Shown here: positions 1 through 41,339 of the stretch, one piece after another | Layout of the letters: each line of letters opens with the position of its first letter | Position numbering within the stretch: position 1 is the stretch's first letter | NCBI GenBank assembly: GCA_041612005.1 | Contig: JBFILW010000003.1 | Location: 1 to 41,339 of the forward strand | Length of the DNA: 41,339 nucleotides | Direction: 5' to 3' | Source of the DNA: Gemmatimonadota bacterium | GTDB taxonomy: Bacteria; Gemmatimonadota; Gemmatimonadetes; Palauibacterales; Palauibacteraceae | Notes under the pieces: model-generated | What the model was told of the DNA's origin: nothing | The model's database searches: none | What the model saw: only the letters and a program-made list of their open reading frames with translations | Made by a program: the position numbers and the translations under genes

Positions 1-77
1 CACGCCGCCGAGACCTGGAGCACGGTACGCTCGCACGCGGGCGTCCGTTCGGCAGAGGCGATTGCCGAGGCACGGAC

Positions 78-485
78 ATGAGCCGTTCGACGCAGACCGT
101 CGCACCCGTTGACACGAAGCCCGCACCGGTCCGGCGCGGGACGTTCCTGACCACCAGCCGGTCGCTGGGTCTCGGACTGCTCGCAGGCATCGGGGCGTCG
201 CTGTGCTGCCTGCCCATCCTGCTCCTGCTCGCGGGCGCGGGTGGCGCGTGGATGGGCACGCTGACGGCGATGGAGCCCTACCGGCCGTACCTCATGGGAC
301 TCACCGCCGTCTTCCTGGGGCTTGGGTTCAGGAAGCTCTACGTCCTGCCGCGGGCCTGCGCCGCCGACGAGGCGTGCGGCGCGCCACGGACGCTTCGCCG
401 GCAGCGGGCGCTCTTCTGGGTGATCACGGCCGTGGTGGTGGTGCTGATCGGGATCCCCTGGTACGCGCCCTTTCTTGTCGGCTGA
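78..485 (+). CDS. merT: Mercuric ion transporter MerT
   Basis: Three hydrophobic segments; GASLCCLP Cys pair in TM1; GAGGAW..L..MEPYRP motif; second Cys pair (ACAADEAC) in the loop; ends in PWYAP. All typical of MerT. Confidence 0.9.
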   Translation: MSRSTQTVAPVDTKPAPVRRGTFLTTSRSLGLGLLAGIGASLCCLPILLLLAGAGGAWMGTLTAMEPYRPYLMGLTAVFLGLGFRKLYVLPRACAADEACGAPRTLRRQRALFWVITAVVVVLIGIPWYAPFLVG

Positions 486-508
486 GCGAACGCCGGAGGC
501 AGGCATAG

Positions 509-877
509 ATGCTCAGACAGATTGGCGGCACGACCGGGGCGGCGATCGCAGGCGCCTGCTGCCTCGGCTTCGCGCCCCTGCTGGCGGCCCTGAGCGCGGT
601 AGGTGCAGGCTTCCTGATCCGCGATGCCATACTCGTGCCGCTGTTCGTGCTCTTTCTCGCGTTCACGCTGTGGTCGCTGTGGAGCTCGCGAATGGAGCAT
701 CACCGGTCCGGCCCCTTCTACCTGGGGCTTGGCGGCGCCCTCGTCGCATTCGCGGCGCTGTGGGTCTTCGTTCCGCTCGCCTATGGCGGGCTCGCGGCGT
801 TCATCGGTGCTTCGATCTGGGACATCGTGGCTCTACGCCAGACTCGCGCGCCTGCGGAGATGGCCGAGGCAGGCTGA
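509..877 (+). CDS. merC: Mercury transporter, MerC-like
   Basis: Four hydrophobic segments; GACCLG Cys pair in TM1; GAGFL motif; C-terminal YGGLAAFIGASIWD resembles the MerC tail; directly downstream of merT. Confidence 0.75.
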   Translation: MLRQIGGTTGAAIAGACCLGFAPLLAALSAVGAGFLIRDAILVPLFVLFLAFTLWSLWSSRMEHHRSGPFYLGLGGALVAFAALWVFVPLAYGGLAAFIGASIWDIVALRQTRAPAEMAEAG

Positions 878-1076
878 TGACAAGGCAGCCGTGAACGCGC
901 GAGTCGTGAGTCAGGCCCTGGATCCGGAAGTACGCAAACTGTCGCCGAGAAATCGGGCGTTCGCGAGCGACGCCCGCCCGATCGCGCTTCGTGCGAACGG
1001 TGATGCCGGGTCGCAGCCGGCGCCTGCGTCGTATCGAGGAGTCCGGGTGCTCACCTGCATGGGTCCGCTCGCCGCG

Positions 1077-2396
1077 TCAGTTCGTCATCAGGCTCGGCAG
1101 CCAGGTGATGATCCCGGGGAAGACCATGCACAGAATCAGGCCGACGAGCTGCAGGACGACGAACGGAAGGGCGGACTTGTAGATGTCCATCATGGTCACG
1201 CCCGGCGGCACGACAGCCTTCATGTAGAAGAGATTGAATCCGAACGGGGGCGTCAGGAAAGCCATCTCCATGTTGATCACGAAAAGCAGGGCGAACCACA
1301 GCGGATCGAAGCCAAGCGAGGTGACCACCGGGAAGAAGATGGGAGTGGTCAGCAGGACGATTCCCGTCGGGTCGAAGAACATCCCGAGCACGAAGAAGAT
1401 CGCCTGCATCGAGATGATCGGCCACCAGCCCTCGCCGACCCCGGCGATCAGGCCGGCGATGAGGGTCGACGCTCCCGTCACCGCGTAGAGCGCGGTGAAG
1501 ATGGATGCAGCGAACACGATCCAGATGACCATCGCGCTCAGGCGCAAGCAGACGAACAGCGCGGAGCTGAAGTTCTCCCAGCTCAGCTTGCGCTTGACCG
1601 CTGCGCTCACGATGGCGCCGAAGGCACCGATTGCCGAGGCCTCGCTCGGCGTTGCGAGCCCCATGAACATGGACCCCATGACGGCGAGGATGAGGCAGAT
1701 CGGCAACATCAGAGCACCCAGCAGCCGCAGTCTCTGGCGCAGCGGCAGCCGCTCCTCGGCGGGCACCCCCGGCCCCAGGTCCTTCTGGAAGTGGCAGCGG
1801 ATCAGGATGTAGGCGATGAACAGGCCGCTCAGCAGCAGGCCCGGCAGGATGCCGGCGATGAACATCTGACCGACCGACAACCTGGCGAACAGGGCGAGGA
1901 TGATCATCAGCACGCTCGGCGGAATCAGGATGCCGAGCGCACCGCCAGCGCAGATGCAGCCGATCGCGATATCCTTCTTGTAACCCCGCTTGAGCATCGA
2001 AGGCAGCGCCAGCAACCCCATCGACGTGGTCGCGGCTCCGCTGATGCCCACCATTGCCGAGAACAGCGTGCAGATGAGCACCGTACCGGCCGCCAGCCCA
2101 CCCCTGAGACCACCCATCCAGTGGTACATCAGCTCGTACAGATCTTCGGCGATGCCACATCGTTGCAGCATCGCTCCCATGAATATGAACATCGGCACCG
2201 CAACCAGCAGGAACATGTCCATCGCCATGTAGGTGCGGTTCGCCAGGATGGGGAGCGCGTGCGGCCCCCAGAGCAGGATGATGAACAGCGTGGCCACACC
2301 GCCGAGCGCGAACACCAGCGGCAATCCGGACAGCAGCAGGATGATCAGGCTGCCGAACAGGATGACCGTCAGCCAGCCGGGGCCAAGTTCCATCAT
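1077..2396 (-). CDS. dctM: TRAP transporter large permease (DctM family)
   Basis: 439 aa polytopic membrane protein with LLVAVPMFIFMG, GGALGILIPPS, ATPSEAS and LTPPFGFNLF motifs. Confidence 0.95.
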   Translation of the reverse strand: MMELGPGWLTVILFGSLIILLLSGLPLVFALGGVATLFIILLWGPHALPILANRTYMAMDMFLLVAVPMFIFMGAMLQRCGIAEDLYELMYHWMGGLRGGLAAGTVLICTLFSAMVGISGAATTSMGLLALPSMLKRGYKKDIAIGCICAGGALGILIPPSVLMIILALFARLSVGQMFIAGILPGLLLSGLFIAYILIRCHFQKDLGPGVPAEERLPLRQRLRLLGALMLPICLILAVMGSMFMGLATPSEASAIGAFGAIVSAAVKRKLSWENFSSALFVCLRLSAMVIWIVFAASIFTALYAVTGASTLIAGLIAGVGEGWWPIISMQAIFFVLGMFFDPTGIVLLTTPIFFPVVTSLGFDPLWFALLFVINMEMAFLTPPFGFNLFYMKAVVPPGVTMMDIYKSALPFVVLQLVGLILCMVFPGIITWLPSLMTN

Positions 2397-2482
2397 GCGC
2401 GTACTCCTTCGCGGGCGATTTGATGTCGGACGAGGTGCAAAGCCCCGACAGGGACGTCACTCCTGCAGGCAGACCTTGCCGG

Positions 2483-3016
2483 CTAGCGGATCCTCTCCCG
2501 TACCGGAAAGACGTGCTCACCGTTGATCACGATCAGCACGTCGCGAATGAGCTTGGCCAGCGCCTGCAACATGAACAGGAAGCAACCGACCGGAACGGTG
2601 GTGCGTAGCGGGTAGTACGCTGGCGCCCAGTGTGACATCGTGGTCTCGCCGATCTGCCAGGAGTTGATGGTGATCTTCAGCGATTCCCAGAACAGCACAC
2701 CGAGGAACAGGAAAACGAAGGCCGAGGTGATGATGTCGAGGATGGCGCGCCCGCGAGGTGACAGCCTTCCCCAGATGATGTCCACGTTCACGTGGCCGTC
2801 GGCCAGGTGCGTGTACGCACCGCCGAGCACGATGTAGCTTCCGTACAGGAACAGCGAGATCTCGTAGGCCCAGAGCGAGGGCTGATTGAAGAAGTACCTC
2901 ATCACGATCTCCCAGATCATGATGAAGAGCATCGGGCACATCAGAAACGCGACCAGCCAGCCAATCCTGGCGTTCACGAAGTCCGTGTAGCGCAGGAAGT
3001 ATTCGATCGCCTTCAC
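2483..3016 (-). CDS. dctQ: TRAP transporter small permease (DctQ family)
   Basis: Four TM segments; EIVMRYFFNQPSLWAYE and GHVNVDI motifs; GTG start; lies between dctP and dctM. Confidence 0.92.
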   Translation of the reverse strand: MKAIEYFLRYTDFVNARIGWLVAFLMCPMLFIMIWEIVMRYFFNQPSLWAYEISLFLYGSYIVLGGAYTHLADGHVNVDIIWGRLSPRGRAILDIITSAFVFLFLGVLFWESLKITINSWQIGETTMSHWAPAYYPLRTTVPVGCFLFMLQALAKLIRDVLIVINGEHVFPVRERIR

Positions 3017-3223
3017 GGCCCCCTCCCCGTCGCCGCCGGCCGAGCCTGCGTACGACTACGGCTTGCGCGTGCTTCCTTGCTATCGCTGCAGGGCAACCGG
3101 TCTACCTCCGCAGGGCGCTTGCGGCACGCGCTGCCCGCGGCCGCTGCCCGCGGGGCAGGAGGAATGCGCGCGGCGCCGCATGGCTCGGTGCCGCGCGCAG
3201 GTCCCCCGGTCCGATGGTCGATG

Positions 3224-4378
3224 TCAGACCGGCAGCTGCTTCGGCCCGTAATAGTCCTTGTAGAGCTGCCTGGCCTCTGTGTAGATATCGATGACCTTGT
3301 CGATGTGCGGGATCTTGCCGCGCATGCCGACGAACCGGTTCCAGCACCACTCGGCGGCCTTGTTCAGCTCCCCCTGGGGCATGATCATCGTCTCCATGCC
3401 ACCGTCGGCAAGCGCCTTGCGCCCGCGTGCATCGGTGGGGATGGTGAGCGCGGCGATGTCGAGGTTGTGCACGCGCGCCGCCGACAGCATCACTTCCTGC
3501 AAATCTTCGGGCATCTCGTTGAAGGTGCGAAGATTCATGATGATCTCGCAGACGTCGTACGGCACCACCGATGGATTGATGTAGTACTTGCACACCTCGT
3601 TCAGCTTCATGCCGGCCCACGCATCGGGAGCGCCGAATGCGGCTGCATCCAGGATCTTGGTCTGGATGGCGGTGTAGATCTCGCCGCCCGGCACGGTGAC
3701 GATGGACGCCCCGTTGTGCACCAGCCAGTCGGCCCAGATGCCGAAGGCACGCACCTTCATGCCCTCGAAATCTGAATACTTGTTGATCGGCCGGGTGGAT
3801 ACCATGCTGCCCCACTCGTCGGAGCACTCGTAGGTCAGGTGCATCACGCCGTGCGGTGCGTACGCTTCGCGCCACAGCTCCTTGATGCCCATGTACTGGT
3901 ACACGTACTCGTAGAATTCGAGATTCTGGAACGGGAAGAACGGTACCGCCCACAGATACTCCCCGACGGGCACGATGCCGCGGTGGTAGACCGAGGAGGT
4001 GATCGCGACGTCCGCCACGCCCGAGCCGACGCCGCGGAAGGTCTCGCCGATGCCGAGCAGCACCTCGGCGTCGAAGTTCGTCATCTGGATGCGGCCGCCG
4101 GACATCCTGTTCACGCGCTCCACGAACAGCTTCGCGGCCCGATCCTGGGACTGGATTCCGATACCGGTCCAGTTGCTCTGCAACTTGAGCCGCCAGACCT
4201 TGTCCTGTGCGCGTACGATGGCGGGAAAGCCCAGCGCGGCACCACCGACGCCGGCGGCGCCGGTCTTCAGGTAATCACGGCGGGAGACTTTTTCATTCTT
4301 GCCCGTGCGCGGCCGGACGGTGGCCGCGCTGTCCGCAGCCTGGCCGCGACTGTCCGTGTTGCGCGTACGATCGCTCAT
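3224..4378 (-). CDS. dctP: TRAP substrate-binding protein (DctP family) with Tat signal
   Basis: Start placed at ATG 4378 behind an AGAGGAG RBS. Twin-arginine signal SRRDYLK...PAIVRAQ; GMKVRAFG and PGGEIYTAIQ motifs. Confidence 0.92.
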   Translation of the reverse strand: MSDRTRNTDSRGQAADSAATVRPRTGKNEKVSRRDYLKTGAAGVGGAALGFPAIVRAQDKVWRLKLQSNWTGIGIQSQDRAAKLFVERVNRMSGGRIQMTNFDAEVLLGIGETFRGVGSGVADVAITSSVYHRGIVPVGEYLWAVPFFPFQNLEFYEYVYQYMGIKELWREAYAPHGVMHLTYECSDEWGSMVSTRPINKYSDFEGMKVRAFGIWADWLVHNGASIVTVPGGEIYTAIQTKILDAAAFGAPDAWAGMKLNEVCKYYINPSVVPYDVCEIIMNLRTFNEMPEDLQEVMLSAARVHNLDIAALTIPTDARGRKALADGGMETMIMPQGELNKAAEWCWNRFVGMRGKIPHIDKVIDIYTEARQLYKDYYGPKQLPV

Positions 4379-4721
4379 GCCGATTCTCCTCTGTTGGCCT
4401 CCATGGGTCGGCGAGTCTTGGACGCTCGCTCGCTCGCGCCGAGCGTACGGGAGCCGTTGACGCGGTGCAAGCAATGCTGCCGTGTCGCGAAACCGCCGGA
4501 AACGGGGCGCATCCAGGGCCCGATCTCGACCGTCGACTTGACCGGCCGCCGCCGGGCGACCACGGTTACTGCACCGGCCGCGTGAACTCCGGCCGTCCCG
4601 TCGTCGACGCGGCGCTGACGCGGCCACCGCAGGCGACGGCCAGTGCTGGCTGTCGATGTTCATGCCAGTGCGCAGCGAGCCGCGCCCGTTCCGGACGTCC
4701 AACGTTGATGGAGATCCCCGC

Positions 4722-5741
4722 ATGAACCCGAAGCCCCTCGAGCTCTGGCACTTCGGCGTGCCGGCCGTGACCGGCATGGAGGCGGCCGCAGCCCGCTGCG
4801 AGGCGCTGGGCTTCGACGGCCTCACGCTCACCGACTCCCAGAACCTCTCGCCCGACACCTACGTGGCGCTGACCCTCGCAGCGCGCTCTACCACGAGGCT
4901 CATGCTCGGCACCGGCGTCACCAACCCGCTCACGCGCCACGCCGCCGTGACCGCTGGCGCGATGGCGAGCCTGCAGGAGCTCTCCGACGGACGCATGACG
5001 CTGGGGATCGGCCGCGGCGACTCGTCACTGTTCAACATCGGCCACAAGCCCGTCTCGCCCGCCCGCCTCGAGCGCTACGTGGCCGACGTGCAGGCCTACC
5101 TGCGCGGGGAGACTCTCGACGCGGCCGGCTACGAGAGCCGGATCCGCTGGCTTGCGGGATCACGGCGACCGAAGGTGCCCGTGGACGTCGCGGGCACGGG
5201 GCCGAAGGTTCTCGCCATCGGGGCGCGGTTGGCGGACCGTGTGAGCTTCGCCCTCGGATCCGATCCCGAGCGTGTCGCCTGGGGCATCGAGCAGGTACGC
5301 ACCGCAGCGGGGGCGGAACGGGAGATGCCGTCTCTCGGCCTCTACCTGAACGTCTGCGTGCACGACGATCCGGAGCGCGCCGCGGAGCTGGTGCGCCCGG
5401 GAGTGGGTATCTTCGCTCACTTCACCGCCATGCCCGGCGCCACCCGGGACCGGGTCCGGGGCGAGGATCGCGCAGTCTTCGACCGCCTCGGCGACTATGA
5501 CAAGCTCCGCCACGGCCGCGGCGACGCCGCCCACGCCGAGGCCATGCCGCTGAGCTTCATCGAGCGGTTCGCGGTAATCGGGCCTGCCGGCCACTGCATC
5601 GAGAAGCTGGCGACCCTGCGCGACCTGGGGATCGACCGTATGGTCGTCATCGGGCCGCGCCGCGATCACTTCGGTGCCGAGGCGGACGAGGCGCAGCAGC
5701 GGTTTGCGGAGGACGTCATTCCGGCGCTGCGACAGGGGTGA
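4722..5741 (+). CDS. Luciferase-like (LLM class) flavin/F420-dependent oxidoreductase
   Basis: ATG 4722 behind GGAG. Motifs GFDGLTLTDSQ, LGTGVTNPLTRH, GRMTLGIGRGD and GPK...GARLAD. Confidence 0.9.
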   Translation: MNPKPLELWHFGVPAVTGMEAAAARCEALGFDGLTLTDSQNLSPDTYVALTLAARSTTRLMLGTGVTNPLTRHAAVTAGAMASLQELSDGRMTLGIGRGDSSLFNIGHKPVSPARLERYVADVQAYLRGETLDAAGYESRIRWLAGSRRPKVPVDVAGTGPKVLAIGARLADRVSFALGSDPERVAWGIEQVRTAAGAEREMPSLGLYLNVCVHDDPERAAELVRPGVGIFAHFTAMPGATRDRVRGEDRAVFDRLGDYDKLRHGRGDAAHAEAMPLSFIERFAVIGPAGHCIEKLATLRDLGIDRMVVIGPRRDHFGAEADEAQQRFAEDVIPALRQG

Positions 5742-6389
5742 GCAGCCCCGGGGAATCGCACCCCGAGGCACTCGCAGATCCGGACATGTGCGTCTGCGCT
5801 CACCGGACTCCCATCATCCGGCCGGGCAAGACGCCGGTGCGTGAGCCGCCCGGGCCGGTGACGAGCCACCTGCCCGAGCCAGCCCATGGCCCGCTCGAGG
5901 TACCGACCCTTCGAAGCACTGGTGAAGCGCCGCGTGCTGAACCGGATGGCGGCTCCCGATCTAGCGAAATCCGAGCGGGTTCTGCCGGGTTGATCCGTCC
6001 CGCAGAAGTGGGCGGTGAGAGTGGCCTGGCCGGCGCCGGTCGCAAGCCCCTGCTCTCCCCGGGGCGGGCGCCTCCGTCACCCGCGCCTCCGCGTGCGAGG
6101 GCGCGCGTGACGTGCCGGGTGTGAGTGTGGGCAGCCGCCGGGCGCCACCCGGATGCCAAGTAGCTGTTCCGAGCCACAGATCACGGCCACCGAGGAGGAA
6201 GGCGGGGGTCGGTGGGCCCGTACGCGGCCGGGATGCCGCGTTCGAGCGTTCAGGGATGGATTCACCGCGTGGCCCACCGCTCCCTGCCTTCCTCTGCCCG
6301 GCTCAACGCGTGTAGCGCGGCTCGGAACAGCTAATTAGGATCCTGCAGGTCCGATCCGCTCCAGGCTCGGACGACGGGGGCGGACAATC

Positions 6390-7793
6390 ATGGTCAGGGT
6401 GACTTCCCTTCCGGACCAGGTGGATTTCGAGGTGCAGCCCGGCGAGACCTTGCTCGCGGCCGGGCTCCGCTCGGGGATCGCGTTCGCGCATGCCTGCGGC
6501 GGCCGGGCCAAGTGCTCCACCTGTCGCATCTGGGTGGTCGACGGCCTCGAGACCTGCTCCGAGCGCACCGAGATCGAGGCCTCGATGGCGCAGCGCCTGG
6601 GTTTCACCACCGAGGTCCGGCTTGCCTGCCAGCTCCGTCCGGGGGGGGCGCTGCGCATCCGCCGGCTGGTGCTCGACGAAACCGATCTGTTGATCTGCAG
6701 TCAGCTCGATCGCGCCGCCGCCACGCGCGTGGGCGAGGCAAGGAACGTCACCATCCTGTTCAGTGACGTCTCCGATTCCACCTCCATCTCGCAGCAGCTG
6801 TCACCCTACGACCTGATGTATCTGCTGAACCGTTACTTCGTCCAGGTCGGGGACATCATTGAACGCAACGGGGGATACATCGATCGCTTCATCGGTGACG
6901 GCGTGATGGCCATATTCGGGGTCGGCGACCAGCCGAATGCGCCGCTGCACGGGGTCGACACTGCGCTGCAGATCCTGGCGGCCGCGGATCAGGTCAAGCC
7001 CTACTTCGCGTCCCTGTACGGCGTCGACTTCGACGTCCGGGTCGGGCTGCACTACGGCGAGGCAGTTCTCGGCTCGCTCGGTTCGATCGGCCACGAGCGC
7101 CTCACCGCAATCGGCGACGTGCCCAATGTGGCCAGTCGCATCGAGGCCGCGAACAAGGAGGCGGGCACCCGGCTTCTCATCTCCCAGGCCCTGCACGATC
7201 AGGTGGCGGAGGATGTCGAGGTGGCCGACTTCGTCAGGGTGCTGTTGCGGGGCACCAACGAGCGGATCACCCTGTACGAGATCGCGGGGATCAAGGCAGT
7301 TTCTCGCTCGAAGCTGCTCGCCGAGGAGCCGCGCGAGATCGAGCAGTTCGCGGGCAAGAGGTGGCTTCGCATGTTCGCGGCCGACGAGCTCGCGGTGGAC
7401 GAACGGAGAATCGTGGAGCTGGAAGACCGTGACGTTGTCATCCTGCGCCGGAGCGACGGCTACTTCGCCTTCAACAACGCGTGCCCACATCTGCATCTGC
7501 CGCTGTTCGAACGCAGGATGATGAAAGAGGGGGATCTGGGGAACTTTCCGGGCACGGACACGCCACGGCCGGTCGCCAGCACCGTCACCGGCGACCGCGG
7601 CGTGGTCTGCCGGTGGCACAACAGCTGCTTCGACCTGCAGACCGGGGAGATCCGGGAATGGGCGACGCGACTGCAGGAGGACGGCACCTCGCCCGGCTGG
7701 GAGTTTCTGGGCGACATCTCGAAGAACCGCACGAAGCTGCAGGTCTACGCGTGCCGAGAGCACGATGGTCACCTGTGGGTTGCGCTCGAGTGA
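6390..7793 (+). CDS. 2Fe-2S ferredoxin - class III nucleotide cyclase - Rieske domain fusion
   Basis: N-terminal CGGRAKCSTC...RLAC (Fer2). Central ILFSD, IDRFIGDGVMAIFG and TAIGDVPNVASRIE (cyclase). C-terminal NACPH...CRWH (Rieske CxH/CxxH). Confidence 0.88.
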   Translation: MVRVTSLPDQVDFEVQPGETLLAAGLRSGIAFAHACGGRAKCSTCRIWVVDGLETCSERTEIEASMAQRLGFTTEVRLACQLRPGGALRIRRLVLDETDLLICSQLDRAAATRVGEARNVTILFSDVSDSTSISQQLSPYDLMYLLNRYFVQVGDIIERNGGYIDRFIGDGVMAIFGVGDQPNAPLHGVDTALQILAAADQVKPYFASLYGVDFDVRVGLHYGEAVLGSLGSIGHERLTAIGDVPNVASRIEAANKEAGTRLLISQALHDQVAEDVEVADFVRVLLRGTNERITLYEIAGIKAVSRSKLLAEEPREIEQFAGKRWLRMFAADELAVDERRIVELEDRDVVILRRSDGYFAFNNACPHLHLPLFERRMMKEGDLGNFPGTDTPRPVASTVTGDRGVVCRWHNSCFDLQTGEIREWATRLQEDGTSPGWEFLGDISKNRTKLQVYACREHDGHLWVALE

Positions 7794-7976
7794 TCGGGTC
7801 GCGGCCACGGGAGCGGCCAGCGGCGGGCCGTCACCCGCCGCGAGCGTCCCAGTGGGGCCATGACGCGCGTCGACATCGGGGGCTTTCGTCACCCACGACG
7901 GGCAGTGTCGCGGGAAGCATCGCGCCGCCCGAGCGCGCCGCCCACCGGGTCCTGGTCGAGCTCGAGAGCCCGGGCT

Positions 7977-8978
7977 TCATGCGCGGACCGGTGGCCGGCC
8001 CGGGTCACTGCGGGCCCGATCGGCCCGGCCGGCCCGGCCGCTGCGCCCGCGGGCGGCGCAGCCGGCCAGCGCCGCCACCAGGAGGGCGGCCAAGGGCGGC
8101 TCCGGCAGCGGCGAGGACGCGAGCGGCGTGGCGCGCAGCGCGATCACCGGCTGCGAACCCAGCGACAGGGGATCGCTGAACTCGGTGAAGATCCCCTCCG
8201 CGAAGGCGCCCGGCCCGGTGAGCGTCGTCCTCATGTCGAAGAAGTATCTGATCGCCATGCGCTCGCCGGCGCCCAGGATGCCCAGGTCCAGGGTCTGGAA
8301 CGAGAACGGGATGTCCACGTTGTTGCGGTCGACCTGCGTGGCGCCGATGTCGGCTCCGCGGGTCGTGAAGACCTGGTTGCCGAGGGCGTCGGCCACGAAC
8401 TCGCCGGCCGACCGGAAGCTCGGGCCGGAGAGCGACGGGATGAGCAGGCGGGGGGGCGACTCGATGGGCGCGGTGCCGAGGTTCTCCCCCTCCACCTCGA
8501 GTTGATAGCTCACCTCCGCCCGTCCGGCCTCCATGAGCAGCGAGCCGCCGTCGATGATGAAGCTCGCCTCCACCCGGGCGGGCACGCCGAGGAGGTTCAC
8601 GAACTCGTCGCTGTAGATGGACACCTGCGCGGTCAGCTCGTAGGTCTCGCTGGCCGAGATCCCGCCGGTGAGGGAGGTGCGCAGGCCGACGGCGCCGAAG
8701 CGCCCCGCCGACGCGAGGGCCTGGTAGGTCACGCCGCCGACGGCCGGGTCGGCCGTCGAGTCGCCGATCGTCGCGAGGATGTCCGTGGTGATGTCCGTGG
8801 AGGTCGTGCCCTGCACCTCGGCACCGTCCGAGTTCCCCAGCGGGTCCGGGACGAGGAACACGACGTCGGAGAACACGCCAACCCGCTGGATGAGGAGCGC
8901 CTGCGCCGGCCCGGGGGCGGTGACAGCGAGCAGTAGCGCGAGGAACGCGGGAACCGAACCGGGCAGGAAACGTGTCAT
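7977..8978 (-). CDS. Secreted protein with PEP-CTERM-like sorting tail
   Basis: Signal peptide ending AQA. C-terminus PLPEP followed by a hydrophobic stretch (LAALLVAALAG) and an Arg-rich tail. Confidence 0.6.
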   Translation of the reverse strand: MTRFLPGSVPAFLALLLAVTAPGPAQALLIQRVGVFSDVVFLVPDPLGNSDGAEVQGTTSTDITTDILATIGDSTADPAVGGVTYQALASAGRFGAVGLRTSLTGGISASETYELTAQVSIYSDEFVNLLGVPARVEASFIIDGGSLLMEAGRAEVSYQLEVEGENLGTAPIESPPRLLIPSLSGPSFRSAGEFVADALGNQVFTTRGADIGATQVDRNNVDIPFSFQTLDLGILGAGERMAIRYFFDMRTTLTGPGAFAEGIFTEFSDPLSLGSQPVIALRATPLASSPLPEPPLAALLVAALAGCAARGRSGRAGRADRARSDPGRPPVRA

Positions 8979-9577
8979 GGGAGGCAGCCCTCCGCGCTCG
9001 ATGGGCCCTCCTGACGCCCTGCAAATTCCGCGCCGCGATCGGCAAAGGCTCCGGGGAACCAGGGATCCGGGGTGCTCGAGCCCGTCCAGGTGCTGTCCGG
9101 GGCGGCCGCGGTGTAAAGATCTCCGACACCGCCCGGGCCGGGCCGCGGCATCCGTGATCGGTCAACGCCATCTCGGGGGCGGCCGGTCCGGCACGGGTCG
9201 CGGGGACACGCTGTGAATACGTCCCTGTACGCTCGACGGCCGCGTCGCGTGCGCTCGTTCGGCCGCCAGCCGGAAGGTTCCGAGGTCGGTCACCATGCCG
9301 AAGGCCTCGACTCGGGGTCGATGCGCTGCGGGATTTCGCGGGGCCTGCATGACGCAACGGTCGAGAGCGGTGTACGGGCTGCAAGGACGGCAGAGCGTAT
9401 TACCCCTGTGGACAATTTGCGCCGGGCGGGCAAGATGCACGCTGCAGGCGATTCCGGAGAAGGTATTGCTACAACGTCATCAATGCCGGTGTCGCCGCAA
9501 CGGGTCATCTGGCCAGCGGCTCGCCAGCGCACTGGCTTGCCACGCTGGGCGTCTGGGACAGGGCCCGTAGCGCCCGC

Positions 9578-11947
9578 ATGGGCCGCCCGTCGCACCGGTA
9601 TGTCGGGGCGAACGTCGGCCGGCGGGAGGACATTCGACTCCTCACCGGCGCCGGGCGGTTCGTGGGCGATCTGCACCTGCCCGGCGCGTTGCACCTGGCC
9701 TTCGTGCGCAGCCCGAGCGCGCACGGCCGCATCCTGGGTGTGGACGCCGCAGCGGCGCTCGCCATGCCGGGAGTCGTGCGCGTCGTCGACGGCGCGACAC
9801 TGGCGCAGGCCCTGCCCCACCTCGACGGCATGCAGGTCTCGGCTCCACCGGGCTGGTCGCAGCGGGTGGCACACCGCGTGTCGCTACCTTCGCAGTCGAT
9901 TCTCGCTGACGGCGTCGTCCGGTTCGTCGGCGAGCCGGTTGCAGCGGTGGTCGCGGAGGACGTACCGCGAGCGCTCGACGCAGCGGAACGGGTAGCCGTC
10001 CGGATCGACGAGCTGCCGGTGGTGATGGATCCGCTGGAGGCCATGACGGCGGCCTGCACGCGCGTCCACGACTCGCTGACGTCCAACGAGCTCGCGTGGA
10101 TGCAGACCGGAAAAGGCGATGCCACGAAGGCGCTCGCGCAGGCGCCCCGTTGCCTGCGCCGGCGCATCGTTCACCATCGCTACGCGGCCATGCCGATGGA
10201 GTGCCGCGCAGTCGCGGCCGAGTACGACACGCGCACCGGCGTGCTGACGGTCTACAGCGCAACCCAGGTCGTGCACTGGCTACGCGACCAGCTCGCCAGA
10301 TCCCTGAACCTCACGGAGAGCGAGATTCGCGTCGTTGCGCCCGACGTCGGTGGCGGCTTCGGGGTCAAGGGGCACGTCTATCCGGAGGAGCTGCTGGTCG
10401 CGTACCTTGCCATGCGCCTCGGGCGGCCCGTTCGCTGGGTCGAGCAGCGCCAGGAGCACGCCCTCGCGTCGACGCATTCACGCGATCAAGTGCACGACGT
10501 GGAGGTCGGGTTCGACGGCACCGGGCGCATCCTGGCCATCCGCGACCGCTGCTGGATCGATTCCGGTGCCTACTGCCCGGTGGGGGCCGGTGTCGCCTAC
10601 AACACCCCCGCCCACCTGCTCGGTCCGTATGACATCGCACACTTCGAGTCCGAGACCACCGTGGTCGCGACCAACAAGGCGCCGAGCGCGCCGTATCGAG
10701 GGGCAGGCAGACCCGAGGCGGTGCAGGTGATGGAGCGGGTGCTGGACCTGGTCGCGGCGGAGCTCGACCTGGAGCCGGCAGACGTCCGCTTTCGCAACCT
10801 GGTGCGGCCGGAGCAGATGCCGTATGCGGTCGGGCTCACCTACCGGGACGGTGCGCCCATCGTCTACGACAGCGGCGACTACCCGAAGGCGCTCGCGCAC
10901 GCGCTCGACGAGCTGGGCGGCGTGGCCGCGTTCCGGGCGCGCCAGGCCGAGGCCCGCCGCGCCGGCCGGTATCTCGGGATCGGCATGGGCTGCTACACCG
11001 AGGGCACCGGAGTGGGGCCGTTCGAAGGCGCCCGCGTTCGCATCGATCCGACCGGCAAGGTCATCGTCGCGCTGGGCGCCTGCCCGCAGGGCCAGGGACA
11101 CGAGACCGTATTCGCCCAGGTGGTGGCCGAGAGCTGGCAGGTGGCGATGGAGGACGTCGTCGTCAGGCTGGCCGACACCGGCGAGCTCGGCACCGGCTAC
11201 GGCACCGTGGGCAGCCGCAGCACGGTGACCGCCGCCATGGCAGCCGAACAGGCGAGCACGGTGCTCAAGGACAAGGTGCTGGCGATCGCGGGGGAGTTGC
11301 TGGAGGCATCCAGCGCCGACCTGGAGCTGTCAGACGGGGGCGTGCAGGTACGCGGTGCACCGGACCTGCGAGTCAGTCTGGCCGACGTCGCGCGAGCGGC
11401 GCGACCCGGCTGGCAGCACGCCCGTCCGCCCGGGGTGGAGGCCGGGCTGGACGCGACGGCCTACTACGAGCCACCCACCGTCACGTGGTCGTACGCGGCC
11501 AACGCGGCGATCGTCGAGGTGCTGCTGGAAACCGGCGAGGTGCGCGTGGAACGGTACGTCGAGGTGCACGACGCAGGCACGCTGGTGAACCCCCGCCTCG
11601 CCGACGGGCAGGTGATGGGCGGCATCGTGCAGGGCCTGGGGGGCGCGCTCCGCGAAGCCATCGTCTACGACGACTCGGGGCAGCTCCTCACGGCAAGCTT
11701 TCTCGACTACGCCATGCCGCGCGCCAGCGACTTTCCCGCGATCACGGTCATCCATCACCAGACCCCTTCCCCGCTCAACCCGCTGGGCGTCAAGGGACTG
11801 GGCGAAGGCGGCGCCATCGCGCCGCCGGTGGTGATCGCGAACGCGATTGGCGATGCCTTGAAACCCTGGAGGCGTGAATTCAACCGGCTGCCCATTCGCG
11901 CCGAGGATCTCGTGAACGGCACGGGCCTGCGTGGAAACGGGACTTGA
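9578..11947 (+). CDS. Xanthine dehydrogenase / CoxL-family molybdopterin-binding subunit
   Basis: RREDIRLLTGAGRFVGD, DVGGGFGVKG, PYRGAGRPEA, GQGHET, GQVMGG and GVKGLGEGG motifs. Confidence 0.93.
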   Translation: MGRPSHRYVGANVGRREDIRLLTGAGRFVGDLHLPGALHLAFVRSPSAHGRILGVDAAAALAMPGVVRVVDGATLAQALPHLDGMQVSAPPGWSQRVAHRVSLPSQSILADGVVRFVGEPVAAVVAEDVPRALDAAERVAVRIDELPVVMDPLEAMTAACTRVHDSLTSNELAWMQTGKGDATKALAQAPRCLRRRIVHHRYAAMPMECRAVAAEYDTRTGVLTVYSATQVVHWLRDQLARSLNLTESEIRVVAPDVGGGFGVKGHVYPEELLVAYLAMRLGRPVRWVEQRQEHALASTHSRDQVHDVEVGFDGTGRILAIRDRCWIDSGAYCPVGAGVAYNTPAHLLGPYDIAHFESETTVVATNKAPSAPYRGAGRPEAVQVMERVLDLVAAELDLEPADVRFRNLVRPEQMPYAVGLTYRDGAPIVYDSGDYPKALAHALDELGGVAAFRARQAEARRAGRYLGIGMGCYTEGTGVGPFEGARVRIDPTGKVIVALGACPQGQGHETVFAQVVAESWQVAMEDVVVRLADTGELGTGYGTVGSRSTVTAAMAAEQASTVLKDKVLAIAGELLEASSADLELSDGGVQVRGAPDLRVSLADVARAARPGWQHARPPGVEAGLDATAYYEPPTVTWSYAANAAIVEVLLETGEVRVERYVEVHDAGTLVNPRLADGQVMGGIVQGLGGALREAIVYDDSGQLLTASFLDYAMPRASDFPAITVIHHQTPSPLNPLGVKGLGEGGAIAPPVVIANAIGDALKPWRREFNRLPIRAEDLVNGTGLRGNGT

Positions 11948-12147
11948 GTCATTGCCCCGTCCATCGAAATTGATGCAGTGAACCGCCCCGGGAACCCCGG
12001 GTCTCCAAACCTCGAGAGGACGGAGCCACGAGCCGAACGACGAGATTCTCGCCGGAGGTCCGGGGGTTCGAGCTCGTCATCGCCATGCGCCAGTGTCGCC
12101 CGCCGGCAGCACAGCATTGCTGCGTGCTGGCGGTGGCTCGCGGCGTG

Positions 12148-12987
12148 CTACATCGCGGTCATCCCGCCGTCGATGACGAGCTCGATCCCCGTCACCCAGC
12201 GGGACTCGTCCGATGCGAGGTAGACGCAGCCCATGGCGATGTCGTAGGGCTGCCCGATACGGCCGAGCGGCGTCGCCGCGAGACGGGCCGAGCGCACCGC
12301 GTTGCTGGCGTGGCTGGACGCCGTCATGGGCGTGTCGATGAAGCCGGGGTGTATGGAGTTGGCGCGGATGTTCTCGAACGCGTGCTCCACCGCCACGGCC
12401 TTCGTGAACAGCCGCACCGAGCCCTTCGATGCGTGGTAGGCGGCACTCGCGAATGAGCCCACGAGGCCGCAGATCGACGAGACGTTGATGATCGAGCCGC
12501 CGCCTGCGCGGCGCATCGCGGGAATCGCGTGCCGGGTGCCGAGGTACACGCCGGTCGAGTTCACCTCCATGATGCGGCTCCAGGCCTCGGGCGAGACGTC
12601 GTCTACCCGCAGGCTGCTCGGGCCGCCGGCGATGCCGCCGCGCGCGGTCACGGCCGCGTAGTCCACGTACTCCCGCCCGGAGATGCCGGCCACGTTCGCG
12701 AGCACGTCCAGCCGTCCAAAGCGCTGCGTGGTCGCGGCCACGACGCGCGCCCACGCCTCGTCGTCCGTGACGTCCAGCGGCATGAACAGGGTCTCGCCGC
12801 CGGCGCGCGCGATGTCGTCGGCCACCTCCTCGCCCGCCTCGGAGCTCACGTCACCCAGCACCACGCGAGCGCCCTCGAGCGCGAACCGGCGCGCGGTTTC
12901 GGCCCCGATCCCGGACGCCGCGCCGCTGACCATCGCCACCTTGCCTTCGAGCCGCGATCCCGAGACCCCTGCGTGCATTAAACACAC
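12148..12987 (-). CDS. Short-chain dehydrogenase/reductase
   Basis: SGAASGIG Rossmann motif; NVSS; YHASK (YxxxK); IHPGFIDT; IDGG. Exact start uncertain. Confidence 0.92.
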   Translation of the reverse strand: MCLMHAGVSGSRLEGKVAMVSGAASGIGAETARRFALEGARVVLGDVSSEAGEEVADDIARAGGETLFMPLDVTDDEAWARVVAATTQRFGRLDVLANVAGISGREYVDYAAVTARGGIAGGPSSLRVDDVSPEAWSRIMEVNSTGVYLGTRHAIPAMRRAGGGSIINVSSICGLVGSFASAAYHASKGSVRLFTKAVAVEHAFENIRANSIHPGFIDTPMTASSHASNAVRSARLAATPLGRIGQPYDIAMGCVYLASDESRWVTGIELVIDGGMTAM

Positions 12988-13040
12988 TCCCGTAGTGGCA
13001 ACCCGCGGCGCCGGACGGTAGCTGCATCCGCCGTCGCGGG

Positions 13041-13609
13041 TCAGACCAGCTCCTTGACGTCGATCACCCCGTCGTCGCCCCCGCGGCAGGAGTTCGCAAG
13101 CTCGGCGAGCTTGCCATACCCGGGCGCGCGGTAGCAGTGCCGCGTGGCCGCGTCGATGTCGCGGCCCGAGGTATCGGCGCGGATGCGCTCCCCGCCGGCC
13201 TCGCCAATGGGGACCATCAACCGCGCTTGGGCCAGCCGCCCGACGCCCCGGCCCCGGAGTCCGCGATCCACCGCGATCCGGTAGAGATCGTGGCGCCGCC
13301 CCGTGCCCGGGGTCGGGCCGTAGCAGGCCCAGGGCAGCACCCGCTCAACCGACTCCGCGTCCGTGAAACGGTAGCACGAGGCGCGGCCACGGGCGATCCC
13401 CTCGTGCACCAGCTCGCTCGTGATGGCCAGCTCGTCGCTGGTGGAGATGTCGGCGCGCGCCACAAGCGGGTCCGCACGTCAGCGCGCAGGTCAGCGCGGC
13501 CGCCGCTTCCAATGACCGGAACACGCTCCCCGAGGTGACGCAGGAGGGCGACGTCGTCCGGTACCGGCGCACGTTCGGAGCGGGGCCGCTCAGCCCGCTC
13601 CTCTGGCAC
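13041..13609 (-). pseudogene. Degenerate GNAT acetyltransferase
   Basis: ACYGPTPGT...DLYRIAVD..RGRGVGR (acetyl-CoA motif A) and TSGR in the 13041-13463 frame. A plausible N-terminus (PVPDDVALLRHL) lies in a different frame, implying a frameshift; many non-conservative residues. Confidence 0.55.
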
Positions 13610-13707
13610 GCCACGGGCTCGGGCGAGACCCGGCCGGTCACGCGCGGGCAGATTGGCACGATGGCCTCGCTGGCGTTATCGTTCTCCGAGCGGGAGAGGA
13701 CGAACTC

Positions 13708-14601
13708 ATGACACCGGATCAGATACTCGCCTGTCCGGCGCGAGTGCTCAGCCAGGCGCAGCGCGAGCACTACTTCGAGCACGGCTACGTCGCCATCGAG
13801 CGCCTGGTGCCGCAGAAGACGCTGGCCGAGCTCCAGGCCGTCACCCGGGACTTCGTGGAGCAAAGCCGCGAGGTGACGGCGTCGGACTCGCGCTTCGACA
13901 TCGGCCCCGGGCACTGCGCGCAAACGCCGGTGCTGCGCCGGCTGAAGAGCCCGGACATCGCGCACCCCGCCTACTGGGCGTTCTCGACCGGGCTGATGGC
14001 CGACGTCGCGGCCGATCTGGTGGGCCCGAACGTCGTGTTCCACCACTCGAAGCTCAACTTCAAGTGGTTCGACGAGTCCGACACCGTCAAGTGGCACCAG
14101 GACATCCAGTTCTTCCCGCACACGAACTACAACGTGCTCACCATCGGCTGCTATCTCGCCGACACGGACATGAGCAACGGGCCGCTGGCGGTGCTCGACC
14201 GCTCCCACGAGGACGACCTCTACGACCAGTACGACGCCGAGGGCCACTGGACGGGAATGCTGTCCGACGCGGATGCGGCGCACCTCGATGCGGATCGCGT
14301 TCGCCATCTCATGGGGCCGGCCGGGTCGATCACGGTGCACAACGCGAGAACACTGCACCACTCGCCGTCGTCGAAGTCGCCGCGCCCGCGCCCGCTGCTG
14401 CTGAACTGCTACACCGCCGCGGACGCCAAGGCCTACACGCCGCACCCGGATCCCACCGCCAATGCCTACAAGCTGGTCCGGGGCGAGCCGGTGCGGTGGG
14501 CCCACCACGATCCGCGCCCGTGCCAGATCCCGCCCGACTGGTCCGGTGGTTACACCTCGATCTATGCCGCCCAGTCCGGCGAGGACAACGTGGCGACATA
14601 G
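13708..14601 (+). CDS. Phytanoyl-CoA dioxygenase (PhyH) family Fe(II)/2-oxoglutarate dioxygenase
   Basis: WHQD (HxD); NGPL; GPAGSITVHNARTLHHS (distal His); RBS GAGG. Confidence 0.92.
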   Translation: MTPDQILACPARVLSQAQREHYFEHGYVAIERLVPQKTLAELQAVTRDFVEQSREVTASDSRFDIGPGHCAQTPVLRRLKSPDIAHPAYWAFSTGLMADVAADLVGPNVVFHHSKLNFKWFDESDTVKWHQDIQFFPHTNYNVLTIGCYLADTDMSNGPLAVLDRSHEDDLYDQYDAEGHWTGMLSDADAAHLDADRVRHLMGPAGSITVHNARTLHHSPSSKSPRPRPLLLNCYTAADAKAYTPHPDPTANAYKLVRGEPVRWAHHDPRPCQIPPDWSGGYTSIYAAQSGEDNVAT

Positions 14602-14803
14602 CGCCCGGTCGCTCCCGGGGCAGCTGCAAGAGCTCCGCTGGAGGCATTCATGCCCGTCGAGACACCAGGGCCACGGTTCGCGCAACCCACGGCCTACGAC
14701 GTCGTCAGCTTCAGCGTCAAGCGCACGGAGCGCTCGCCGTACGGGGCGCGGCGGGCAAACGGCGACGTGGTGTATGCGATCTACGCGAACGGGAACTTCG
14801 ACC

Positions 14804-15664
14804 ATGAACGACGCGATGACAATTCGGCCCCGCCGGAGCTTCATCTTCTCGCCGGGCCTGAGGCCCGAGATGTATCCCAAGGCGCTCGCCTGCGGGGCCG
14901 ACATCGTCTGCGTCGAGCTGGAAGACGGCATCGCCCCGAAGGACAAGGCGGCAGCACGCGTCAACGCGATGGCGCTCTTTGCCGAGCCGCAAGCCGACGA
15001 CGGTGTGGAGCGCATCGTGCGCATCAACTGCCTGCGCGAGGCCTTCGGGCTCGCCGATGTCGAGGCGGTCCTCGCCACCGACACGCCGCCGCCGGCGCTC
15101 ATGCTGCCGAAGGTGCGAACTCCCGATGAGGTCGCGTGGCTCGCCGACCTGCTCGACGAGCGCGGGCACGACACCCGCCTGCACGTGATCATCGAGACCA
15201 ACCAGGGCCTGGAGGCGGCGTACGAGATCGCGCACTCGAGCGACCGGCTGGATGCGCTGTTCTTCGGTGGCGTGGACATGGCGGCGGAGCTTCGCTGCGC
15301 CAACGCCTGGGAGCCGCTGCTCTACGCCCGCTCGCGCGTGGTGCACGCGGCGGCATCGGCCGGTCTCGACGTCATCGACGTGCCGTACCTCGACCTCGAA
15401 AACGTGCGGGGTCTGGAGACGGCCGCGCGCCAGGCCTGCGACCTCGGCTTCTCCGGCAAGGGCGCAATCCACCCCAAGCAGATCGCGGCCATCAACGCCG
15501 TGTTCACCCCTGACCCGGACCAGATCGAGCGGGCGCGGCGGATCATCCAGACCTTCGAAGAGGCCGACACCGGGCTGGTCGTCATCGACGGCAAGCTCAT
15601 CGAGAAGCCGGTCCTGCGCGACATGCATAGAATCCTGGCCATCGCCGGGCGCGTCTCGGCCTGA
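14804..15664 (+). CDS. CoA-ester lyase, CitE/HpcH-HpaI family
   Basis: RRSFIFSPG, ELEDGIAP, VRIN, LPKV, IIET, FGGVD and GFSGKGAIHPKQI. Start is ATG 14804 or 14816. Confidence 0.9.
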   Translation: MNDAMTIRPRRSFIFSPGLRPEMYPKALACGADIVCVELEDGIAPKDKAAARVNAMALFAEPQADDGVERIVRINCLREAFGLADVEAVLATDTPPPALMLPKVRTPDEVAWLADLLDERGHDTRLHVIIETNQGLEAAYEIAHSSDRLDALFFGGVDMAAELRCANAWEPLLYARSRVVHAAASAGLDVIDVPYLDLENVRGLETAARQACDLGFSGKGAIHPKQIAAINAVFTPDPDQIERARRIIQTFEEADTGLVVIDGKLIEKPVLRDMHRILAIAGRVSA

Positions 15665-15681
15665 TGTGGAGGAACCATCGA

Positions 15682-17040
15682 ATGAACCACGACAAGGCGT
15701 GCTGCGGACCCGGCTATGCGTCGCCGGCCGAGGCGATGAAGGCGCCCCGGGAGAAGCTCCTCTACACCGTGGCGCTCTACATCGGCACCGGCATCCAGAA
15801 GCCGGACTACCTCGCGACCATCGACGCGGATCCCGAGAGCCCGACCTACTCCCAGGTCATCGGCCGACTGGAGATGCCGGGGATCGGCGACGAGCTGCAC
15901 CACATGGGCTGGAACGCGTGCTCGTCGTGTCACCACGACGCCACCAAGGAGCGGCGCTATCTTGTCGTGCCCGGGGTGCGCTCGTCGAACCTGCACATCG
16001 TGGACTGCGGCGCCGACCCGCGAAACCCGCGCCTGCACAAGGTCATCGAAGGCGCCGAGATCAAGGCCAAGACCGACCTGTCTGCGCCGCACACGGTCCA
16101 CTGTCTCGGCCCGGACATCATCATCTCGATGCTGGGTGACGCCCGGGGTGAGGCGCCGGGCGGCTTCCTGCACCTGAACGAGGACTTCGAGATTGTCGGA
16201 CGCTGGGAGAACGATCTCGGCGCGATGAAGTTCAACTACGATTTCTGGTACCAGCCCCGCCACAACGTGATGGTGTCGAGCGAGTGGGCGGCTCCCAACA
16301 CCTTCATGCCGGGCTTCGACCTCGAGGAGGTGGGGCACCTCAAATACGGCCGGGAGCTGCACTTCTGGGACTTCGAGAACCGGCGGGTGGACAAGACGTT
16401 CTACCTCGGCGAGGACGGTCTCGTGCCGCTCGAGGTGCGATTCCACCACGACCCGGCGTCCAGCCACGGCTTCGTCGGCGCCGCGCTCTCGTCAAACATC
16501 ATCCACTGGTGCAAGCGGGACGGAGAATGGATCTGGGAGAAGATCATCGACGTCGAGAACGAGCGCCATCCCGAATGGCCCATCCCGGTCCCGGGGCTCA
16601 TTTCGGTGATCCTGCTGTCGATGGACGACCGGTTCCTCTACTTCTGCAACTGGCTGCACGGCGACATCCGCCAGTACGACATCACGGATCCCTCGCACCC
16701 GAAGTTCACCGGCCAGGTGTGGATGGGCGGCCTGCTCGGCCGGGCGCCCGAGGTGAACGGGCGCAAGATCACGGGCGGCCCGCAGATGATCCAGCTCTCG
16801 CTCGACGGCAGGCGTCTCTACGTGACGACGTCCTTGTTTTCGACGTGGGACAACCAGTTCTACCCGGAGATCCGCACCAACGGCGGGTGCATGCTGATGG
16901 TCAACTGCGACACCGGGACCGGCGGCATGGCGATCGATCCCGACTTCTTCGTGGACTTCGGCAAGGAGCCGAACGGCCCGGCGCGCTGTCACGAGACCCG
17001 CTACCCGGGCGGCGACTGCACGTCGGACATCTGGCTGTGA
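15682..17040 (+). CDS. Selenium-binding protein (SBP56/SELENBP1 family), methanethiol oxidase-like
   Basis: CGPGYASP, DELHHMGWNACSSC, YDFWYQPRHNVMVSSEW, GGPQMIQLSLDG and a C-terminal RYPGGDCTSDIWL. RBS GGAGGA; no signal peptide. Confidence 0.95.
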   Translation: MNHDKACCGPGYASPAEAMKAPREKLLYTVALYIGTGIQKPDYLATIDADPESPTYSQVIGRLEMPGIGDELHHMGWNACSSCHHDATKERRYLVVPGVRSSNLHIVDCGADPRNPRLHKVIEGAEIKAKTDLSAPHTVHCLGPDIIISMLGDARGEAPGGFLHLNEDFEIVGRWENDLGAMKFNYDFWYQPRHNVMVSSEWAAPNTFMPGFDLEEVGHLKYGRELHFWDFENRRVDKTFYLGEDGLVPLEVRFHHDPASSHGFVGAALSSNIIHWCKRDGEWIWEKIIDVENERHPEWPIPVPGLISVILLSMDDRFLYFCNWLHGDIRQYDITDPSHPKFTGQVWMGGLLGRAPEVNGRKITGGPQMIQLSLDGRRLYVTTSLFSTWDNQFYPEIRTNGGCMLMVNCDTGTGGMAIDPDFFVDFGKEPNGPARCHETRYPGGDCTSDIWL

Positions 17041-17411
17041 GCCCCACGGTGCGCATCACGCTCGAGAATCGCGGGTCGGCGGTGCTCGAGGTGGACGCGA
17101 GGCTTCCGCTGCTCGACTCGCTCGAGGCGCACGGCGTGTCGCTGCCATACGGCTGCCGCTACGGCGGCTGCATCTCGTGCGCCGCGAAGCTGCTCGAGGG
17201 CGAAATCGACCAGCGGGGCGCGGTCGCGCTCAACAACCGGCAGCTCGGCGATGGCTACATCCTGCTTTGTGTGGCGCGCCCGAAGAGCGACTGCCGGCTC
17301 GCGGTCGGTGTGGACAGTCACGACCGGCTGTACCGCAACCCGTTCGCGAGCCCGCTGCTTCCGCACGAGCTCAAGCCCGACATCGCCGAAGCCGAGGAGA
17401 AGACGCCGTGA
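17037..17411 (+). CDS. Plant-type 2Fe-2S ferredoxin
   Basis: GTG start overlaps the upstream stop (GTGA). LPYGCRYGGCISC...ILLC motif. Confidence 0.88.
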   Translation: MSPTVRITLENRGSAVLEVDARLPLLDSLEAHGVSLPYGCRYGGCISCAAKLLEGEIDQRGAVALNNRQLGDGYILLCVARPKSDCRLAVGVDSHDRLYRNPFASPLLPHELKPDIAEAEEKTP

Positions 17412-17875
17412 GCGAGCCCGTCTACATGAATCACGACGAGGACTATCCGGCGGAGTACCTGGCCGACATCCTGAAGTCGGTGAAGACCATCGCCATGGTC
17501 GGCGCGAGCTCGGACCCCACGAAGTTCAGCTACGGCGTGTTGCCGGTGCTCCACGAGACCGGCTACGACATGATTCCCGTCAATCCGCAGGAAGCCGGCG
17601 GGGAGATCCGCGGTCTGCCGGTGTACGAGAGCCTGCGCGCCATCGATCGCCCGGTCGACATGGTGGAGGTGTTTCGCTCGTCGCGCGCCGCGTACAGGGT
17701 GACGGAAGAAGCGATCGCCATCGGCGCGAAGGTCGTGTGGATGCAGATCGGCGTGCGCAACGACGAGGCGGCGCGTCTGGCGGAGGCCGCCGGGCTCAAG
17801 GTGGTCATGAACCGCTGCCCGAAGATCGAGCTCTTCCGCCCCTTCTGGAAACCACGGCTCAATCAGCAGATCTGA
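17408..17875 (+). CDS. CoA-binding protein (YccU-like)
   Basis: GTGA overlap with the ferredoxin. KTIAMVGAS, IPVNP, VWMQIG and VVMNRCPKIE motifs. Confidence 0.9.
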   Translation: MSEPVYMNHDEDYPAEYLADILKSVKTIAMVGASSDPTKFSYGVLPVLHETGYDMIPVNPQEAGGEIRGLPVYESLRAIDRPVDMVEVFRSSRAAYRVTEEAIAIGAKVVWMQIGVRNDEAARLAEAAGLKVVMNRCPKIELFRPFWKPRLNQQI

Positions 17876-18146
17876 TGAGGACGGGGTCCGTGTAGCGCGC
17901 CGCTCGACCCTCGCGGGGCGCGCGCCGGCTCGGCGTCGAGACGTGCCGCGGAGATCGTCTGACCGGATGTCGGATTGTGAAGCTGTGTCGGAAGCGTTCA
18001 GTAGCGCACACGAGCGTTCACTGCGTGGCAGGCACGACGGCGGGCAACGAAGAGTCAACGCGGTGTGGCCCTGCACCTCCAGCGAATCCCGCGCCTCGAG
18101 CTCTCGAGGGGAAGTCGACGTAACCGACGGAAAGAATTGATGGGGC

Positions 18147-18195
18147 GGGTGGGCCGTGCAGGAATCGAACCACCGACCACCCGATCGAAAGTCAA
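18147..18195 (-). pseudogene. Degenerate 3' half of a tRNA-Lys-like gene (candidate att site)
   Basis: Minus strand reads TTGACTTTCGATCGGGTGGTCGGTGGTTCGATTCCTGCACGGCCCACCC, closely resembling the anticodon-to-acceptor half of bacterial tRNA-Lys. The 5' half is absent, the T-stem is mispaired and there is no CCA. Confidence 0.7.
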
Positions 18196-18435
18196 GGTCC
18201 AAATTCGCAATGGCCTGTTTTGTAGATGTTTACAGCGTTCCACTGGCGAACTGGGCGCCACAAGGAAACCTGGCCATCAGAACGACTTGGGCTACATGCG
18301 TGCGTGTTGGCGAACATGCCCGCGCCGCGTGACCGTACCTCTGCTGTGCCTCGCGGCCGCCCGGAGCACGCGGCCCCATGGCCTCCTCGGCCGGCGGGAG
18401 GACCCGCCACTGCTATTATTCCGCGCTCATGAGCC

Positions 18436-18705
18436 ATGGCCATGAATGCCGACCGGACCATCGAGCGAATTCGAGGCCTGCGAACTCAGCTGCATGCCCT
18501 GGGCGTCGCCTCTCGAGGCCTCTTTGGCTCGCTCGCCCGCGGAGAAGAACGCGACGACAGCGATGTCGACATCCTCGTCGCCTTCAAGGGCCCGGCCCCG
18601 TTTGACCAGTACAAGGACCTCAAGCTCCTCCTCGAGGACGCTCTGGGACGGCGCGTCGAGCGCGAATTACAAGAAAAACGCGCCTTTGATTCAATTGGAG
18701 GGTAA
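18436..18705 (+). pseudogene. Minimal nucleotidyltransferase (MNT/MntA-like), C-terminally truncated
   Basis: LFGSLARGE..DSDVDILV (GS..DxD) motif. Homology appears to stop at LGRRVE, where the DNA turns AT-rich. No HEPN partner follows. Confidence 0.65.
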
Positions 18706-18707
18706 GA

Positions 18708-20066
18708 ATGCCCAACAAGAGCACCGTAGCGAAGCCGGCGTGGCATAAATGGCGCTATCTGACGGTCTTCGCCGTCGCGGCAATTCTTGGAACAACTCTG
18801 GTCGTCTATTTGATCGGCACGCCCGCGCAACAGGATCAGGACAGCCCTACCGTCGCCCGTTTGGATACCGGGCCCGGGGCCTATCTGGTGGCTTGGAGGG
18901 ATGACAGGGGACAAAGCGGTGACATCGTCGGCGCCATCGTCAGTCCGCAGAGCACGACGATCAATGCGAATTTTCCTATTGCGGTCAACAATGCGGCGCA
19001 GCGCAATCCCAGCGCGGCTGCCAATTCCACCAGTCAAGAATTCCTGGTCGTCTGGGAGGATGAGCGAGCAGGTGCTGGCGCGACTGGGTCCGGATTCCCT
19101 GTTGCCAGCATTTACGGCCAGCGCGTGTCACATGATGGAAAGCTGGCCGGGGCGAACTTCGCTATATCCAGCACCGACCAGGACAATCTTTATCCCGCAG
19201 TTGCCTATTGTTCAGGTCGCAACCAATACCTGGTCGTCTGGGATGATCGGCGAAAAGTCGGCATGACCAACGATATCTACGGGCAGTTGGTTGGCCATGG
19301 CGGAAACCTCATCGGCAGCGCTTTCCCGGTATCGACGGATCCCGGTAACGAGAGCAATCCCTCGATCGCCTATAACTCCGCTGAGGATGAGTTTCTCGTT
19401 GTATGGGAGAGCTTGCCGAAGCCTGCACCCACGAGCTGGGATATCTATGGTCAGCGGGTAACTTGCGATGGCAAGTTAACCAGCAGTCAATTCCCTATCT
19501 CCAAAGCTCCCAACGTACAGGTTCGACCGGCAGTTGCCTACAACGCAGCCAGCAACAACTATCTCGTTGCGTGGGCGGATGGACGAAATCAGACAACCGC
19601 CTTGGATCATGACATCTTCGGTCAGTTGATAAGCGGCAGCCTCTCATCGGCGGGCGGAAATCTGAACGGTGGAAACTTCCCCATCAGTACCGAAAAGAAT
19701 GATCAGAACGGGCGCGTCGCCGTTGCCGCCGCTGGCGCGGGCGGGTTCCTGGTCACCTTCGGTGACGAAAGAACCAACAAATTCAAACGCGACGTTTATG
19801 CCCAACGCGTTGATATGTCCGGAAAACTTCAGGGCAGCAATTTTCCGGTGAGCAACGCGGCAGACGTACAACAATGGAGTTCCCTGGCCTATTCGGATAG
19901 TGACGCCAGCTATCTTGTCGCCTGGAGCGATTCGAGAACGCACATGAAGACGCTCAACGATATCTATGGTCAGCATGTCGGCGTTGACGGCGCCTTGCTG
20001 AAAACGACATCAACAGAAAATTTTGCTGTTAGTGTCCCCGGCATCGTCAATCCGGTGAGCCCTTGA
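18708..20066 (+). CDS. Membrane-anchored or secreted repeat protein (probable beta-propeller)
   Basis: N-terminal hydrophobic segment, then about 7 repeats of about 60 aa with consensus P.VAY....YLV.W.D.R....DIYGQ.V...G.L.G.NFP.S. RBS GGAGGG. Confidence 0.7.
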   Translation: MPNKSTVAKPAWHKWRYLTVFAVAAILGTTLVVYLIGTPAQQDQDSPTVARLDTGPGAYLVAWRDDRGQSGDIVGAIVSPQSTTINANFPIAVNNAAQRNPSAAANSTSQEFLVVWEDERAGAGATGSGFPVASIYGQRVSHDGKLAGANFAISSTDQDNLYPAVAYCSGRNQYLVVWDDRRKVGMTNDIYGQLVGHGGNLIGSAFPVSTDPGNESNPSIAYNSAEDEFLVVWESLPKPAPTSWDIYGQRVTCDGKLTSSQFPISKAPNVQVRPAVAYNAASNNYLVAWADGRNQTTALDHDIFGQLISGSLSSAGGNLNGGNFPISTEKNDQNGRVAVAAAGAGGFLVTFGDERTNKFKRDVYAQRVDMSGKLQGSNFPVSNAADVQQWSSLAYSDSDASYLVAWSDSRTHMKTLNDIYGQHVGVDGALLKTTSTENFAVSVPGIVNPVSP

Positions 20067-20079
20067 AGTGGCTCGAGTT

Positions 20080-20256
20080 GGCGTTGTTGCAGGACCTCCC
20101 TCAGTGCCCGATAGACTCGCGGCATGCATAGATCCGACTTTATCTTTCGGTGCCGGGTCCGGAACTGGCCCGGCACTTGAAGATGAAAACGGACCTGCGC
20201 ATGGCAGGAGTCCAACTCGTGCTCAGGTGATCGCGGCCGATTGATGCAACAACGCC
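20080..20256. mobile_element. MITE-like, internally deleted IS5-family (IS903 group) element
   Basis: Perfect 12-bp terminal inverted repeats GGCGTTGTTGCA (20080-20091) and TGCAACAACGCC (20245-20256). A short internal ORF contains RVRNWP, resembling IS903-type transposase N-termini. Confidence 0.65.
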
Positions 20257-20394
20257 GCCGCATCACCGTTTCTGCCGCGAATTCGCACAAACGCACACTA
20301 CCCGGGCACGCGCCACAGATCGCTCGCGACGCTGGCTCCGGATTTCGCGAGATCGCTCCTCGACCTGGTCAGGGTGAGCGGCGCGACAGCTTGC

Positions 20395-23300
20395 TCAGCG
20401 CCCCCCGACCTCTTCCGCAACCCTCCTCATGCTCGTATCAAAATCAGCATCGCGCAGGCTGACACCCGTCATCTCACGCAGATGGCTGACGATGTCGTCC
20501 ATGTTGTGGTGTAGATCCTGCAAGCGCTTGAGTTTTGGCTGCAGGCTACGCGAAGGTGTGCCTGTGTTTGTCAACCTGTTTATCTCATGGGTGAGTTTTT
20601 GTATCTCTGTCGAGAGCTTTTGTCGGGTCTCGCGTACGAATCCATCGTTGGTCAGGTACTCGTCGTCCTGATAGCAAGCGATGAAACGCCGGCCCTCGCT
20701 TCGCAGTCTGCCCAGCGATTCCAGTACCTCCTGGCCCACCCATTGGGATTGCAGGCTGTCTTTGCTCACGATGAGCAGTGTCGTCGCGGACGCGTCCATG
20801 TAACGTTTGATGCTGTCCACGATTGTTTCGCCAGGCCGAAGCTCGTTGTGGAACAGTATTGCCTCGACCTCATAGCTCGCGAGCGCTGACCGGACTTTTT
20901 CCGCCAAATCACGATCGTGCTCGTTGAATGAGATGAAGACGTTTGTCAAGACGGGCGCGTCCACGGCTTTGTCCAGCATGCCCGGCCAGAACGTCTTGAG
21001 CACCGGCGCCATGTCCACATCCAGTCCGGACGCAGGGCAGGTGAGCTTCTCGTCCCGTCCCGCCTCCCACAACGATGACAGCGAGTACCAGCGAGCATCG
21101 TCATGATCCCTACATCTGTCGCAGGGGCAGGGAATCTCGATCACCACGTTCAGGCTTCGACCGAACCGGTCGATGACATCCGTGATGTCAGCCAGAACTC
21201 GGGTTTCTGCCGCCACGCTGAGCACCCGGACCTCGACTTCGCTGCGGTCACGCAGAATCTCGACCGCAACGACTGCCGTCGGGTCCGATATGAGCAAACC
21301 ATTTGACCAGTACTGGCCATGGGTTTCGCCATTGCCCAGGGCTGAAATCAGTTGGAAGACGTGATGGCGTTCGAGGCGCTGAAAGCGATATCTGACATTC
21401 GGCCGCTTTGCCACGTCGCGCAGCAACGCAAAAGTCTTGGGCTCTGGTGGATCTGAAGGCAGATGCTGTGGAGCAATGATCTCTGGTGCGTCTCCACCCT
21501 CACGGAAGCAAACCTCCATGCCTATGAGCACCTCCGCCGCGTCGTTCGACATCAGCTCTCGAGCGCTCTCTTTGTTGATTCGACCGCGCGACTCCGGTTC
21601 GCGCCAGCCGTCGAGCTTCCTGAGGAGCCAGTCCAGCCAGCGAGGGTCGGTTGTGACGAACGACGTGCTCGTGTTCCGCGCAATCTGCCCGGTTTCGACG
21701 AGGTGGTCCGAAAACGCCATCAGCTCCGGCTGTGTCAGCCCGGCATCGACGCTGAGCCTGGTGAAAGCGGAACTGTCGAAGTTCCTTGTCTTGTCCCGCA
21801 ACTGCTCCAGCGCCATTTCGGCCCGGCGCCAGGGGAGCGGGATCATCCGCCCGGCACACGCTGCCAGCAGCGCATCGTGCTGAAGGCGGTCCTTTACCCA
21901 GCGAATCAGCCGTTTGACGTCGTCTTGCTCAGACAGGTCCAGCTCCAAAACATCGTAGTTGTAGCGTCCGCTCAGGGAGTCAATCAGCTCCACGTAGGCC
22001 GAGCTGTCGTACTGCCGTGGCAGCACGAGCAGCATGGGACTGTCGTTGCTTGCCTCTCTGAGCCGGTCGAGCATGTCCGCAAGCGGATTTCCCTCCGACT
22101 CCGGGCTGCTGGACGTCAATCCAGTCATTTCCGAAAGCAGAATGACGTAGGGAGCAGATGGCGTGAGTACGAAGCGTTCGCGAGTTGATCCGTCCAGGAA
22201 CGGGAGTTGCCAGATGGAGAGGGTGAGTGGCAGTCCGGAATCGAGACAAATATTCAGGTGTTCCTTGTCAGCGGCATACTTGCCCAGGAGCAGCTCTCCG
22301 AATCCGCTTTTTCCCTGGGCGGAACCTATGGCGACGAGCTTCATCTTCAGGTTGGGGACTCGACCTGGCTGAACGTGCTTGAGGAACTCTCTAACACGTG
22401 TGACGTCGTCAGCGAGATCCGGAGGAAGGTTCAGAAGCGGGTTCTCCGCAACCGAGAGCCGGACCAGGTTCTCGGCTCCAGCCAACCAGCGTGGAAGCTC
22501 CTCGATTTGATTGCCGTCGAGAACCAGGGTTTGCAGTGCGGCAAGGGAACGAAGCTCATCGGGCAGGCAGGTCAGCCCGTTGTGCGCGAGATCGAGCTCG
22601 ATGAGCTCCGCATAGTTACCTAGAAAGGACGGAAGACTCTCCAGCTTGTTGCCGGAGAGATTCAGCTTGGTCAGGCGCAGCGAGGCGAAGCTGTCGGGAA
22701 GCTGTGTGATTCGGTTGTTGCTGGCCGAAAGCTCACGCAGGCTTTCGATTGTACCCAATCCATCTGGGAAACCGGCGAGCCGGTTGTGGCTGGCGTCCAG
22801 CTTGACGAGGTTACTCAAGGCGCCAGACGCTTCCGGGAGTCGGTTCAGCTCGTTTCCCTGAACGTGCAGCTCCGTTAGTTGCTCGAGATTGCACAGTTCC
22901 TCGGGTAGCGAATCGAGATGGTTGTTTGCGAGACGCAGCTCTTTCAGATTCGACGAAGCCAAGGCGAATCGGGGCACCTCCTTCAATCCGCAATCACTCA
23001 GGCGGAGGATCTCGAGACCATCTGCGCCTCTCGGCGGGAACGACTCGACAGGATTACCCGACGCCGTGAAATCGTGCAGCGTCCCGGACCTCACAAGCTC
23101 AATGGGCAGTTCCGTCAGCCTGTTGCGTGCGACGTTGAGAGACTCGAGCGCCGGCGATGCACAGAGCCAGGCCGGCAACCTGGAAAGCTTGTTCCCGGCG
23201 AGCGAGACAGAGCGCACGTGGAGGGCATTACCCGGCTCACCGAGCTCTTCTATCTGATTGTCGTTTAGGTCGAGCGATTCGAGTGCAGGCCACGACGCGC

Positions 23301-23868
23301 CCGCTAGATCGAACCGCGAGAATTCGTTCGATGAGAGATCGAGCCGCTCGAGCGCCTTCCAGGACTCTTTCCCCGTCACGAGCTCGCCCACCTGATTGTG
23401 GGCCGCGTTCAGGACGCGCAGTTCCGGCTGATCGGCAACCGCTTGCGGGATGCTCTTCAGCCTGTTGTCGCTGACGTTCAGCTCGAAAAGCGAGTTCCGA
23501 TAGAAGAGCGCATCCGGCAACGTTTCCAGAAGATTCCTCGTGAGGTAGAGAAAGCGCAGGTTGGCCAGCTCGCAGATTTCACATCCCACCGATTTCAGCG
23601 AGTTTCCGCTTGCATTCAGGTAAACGAGTTGAGGCAGTCGTCCGAAGATACCGAGCTCCAGCGAATCGAAGCCCGAGAGCTCGAGCTTCACGAGGTTCAC
23701 GAACTCATCGATGTGATCTAGAAACGCTTCCAGGTTGTCCCGATAGAGAGCCAGCGCGATGAATTCGCGGGGGTCGTCTTCCGACGCATCGAAGTAACGC
23801 CAACGCGTGGACTTTACCGCGTACGGGTCACTCACCTTCGCCAGGCCATCGTTCCCAGCCTCGGTCAT
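20395..23868 (-). CDS. LRR - degenerate Roc/COR - TIR domain protein
   Basis: About 18-19 LxxLxLxxNxL repeats; MKLVAIGSAQGKS P-loop-like; COR-like region (DPRWL, YWSNGLL); CPCDRC...CP Zn motif; C-terminal TIR (VFISF...LRPGE...IVSKDSLQSQWVGQE). Start is 23868 or 23907. Confidence 0.8.
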   Translation of the reverse strand: MTEAGNDGLAKVSDPYAVKSTRWRYFDASEDDPREFIALALYRDNLEAFLDHIDEFVNLVKLELSGFDSLELGIFGRLPQLVYLNASGNSLKSVGCEICELANLRFLYLTRNLLETLPDALFYRNSLFELNVSDNRLKSIPQAVADQPELRVLNAAHNQVGELVTGKESWKALERLDLSSNEFSRFDLAGASWPALESLDLNDNQIEELGEPGNALHVRSVSLAGNKLSRLPAWLCASPALESLNVARNRLTELPIELVRSGTLHDFTASGNPVESFPPRGADGLEILRLSDCGLKEVPRFALASSNLKELRLANNHLDSLPEELCNLEQLTELHVQGNELNRLPEASGALSNLVKLDASHNRLAGFPDGLGTIESLRELSASNNRITQLPDSFASLRLTKLNLSGNKLESLPSFLGNYAELIELDLAHNGLTCLPDELRSLAALQTLVLDGNQIEELPRWLAGAENLVRLSVAENPLLNLPPDLADDVTRVREFLKHVQPGRVPNLKMKLVAIGSAQGKSGFGELLLGKYAADKEHLNICLDSGLPLTLSIWQLPFLDGSTRERFVLTPSAPYVILLSEMTGLTSSSPESEGNPLADMLDRLREASNDSPMLLVLPRQYDSSAYVELIDSLSGRYNYDVLELDLSEQDDVKRLIRWVKDRLQHDALLAACAGRMIPLPWRRAEMALEQLRDKTRNFDSSAFTRLSVDAGLTQPELMAFSDHLVETGQIARNTSTSFVTTDPRWLDWLLRKLDGWREPESRGRINKESARELMSNDAAEVLIGMEVCFREGGDAPEIIAPQHLPSDPPEPKTFALLRDVAKRPNVRYRFQRLERHHVFQLISALGNGETHGQYWSNGLLISDPTAVVAVEILRDRSEVEVRVLSVAAETRVLADITDVIDRFGRSLNVVIEIPCPCDRCRDHDDARWYSLSSLWEAGRDEKLTCPASGLDVDMAPVLKTFWPGMLDKAVDAPVLTNVFISFNEHDRDLAEKVRSALASYEVEAILFHNELRPGETIVDSIKRYMDASATTLLIVSKDSLQSQWVGQEVLESLGRLRSEGRRFIACYQDDEYLTNDGFVRETRQKLSTEIQKLTHEINRLTNTGTPSRSLQPKLKRLQDLHHNMDDIVSHLREMTGVSLRDADFDTSMRRVAEEVGGR

Positions 23869-24139
23869 GGCTCGCTCTTGGATGATCCGGAAGCAAGAGG
23901 ATAACATCGACCAGCGATTGCGAAGCCGATCTGTAGCCGGAATTCCAGCAACAGGCGTGCGGCGCTCCGCTCATTCTTCTGCAATAAACAGGACCGGCAG
24001 GACGAGCAACCGCTCTCTTTGCCGTGCGGCTCCGGTATCGGGAGGTGGCGAAATGATTGTCAGCTCTGCGAGGACTCGCGTGGCGCGGAGCAGATCGACC
24101 CACGCTGACGCAGCGACGGCGCCTTGACTCACGCTGTCG

Positions 24140-24420
24140 GGACGCGTTGTTCCGTTTTTCGGGCTCGACACAGGGGCCCCCGCCGCCTCCCCCGTTCAGG
24201 CGGATCAACCCAACACGATGCGTTCCGACCTTGGCATCCCGAGCGCCGACATCCAGTCGAGTACCGGGCTCTTCACCAGGACTTCAATTCGCGGGCGCTC
24301 GAGCTCACGCGATGCGAGCTTCATTCCCACCAGCGCCTTGAATCTCGAGACGGCGTTCTCCGCAAGGCTCTGCCGGGTCACGCCACTCGACGTGCGCCAC
24401 GGATACCGGCCCTCTATAGA
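24140..24420 (-). mobile_element. IS5-family (IS903 group) transposase 3' remnant
   Basis: Translation W.TSSGVTRQSLAENAVSRFKALVG.KLASR....IEV..K..VLDWMSALGMPRSERI matches the decayed C-terminus of IS903-like transposases. A degenerate IR-like GCGTTGTT lies near 24144. Confidence 0.75.
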
Positions 24421-24553
24421 GTAAGCAGCTATTGGCGAATGAAAATCTACGGACAAAGCTCGCCAGTAGCCGACGTGAAACTGCTTTCTTGTGCACGCAT
24501 AATGTACCAGTTGCATGCGGCAAGAAACTGGCTCGGCCGTGCAAGGAGGGGCA

Positions 24554-25285
24554 ATGAGCGGGAAAAGCTTCACCGAAATGGAACGCGAAGGATGGCAGCG
24601 TAATGCTGCAGACTATGATGACTTTGTCCTCCCTCTCACCGACCCTGGTATCGCGCCTCTTCTTGATAGCCTCGGCCCTCTCACGGGGCGCAAAGTTCTT
24701 GAGCTCGCGTCGGGCTCGGGGCATTTAGCAGCGGCGGTTGTGGCCCGAGGTGCGACCATGGTGGGAATTGATGTGGCTTCAAAGATGGTCGAATTGGCCC
24801 GCGAGAATGTGCCTTCCGGCACAGAGTTTCTTGTGGGTGACGCCGAAGCACTGGATTTCGAGGACAGCAGCTTCGATGCAGTGACATGCAGCTTTGGCTT
24901 TCTGCACTTCGCGGAGCCCGAACGCGTTTTCCATCAAGTCGTCAGAGCGCTCAAACCAGGTGGCCGGTTATTCTTCACAGTTTGGCAAGAACCGGACGAG
25001 GGAAATGAATTTCTTGGGCTGGTGCTCAGTACAGTTCAATAGCACGCGAACCTTGATGTTGACCTGCCTCCCGCGCCGCCGATGTTTGCATTGGCTCACC
25101 CAGAAACTGCGAAAAGAATGTTGAGTCAGTCCGGGTTTGTCGATGTGGGCGTACAAGACCTACCCATCGAGGTTTCGGTGGATAGTGGCCCGACTCCGCT
25201 TGAGTTCTTGTTGAATGGCGCGGTGCGCGGACGAATGCTGTACGACCTACAAACACCCGACATCACTGCGCGCAAGCCCGACTAG
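24554..25285 (+). pseudogene. Class I SAM-dependent methyltransferase with in-frame amber stop
   Basis: RBS AGGAGG; LELASGSG, GDAEAL, SFDAV and LKPGGR motifs. TAG at 25040-25042, after which the same frame continues (HANLDVDLPPAPPMF...) to 25285. Confidence 0.8.
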
Positions 25286-25459
25286 TGTAAACGCTTGGTG
25301 TCTGCAACGACTGCCGGGCCTCGTCTTCGCAGGGAAAGAGGACGCACGCTACCCCATCATCCTCGAGAATGTTGCAGTACGCGTTGAAGAACACATAGTG
25401 CTCCATCTGCCGTACCTCCAGATGCCCTCGCAAGACTGATGCGAGAAAGGAGATGAATA

Positions 25460-26701
25460 GTGAAGACTATCAACGCTTTTTCCGTGGCTGTTGGCATGTG
25501 TTTGCTGCTAATCGGCCCCACGCCGACCGCCGCGCGCCCGGACACCACCGCTCGTGGATACGACCGCCCGCCGGGGGGCGGCGTACAACGCGGCCACGAC
25601 CGGGTCTCGAGCAACCGGCACCACAACCGACGTGCCATCATTCGTGTGCCGGGAGATTTCGAAACGATTGGCGCAGCCATCGAAGGCGCTCCGGACCGCG
25701 CGACGATATTCATTCGCCCGGGCGCCCACGTGCTTCTGGAGACGCTGCGCGTCGACGGCAAGCGCCTACGGATCATGGGCTCCCGGGTAGCCAGGACCGA
25801 GCTCATATCGCCGAGCCTCGATGTCGGGATTTTTCACTACACCAACGGCGGAGGCGGCGAGCTAAAGAACCTTCATCTGATCGGGGGTGCGTACGGGGTC
25901 GGCGCCAACCCGGGCGAGCGTCGAGCCTCTGCCTTGCCGTCAGCCCTCAAGGTCGAGAACCTTTCCATCTCCGGGGGCTTCCGAGGCGTCTACGGAGCAT
26001 TCTCGAGCCTCTCCATGAAAAACGTCTCGGTGCATCATACAAAGTGGAACGGTGTTTCACTAACCTACCTTGCCCAAGACACGACCTTGACCGATATGCA
26101 GATATACGAATCTTTGGCCGTCGGCCTCTGGATTGACAACAGCGGTCCGGGCGACGTCACTATCGGAGGTCATTTTCATCACAATGCGTTCGCTGGCGTT
26201 CAGGTTAGCGGGAACAACGGAGACGTCCACTTCTTATTCACGGTAGCCGACAACAACGGTCTGTTTGGTGTATTGCTCATCGACGTGAGCGCTCAGATGG
26301 CGCTTAGCAGTTTGTCGGATCAGCGTGACGCACCGCCCGTGCACTCTCCCCCCGGGCCCAACGATGTCTGTGAGGGTGCCGGACTGGCCGTGACCGGGGG
26401 CTCGGTGGTGTTCGTTTCGGGAACACTGTTCCGGGACAACTGCCTCGGCCTTGGCACCGTGGATTCTACCGTGACGGTTAACAACAGCAGCTTCAACTCC
26501 ACCGATCTTCAGTTGGGGGAATCGATTGCAGTCTTCAACAGTGCCTTGTTACCTCAACTCTTCGGTGCGCCCCTGGACCAGGGTGGAGGTGCGAACGTCT
26601 GCGGATACCTCCTGGGGTCACCGGGTGAAATCCAGGTCCCTTGTGGTGAGTTTATCGAGGGCCCGCCGCAGCCACCCGAGATGGTCGGAGGATTGGAGTA
26701 G
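25460..26701 (+). CDS. Secreted right-handed parallel beta-helix (pectin lyase-like fold) protein
   Basis: RBS AAAGGAG and GTG start; signal peptide; RVPGDFETIGAAI...TIFIRPG cap motif; N/G-rich coils (HHN..AGV, DNN..FGV). Confidence 0.7.
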   Translation: MKTINAFSVAVGMCLLLIGPTPTAARPDTTARGYDRPPGGGVQRGHDRVSSNRHHNRRAIIRVPGDFETIGAAIEGAPDRATIFIRPGAHVLLETLRVDGKRLRIMGSRVARTELISPSLDVGIFHYTNGGGGELKNLHLIGGAYGVGANPGERRASALPSALKVENLSISGGFRGVYGAFSSLSMKNVSVHHTKWNGVSLTYLAQDTTLTDMQIYESLAVGLWIDNSGPGDVTIGGHFHHNAFAGVQVSGNNGDVHFLFTVADNNGLFGVLLIDVSAQMALSSLSDQRDAPPVHSPPGPNDVCEGAGLAVTGGSVVFVSGTLFRDNCLGLGTVDSTVTVNNSSFNSTDLQLGESIAVFNSALLPQLFGAPLDQGGGANVCGYLLGSPGEIQVPCGEFIEGPPQPPEMVGGLE

Positions 26702-26722
26702 CACGGGTACGGCCTTCGACTT

Positions 26723-26975
26723 GTGTGCTACCTCATGCCATCCGGCTACGTCGTCGGACTTGTCTTGGATGCCGGCATGCTTGGCGTGGCGAAGCGTCGA
26801 GCAGATGAAGAGGAACTCACCGTCGACTGGCGCCAGGGCGACGTCCAGGAGATGCCTTTCGAATCCAACGAGTTCGACGTCGTGCTCTGGTGCCAGGGCC
26901 CACAGTTCTGTCCTGACAAGCAAGGGGCACTTCGAGAGACTTGCCGAGTCCTTCGGGCAGACGGACGCCCGATCA
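26723..26975 (+). pseudogene. SAM-dependent methyltransferase fragment
   Basis: VVGL...GML.VAK...DWRQGDVQEMPFESNEFDVV...ALRETCRVLRADGR. Motif I is missing, and the ORF is cut off at the IS-like end at 26976. Confidence 0.65.
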
Positions 26976-27102
26976 GGCGTTGTTGATTTTGCGGACACCA
27001 GCGAAGCCGTGGTTGCCGTCTTCTCGGGTCGGGACGGAGCAACCCCGCAGAACTCGCTCCGATATGGGCATCCCGAGCGCGGCCGATTCATGCAACGACG
27101 CC
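26976..27102. mobile_element. Second IS903-like MITE remnant
   Basis: Left end GGCGTTGTTG (26976) and right end CGCGGCCGATTCATGCAACGACGCC (to 27102), both similar to the ends of the 20080-20256 element. Confidence 0.55.
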
Positions 27103-27120
27103 GCCGCGGCATCCGACGGC

Positions 27121-27927
27121 CTAGCCCGGGCGTATCTTCACCGGCCGCATCAGCCCGTCGGCGATGTCAAAGCAGACCTCAGAGTAGTGCAGCTCGTCGC
27201 AGAGGCACAGCCACAGCGTGTTCAGGATCGCGCTCGCCGCCATCAGATTGGCGAACAGGATCTGCGGGGCCGAGCCCGCGGCAGCCTCGACGCAGCTCAG
27301 CTCGCCGGGCGCCCTGTCGGCGGGCTCGCGGATCTCGGCGTGGTACCGGGACAGCGAGGGTGTGATGTCGACGCCATCGCGGCGGACGTATACCTGGCAG
27401 CCGCCGTAGGTGCCCCGCAGCAGCGTGCCGTCGGCGCGTTCCTCGATGCCATCGTTGCCGCCCGAGATCAGGCAGACGTCGCGCAAGTGCTCCGCGCAAT
27501 AGTCGGTCACCAGCTTGCGGGTGGCATGATTGTCGACGGCGAGCACGACGGTCTCACCGTCGTGAACGAGCCGCTCGATGTTCGATTCGGTGACGTGCTC
27601 CTCGATCGCGGCGATGGTGAGGGTCGACCCGGCCAGGAAACCGAGCAGCTCGTCGCGCGTGACCGCGGCCTTGTTGGCGTAGGTATCGAATACCATGCGC
27701 CCGGCATTGCCGGGCTCGAATGCGTCGCCGTCGACGAGCACGAAGCGGGCGGGCTGGCCGAGGGACGCCAGGAACAGGGCGCCGTAGCGGGCGACGATGC
27801 CACCCACGCCGCCAATGCCGAAGAGCTTGACCGTGCTGCCCGCCGCGAGGTACGGCACGAGCGCCGTGCCACGAGCGCGCTCGGTCACCGCGTCGCCGGC
27901 TCGCGGGCCGATGATGGGTGTCGTCAT
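27121..27927 (-). CDS. E1-like / ThiF-family adenylyltransferase (module B)
   Basis: GIGGVG; VDGDAFEPGNAGR; NKA; LAVDNHATRK; SGGND; candidate catalytic Cys in ELSCVE; PQILFAN. ATG overlaps the upstream stop (TGATG). Confidence 0.88.
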   Translation of the reverse strand: MTTPIIGPRAGDAVTERARGTALVPYLAAGSTVKLFGIGGVGGIVARYGALFLASLGQPARFVLVDGDAFEPGNAGRMVFDTYANKAAVTRDELLGFLAGSTLTIAAIEEHVTESNIERLVHDGETVVLAVDNHATRKLVTDYCAEHLRDVCLISGGNDGIEERADGTLLRGTYGGCQVYVRRDGVDITPSLSRYHAEIREPADRAPGELSCVEAAAGSAPQILFANLMAASAILNTLWLCLCDELHYSEVCFDIADGLMRPVKIRPG

Positions 27928-28688
27928 CAGTTCACTCCGTTGACGGGACCGGCGCCCGGGTACGGACCGTAGGCCGGATAGGCGGCCTGCTCGTGCTCGA
28001 GATCGATCGTGACGCACTCGAGCCAGGCTTGCGGAAAATCGGCGCTCCGGCGCTCGTAGGCCGCCATCGCCGCGCCGGGCTCGACCGTGAATCGCACGCC
28101 GTCGACGACGAACTCGCAGTGGAACTCCGGCGGCTCCTCGTCGATCCGCCCGACCACGATGTGCAGCCCGGCGCGGTAGGCTTCGTCCTCCTGATCGGTG
28201 TGCGACGCGTAAGCCGCGCCGTCGCCATGGCTGTGAATGGTGCCGATCGGGCTCTGCCCGGGGCCGAGGTCGTCACCGAGATCGTAGTGCACGTCGAGCG
28301 GATGGCGCCGCCCGGTCCAGCCCTCGCGCACCGTCGCGCGCTGCGCCGGGACGTGCACCTCGATGCGCCCCGCTTCCCGGTCCCAGACGAGCACCGCGGC
28401 GGCCTCGGCGCGGTGGCGTTCGAAGACCTCGTCGAAGAACCCGACGAGGCGCTCGATATCCGGCTGGGGGATCTGCGGGTAGTGCAGCCGCACCGTCTGG
28501 TCGTGCGGGGCGAGCTCGGTGGGCCAGGTGCGCGCACTTACGCAGCTCGAGAACAGCGGGTGGTTGCGACACAGGAACAGACCGTTCGAGCCAAGCACGT
28601 AGTAGACCGGCGCGTCCTCCGGCAATGGCATGTCGGCAGTCGTCTTGACGTAGATGGGCGTGACCAGGTTCTCGTCGGGGTGTCTCAT
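27927..28688 (-). CDS. JAB/MPN metallopeptidase (PRTRC protein A-like, module B)
   Basis: YVLGSNGLF N-terminal domain; catalytic Glu in AEAAAVLVW; GTIHSH.....YASHTD JAMM motif; GLHIVVG. ATGA overlap with the upstream E2. Confidence 0.88.
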   Translation of the reverse strand: MRHPDENLVTPIYVKTTADMPLPEDAPVYYVLGSNGLFLCRNHPLFSSCVSARTWPTELAPHDQTVRLHYPQIPQPDIERLVGFFDEVFERHRAEAAAVLVWDREAGRIEVHVPAQRATVREGWTGRRHPLDVHYDLGDDLGPGQSPIGTIHSHGDGAAYASHTDQEDEAYRAGLHIVVGRIDEEPPEFHCEFVVDGVRFTVEPGAAMAAYERRSADFPQAWLECVTIDLEHEQAAYPAYGPYPGAGPVNGVN

Positions 28689-29533
28689 CGGGGCACCTGC
28701 TGCGGCTGTTTCCCGTGGTTGAACACGAGCCGGGCGATGTCGCTCGCGCACGCGACGCGCGGATTCTCGCCCGCCCGGCACTCGGCGATCCGCGCCGCCA
28801 TCTGTCGGACGCTCAGCTCGACCGGCAGCCACGGCACCTCGAGCACGAACAGGGGCGCCGCTCGCGTCGCGTCTTCCCACGCCTCGATGGTGGCCACGCG
28901 CGGATCCACGCCCCGAGACTCGCTGAACCAGCTGGTGAGCTCGTGGTGCTCGCTGCTGTAATTGAAGCCGGTCTCGAAAAGGCAGCTGAGCAGCGCCTGC
29001 AACGCGCAGCGCATGCGCTCGCCGTTGTCCCGGGTCGCCTGGAGCTTCTCGAAGTCCAGGTGCTGGGTGCAGATCCACGACAGCGGTCTGTTCCGCCTGT
29101 CGGGCCCGAACTTCGAGCAGTTGAGCAGGGCCGGGTAGCACAGCGCATCGTCGAGGCTCTGCATCGGCTCGTTTCGAAAGAAGCACTCGTTGGCGCCGGT
29201 GAGCTGTGGCCGCCCGCGCCGGTCGGCCGCGAAGACGGCGAACACGATCACGTAAGGCAGTGCGATGGTCACGTCGCGGTAAGTCGTGCCCTTGCCGTAG
29301 GGCGCCGGCGAGTCCTCGGCGATCCAGCGCAGGCGGTGCACCCGGGGCGATGTCTGGTGCACCCACACGGTCAGCGGGCCGCTGCGGAACTCGCGCTTGA
29401 GCCCGTCGGGGTACACGGCGTCGAGCGGGCGCGGCGAGAGCAGCTCCACCAGGCGCTCGACCTCGAGCGAGGCCGTCTGGCCCTCGGGCGAGGTCGCAAT
29501 CACCTGCGAGTGATCGATGGTGACGGTTTCCAC
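28685..29533 (-). CDS. E2-like (UBC fold) protein, Prok-E2_D / PRTRC protein B-like (module B)
   Basis: IALPYVIVF, CFFRNEP..SLDD.L.YPALLN...WIC (candidate catalytic Cys) and FETGFN. Position between Ubl and JAB supports the call. Confidence 0.65.
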   Translation of the reverse strand: METVTIDHSQVIATSPEGQTASLEVERLVELLSPRPLDAVYPDGLKREFRSGPLTVWVHQTSPRVHRLRWIAEDSPAPYGKGTTYRDVTIALPYVIVFAVFAADRRGRPQLTGANECFFRNEPMQSLDDALCYPALLNCSKFGPDRRNRPLSWICTQHLDFEKLQATRDNGERMRCALQALLSCLFETGFNYSSEHHELTSWFSESRGVDPRVATIEAWEDATRAAPLFVLEVPWLPVELSVRQMAARIAECRAGENPRVACASDIARLVFNHGKQPQQVPR

Positions 29534-29539
29534 GCCCGG

Positions 29540-29866
29540 CTACCTCAGGCAGTGCGCCCGGCTCGGGTCGCCCTTCTCGCCGGCACGCATGACGAAGGAA
29601 AGCGTCTGACCGACGCGGATCCGCGTACTCTCGTCGACCGGATCGCCGTCGAGGATGGCCTGGCTGGCCGGGCCGATGTCGAACCGGTCCTGGTAGCGCT
29701 CGCGCACCGCCTGCACGGTCATCCCGGCGACCGGCAAGGTTTCGGCATAAGGGCCGTGCGTCACGGTGGCGACGCCCGCGGGCGCCGCGTCGGCGGCCAG
29801 CGAATCCCCAAGCCCAGCGGGCCCCGACAGGGTGTCCAGAGTTGGCCGCAATTCGCGCTCGCTCAT
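29540..29866 (-). CDS. Ubiquitin-like beta-grasp protein with C-terminal extension (Ubl-B)
   Basis: GMTVQAVR...DI...AILDG..V.....I..GQTLSF..RAGEKG, then a 9-aa tail DPSRAHCLR. RBS GAGGAG. Confidence 0.8.
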   Translation of the reverse strand: MSERELRPTLDTLSGPAGLGDSLAADAAPAGVATVTHGPYAETLPVAGMTVQAVRERYQDRFDIGPASQAILDGDPVDESTRIRVGQTLSFVMRAGEKGDPSRAHCLR

Positions 29867-29907
29867 GGTGCTGCTCCTCGGTGCTATCTGCTTCTCGCCG
29901 CCCGTGC

Positions 29908-31653
29908 TCAGGCGACCCGTTCGATCTCGTAGGGCTGGACCGCGCGCGGGGCGGGTCGGTGCAGGCTCGCAACGCGCACCCCGTCGGGGAGATCGAGATA
30001 CTGGTGGGCGTTGGCCTCGGTGAGCTGGTCGACCGTGGCGCGCGCCACCGCCTCGATCGCGCCGAGCAGCGTTGCCCGGTCGAGTGTCGCGGGTGCGTTG
30101 TCCGCCGCCTCGCGCAGGCAGCCGGCCTCCGCGGCGCGCTGCACGGCGAGGTCGATGTGCGCCGCGGTCAGGAAATCGGCGACCGACTTCGCGACCCGCG
30201 AGGTCGAACCCGCGAACGTGAGCTCGATGAGCGGCTGCCGGGCGTGCGCAGGCCCATGCACCCAGCTCGACACCTCGGCGACCAGCCGCTGGCGGGCCTC
30301 CGGCTCCGTCTCGCCAGGCTCACACGCGATCGGCCGGCCGACGAGCTGCTTGTCGAGCACGGGCATGAACTCGCGGCGCGTGAGGCGCCCGAACCGCTCG
30401 ACGGATCCCCCGACGCGGCGCAGGAACGCCGGGTCGACGAGGTGGGCGACGTTGGTCGTCGCGACGAAGAGGATCAGGCGATCACTGACGCACGCGTGCG
30501 TCGCGTCGAGCCGCTGCAACATCGTCGTCAGGATGCGGTCGTGGACCGGCTCCCCGCCGCGCCCGCGGGCGACCCCGTCGGCTTCCTCGAGGATCACGAG
30601 CACCGGCAGCCGAAAGCGGCGGCCGTCACCCGTCACGAACTCTTCGTCGGCCAGCTGCTCCATCTCATCGAAGAACCGGGCCAGGTTCTTGTCCGAATCG
30701 CCGAGCCACTTGCTGAGGAACTCTGCCGGGCGCAGCCGCATCACGCGCGGCGGCAGCGCTTCGACCGGCACCCCGGTGTGCTCCGACATGAGCTCGTAGA
30801 GCCCCCGCCACAGGGCGAGGATGCTGAAGCTCTTGCCCGAGCCGCTGACGCCTGCGAGCAGCCGCGTGACGCTCCGGCGGAGCCGCCAGCGCCGGCGGAG
30901 CCCCGGATTCTCGAGCTCCTGGCGGACGATGGCGAGCAGCTCCGCGATGTAGGGTGGCGGCGCGCCGAGGTCCCGCGCGGCGTCGACCTCCGGCACCGGC
31001 ACGCGCGCCAGGAAGCGGTAGTGTGAATGCCCGTCGGCAGGCGGCAGCGCGTCGAACGCCATCATTTGCCGCGGGCTCACCAGCAGTGTGGCGCCGGGCG
31101 CGACGTCTCCGGCCTCGATGCGCCGGGTGAGCGCGGCGGCGGCAAAGTAGACGGCCCGCGCGTCGCCGCGCCCCGTCACCTCCACGCGGCCGCCGTCGAG
31201 CACGAGTTCCAGGCGGGCTTCCTCACCGGTCTCGGGCGGCGCCGGATCGCGGAACAGGAGCGCCTTGCCGCTGGTCTCCAGGAACACCGTGTCCCCGCGC
31301 TGCAGGAGATCGGCCAGCGCCCGGTCCGGGATCGGGACGGACGCCGAAGAGCCGTCGTCCAGCAGCACCCTGGCGCGCGGCGCGCCGCCGTCCGCCTGGT
31401 GCAGCGCCAGGAAGATCGCCGTGCGCAGCGCCCCCCGCTCGAGATCCTGTCGCACGGCCTCCAGCTCGGCGAGCTTCACCTCGTAGTTCGCGGCGCTGTT
31501 TCCCGCGGCGGCGGCCTCGAGCACCTTCGCGATGACGCTGGATGACGCCTCGCTGTCGTCCATGCACAGCTGCGCGAGTAGCTGCTTGCGGTGCCCGGCG
31601 GGCACGTCGGCGTCGGTGAGCACGCTCAACATCTTGTCTTTTCGTCTGGCCAT
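29908..31653 (-). CDS. ARC/Mpa-like (proteasomal-type) AAA+ ATPase
   Basis: N-terminal helical/coiled-coil region, two OB-like segments (LQRGDTVFL, APGATLLV), Walker A GVSGSGKS, pore loop EFLSKWLGDSDK, Walker B VILEEAD, and ATTN...VDPAFLRR second region of homology. Confidence 0.8.
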   Translation of the reverse strand: MARRKDKMLSVLTDADVPAGHRKQLLAQLCMDDSEASSSVIAKVLEAAAAGNSAANYEVKLAELEAVRQDLERGALRTAIFLALHQADGGAPRARVLLDDGSSASVPIPDRALADLLQRGDTVFLETSGKALLFRDPAPPETGEEARLELVLDGGRVEVTGRGDARAVYFAAAALTRRIEAGDVAPGATLLVSPRQMMAFDALPPADGHSHYRFLARVPVPEVDAARDLGAPPPYIAELLAIVRQELENPGLRRRWRLRRSVTRLLAGVSGSGKSFSILALWRGLYELMSEHTGVPVEALPPRVMRLRPAEFLSKWLGDSDKNLARFFDEMEQLADEEFVTGDGRRFRLPVLVILEEADGVARGRGGEPVHDRILTTMLQRLDATHACVSDRLILFVATTNVAHLVDPAFLRRVGGSVERFGRLTRREFMPVLDKQLVGRPIACEPGETEPEARQRLVAEVSSWVHGPAHARQPLIELTFAGSTSRVAKSVADFLTAAHIDLAVQRAAEAGCLREAADNAPATLDRATLLGAIEAVARATVDQLTEANAHQYLDLPDGVRVASLHRPAPRAVQPYEIERVA

Positions 31654-31655
31654 CG

Positions 31656-32780
31656 TCAGCACCCCTCCGGGTCGAAGTCTTCGAGCACGTGGTACCCGCG
31701 TTCGAGCAGCCGCCCGTCGCGCAGCCCGAACAATCCCTGGTCGCGCTCGTGCCGCGCGTTCAGCCCGAAGATATGGCAGAGCTGCCAGGGCTGACGGCGG
31801 AACACGGCCCGGTTCCAGTTCCAGTCGTCGAGGGAAACGAACACGGAGCTCCGCGTGCACACGGTGCGTCTTGCGCAGTCCGGGCAGGGCGGCGCACCGT
31901 CGGCGGGAATGAAGTTGTGGCCGTGGCACTGGCCGACGATACGCAGACCGCGGGTCGCGGCGTGACGCTGCCTCGCCTCCATCACGGCTCGGATGCGCGT
32001 CCAGGTGCGTGCGGAGAAGGCAAGCGAGTAGGCGGTCTGATCCGCGTCCTGCGCCTCGAGCACCTCGACCACGACGGCGAAGAAATCGCCGCTCACGGGA
32101 CAGCTGCACAGGAAACCGACGAGCACCCCGCCGGTCTCGACGGGTGGGTGATGTTCGGCGCCGCGGCGCGCGCAGCGCTCCGCGGCGGCAAGGGCCGCGG
32201 CGGTGTAGAAGACGCCGTACGGGCTCGGCGTGGCGGCCGCGGGGCCGACCGGCCTGGCACGGCGAAGGAGCGGCGCGAGCTCGATCGCGAGCGGTTCCAA
32301 TGGTCGCGTCTGCACCTCGGGCAGGCTCACGTCGAGCGGCCTACCTGCACCGGCGCCCGCTGCTTCGTCGCACGCGATGTGGTAATAGAAGACGTCTCTC
32401 GCCTGCAGTTTCCCCTCGCCGGCCATGCGCTCGGCGGCACGCCGCGCAACGTGCTCGAGGCTGAACACGGAAAAGCGACGCTGCACGGTGCGCCCGTCTG
32501 CCCCGGGCGACTCCAGGAAGTAGCCCGTGCATGCCTGCCCGGAACCGGCGCGCTCCGGCCGCAGCCGGACCGGCACCTCATCGAGCGCGGTCCCGGTGTC
32601 GCCGTTGCGCAGCGACTCTTCGAGCCACAACTCGCTGACCGCGTCGACCAGGTCGCTCGGGCCGACCGGCTCGCGCGCCAGCTCGGGGCCGTCCTGCGCG
32701 AGGCGGAGCACGATCGCGAGCAGGGGCGAGGCGGCGCGCTCCGCGCCGCCTCGTGCGCCGATGGTGCCGGGTTGCGTCAC
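31656..32780 (-). CDS. JAB/MPN metallopeptidase with N-terminal domain and Cys-rich insert (module A)
   Basis: VETGGVLVG (catalytic Glu); IVGQCHGH; insert CPDC..C; FVSLDD; F..PWQ. GTG start. Confidence 0.78.
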   Translation of the reverse strand: MTQPGTIGARGGAERAASPLLAIVLRLAQDGPELAREPVGPSDLVDAVSELWLEESLRNGDTGTALDEVPVRLRPERAGSGQACTGYFLESPGADGRTVQRRFSVFSLEHVARRAAERMAGEGKLQARDVFYYHIACDEAAGAGAGRPLDVSLPEVQTRPLEPLAIELAPLLRRARPVGPAAATPSPYGVFYTAAALAAAERCARRGAEHHPPVETGGVLVGFLCSCPVSGDFFAVVVEVLEAQDADQTAYSLAFSARTWTRIRAVMEARQRHAATRGLRIVGQCHGHNFIPADGAPPCPDCARRTVCTRSSVFVSLDDWNWNRAVFRRQPWQLCHIFGLNARHERDQGLFGLRDGRLLERGYHVLEDFDPEGC

Positions 32781-32786
32781 GGCGGA

Positions 32787-33077
32787 TCAGCCGAGATGGG
32801 TCCGCGGCGTAATCGCGACCCGGGCGTCCGGGACGATCTGATCGCCGATGGCCACGTCGTCGTCCAGGTAGACGCTGGTCGACTCGTCGCGCAGCGCCCA
32901 CGGCACGTTGTCGGGCAACGACATCCGGTCGGCGACCGTGCGTGCCACGGCGGATGCCGGCAGGCTCGACTGCAGGTCCCCGACCTCGAGCTCGTTGGTG
33001 CCGGTCACGTCGGTGGCGATGAAGCGGAAGGCGTCCTGTGCGCCCGGTCCGGCGGCGGTCGTGTCGAGTGCGGTCAT
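32787..33077 (-). CDS. Ubiquitin-like beta-grasp protein ending in Gly (Ubl-A)
   Basis: 96 aa; RBS AGGAG. Strand-strand-helix-strand pattern (FRFIATDVTG, VARTVADRMSLP, WALRD, LDDD..IGD, VAITP) ending in THLG-stop; operon context supports the call. Confidence 0.72.
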   Translation of the reverse strand: MTALDTTAAGPGAQDAFRFIATDVTGTNELEVGDLQSSLPASAVARTVADRMSLPDNVPWALRDESTSVYLDDDVAIGDQIVPDARVAITPRTHLG

Positions 33078-33108
33078 CTTGTGTACTCCTGTATTGTCGG
33101 CCCGGGCA

Positions 33109-33918
33109 CTATGCCCAGCCGGGTTGAAGCGTGGCGTCCGCGCATGCATGCGTGACGTCCACGAGAAACTGAACGGGCTCGAGCACCCAGGCGACCACCC
33201 AGCGCAAGGCGTCGACCGCGATCGGCAGAAGGGCCTCGAGCACCGGCGGCGGGGCGCCCGTGAGATCGATCTCCGCCCGGATGCCCCCGTCCACGAGCCC
33301 GACGCGAGCCAGGCGCCACCGCGACTGGGCGTCGGTCAGGACCCGGCCGAGCCATGCCCGCCGCCCGGCGTCGAGGCCATCGGGGCAGGGGGCGACGGGG
33401 AACTCGACGGCGAGCCGCTGCCGTGAGTGAACGAGCCTGCCTTGCCGCGCAAGGCCGCTGGCACGGACGGTCAGGGCGTCGTCGGGGAGCCACCCCCGAA
33501 CCGTTTCCAGCGGCGGCGGGGACCAATCGCCGAATGCGACTCTTCCCGGGGCGACGCTTCCCGGGCGGGTGGCGCGCGCCCACGCGACGACATCGGCGAA
33601 CACGTTCTGGCCGCCGTCGTCGGCCCGCATGGCGTTGCCGACCCGCAGCGAAGCGAGGGGCACCTCGAAGACGCTGCGCGAGCGCTGCAGGCCCCGCTCG
33701 GCCAACCAGCGCCACAGTCCGGGCTCACCGAGATGGGCGTGCAGTGGCGAGCTGACCACCTGCGAGCACTTCGGCTCGAGAACGGCCCAGCCGGCGGCGA
33801 CGATGAGCCTCATGTCGTCCGACTCGTAGCCGCCCCGGGCGCGGCAGGGTCGAAACCCGATTGTCGCCAGATCTCCGAGCCGGGCATCGGGGGCCGGTGC
33901 GGCCGCAGCCGGGTTCAA
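33109..33918 (-). CDS. Hypothetical protein in the ubiquitin-like operon
   Basis: TTG start overlaps the E2 stop (TTGA) behind GGGAG and the ORF fills the gap. The C-terminal half is weakly reminiscent of YbjN/T3SS-chaperone folds (impression only). Confidence 0.6.
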   Translation of the reverse strand: MNPAAAAPAPDARLGDLATIGFRPCRARGGYESDDMRLIVAAGWAVLEPKCSQVVSSPLHAHLGEPGLWRWLAERGLQRSRSVFEVPLASLRVGNAMRADDGGQNVFADVVAWARATRPGSVAPGRVAFGDWSPPPLETVRGWLPDDALTVRASGLARQGRLVHSRQRLAVEFPVAPCPDGLDAGRRAWLGRVLTDAQSRWRLARVGLVDGGIRAEIDLTGAPPPVLEALLPIAVDALRWVVAWVLEPVQFLVDVTHACADATLQPGWA

Positions 33919-34604
33919 CGCCGCGCTCCCTGCTCGTGCTCCGGATCGGCGAGGAATGGCGCCCGACTGAGCGGTATCCGCCCGGGGTTGTGCTGCCACC
34001 ACCTGGCCGCCTCGACGTTCAGGACGCCGGCGGCGTCGGCTGCGTCGATCTGAAACGTCTGCATCGAGAGCGCGGCGTAGGCCATCAGGATCAGCTCCTT
34101 GACCCGCACGCCGGCGGGCAGCGTGTCGCCAAGGCACAGGCGCTGGACGGGTGGCGCGGAAACCTGTGCGTGCCACACGGGCTGCGGGCTCAGGATCGTG
34201 ATGAACGCGTAGCCGGGCTGCGCCTCGAGCAGGGCGGCGAGTGGATAGCACAGGCCGAGCACCGCGCCGCCGACGATCTCGATGTCGCCGTCGCCCGGCT
34301 CCCGCGTCGCCACCGGCACCCGCAGCTCGCAGAGCGCCTTGAGCTCGTCCCCGAGTGAGAGCTGATGGACCGTCAGCCGGCGCGGCGCCCGCTCACAGAG
34401 CGCCAGCAGCTCCCTGGCTTCGGCCGACTTGCGCCTCACCCAGAAGCTCGAGCCGGCGGCGCTCGCGCAGGCCACGCCGAGCAGACGCCGATTGCGCGGG
34501 CTGAGGCGCTGGCGGCCCAGCCCGACGAGCCCGTCGGGATGGCGGACCTCGCCCTTCGCGGGCGTGCGGCGTCTCACTTCGTTCGCTTCGTGTCCGGATC
34601 GCAT
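33915..34604 (-). CDS. E2-like (UBC fold) conjugating enzyme (module A)
   Basis: RBS GGAGG. YP...P motif; PVWHAQVS....RLCLG (variant of HPN...IC with Cys retained); C-terminal LNVEAARW...PL. Confidence 0.78.
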   Translation of the reverse strand: MRSGHEANEVRRRTPAKGEVRHPDGLVGLGRQRLSPRNRRLLGVACASAAGSSFWVRRKSAEARELLALCERAPRRLTVHQLSLGDELKALCELRVPVATREPGDGDIEIVGGAVLGLCYPLAALLEAQPGYAFITILSPQPVWHAQVSAPPVQRLCLGDTLPAGVRVKELILMAYAALSMQTFQIDAADAAGVLNVEAARWWQHNPGRIPLSRAPFLADPEHEQGARR

Positions 34605-34618
34605 GATTGACCTCCATC

Positions 34619-35860
34619 TCACTCCTGGCTGAACAGCGCCGCGCGCTCGCCCTGCTGGACGACGACCCAGCGCGGTGTCTCGCTGCAGAGATGGCCGAGG
34701 GGGCGGTCGAGCAGCGGCCGCAACACCTCTTCCGGCGCCCGGCGGTGGGCGTGCAGAGGGTGGGCCACGAGCTCGAGCCTGCAGCTTCGGCAGCGCCCGA
34801 TCGGCGCCGCCTGCGGCACGAACCGGTCGAACGGCTGCGTGTGGCCGTTGCCGCAGATCGCGGTCGCGACGAAGCACATGTGCTCGACCTGGAAGATGCT
34901 GCGCCGGCTCGACTCGAAGCCGGCGTCGCGAAGCAGCCTGGCCGGCGTGCAGCTCGGCAGCGGCGCCGAGGCGCTGGCCCGGGCCCAGGTCACGTGCTCC
35001 ACCGGACAGTTCGGGTTTCGCAGGAGCGGCGAGATCACCGTCCGATGGGTGTACCCGTTGTACTCGAGCATCGTGTCGGCGACCGGGGCGCCCAGGCCGA
35101 GCGCGCCGCGCAGGACTTGCATCGTCGCGAGATCGGCAGCGAGCGCGCACAGGGCGCTGACGCTGCTGGTCGGCGCGGACGACGTGCTGGCGGCCGGCCG
35201 GGCATCCGCCGCGGCTTCGCAGCTGAAACGGGTCTCCCGGTTGACCAGACTCCACTCGGCGGCGCCATACAGGCAGACTCCGCAAGGCGAATCCGGGCCG
35301 GCATTGGAGAAGCAGCGCACCTGCGCCGTGAGCGACTCGCCGTGGACGGCCGCGTGGATCAGCAGCATCTCGAGGTGGACGGCGAGCTGCGCCGCCGCCA
35401 CTTCGGCCCGCAGGTTGTCGGTGGCGAGGACCATGGCGTCGACGCCACGGAAGTCGGCCACGTCCAGATCCTCCAGCCGGCCGATGCGGTAGAAGACGCG
35501 CGTGCCGGGGCTGATCTGCTTGCAGAACCGTGCGGTGCTGCCCGCCTTGTGCTCGCCGACGTCGTCGACGGCGATCGGCTGGGTCAGCAGGCTCTCCGGC
35601 TTGTAGATGGCCGGGTCGACGAGCAGCAACCTCGCGACACCCATTCGCGCCAGCGCGATGGCGACCCCGCGCCCGACCGCGCCTTGCCCCAAGACCACGA
35701 CGACCAGCTCGCGGACCGCCGCGGCGGCTTCTCCGGGCGCGGTGCCGATGAGCACCGGCATGCGTGCATCGCGCGCCGGCATCCAGCCGGGGATCGAATC
35801 CGCCGGGATGATCATCTCGGCGAAGCGGCCATGCGCCGCGTCATTCGACGACGGGCACAT
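34619..35860 (-). CDS. E1-like / ThiF-MoeB family enzyme with C-terminal Zn-binding extension (module A)
   Basis: VLGQGAVG; LLLVD; GEHKA; LATDN; PCGVCLY; candidate catalytic Cys in RFSCE; NPNCPVEH; extra CGNGH...CRSC. Start uncertain. Confidence 0.85.
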   Translation of the reverse strand: MCPSSNDAAHGRFAEMIIPADSIPGWMPARDARMPVLIGTAPGEAAAAVRELVVVVLGQGAVGRGVAIALARMGVARLLLVDPAIYKPESLLTQPIAVDDVGEHKAGSTARFCKQISPGTRVFYRIGRLEDLDVADFRGVDAMVLATDNLRAEVAAAQLAVHLEMLLIHAAVHGESLTAQVRCFSNAGPDSPCGVCLYGAAEWSLVNRETRFSCEAAADARPAASTSSAPTSSVSALCALAADLATMQVLRGALGLGAPVADTMLEYNGYTHRTVISPLLRNPNCPVEHVTWARASASAPLPSCTPARLLRDAGFESSRRSIFQVEHMCFVATAICGNGHTQPFDRFVPQAAPIGRCRSCRLELVAHPLHAHRRAPEEVLRPLLDRPLGHLCSETPRWVVVQQGERAALFSQE

Positions 35861-36467
35861 CGTCCCAGCGCTCCTCCAGGATCATCGGCCGCTTGCACGC
35901 CGCGCACTCGCGCAGAAGCGTGGCGCATTCCAGCACGTTGCTGCCGTCCTCACCGGGCTCCGATCGCCAGTGCACCGGTCCCCAACCACATGGGCAGACA
36001 TAGACCTCGTCCCGGGCGTCCACCGGCCCGCGGCACAGGGGACACTCGCGCCCGACCATCTTGGCGGTCGCGGGGGCGACGGGCGGCTTGGTGAAGCTCG
36101 CCACGTGCAGCAGCCGACCGCGGACCAGCATCTGGTCTCCACTACGCAAGAACCCGAGCGGCGGCATCGGCGTACCGTTGACGCGCGGTGCGCCTTCGCA
36201 CGCGGGCGATTGCTGCACCAGCACCAGCGGTTGTGGGCCGGCGTCGACGACCTCCAGCACCATCTTCGCGTCACCGCGCACCGAGCGCGCGAGCAGCTCG
36301 GGCACCCCGGCGGCACCGAAGCGCAGGTAGCGCGGTGCGCGAAGGAGCTCGAGCGCCCTGAGCGGGGCGTCGCCGCCGTCGGCGCTCTCGGTGACCAGGA
36401 AAAGGCGCTGCGCGCCCGGGTGGCGGCGCCGCGAGCGGTCTCCCCGCGTGTCGATCCTATCTGTCAT
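35841..36467 (-). CDS. FHA-like domain plus prokaryotic RING-like finger (candidate E3)
   Basis: RVNG......LRSGDQMLV resembles the FHA C-terminal strands. It is followed by CPLC-x11-CPC-x5-H-x14-C-x6-CAAC. Start is 36467 or 36494. Confidence 0.65.
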   Translation of the reverse strand: MTDRIDTRGDRSRRRHPGAQRLFLVTESADGGDAPLRALELLRAPRYLRFGAAGVPELLARSVRGDAKMVLEVVDAGPQPLVLVQQSPACEGAPRVNGTPMPPLGFLRSGDQMLVRGRLLHVASFTKPPVAPATAKMVGRECPLCRGPVDARDEVYVCPCGWGPVHWRSEPGEDGSNVLECATLLRECAACKRPMILEERWDDVPVVE

Positions 36468-36494
36468 GCGAACTTCTGTAGCCTTTCTTGACAC

Positions 36495-36823
36495 AATTGT
36501 TTACATTCGCGCTCGCCGTGACTCGGTGGCACGCCAGGCTCGAGGAGACTTTTTCCGAGCACGCTAGCACGCAAACTGTCTAAGGCAAGCATGAAATTGT
36601 CGGATTAACAGGGTGTTACAGATATGGTCTCGATTCTCCGAGGATTTTCCAGCTTGTCGCAAAGGGATGCGAACGTGCGCTTCGGATTGCGGCATTCAAC
36701 ATCACAATTTTCAGAAACAAACAATAACTGATCACATGGGACACCAATTTCGAGTCCGCCTGCGTAAACTGTGACGTACTCGCTGCGGGCAATATTCCGG
36801 GCCGCACGAGGAGGATAGAAGCC
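36495..36823. promoter_or_regulatory. AT-rich divergent promoter region
   Basis: Markedly AT-rich non-coding gap between the operon and the regulator. A short palindrome ACAATTGT lies at its left edge (36493-36500). Exact promoters were not resolved. Confidence 0.5.
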
Positions 36824-37918
36824 ATGACTAGAAAGCACGTCGGCAAGAGGCAGCCGCGACCGTCGAAGGCGAAGGCCGGATGCGACGAACGCCTCGTCAT
36901 CGACGACGTCGAGGTGATGTCGGCCATCTGTCGATGGTTCTGCGAGGGCAAGACGGCGCAGCAGATGGCCGATCTCGCGAACGAACACCTGCCGCTACGC
37001 ACCCCGATGACGCGGGAGGTGCCCTACAAGCTGCTGCAGAAGGCGGGGCGCATGGGTTGGTTGCATTTCCGTCCCCCGCCGCACGAGAGCCACCGCGAAC
37101 GGCTGCGCGAGCGCTACCACTGGCTGCAGGAGCTGAAGGTCGTGCACAGCGTCGCGCTCGCCGACGTGGCTCGCGAGACCGCAAGAGAGCTGTTGCGGAT
37201 GGCCCGCTCGTGGGCGGGTAAAGAGCTGCATATCGGCATTGCCGGCGGCCACTCCATGCGGGAGCTGGCGAGGGCGCTCGCGCGCGAGCTCTGCGAGCCG
37301 AAGAAGAACCTGCCGGCGACCATCTGGTTTCACGCGCTCGCGGGTGGCTTCGACCCCGGAGACCCGACCACCAACCCGAACGCCTTCTTCAACTATTTCA
37401 GTCAGGATGACATCGTCGACGTCGAGATCCGATTCCACGGTTTGAGCGCACCCGCGATCGTGCCGTCCGACAAGAGCTCCGCCTTCGAGGAAGTCGGCGA
37501 CATCAGGCTGGCGATGGATGCAGTGAAAGACGTCGACATCTTCGTCACCTCCGGCGCCAGCTGGCGGGATCGAGACAGCGCGCTGCGCAAGCGCATGCAG
37601 GACTCGGAGGGGTCGTTCGACGTGCTCGAGAAGGAGGGTTGTGTCGGCGACATGCTGTGGCGCCCGCTCTCCCGCAGCGGCCCGATCAAGACGGCGACCC
37701 TGCTCCGTGCAATGACGCTCGTCGACCTGTCTGACCTGCCGACGCTCATCGCAAACGGGAAGCGGGTGCTGCTGATGGTGTCACCGTGCGGGTTGTGCCA
37801 CGCGCCGAAGGGCGACCTGCTCGACTGCGTCCTGAACCTCGAAGAGCCCTTGATCACCGACCTGGTGGTCGATTCGCGGTCTGCGGGTCAGATGCTCGCA
37901 CGCGAAGGCGGCGCGTGA
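36824..37918 (+). CDS. SorC/DeoR/LsrR-family sugar-binding transcriptional regulator
   Basis: N-terminal HTH (FCEGKTAQQMAD...MTRE..YKLLQKA...GWL); IGIAGGHSM; SAPAIV; DIFVTSG; GCVGD; ITDLVVD. RBS GGAGG. Confidence 0.8.
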   Translation: MTRKHVGKRQPRPSKAKAGCDERLVIDDVEVMSAICRWFCEGKTAQQMADLANEHLPLRTPMTREVPYKLLQKAGRMGWLHFRPPPHESHRERLRERYHWLQELKVVHSVALADVARETARELLRMARSWAGKELHIGIAGGHSMRELARALARELCEPKKNLPATIWFHALAGGFDPGDPTTNPNAFFNYFSQDDIVDVEIRFHGLSAPAIVPSDKSSAFEEVGDIRLAMDAVKDVDIFVTSGASWRDRDSALRKRMQDSEGSFDVLEKEGCVGDMLWRPLSRSGPIKTATLLRAMTLVDLSDLPTLIANGKRVLLMVSPCGLCHAPKGDLLDCVLNLEEPLITDLVVDSRSAGQMLAREGGA

Positions 37919-37922
37919 ATGG

Positions 37923-37994
37923 GATGAGACCGGCTCTGCGCATGGTAGGAAACTAACTCGTGCGCAGGTGGCCGCGGCCGATTGATGCAACGCC
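37923..37994 (+). repeat. Dispersed copy of the IS903-like right end
   Basis: Aligns by eye with 20182-20256 over about 70 bp: GATGA.A.CGG..CTGCGCATGG.AGGA....AACTCGTGC.CAGGTG..CGCGGCCGATTGATGCAAC. Confidence 0.75.
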
Positions 37995-38342
37995 GACAGG
38001 GAGCTGCCTGACGATGGATGGCCGTTGGACTGCGCGGTGGCGAGCGCCGCGCTGCCTCTACCGGTGCCAGGTCGCGAGGACCGGGTCCCGGCGGCCGGAT
38101 TAAGATACTCGCGCGTCGGACCGGTATTCGAGATGGCTCGATTGACGTGCCGTTGGCGCAGCTTTGTATTCACCACGAATCAACCATGCATCATCACGGA
38201 TGACGGCTTCACCCACATGCAGGCTAGTTGTCGCCACTCCTGCGGTAACCGTGAAGGGCCTGCGTAGTACCAACTGTGTACGCAATTTGCATCGGTGCCC
38301 TTGACGATGCAGAACACGTCGCTGCCCGAGGCAGCAGCCTGA

Positions 38343-39482
38343 ATGGCGATCCCGAGAGCGGTGTCTCGCATGGCCACCCTGGAACTGCGATGGCGCTCGA
38401 CTACGGCGCTGGGCCGAGTCGTGCTCTTCATCGTTCTGCTCGTCTCTGCCGGCCTGCGATCGACGGACGCCTTGGCCCAGGACCGGGCTGCTACCGCGGA
38501 CAGTCGATCCTTGCTCATCCGGGGCACTCTGGACGCACCCGCGGTCGAGCCGATCATTCGTGCTTTCCGAGCGCTGCACCCCGCGGTGCGCGTCGAGTAC
38601 GAGGAGCGAAGCTCCATCGAGCTTCACACCCGGTTCCTGCGCGCTGCCGAAAACGGCGAGGCGACCGCCGACCTGGTCATGAGCTCGGCCATCGACCTGC
38701 AGATGAAGCTCGTGAACGACGGTCATGCCCTGGTGCACCATACGCCGCATGCGCGGGCGTTGCCCGAGTGGGCGATCTGGCGCGGGGAGGCCTTCGCGTT
38801 CTCGTTCGAACCCGTGGTAATGGTCTACAACCGGGTACTGCTCCCGCCCGAGCTGCGTCCGACCAGTCGTTACCGACTGGTCGATCTGCTCAGGAACGAC
38901 ACGCAGCGTTTCCAGGGGAGGATAGGCACCTACGATCCGGCGAGGAGCGGGACGGGCTACCTGTATCTTACGCAGGACATGGAACACTCCCCGATCGTAT
39001 GGGAGCTGATCCGTGCGCTCAGCGAGGCAAGCGTGCAGCTCTTCGCAACCTCGAGTAGCGTGATCGACGCGGTCGCCTCAGGCGACCTGCTCATCGGCTA
39101 CAACGTCGTAGGCTCCTACGCGCTCGCGCGCGCCACCTCCGATCCGAGACTGGACGTGATCATGCCGGAGGACTATACGCTCGTGGTCGCTCGCACCGCC
39201 TTCATATCCCGGCACGGAAGACATCCGGACCTCGCCAGGCTGTTCCTCGATTTTCTGCTCTCCCGCAACGGTCAGCAGGTGATCGCCGGCCCTTCCGGCC
39301 TGTTTCCGATCCGCGCGGACGCCGGGGCCGAGTCCATCGCGGATCTGAACCGCAGGACGTTCGGGGGGGCGCGCGCGGTGCGCATGAGCCCCGGGCTGCT
39401 CGTCTACGTCGACCGGCTGAAACGGGAGAAGGTCCTGAGCAGGTGGCGCGACGCCATCCAGGCGGGCGCGCCACTCCCCTGA
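38343..39482 (+). CDS. ABC transporter substrate-binding protein (iron/AfuA-like family, Tct-associated)
   Basis: Signal peptide ending ALA; ADLVMSSAIDLQMKLVNDG, FEPVVMVYN, YDPARSGTGY and YNVVGSYA. Start may be a few codons downstream. Confidence 0.85.
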   Translation: MAIPRAVSRMATLELRWRSTTALGRVVLFIVLLVSAGLRSTDALAQDRAATADSRSLLIRGTLDAPAVEPIIRAFRALHPAVRVEYEERSSIELHTRFLRAAENGEATADLVMSSAIDLQMKLVNDGHALVHHTPHARALPEWAIWRGEAFAFSFEPVVMVYNRVLLPPELRPTSRYRLVDLLRNDTQRFQGRIGTYDPARSGTGYLYLTQDMEHSPIVWELIRALSEASVQLFATSSSVIDAVASGDLLIGYNVVGSYALARATSDPRLDVIMPEDYTLVVARTAFISRHGRHPDLARLFLDFLLSRNGQQVIAGPSGLFPIRADAGAESIADLNRRTFGGARAVRMSPGLLVYVDRLKREKVLSRWRDAIQAGAPLP

Positions 39483-39506
39483 GTGCCAGGGTGGCCGCGA
39501 CCCGGG

Positions 39507-40931
39507 TTACTTCCCGGCTCGGAGCTCTTCCCCCGCACCGGCGGCGGGCGGCAGCGTGACCCGGACCAGCAACCCGCCCGACGCGCCCTCCTCCAATGCG
39601 ACGCCGCCACCGTGGCGCTCCGCCACCTCGCACACGATGGCGAGTCCGAGTCCGCTGCCCTGCTGGTCGGCCCGGGCGCCGCGCTGGAAGCGCTCCAGCA
39701 CGCGCGCACGCTCCGCCGGCGGGATCCCGGGACCGTCGTCCTCCACCTCGAGACACACGAGCCCCTCCCGGACTCCGGAGAGTACGCGCACCGTCACGGA
39801 GGCGCGCGGCGGGCAGTACCGCACGGCGTTGTCCACGAGGTTCTTCACCAGCTCCTGGACGAGCACCGGGTCGGCGTTGACGCGGGCCGACTGGCCATCG
39901 TCCTCGTAGCCCAGGTCAATCTCCTTCGCCAGTGCCGACGGCGCGATCTCACGGGTCACGTCGGCCGCGAGAGCGCGCAGATCGAACACCTCGCGCCGGG
40001 CATCGTCCACCTCGCCGGTGCTGCGGGCGAGGTTCAGGAGCTGATCCGCCAGCCGGGAGGTGCGCCAGGTCGATCCTTGCAGCGCCTCGAGCGCGCGGCG
40101 CAGCACCGGCAGCTCTCGCTCCCGCAGGGCAAGCTCGACCTGCGTGTGCAGCGCCGCCAGCGGCGTGCGCAGCTGGTGCGCCGCGTCGGAGATGAACTGC
40201 TCCATGGAGCGCAGCGTGCGACTGAGGCGCTCCATCAGTTCGTCGATGGAGGACACGAGGTCGCGCACCTCGCGCGGGACCTCGACGTCGAGTGGACGCA
40301 GGTCCTGAGGCGATCGGTCCCGAACCACCTTTCGCAGGCGCGCGAGCGGCGCGAGACCGAACCGCACCCCGAACCAGGTCGCGAGTGCGATGAGCACCAC
40401 CAGCGCGAGCAGGCGCAGCGCCGTGGCGGTGGCGAGCTCCTGCACCAGGCGGTCGCGCTGCCCGCGCGTCTGTGCCACCTGCACCGTGAAACGGCCGCTG
40501 GCCGTCGGTCCGGTGACCGGTTGCGTTAGGGCTCCGACCCGTACCGATTCCCCGAGGTACTCGGCGTCGTAGAAGATCGGGTCGTCCGTCTCGGGCAGAC
40601 GGGCGCCCGGAGGCGGAGGCAGGTCCGCGTAGCCGGTCAGGAGCTCGCCTCCCGGCTCGGCGATCCGGTAGAAGACGCGGTCGTGGGCACTGGTGCGGAG
40701 CATCTCGAGGGCGACGTACGGAAGGTCGACGTCGAGCTGCCCTTCCACGGTCACGACCCGGTCGGCGATGGCCAGCACCGACGCCGCGATGACCCGGTCG
40801 TAGGCGCTGTCGGCGGCCTCGCGTGCGCCCCGGTAGGCGTCGAAGAACAGCACCGTGCTCACCACGAGCATCGGGCCCAGCAGCCACAGGATGAGGCGTC
40901 GGCGAAGGGATCCGACCGTTCGCGTGCTCAT
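39507..40931 (-). CDS. tctE: Sensor histidine kinase, TctE-like
   Basis: SLRRRL..WLLGP; AYDR; VDLPYVALEML sensor domain; H-box DAAHQLRTPL; NLVDNAVRY, VEDDGPGI and GSGLGL. ATGA overlap with the regulator. Confidence 0.88.
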   Translation of the reverse strand: MSTRTVGSLRRRLILWLLGPMLVVSTVLFFDAYRGAREAADSAYDRVIAASVLAIADRVVTVEGQLDVDLPYVALEMLRTSAHDRVFYRIAEPGGELLTGYADLPPPPGARLPETDDPIFYDAEYLGESVRVGALTQPVTGPTASGRFTVQVAQTRGQRDRLVQELATATALRLLALVVLIALATWFGVRFGLAPLARLRKVVRDRSPQDLRPLDVEVPREVRDLVSSIDELMERLSRTLRSMEQFISDAAHQLRTPLAALHTQVELALRERELPVLRRALEALQGSTWRTSRLADQLLNLARSTGEVDDARREVFDLRALAADVTREIAPSALAKEIDLGYEDDGQSARVNADPVLVQELVKNLVDNAVRYCPPRASVTVRVLSGVREGLVCLEVEDDGPGIPPAERARVLERFQRGARADQQGSGLGLAIVCEVAERHGGGVALEEGASGGLLVRVTLPPAAGAGEELRAGK

Positions 40932-41338
40932 GCCTTGAGCACGTAGCCGAGGCCCCGCACCGTCTGGATTTCGATGTCGCCGGCCGCCAGCTTCTTGCGC
41001 AGCCGCGACACGTAGAGCTCGATCGCATTCGGACTCGCCTCGTCGTCGAACGAGAAGAGCTGGGAGGCGATCTGCTCCTTGCTCACGACCTTGCCGGCGC
41101 GCGTCATCAGGACCTCGAGCACGCACAGCTCGCGCCGCGGCAGGTTCAGGGGCTCACCGGCCAGGCTCGCCTGGCGGTTGGTGGAGTCGAGGACGAGCGG
41201 ACCGAGCTCGAGCAGACCGCTCGCGCGCCCCTGGCTGCGGCGGAGCAGCGCGCGCACGCGCGCTTCCAGCTCGGACAGCTCGAACGGCTTCCCGAGGTAG
41301 TCGTCGGCGCCGAGGTCCAGCCCCTTGACCCGCGATTC
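40928..41338 (-). CDS. tctD: OmpR-family response regulator, TctD-like (5' end outside window)
   Basis: RVKGLDLGADDYLGKPF...ELEARVRALLRR; winged helix NAIELYVSRLRKKL...TVRGLGY. Confidence 0.88.
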   Translation of the reverse strand, partial: ESRVKGLDLGADDYLGKPFELSELEARVRALLRRSQGRASGLLELGPLVLDSTNRQASLAGEPLNLPRRELCVLEVLMTRAGKVVSKEQIASQLFSFDDEASPNAIELYVSRLRKKLAAGDIEIQTVRGLGYVLKA

Positions 41339-41339
41339 G

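What the first reader, a model, noticed from the sequence alone, without database searches (positions are those of the whole stretch)
27121..36494. Eleven-gene operon with two complete ubiquitin-like cascades, an FHA-RING E3 candidate and a proteasomal-type ATPase
Seen: 11 minus-strand ORFs, overlapping or separated by at most 41 nt (ATGA, TTGA and TGATG couplings). The order is FHA-RING > E1a > E2a > unknown > Ubl-A > JAB-A > AAA ATPase > Ubl-B > E2b > JAB-B > E1b. Known: bacterial Ubl/E1/E2/JAB operons (Bil antiphage systems, PRTRC, CBASS Cap2/Cap3) usually carry one set, and ARC/Mpa normally works with Pup and the 20S proteasome. Inference: this is a eukaryote-like tag-and-unfold pathway with two orthogonal or sequential modifiers (analogous to Ub plus NEDD8/SUMO) sharing one unfoldase. 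I know of no experimental description of this combination, though comparative-genomic surveys have noted related RING-containing operons. Its role (defence or regulated proteostasis) is unknown.
Basis: partly seen in the sequence, partly recalled or inferred. Interest (0 to 1): 0.95.

Follow-up and report, generated by a model that had tools for sequence, protein, structure and literature searches.

The report
Conserved bacterial ubiquitin-like tagging cassette
This is a real, tightly conserved eleven-gene bacterial cassette that joins a eukaryote-like ubiquitin-type tagging machine and a proteasome-type unfolding motor to a second, simpler tagging module, and nobody appears to have tested what it does.

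Summary
Eleven co-directional minus-strand genes (27121-36494) are coupled by overlaps or gaps of at most 41 nt.

The same 11 genes, in the same order, occur in 17 of 24 loci from at least six phyla. Five more loci are cut by contig ends, and in two the first gene was not detected.

- **Supported by tests:** two ThiF E1s; two JAMM peptidases; a C4HC3 Prok-RING protein; an HPN...Cys E2 (E2a); a beta-grasp Ubl-B (AlphaFold model plus Foldseek); Ubl-A ending in ...HLG; and an Mpa/ARC-like AAA+ ATPase with intact motor motifs.
- **Not supported:** the FHA label, and an E2 fold for "E2b". E2b has no PDB neighbour. It does carry an invariant Cys, is fused to Ubl-B in 5 of 23 loci, and is predicted to bind E1b.

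The cassette is modular. RING-E1-E2-X-Ubl-JAB-ATPase occurs alone in 5 of 401 sampled Planctomycetota genomes. The Ubl-B/E2b/JAB-B/E1b module was found only inside full cassettes, so the ATPase belongs to module 1.

The cassette meets the defining tests of none of Bil, Bub, CBASS, PRTRC or Pup. No description turned up in the text I could search, but Burroughs 2011 could not be read.

Its function (defence or proteostasis) is inferred, not shown.

The parts
35841..36494 (-). g1: RING-type E3 candidate (208 aa from the ATG at 36467, 217 aa from the GTG at 36494). It has a variable N-terminus, a conserved beta-rich middle region (RVNG...L..GD) and a C-terminal C4HC3 zinc finger.
   Evidence: The window protein hits Prok-RING_1 at 0.021, below the cut-off. 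Among orthologues, 11 of 20 hit Prok-RING_1, best 6.1e-7. C142, C145, C158, C160, H166, C181 and C188 are invariant and C191 is nearly so. No FHA model matched any of the 20 orthologues.
34619..35860 (-). g2: E1a (413 aa). ThiF adenylation domain plus a Cys-rich C-terminal extension of about 130 aa.
   Evidence: Pfam ThiF 3.9e-24. The profile's best PDB matches are the eukaryotic UBA7 adenylation domain (4.4e-23), MoeB, ThiF, UBA1 and UBA6. Conserved Cys residues are listed.
33915..34604 (-). g3: E2a (229 aa). UBC-type E2 with an HPN-like motif about 10 residues before the invariant Cys157 (QxLCLG).
   Evidence: Alignments A2 and A15. The A15 profile hits 2 of the 3 bacterial ORFs that pass Pfam UQ_con's cut-off, aligned across HPN...C. 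As a lead only, the Atlas nearest clusters score 0.94-0.96 and one carries UQ_con in 13% of members. There is no direct Pfam or PDB sequence hit.
33109..33918 (-). g4: conserved protein of unknown family (269 aa from the TTG at 33918), translationally coupled to E2a.
   Evidence: tblastn finds it at this position in 22 of 24 loci; the other two, L023 and L026, are contigs cut before that position. It has no Pfam, NCBIfam or PADLOC hit. Atlas scores are all below 0.9. Alignment A10 shows invariant W44, W69, W113, R205 and G221.
32787..33077 (-). g5: Ubl-A (96 aa). Small modifier candidate ending ...(K/R)xHLG at the stop codon.
   Evidence: Alignment A6: Gly occupies the C-terminal column in 22 of 23 sequences and is the last residue in 20 of 23. 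The fold was not modelled, and there are no Pfam or PDB sequence hits.
31656..32780 (-). g6: JAB-A (374 aa). An unknown N-terminal domain of about 190 aa, followed by a JAMM peptidase with a Cys-rich insert.
   Evidence: PADLOC JAB 3.2e-4 over residues 199-301. E215, H286, H288, S316 and D319 are invariant, as are C302 and C308. No PDB sequence hit at E<=0.1.
29908..31653 (-). g7: Mpa/ARC-like AAA+ unfoldase (581 aa). N-terminal helical region, OB domain and one AAA module.
   Evidence: Pfam AAA 6.5e-11 and Prot_ATP_ID_OB_C 1.2e-4. NCBIfam pup_AAA matches end to end, but at 70 bits against a cut-off of 505. The profile's best PDB hits are M. tuberculosis Mpa at 1.6e-40 to 2.3e-39, covering positions 57-538. 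Invariant motor residues: Walker A G268/G271/G273/K274, E356/E357, W316, N401 and R412/R413.
29540..29866 (-). g8: Ubl-B (108 aa). Beta-grasp modifier precursor with a conserved ...AGEKG at residue 99, followed by a 9-aa tail.
   Evidence: AlphaFold2 model of the natural Ubl-B-E2b fusion from L021, pLDDT 84.5. Foldseek PDB hits for the N-terminal domain include NEDD8 3dqv_B (TMt 0.64, rmsd 2.1) and ubiquitin 5l6i_E (TMt 0.68). Alignment A7 shows AGEKG followed by tails of variable length.
28685..29533 (-). g9: 'E2b' (282 aa). Cys-bearing partner of E1b with no recognised fold; invariant C155 (LSWICT) and N138.
   Evidence: Alignment A3. It is fused in frame to Ubl-B in 5 of 23 loci. The model has pLDDT 84.1. 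No PDB match at E<=0.001 and no E2 among the rows listed (ranks 1-49). Five BFVD phage proteins of unknown function match at E<=0.001. Predicted binding to E1b: ipSAE 0.76 against a best control of 0.00.
27927..28688 (-). g10: JAB-B (253 aa). JAMM peptidase with the canonical HxH-x7-S-x2-D motif.
   Evidence: Pfam Prok-JAB 6.1e-9. NCBIfam PRTRC_A 1.1e-9, at 38 bits against a cut-off of 101.8. H152, H154, S162 and D165 are invariant.
27121..27927 (-). g11: E1b (268 aa). Minimal ThiF/MoeB-type adenylating enzyme.
   Evidence: Pfam ThiF 1.2e-13. NCBIfam PRTRC_ThiF matches end to end, but at 27.6 bits against a cut-off of 144.75. Best PDB profile hits are Uba4, ThiF and MoeB at 5e-9 to 8e-7. The GxGGxG motif and C212 are invariant.
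36824..37918 (+). Divergently transcribed upstream gene (364 aa). Possible regulator, and only loosely part of the system.
   Evidence: Pfam Sugar-bind (SorC-type) 6.9e-9. The same family sits in the same divergent position in 5 other loci. Two other sequence families of similar size occupy that position in 6 further loci (a seventh member, L024, lies downstream on the + strand); one of them has a weak HTH_26 hit.

Best explanation
I read this as a self-contained, horizontally mobile bacterial ubiquitin-like conjugation system built from two modules.

**Module 1 (g1-g7)** is a eukaryote-like three-enzyme pathway coupled to an unfoldase.
- E1a adenylates the C-terminal Gly of Ubl-A (...HLG).
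- E1a passes Ubl-A to Cys157 of the HPN-type E2a.
- The C4HC3 RING protein g1 acts as E3, and its N-terminal region chooses the target.
- JAB-A removes or edits the tag.
- The Mpa/ARC-like AAA+ hexamer recognises Ubl-A-tagged proteins and unfolds or extracts them.
- g4 is an accessory factor of unknown role.

**Module 2 (g8-g11)** is a PRTRC-like mini-cascade.
- JAB-B trims the tail of Ubl-B, or cuts Ubl-B off g9 where the two are fused, exposing ...AGEKG.
- E1b activates Ubl-B.
- g9 binds E1b and carries Ubl-B on Cys155.
- Module 2 is an optional add-on that most likely regulates module 1 or widens its range of targets.

The most likely biological role is conflict or defence against phages or other mobile elements. 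Regulated proteostasis is the main alternative.

**Shown here:** gene content, strict synteny, catalytic motifs, the Ubl-B fold, the Mpa-like architecture and the modularity.

**Inferred:** thioester transfer, the E3 role of g1, recognition of the tag by the ATPase, the carrier role of g9, cross-talk between the modules, and the biological role.
For: **Synteny**
- All 11 genes occur in the same order in 17 of 24 loci. By record title these span Gemmatimonadota, Verrucomicrobiota, Planctomycetota, Acidobacteriota, Deltaproteobacteria, Eiseniibacteriota and Chromatiales.

**Catalytic equipment**
- ThiF domains in g2 and g11.
- JAMM residues invariant in g6 and g10.
- HPN...Cys in E2a, plus a profile link to UQ_con-positive ORFs.
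- Eight Zn ligands and Prok-RING_1 hits in g1.
- C-terminal Gly of Ubl-A in 22 of 23 sequences.
- Ubl-B beta-grasp model matching NEDD8, ubiquitin and SUMO.
- AGEKG followed by variable tails, and Ubl-B-g9 fusions in 5 of 23 loci, which imply JAB processing.
- g9-E1b complex prediction: ipSAE 0.76, 0.77 and 0.76 against a best control of 0.00. The runs agree in at least 78% of contacts, and partner pLDDT is at least 84. That mark was reached by 58 of 80 solved complexes and 2 of 110 mismatched pairs. My own alignments and three chains were used, so these counts hold only roughly.

**ATPase**
- The profile matches Mpa over the OB, AAA and C-terminal regions.
- Walker A, Walker B, the pore-loop Trp, sensor-1 Asn and the Arg fingers are invariant.

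**Modularity**
- The seven-gene form RING-E1-E2-gap-Ubl-JAB-ATPase occurs without module 2 in 5 genomes (L047-L051).
- The g9 family was found in 5 of 401 sampled genomes, all of which also carry the cassette-type E2a; in G823 (L046) the whole cassette lies on one contig.

**Accessory and mobile character**
- The ATPase is missing from 24 of 24 same-family genomes.
- The flanks are not conserved.
- A few flanking ORFs hit defence models (PDC-S41, PD-T4-6, mad2 twice, mad6, MkoA, a Schlafen-type helicase) among 90 scanned.
- In the window, an LRR-COR-TIR gene lies 3 kb downstream.
Against: **g9 and module 2**
- g9 has no detectable E2 fold. Foldseek against the PDB gives a best E-value of 0.1 with no E2 among the rows listed (ranks 1-49).
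- hhalign of the g3 family against the g9 family gives probability 0.2.
- All confident contacts in the complex model are between g9 and E1b. None involves Ubl-B.

**E2a**
- E2a has no direct Pfam UQ_con hit in 126 family members and no PDB sequence hit. Its assignment rests on the motif, a transitive profile link and an Atlas lead.

**Ubl-A, g1 and g4**
- The folds of Ubl-A, the g1 N-terminal domain and g4 were not modelled.
- hhalign finds no similarity between Ubl-A and Ubl-B.

**Defence role**
- PADLOC models give only generic matches: an E1-E2 hit for E1a, a weak JAB hit, and weak TRIP13 and IetA hits for the ATPase.
- Most flanking genes are housekeeping or unrelated, so the defence context is weak.

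**Protease partner**
- No protease is encoded in the cassette, so what happens after unfolding is unknown.
- The C-terminus of the ATPase family (consensus xPxELERxx) does not end in the docking motifs I recall for proteasomal ATPases (HbYX, GQYL). That comparison is from memory.
Confidence: 0.6

Rival explanations
1. Same biochemistry, different purpose. The cassette is a stress-response or regulated-proteostasis system that tags the cell's own proteins for unfolding and hands them to housekeeping proteases. It is not an anti-phage system.
For: - The ATPase is Mpa-like.
- One proteasome-family gene exists elsewhere in the genome. It is probably HslV, because the E. coli control also rings.
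- Most flanking genes are not defence genes.
- A divergent gene, possibly a regulator, suggests controlled expression.
- The Corbett-lab preprints propose stress-response roles for some bacterial Ubl operons (PMC11601603, sections 3 and 5 read).
Against: - The distribution is sporadic: 24 loci came back from a scan of one genome for each of 185,579 species (the scan works from two peptide patterns, so this is a lower bound), and the ATPase is in 0 of 24 same-family genomes.
- Genomic contexts vary.
- Several loci have defence genes next door.
- These features fit accessory conflict systems better than core proteostasis.
Confidence: 0.25
2. Module 2 is not a protein-conjugation cascade. Ubl-B and E1b would act as a sulfur-carrier or adenylation pair (ThiS/MoaD-like), or as a PRTRC-type mobile-element function. 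On this reading g9 is a scaffold or substrate rather than an E2, and only one true Ubl cascade is present.
For: - E1b's nearest solved relatives are Uba4, ThiF and MoeB.
- g9 has no E2 fold match.
- g10 and g11 weakly resemble PRTRC_A and PRTRC_ThiF.
- The g9 fold recurs in uncharacterised phage proteins. In phage ME3, a 294-aa ORF of the same length as one such hit lies next to a gene annotated PRTRC protein A, 3 kb from a ThiF gene.
Against: - Ubl-B-g9 fusions with a dedicated JAMM peptidase (5 of 23 loci) repeat the Ubl-E2 fusion plus JAB arrangement of conjugating systems: Type I Bub (PMC11601603, section 5) and the FtsH-ternary systems (PMC7159879, passages).
- g9 has an invariant Cys and is predicted to bind E1b.
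- No sulfur-metabolism genes lie in the cassette.
- The g9 family was found in genomes that also carry the cassette-type E2a.
Confidence: 0.2
3. The eleven genes are two or three unrelated systems that merely lie side by side, as in a defence island, with no functional link between them.
For: - Module 1 plus the ATPase exists on its own.
- Four loci carry an extra gene of about 410 aa between g7 and g8, which shows that this junction tolerates insertions.
Against: - The order and tight spacing are identical in 17 of 24 loci across phyla, at 37-64% protein identity.
- The g9 family was found only in genomes that also carry the cassette-type E2a, 5 of 401.
- Overlapping stop and start codons occur within each module, and only 41 nt separate the modules in the window.
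Confidence: 0.05
4. The ATPase is a true proteasomal activator working with Pup and a 20S proteasome, and the Ubl genes are incidental.
For: Mpa is the best solved relative. NCBIfam pup_AAA aligns end to end.
Against: - The pup_AAA score is 70 bits against a cut-off of 505.
- No Pup ligase was found in the window's genome, which is 81.5% complete, nor in 4 of 5 other cassette genomes.
- Only one proteasome-family hit exists in the genome, of a kind that E. coli also has.
- The ATPase is always flanked by JAB-A and Ubl genes.
Confidence: 0.05

Closest known systems
Prokaryotic RING-E1-E2-Ubl-JAB 'tri-ligase' operons (Burroughs, Iyer and Aravind 2011; Caldiarchaeum system; Ubl part of the FtsH-ternary systems, Kaur et al. 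2020)
   Same: - Separate E1, UBC-type E2 with an HPN-like active site, small RING E3, Ubl and JAB peptidase in one mobile operon.
- Ubl-E2 fusions released by JAB.
- Association with an AAA+ chaperone in some versions.

Sources: passages read in PMC3417536 and PMC7159879. The abstract of Burroughs 2011 is recalled only.
   Different: - The ATPase here is Mpa/ARC-like, not FtsH, and no vWA, MoxR or caspase effectors are present.
- A second complete E1/JAB/Ubl set with a non-E2-fold partner is attached.
- I could not read Burroughs 2011 (not held), so I cannot say whether its figures already show this exact neighbourhood.
[quoted passage not shown] That may overlap with module 1, but no Pup ligase was found in 4 of 5 cassette genomes.
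Bil (BilABCD) antiphage systems
   Same: Ubl, E2, JAB DUB and E1 as separate genes. The Ubl is processed by JAB. A mobile accessory operon that performs real protein conjugation (PMC11601603, sections 3 and 5).
   Different: - Bil has four genes, with no RING and no ATPase.
- The BilB active site is described as a CEHH motif (passage in PMC11354881). E2a instead has HPN...C.
- No Bil-specific model matched. PADLOC gave only generic E1-E2 and JAB hits.
Bub (6E/DUF6527) operons
   Same: Type I Bub encodes a Ubl-E2 fusion followed by a JAB-E1 fusion (PMC11601603, section 5). Module 2 has the same order Ubl, partner, JAB, E1, and Ubl-B is fused to g9 in 5 of 23 loci.
   Different: - No DUF6527/BubE protein is present.
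- According to the passages read in PMC11601596, Bub E1 and E2 lack catalytic Cys and use Tyr and Ser. g9 and E1b have invariant Cys residues.
- g9 has no E2 fold match.
PRTRC (ParB-related, ThiF-related cassette)
   Same: g10 aligns with PRTRC_A and g11 aligns end to end with PRTRC_ThiF. The arrangement is a small Ubl-like gene, a gene of about 290 aa, JAB and ThiF.
   Different: - Scores are far below the curated cut-offs (38 against 101.8 bits; 27.6 against 144.75 bits).
- PRTRC_B matches nothing in three cassette genomes at E<=1.
- g8 and g9 orthologues hit no PRTRC model.
- No ParB is present among the 11 genes.
Pup-proteasome ATPase Mpa/ARC
   Same: Same domain order (N-terminal helical region, OB, single AAA module, C-terminal domain). 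Mpa is the best solved match, at 1.6e-40 to 2.3e-39.
   Different: - The system is not an equivalog: 70 bits against a cut-off of 505.
- No Pup ligase is present.
- The ATPase is embedded between a JAB gene and a Ubl gene.
- Its C-terminus differs from the docking motifs I recall.
Type II CBASS Cap2/Cap3
   Same: E1a's adenylation domain matches PADLOC E1-E2 (Cap2) models at 3e-12 and PDB Cap2 at 2e-10. A JAB partner is present.
   Different: E1 and E2 are separate proteins. There is no CD-NTase and no effector. A dedicated Ubl is present.

Membership tests
UBC/E2 superfamily (for g3, E2a) | HPN-type motif followed about 8-10 residues later by the catalytic Cys | tested here: met
   The 126-sequence alignment A15 has the consensus VxHPNV.....QxLCLG. 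C157 is invariant in the 21 cassette orthologues and at least 90% conserved among the 126.
UBC/E2 superfamily (for g3, E2a) | Match to the Pfam UQ_con or Prok-E2 models | tested here: not met
   None of 126 family members matches at E<=0.05, and the window protein has no hit. An indirect link exists: the A15 profile hits 2 of the 3 bacterial ORFs that pass UQ_con's cut-off (1.3e-9 and 1.9e-6 in that small search space), aligned over HPN...C.
UBC/E2 superfamily (for g9, 'E2b') | UBC fold | tested here: not met
   A model with pLDDT 84.1 gives a best Foldseek PDB E-value of 0.1 and no E2 among the rows listed (ranks 1-49). hhalign against the E2a family gives probability 0.2. A strongly diverged E2 below Foldseek's reach is not excluded.
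RING finger (Prok-RING_1) for g1 | Eight cross-brace Zn ligands and a match to the family model | tested here: met
   C142, C145, C158, C160, H166, C181 and C188 are invariant and C191 is nearly so. 11 of 20 orthologues match at E<=0.05, best 6.1e-7. The window's own protein scores 15.2 bits, below the 29.1 cut-off.
FHA domain for the g1 N-terminal region | Match to an FHA model | tested here: not met
   No FHA family appears among the hits of the 20 orthologues at E<=0.05. Only an 'RVNG...L..GD' resemblance remains. The fold was not modelled.
Ubiquitin-like beta-grasp modifiers (Ubl-B) | Beta-grasp fold plus an exposed or exposable C-terminal Gly | tested here: met
   The model matches NEDD8 3dqv_B (TMt 0.64, rmsd 2.1 over 70 columns), ubiquitin and SUMO. 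AGEKG is conserved and followed by tails of variable length.
Ubiquitin-like beta-grasp modifiers (Ubl-A) | Beta-grasp fold plus a C-terminal Gly | tested here: inconclusive
   Gly occupies the last conserved column in 22 of 23 sequences. The fold was not modelled, and there are no Pfam or PDB sequence hits.
Pup-proteasome ATPase (NCBIfam pup_AAA equivalog) | Score above the curated cut-off and co-occurrence with a Pup ligase | tested here: not met
   70.1 bits against a cut-off of 504.75. PF03136 is absent from the window's own genome, which is 81.5% complete, and from 4 of 5 other cassette genomes.
PRTRC system | Proteins A, B, C and ThiF above their cut-offs, plus a ParB homologue | tested here: not met
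   PRTRC_A 38.1 bits against 101.8. PRTRC_ThiF 27.6 bits against 144.75. No B or C matches. No ParB domain among the 11 proteins.
Bub (6E/DUF6527) | DUF6527 (PF20137) BubE protein | tested here: not met
   No such hit in any of the 11 proteins.
Bil (BilABCD) | Four-gene Ubl/E2/JAB/E1 operon with Bil-type E2 | tested here: inconclusive
   PADLOC-DB 2.0 (2023) gave only generic E1-E2 and JAB matches, and I do not know whether that release holds Bil models. Neither E2a (HPN...C) nor g9 shows the compact CEHH spacing described for BilB in PMC11354881.
Type II CBASS (Cap2/Cap3) | E2-E1 fusion with a CD-NTase | tested here: not met
   E1 and E2 are separate genes. No nucleotidyltransferase is present among the 11 genes or their immediate neighbours.

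The most novel reading that the evidence does not exclude
Bacteria from at least six phyla may carry a two-tier ubiquitin-like pathway. In it, a eukaryote-type E1 / HPN-E2 / RING-E3 cascade tags proteins with Ubl-A for an Mpa-like unfoldase. That would be a bacterial counterpart of the ubiquitin-Cdc48/proteasome axis. A second modifier, Ubl-B, carried by a protein of a fold not seen in solved structures, would then switch the first cascade or the unfoldase on or off, much as NEDD8 controls cullin-RING ligases.
Probability: 0.25. Interest if true: 0.9.

Novelty: new variant of a known kind. Interest (0 to 1): 0.75.

Why it matters
If the inferred chemistry is right, this cassette is the most eukaryote-like ubiquitin-type pathway I could find described or implied in bacteria. 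In one operon it combines:
- a separate E1;
- an HPN-type E2;
- a RING E3;
- a deubiquitinase;
- a modifier that ends in Gly;
- a proteasomal-type unfoldase.

A second modifier system is attached to these.

**Questions it makes testable**
- Did coupling of ubiquitin-like tags to AAA+ unfoldases arise before eukaryotes?
- How does a bacterial RING work with its E2?
- What does a second, orthogonal Ubl add?

**Practical advantages**
- The strict synteny gives clean material for reconstitution.
- The natural variants serve as ready-made genetic controls: the seven-gene form, a form without JAB-A, Ubl-E2b fusions, and forms with an extra ATPase.

g9 is a confidently modelled protein with no neighbour among solved structures but with neighbours in phages, so it is a structural target in its own right.

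Tried and rejected
**Searches that gave no match**
- Sequence searches of the PDB with family profiles found nothing for g3, g9 (only a chance collagen hit at 0.64), Ubl-A and Ubl-B (chance hits at E>=0.16) and JAB-A. JAB-B gave only Mov34/MPN at 0.081.
- Pfam and NCBIfam scans of every orthologue of g3, g5, g1 and of g9, g8, g4 gave nothing beyond Prok-RING_1 and zinc-finger noise.
- hhalign of Ubl-A against Ubl-B, and of the g3 family against the g9 family, found no relationship.
- The ESM Atlas gave only sub-0.9 leads for g4 (YbjN, CesT).
- The consensus scan found no promoter-like site, and its terminator-like sites were uninformative.
- g9 has no sequence relatives in phage records or in IMG/VR. 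E1b has only weak ThiF hits on Bacillus plasmids and in two phage records.
- HMMs of g8-g11 do not significantly match the phage ME3 proteins near its PRTRC_A and ThiF genes. The link to ME3 is therefore structural only (Foldseek E 6.1e-5, TM about 0.35), and equating the BFVD hit with ME3_136 rests on equal length (294 aa) alone.

**Expression**
- Public runs: no RNA holder is listed, so nothing can be said about expression.

**Literature**
- Five searches and reading found no description of this 11-gene or 7-gene cassette, and no experimental work on it. What I read: PMC11601603 (outline, sections 3, 5, 20); passages in PMC11601596, PMC11354881, PMC3417536, PMC7159879 and PMC1779556.
- Burroughs 2011 (PMC5938088) and Burroughs 2012 (PMC5881585) are not held. 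They, and supplements I could not see, may show related neighbourhoods.

**Idea rejected**
- That g7 serves both modules equally, because of the seven-gene form.

**Not done**

Full report
**Observation.** The window has about 70% G+C, so mechanical ORF lists are crowded. A codon-position GC plot and reading of start candidates resolve 27121-36494 into eleven consecutive minus-strand genes. Third-position GC is 0.8-0.95. Junctions are overlaps (20 nt, TTGA, ATGA, TGATG) or gaps of 2, 6, 6, 14, 31 and 41 nt. A 356-nt region of lower G+C separates g1 from a divergent plus-strand gene.

**Conservation.** The ATPase g7 is absent from 24 of 24 genomes of the same family. It belongs to a small family of 61 clusters at 90% identity, all from MAGs or metagenomes. 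A scan of one genome for each of 185,579 species with an alignment of that family returned 24 loci. By record title these are:
- 9 Verrucomicrobiota;
- 9 Planctomycetota;
- 1 each of Gemmatimonadota, Acidobacteriota, Deltaproteobacteria, Eiseniibacteriota, Chromatiales and an unnamed bacterium.

tblastn of the eleven window proteins finds all eleven in the same order in 17 loci. Five loci are cut by contig ends, with every remaining gene in order. In two loci g1 was not detected. Identities to the window run from about 25-40% (g1, g4) to 49-64% (g11). Rows dropped from the family alignments were truncated or frameshifted ORFs (for example L027 E1a, L023 JAB-A) and, for Ubl-B, the five fused forms and the L021 ORF.

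**Module 1 components.**
- **g1.** It has eight conserved zinc ligands in a C4HC3 pattern. 11 of 20 orthologues match Prok-RING_1, best 6.1e-7.
- **g2 (E1a).** It is a ThiF-family E1 (3.9e-24). The profile's best solved relatives are the active adenylation domains of eukaryotic UBA7, UBA1 and UBA6, together with MoeB and ThiF. It also has a Cys-rich C-terminal extension.
- **g3 (E2a).** It has no Pfam or PDB sequence hit. Its family has 372 representative clusters at E<=0.001 and 157 at E<=1e-30. That family shows the consensus VxHPNV.....QxLCLG with a conserved Cys. A profile of the family hits exactly 2 of the 3 bacterial ORFs that pass Pfam UQ_con's cut-off in a 401-genome sample, aligned across the HPN...Cys region. 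The Atlas feature search points the same way, as a lead only. I accept g3 as a UBC-type E2.
- **g4.** It is conserved but has no family.
- **g5 (Ubl-A).** It ends ...HLG at the stop codon in 20 of 23 sequences, and Gly occupies that column in 22 of 23. Its fold was not modelled.
- **g6 (JAB-A).** It carries the JAMM residues E215, H286, H288, S316 and D319 with a Cys-rich insert, behind an unknown N-terminal domain of about 190 aa.
- **g7 (ATPase).** It matches M. tuberculosis Mpa over positions 57-538 at 1.6e-40 to 2.3e-39. VAT and p97 match only over the AAA module, at about 1e-29. Walker A, Walker B, the pore-loop Trp, the sensor Asn and the Arg fingers are invariant. It is not a Pup-system equivalog (70 bits against a 505-bit cut-off). 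Pup ligase is missing from the window's genome and from 4 of 5 other cassette genomes.

**Module 2 components.**
- **g8 (Ubl-B).** It ends ...AGEKG followed by tails of 0 to more than 50 residues.
- **Fusion.** In 5 of 23 loci Ubl-B is fused in frame to g9. In the window, a single TAG separates the two in the same frame.
- **Ubl-B fold.** An AlphaFold2 model of the natural L021 fusion (pLDDT 84.5) shows that the N-terminal domain is a beta-grasp matching NEDD8, ubiquitin and SUMO.
- **g9 fold.** Modelled alone (pLDDT 84.1), g9 has no PDB neighbour. The best Foldseek E-value is 0.1, with no E2 among the rows listed (ranks 1-49). It has five neighbours among uncharacterised phage proteins in BFVD, best 5.8e-10 with TM 0.63 normalised to the query.
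- **Phage ME3.** One BFVD hit is a 294-aa protein of Acinetobacter phage ME3. That phage has a 294-aa ORF directly upstream of a gene annotated 'PRTRC system protein A', with a ThiF gene 3 kb away. I could not confirm by sequence that the ORF and the hit are the same protein.
- **g9 as partner of E1b.** g9 has an invariant Cys155 and Asn138. A three-chain complex prediction places it on E1b with ipSAE 0.76 against 0.00 for the best of three controls. The runs agree in at least 78% of contacts, and partner pLDDT is at least 84. The calibration is 58 of 80 solved complexes and 2 of 110 mismatched pairs, which holds only roughly for my own alignments. All confident contacts are between E1b and g9, and none involves Ubl-B. 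This supports binding but does not show it.
- **g10 and g11.** g10 has the canonical HxH-x7-S-x2-D JAMM motif. g11 is a minimal ThiF. Both resemble PRTRC_A and PRTRC_ThiF only far below the cut-offs.

**Modularity.** In 401 sampled genomes of the phylum of locus L013, the E2a profile hits 13.
- Five are strong hits, from cassette orthologues.
- Eight weaker hits were fetched with flanks and scanned with HMMs of all eleven families.
- Five of these (L047-L051) carry RING-E1-E2-gap-Ubl-JAB-ATPase and nothing from module 2 within 3.4-5.8 kb downstream.
- One (L046) is a full cassette without a detectable JAB-A.
- Two are other contexts.
- The g9 profile hits only 5 of the 401 genomes, all of which also have the cassette-type E2a hit; in G823 (L046) the genes lie on one contig.

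The ATPase is therefore part of module 1, and module 2 is an add-on. Four loci also carry an extra gene of about 410 aa, weakly AAA-like, between g7 and g8.

**Context.** The flanks are not conserved, apart from a divergently transcribed gene of about 360-420 aa upstream of g1. It falls into three unrelated sequence families. The window's copy is SorC-like (Sugar-bind, 6.9e-9), and another family has a weak HTH_26 hit. Of 90 flanking ORFs, most are unrelated or housekeeping. A handful hit defence models: PDC-S41, PD-T4-6, mad2 twice, mad6, MkoA and a Schlafen-type helicase. In the window, a region of lower G+C downstream holds a 1170-aa LRR-COR-TIR protein.

**Mechanism.** The best-supported reading is a three-enzyme Ubl-A pathway (E1a, E2a, RING g1) that JAB-A reverses and the Mpa-like unfoldase reads out. 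A PRTRC-like Ubl-B module (JAB-B processing, E1b activation, g9 as Cys carrier) is attached to it. The chemistry, the tag receptor, the targets and the link between the modules are all inferred. The sporadic, cross-phylum distribution and the variable context favour a conflict or defence role over core proteostasis, but only weakly.

**Comparison and novelty.** The cassette resembles the prokaryotic RING-containing tri-ligase operons of the Aravind group (passages read in PMC3417536 and PMC7159879; Burroughs 2011 not held). Module 2 echoes the Ubl-E2 / JAB-E1 order of Type I Bub (PMC11601603, section 5) and PRTRC. It fails the tested defining features of Bil, Bub, CBASS, PRTRC and the Pup system. 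Five literature searches found no description or experiment on this gene set. Papers and supplements I could not read may show related neighbourhoods.

Noticed in passing
window 20395-23907 (-), within the lower-GC stretch about 18000-27000: A 1170-aa protein with LRR repeats, a weak COR-B hit below Pfam's cut-off and a C-terminal TIR domain (TIR_2 7.5e-14). It sits in a region of 0.56-0.61 G+C, against about 0.70 elsewhere. It looks like an immune-type NTPase/TIR gene on an island next to the cassette.
   Followed up: partly
window 29534-29542 (between g8 and g9): Ubl-B and g9 lie in the same reading frame, separated by a single TAG, and g9's GTG start is two codons later. In 5 of 23 other loci the two form one continuous ORF. 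Stop-codon read-through or a recent split is conceivable.
   Followed up: partly
window 36824-37918 (+); L007, L009, L020, L021, L025 upstream regions: A divergent upstream gene (Sugar-bind/SorC-like in the window) is conserved in 6 loci. Two other unrelated families of similar size take that position in 6 further loci (a seventh member, L024, lies downstream on the + strand), and one has a weak Cro/C1 HTH. It may be a cassette regulator.
   Followed up: partly
L008:7569-8918, L013:11863-13077, L024:9592-10830, L028:11722-12969: An extra gene of about 404-449 aa is inserted between the ATPase and Ubl-B in four loci. It has weak AAA, AAA_16 and AAA_lid_2 hits and a shared FNKxR(S/T)N(L/I)LLR motif.
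   Followed up: partly
L047-L051 (G516, G496, G486, G566, G521); L046 (G823): Natural variants exist: a seven-gene form without module 2 in five genomes, and a ten-gene form with no detectable JAB-A in one genome.
   Followed up: yes
L002, L003, L004 (genomes of the same order as the window's): Weak ATPase-like genes found (26-29% identity), one of them re-detected by tblastn (L003), lie next to JAB-A-like genes (26-28% identity). These may be further distant versions of module 1. Only about 4 kb was fetched for each.
   Followed up: no
L027 (Phycisphaerales MAG, 2.29-Mb contig): The E1a, JAB-A and ATPase matches are each split across frames into two to four pieces. Either the cassette is decaying or the assembly has indel errors.
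   Followed up: no
KU935715.1 135746-141287 (Acinetobacter phage ME3; L061): The phage carries a PRTRC-like cluster on one strand: a 101-aa ORF, a 294-aa ORF, a gene annotated 'PRTRC system protein A', then about 3 kb further a 72-aa ORF ending ...VLG directly upstream of ThiF. The 294-aa ORF has the same length as a BFVD structural neighbour of g9.
   Followed up: partly
window 26618-27112 (-): A 164-aa ORF lies 8 nt downstream of g11 on the same strand. Its G+C is lower, it has no family hit, and it is not conserved in the other loci. It is probably not part of the cassette.
   Followed up: partly
window 15664-17040 (+): A full-length SBP56 selenium-binding-protein homologue (Pfam 1e-208).
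   Followed up: no
window 29908-33077: Near-identical DNA is held by five runs labelled marine metagenome (0.72-0.97 of the sampled words, two studies) and by one run labelled sediment metagenome (0.32). The best holders may be the source sample.
   Followed up: no

What the first reader, a model, noticed from the sequence alone, without database searches (positions are those of the whole stretch)
35841..36494. FHA-like plus RING-like protein leading the operon: candidate bacterial E3
Seen: a VNG...L..GD FHA-type segment followed by eight potential Zn ligands (C,C,C,C,H,C,C,C). Known: FHA-RING is the architecture of the eukaryotic E3s RNF8, CHFR and Dma1, and characterised bacterial Ubl systems act without a RING E3. 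The FHA phosphothreonine-binding GR and SxxH motifs are not evident, so this domain may be a phospho-independent adaptor (inference).
Basis: partly seen in the sequence, partly recalled or inferred. Interest (0 to 1): 0.72.

Follow-up and report, generated by a model that had tools for sequence, protein, structure and literature searches.

The report
Bacterial FHA-RING candidate ubiquitin-type ligase
The first gene of a conserved bacterial operon encodes a small soluble protein that joins an FHA-like fold to a zinc RING finger, making it the likely ligase (E3) of a complete ubiquitin-like tagging system wired to a proteasome-type unfolding motor; its activity has not been tested.

The parts
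35841..36467 (-). FHA-RING protein gene (208 aa from ATG 36467; the ORF is open up to GTG 36494; stop codon at 35841-35843)
   Evidence: P0001 called as 208 aa; GC3 frame
36087..36419 (-). FHA-like beta-sandwich domain (residues 17-127)
35886..36053 (-). C4HC3 RING-like zinc domain (residues 139-194; ligands C142 C145 C158 C160 H166 C181 C188 C191)
35844..35885 (-). Conserved C-terminal tail (residues 195-208; G200 in 111/138, P205 in 125/138), probably packed on the FHA domain
   Evidence: Tail pLDDT is 90-94 in the full-length model but 63-64 in the domain-only model.
34619..35860 (-). E1 (ThiF-family adenylating enzyme, 413 aa); its ATG overlaps the end of the RING gene by 20 nt
   Evidence: Pfam ThiF 3.9e-24; directly follows the RING gene in 26/26 loci
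33915..34604 (-). UBC-type E2 (229 aa) with invariant catalytic Cys157; the HPN motif reads HAQ here
   Evidence: A3 alignment. Orthologue L011 hits UQ_con at 6.8e-4. Two homologues carry a precomputed PF00179 hit..
33109..33918 (-). Conserved ~269-aa protein, CesT/YbjN-type chaperone-like (lead only); TTG start overlaps the E2 stop
   Evidence: Atlas lead for the L011 orthologue; detected in 17 of 19 loci that reach this position
32787..33077 (-). Ubl (96 aa) ending ...THLG at the stop
   Evidence: C-terminal Gly, or Gly plus 1-6 residues, in 9 loci; L011 orthologue hits YukD at 1.2e-6
31656..32780 (-). JAB/JAMM peptidase (374 aa)
   Evidence: PADLOC JAB 3.2e-4; L011 orthologue hits Prok-JAB 2.1e-6
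29908..31653 (-). Mpa/PAN-like AAA+ ATPase with a proteasomal-ATPase OB domain (581 aa)
   Evidence: Pfam AAA 9.5e-11 and Prot_ATP_ID_OB_C 1.9e-4; TIGR03689 1.5e-19, below its cut-off
27121..29866 (-). Second, PRTRC-like tagging module. It holds a small ORF ending GEKG plus a tail (29540-29866), a 282-aa protein with conserved Cys (28685-29533), a Prok-JAB/PRTRC_A-like gene (27927-28688) and a ThiF-family gene (27121-27927).
   Evidence: syntenic in L002, L022 and L054

Best explanation
The gene encodes a soluble two-domain protein that most likely acts as the RING-type E3 (ligase or adaptor) of the operon's ubiquitin-like conjugation system. Shown here: an FHA-fold N-domain, a C4HC3 RING-fold C-domain with eight near-invariant zinc ligands, and a fixed position as the first gene before E1, a UBC-type E2, a CesT/YbjN-like protein, a Gly-ended Ubl, a JAB peptidase and an Mpa/PAN-like AAA ATPase. 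Inferred, in order. E1 adenylates the Ubl C-terminal Gly and passes it to E2 Cys157. The RING domain docks E2~Ubl through the usual RING face: a hydrophobic residue between the first two Cys, Pro after the seventh ligand, and a short helix after the sixth. The FHA-like domain lacks the phosphate-binding residues, so it holds a target or a system partner without needing phosphate. JAB trims or recycles the Ubl. The AAA ATPase then engages the tagged proteins.
Confidence: 0.6

Rival explanations
1. The protein is a non-catalytic scaffold or regulator. Its RING-like zinc domain and FHA-like domain hold system components together (E1, Ubl, the CesT/YbjN-like protein or the AAA ATPase) without stimulating transfer from the E2.
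For: There is no conserved linchpin residue after the last Cys, and the spacing between ligands 5 and 6 is atypical. The two domains appear to be rigidly packed, with the tail docked on the FHA domain. Characterised bacterial Ubl systems work without an E3.
Against: The best structural matches are E2-bound RING-H2 ligase domains. Residues at the usual E2-contact positions are conserved. The gene always sits with E1 and E2.
Confidence: 0.17
2. The protein is a phospho-dependent reader-ligase like RNF8, CHFR or Dma1. Its FHA domain would bind phosphothreonine made by the host's Hanks-type kinases and direct Ubl tagging to phosphoproteins.
For: The architecture is the same: FHA at the N-terminus, RING at the C-terminus. 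The genome holds 13 Pkinase matches and no canonical FHA domain. R95 (102/138) and R57 (51/138) could in principle bind phosphate.
Against: The three canonical phosphate and peptide contacts are not conserved: the Arg of GR, the Ser/His of SxxH and the Asn of TNG. The TNG Asn aligns to G92, a variable column. hhalign aligns only the C-terminal 32 columns to canonical FHA. None of the 26 loci shows a kinase gene within the conserved block.
Confidence: 0.1
3. The protein is itself the main target or sensor of the pathway. It would be auto-tagged and handed to the AAA ATPase, so that it works as a switch rather than a ligase for other proteins.
For: Many RING E3s modify themselves (general knowledge). 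The protein is small and is encoded first in the operon, and no dedicated substrate gene is evident.
Against: There is no direct evidence. The reading is compatible with, and not exclusive of, E3 activity.
Confidence: 0.08
4. The Cys/His cluster is a C1- or PHD-like ligand-, lipid- or peptide-binding module unrelated to E2 function.
Against: RING-H2 ligases rank above C1 and PHD in all three searches. Prok-RING_1 is the commonest Pfam hit (59 vs 35 of 138). The operon context is E1/E2/Ubl.
Confidence: 0.05

Closest known systems
Prok-RING_1 (Pfam PF14446): RING fingers of prokaryotic Ubl operons, predicted by Burroughs, Iyer and Aravind, Mol Biosyst 2011 (recalled; the paper is not held)
   Same: The ligand pattern is C4HC3, which the review PMC11354881 (passage read) states is typical of prokaryotic RINGs. 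The neighbourhood holds E1, E2, JAB and a YukD-like Ubl. 59 of 138 members hit the model, and one orthologue passes its cut-off.
   Different: The window protein scores only 15.1 bits against a 29.1-bit cut-off. As I recall the Pfam text, bacterial Prok-RING_1 proteins carry transmembrane helices. This family is soluble and fused to an FHA-like domain, and its operon also carries an Mpa-like ATPase and a second tagging module.
Caldiarchaeum subterraneum Ub/E1/E2/small-RING/Rpn11 cascade (PMC5654768; only the search listing and the start of the abstract were seen)
   Same: One operon holds E1, E2, a RING E3, a JAB-type peptidase and a Gly-ended modifier. It is the only prokaryotic RING cascade that I know to have been reconstituted.
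   Different: It is archaeal, its RING is a small stand-alone protein without an FHA domain, and it has no Mpa-like ATPase or second tag module in the operon.
Eukaryotic FHA-RING E3s RNF8, CHFR and Dma1 (recalled)
Characterised bacterial conjugation systems: type II CBASS Cap2, Bil, Bub (PMC11601603 introduction read; PMC11601596 passages)
   Same: They share the E1, E2, Ubl and peptidase logic and a sparse, patchy distribution. The E1 gives weak hits to PADLOC E1-E2 models.
   Different: Those systems have no RING E3 and no AAA unfoldase. No PADLOC model matches the RING, E2, Ubl or CesT/YbjN-like proteins.
Pup-Mpa/ARC-PafA/Dop pupylation system
   Same: The AAA ATPase has the proteasomal-ATPase OB domain and resembles TIGR03689. 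In 8 of the 12 loci that extend past the ATPase, two Pup_ligase genes follow it. In L011 a 73-aa ORF ending GGE lies between them.
   Different: In this window the Pup module is replaced by a PRTRC-like module, and the genome, which is 81.5% complete, shows no Pup ligase. Its only Proteasome-family match lies on another contig.

Membership tests
RING finger / Prok-RING_1 (PF14446) | Eight Zn ligands in the cross-brace order (C4HC3 in prokaryotic forms) | tested here: met
   C142, C145, C158, C160, H166, C181, C188 and C191 are kept in 135-138 of 138 sequences and are invariant in 16/16.
RING finger / Prok-RING_1 (PF14446) | Score above the Pfam gathering cut-off | tested here: not met
   The window protein scores 15.1 bits against 29.1 (E 0.023). 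The L011 orthologue scores 30.5 bits and passes. 59 of 138 relatives hit at E<=0.01.
RING finger / Prok-RING_1 (PF14446) | Fold superposes on solved RING domains | tested here: met
RING finger / Prok-RING_1 (PF14446) | Canonical spacing of 2-3 residues between ligands 5 and 6 | tested here: not met
   H166 and C181 are 14 residues apart, and the stretch between them varies in length (gaps at positions 170-175). 46 of 138 members have Cys directly after the His.
RING finger / Prok-RING_1 (PF14446) | Linchpin Arg/Lys directly after the last Cys | tested here: inconclusive
   The window has K192. Across the family the column is G24, Q23, R14 and S14 among the commonest, and R at +2 occurs in 54 of 138.
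RING finger / Prok-RING_1 (PF14446) | Binds an E2 and stimulates Ubl transfer; binds two Zn | not testable with these tools
This needs biochemistry.
FHA domain (PF00498) | Eleven-strand beta-sandwich fold | tested here: met
FHA domain (PF00498) | Pfam model hit | tested here: not met
   No PF00498 hit at E<=0.1. PF00498 is not among the 25 families that most of the 138 members hit. Searching the whole genome with PF00498 gave 0 matches.
FHA domain (PF00498) | Phosphothreonine-binding residues (Arg of GR, Ser/His of SxxH, Asn of TNG) | tested here: not met
   No conserved Arg, Ser or His appears in the loops at 51-57 and 60-68. The canonical TNG Asn aligns to G92, a variable column.
FHA domain (PF00498) | C-terminal VNG...L..GD motif | tested here: met
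   N97 is kept in 136/138 and D111 in 137/138. hhalign to 18 canonical FHA domains gives prob 86%, E 4.6e-6 over 32 columns.
Eukaryotic FHA-RING E3s (RNF8/CHFR/Dma1) | Specific kinship beyond the shared domain order | tested here: inconclusive
PRTRC system (TIGR03735-03738), for the second module | Scores above the NCBIfam cut-offs | tested here: not met
   PRTRC_A scores 38.1 bits against 101.8, and PRTRC_ThiF 27.6 against 144.75. The small ORF and the 282-aa protein have no hit. The module is therefore 'PRTRC-like' only.

The most novel reading that the evidence does not exclude
This is the E3 of a complete bacterial 'ubiquitin-to-unfoldase' pathway: E1, UBC E2, RING E3, JAB DUB, a Gly-ended Ubl and a proteasome-type AAA ATPase. 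Its FHA-RING architecture arose independently of RNF8/CHFR. The phospho-independent FHA-like domain would read a mark laid down by the operon's second tagging module (Pup-like or PRTRC-like). The protein would then be a tag-reader/tag-writer linking two conjugation systems, in the way STUbLs link SUMO to ubiquitin.
Probability: 0.15. Interest if true: 0.88.

Novelty: new variant of a known kind. Interest (0 to 1): 0.62.

Why it matters
The bacterial ubiquitin-like systems characterised so far (type II CBASS, Bil, Bub) work without an E3 and without an unfoldase. This family offers a compact, soluble, roughly 200-residue RING candidate together with its cognate E1, E2, Ubl and DUB in one operon, so it suits in vitro reconstitution. 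It could show whether RING-catalysed transfer exists in bacteria. It could also show how an FHA fold works as a phosphate-independent substrate adaptor. Finally, it could show whether Ubl tagging feeds a proteasomal-type ATPase outside archaea and eukaryotes. The constant pairing with a second tag system (Pup-like or PRTRC-like, 12 of 12 complete loci) is unexplained and could be tested.

Tried and rejected
- **Papers not held.** The 2011 Burroughs/Iyer/Aravind paper and the 2012 Burroughs review are not held. What they say about FHA fusions or AAA linkage could not be checked, and their text or supplements may already describe this operon.
- **Literature searches.** Seven searches and passages of PMC7159879, PMC11354881, PMC11601596, PMC11601603 and PMC2588565 gave no description of a bacterial FHA-RING fusion or of a RING/E1/E2 operon with an Mpa-like ATPase.
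- **The idea of a second E2.** The gene after the E2 looks like a CesT/YbjN chaperone instead (Atlas lead, feature score 0.85, structure TM 0.65-0.85 by row). The 282-aa protein of the second module gave hhalign prob 0.3% against the E2 profile, from a shallow 3-sequence alignment.
- **Known defence systems.** PADLOC has no model for the RING protein, E2, Ubl or chaperone-like protein.
- **Plasmid carriage.** tblastn against 72,556 plasmids found nothing.
- **Promoter and terminator scan.** The scan of 36300-36900 found no site.
- **Broad alignments for locus scans.** A2 and A4 were too diverse for the search for related loci, so I used the narrower A1 and A5.
- **Earlier notes.** Place and sequence look-ups in earlier findings gave nothing.

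Full report
**Observation.** One search lists an ORF at 35841..36494 on the minus strand, 217 aa from a GTG. Public gene calls for the identical protein use the ATG at 36467, giving 208 aa (P0001), and I use that numbering. The sequence holds R95-V-N-G98...L107..G110-D111, followed by C142-x2-C145-x12-C158-x-C160-x5-H166-x14-C181-x6-C188-x2-C191. GC3 frame analysis shows the ORF is coding. It is the first of eleven tightly packed minus-strand genes running from 36467 to 27121, with overlaps or short gaps between them.

**Size of the family.** A word-indexed search found 9 relatives. The exhaustive HMMER search of 1.84 billion cluster representatives found 430 at E<=0.001, 142 at E<=1e-10 and 1 at E<=1e-30, mostly about 190-235 aa. 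I aligned 138 of them as A2, made up of 6 and 132 of the 149 further hits. I left out 17 short hits of 124-184 aa and three close relatives. The eight ligand columns are kept in 135-138 of 138. In the N-domain N97 (136), G98 (121), L107 (125), D111 (137), E72 (123), L48 (126), P42 (115) and H121 (108) are conserved. All eight ligands are also invariant in 16 RING-domain sequences taken from DNA of separate loci (A6). They are kept, together with N97, G98, L107 and D111, in the divergent orthologues of the Pup-type operons (A9).

**N-terminal domain.**
- Pfam finds no FHA hit in this protein. PF00498 is not among the 25 families most often hit by the 138 members, and it finds nothing in the whole genome.
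- The AF2 model built on A2 is confident (pLDDT 89.7, pTM 0.81).
- Foldseek's top PDB rows are FHA domains.
- A profile-profile comparison with 18 canonical FHA domains from related genomes (A7) aligns only the C-terminal 32 columns (prob 86%, E 4.6e-6). It shows that VNG corresponds to the second, structural NG of FHA domains. The canonical S-T-N-G loop aligns to A89-(C)-E-G92-A-P, a variable stretch.
- The loops where GR and SxxH would lie (51-57 and 60-68) have no conserved Arg, Ser or His.
- The fold is therefore FHA, but the phosphothreonine pocket is not conserved across the family.
- The genome does hold 13 Pkinase matches, so phospho-signalling exists in the host. No kinase lies in the conserved block.

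**C-terminal domain.**
- The window protein gives only weak hits to Prok-RING_1 (E 0.023, 15.1 bits against a 29.1-bit cut-off) and zf-RING_2 (E 0.087).
- Across the family, 59 of 138 hit Prok-RING_1 at E<=0.01 (best 6.1e-7) and 35 hit C1_2. The L011 orthologue passes the Prok-RING_1 cut-off (30.5 bits).
- The family profile's best PDB hits are the RING-H2 ligases Arkadia, ARK2C/RNF165 and RNF24, plus a KMT2D PHD finger (E 0.008-0.07).
- Folded alone on A6 (pLDDT 83.9), the domain gives RING-H2 ligases as its seven best VIA matches: RNF12 6.2, ZNRF1 5.7, RNF165 5.2, Ark2C 5.1, RNF13 5.0, RNF38 4.8 and Praja-1 4.6. C1 domains follow at about 4.1.
- The Foldseek list for the domain is dominated by RING E3 domains, with a few PHD fingers. 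Its E-values are weak (best 0.054) and TM scores are 0.53-0.62.
- These scores are modest, as expected for about 60 residues, but three methods agree on RING first.
- Positions expected at an E2-contact face are conserved: residue 144 is V/L/I in 110 of 138, P143 in 103 and P189 in 96.
- Two features are not canonical. Ligands 5 and 6 are 14 residues apart, and there is no conserved linchpin residue after the last Cys (K192 in the window; the family column is mixed).
- The C4HC3 order matches what the review PMC11354881 says of prokaryotic RINGs (passage).
- The conserved tail at 195-208 is confident only in the full-length model (pLDDT 90-94 against 63-64). This suggests it packs on the FHA domain.

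**Context.** I collected 26 loci:
- the window;
- two species-representative genomes (L001 and L002);
- four genomes out of 400 others sampled in the window's phylum;
- 11 metagenome contigs;
- eight of the 11 further genomes that matched among 300 others sampled in L002's phylum.

L018 and L019 are near-identical to each other. With tblastn the gene order is always RING-E1 (26/26). It then continues as far as each contig reaches:

| Position after RING-E1 | Loci with it / loci that reach it |
|---|---|
| E2 | 21/21 |
| CesT/YbjN-like protein | 17/19 (the two misses have a ~1 kb gap at that place) |
| Ubl | 18/18 |
| JAB | 15/15 |
| AAA | 14/14 |

The parts are as follows.
- **E1** is a ThiF-family enzyme.
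- **E2** is UBC-like. The catalytic Cys is invariant in 14/14 sequences. HPN is present in the Pup-type loci and in two of the five metagenome loci read (L012, L015), and reads HAQ in the window. UQ_con hits appear.
- **Ubl** ends in Gly, or in Gly plus 1-6 residues. The L011 orthologue hits YukD.
- **AAA ATPase** has the proteasomal-ATPase OB domain and resembles TIGR03689.

All 12 loci that extend beyond the ATPase carry a second tagging module. Four have a PRTRC-like set: a small ORF ending GEKG, a 282-aa protein with conserved Cys, a Prok-JAB and a ThiF (window, L002, L022, L054). Eight have two Pup_ligase genes, and in L011 a 73-aa ORF ending GGE lies between them. The window's genome is 81.5% complete. 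It shows no Pup ligase, and its only Proteasome-family match lies on another contig.

**Mechanism.** Shown: the two folds, the ligand conservation, the fixed operon position, and the presence of every other part of a conjugation cascade. Inferred: the RING docks E2~Ubl and promotes transfer, the FHA-like domain recruits a target or partner without phosphate, JAB processes or recycles the Ubl, and the ATPase acts on conjugates. I give this reading 0.6. The rivals are a non-catalytic scaffold (0.17), a phospho-dependent reader-ligase (0.10), a self-tagged sensor (0.08) and a C1/PHD-like module (0.05). The direct in silico test, a complex with the E2, could not be run.

Noticed in passing
window 20395-23907 (-): A 1170-aa protein with leucine-rich repeats, a COR-B domain and a C-terminal TIR domain (Pfam TIR_2 7.5e-14) lies about 3 kb past the end of the operon. 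It sits in a stretch of lower GC3 at 20-27 kb. It is an NLR-like immune-type protein, which hints at a defence island.
   Followed up: partly
window 27121-29866 (-); also L002, L022, L054: A second tagging module always travels with the first. In four loci it is PRTRC-like: a small ORF ending GEKG(+tail), a 282-aa protein with four invariant Cys and no family, a Prok-JAB and a ThiF. In eight other loci two Pup ligases take its place. Why the two tag systems are coupled is unexplained.
   Followed up: partly
L011 17767-17988 (+): A 73-aa ORF ending ...QEGGE lies between the two Pup_ligase genes.
   Followed up: partly
whole genome G000: There are 13 Hanks-type Pkinase matches but no PF00498 FHA match in a genome of 2.76 Mb that is 81.5% complete.
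   Followed up: no
window 36824-37918 (+): A divergently transcribed SorC-like gene (Pfam Sugar-bind 6.9e-9) is conserved next to the operon in L001 (87.5% identity). In three of the first four Pup-type loci a sigma-54 activator sits upstream instead.
   Followed up: partly
window 33109-33918 (-): The conserved gene between the E2 and the Ubl resembles CesT/YbjN-type peptide-binding chaperones (Atlas lead for the L011 orthologue). It could be the substrate or partner adaptor of the system.
   Followed up: partly
G415 (genome of L001), contig C216:6112-6429: A second, weaker match to the FHA-RING profile (E 2.0e-9, positions 86-194) occurs in the same genome as L001. Its context was not examined.
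   Followed up: no
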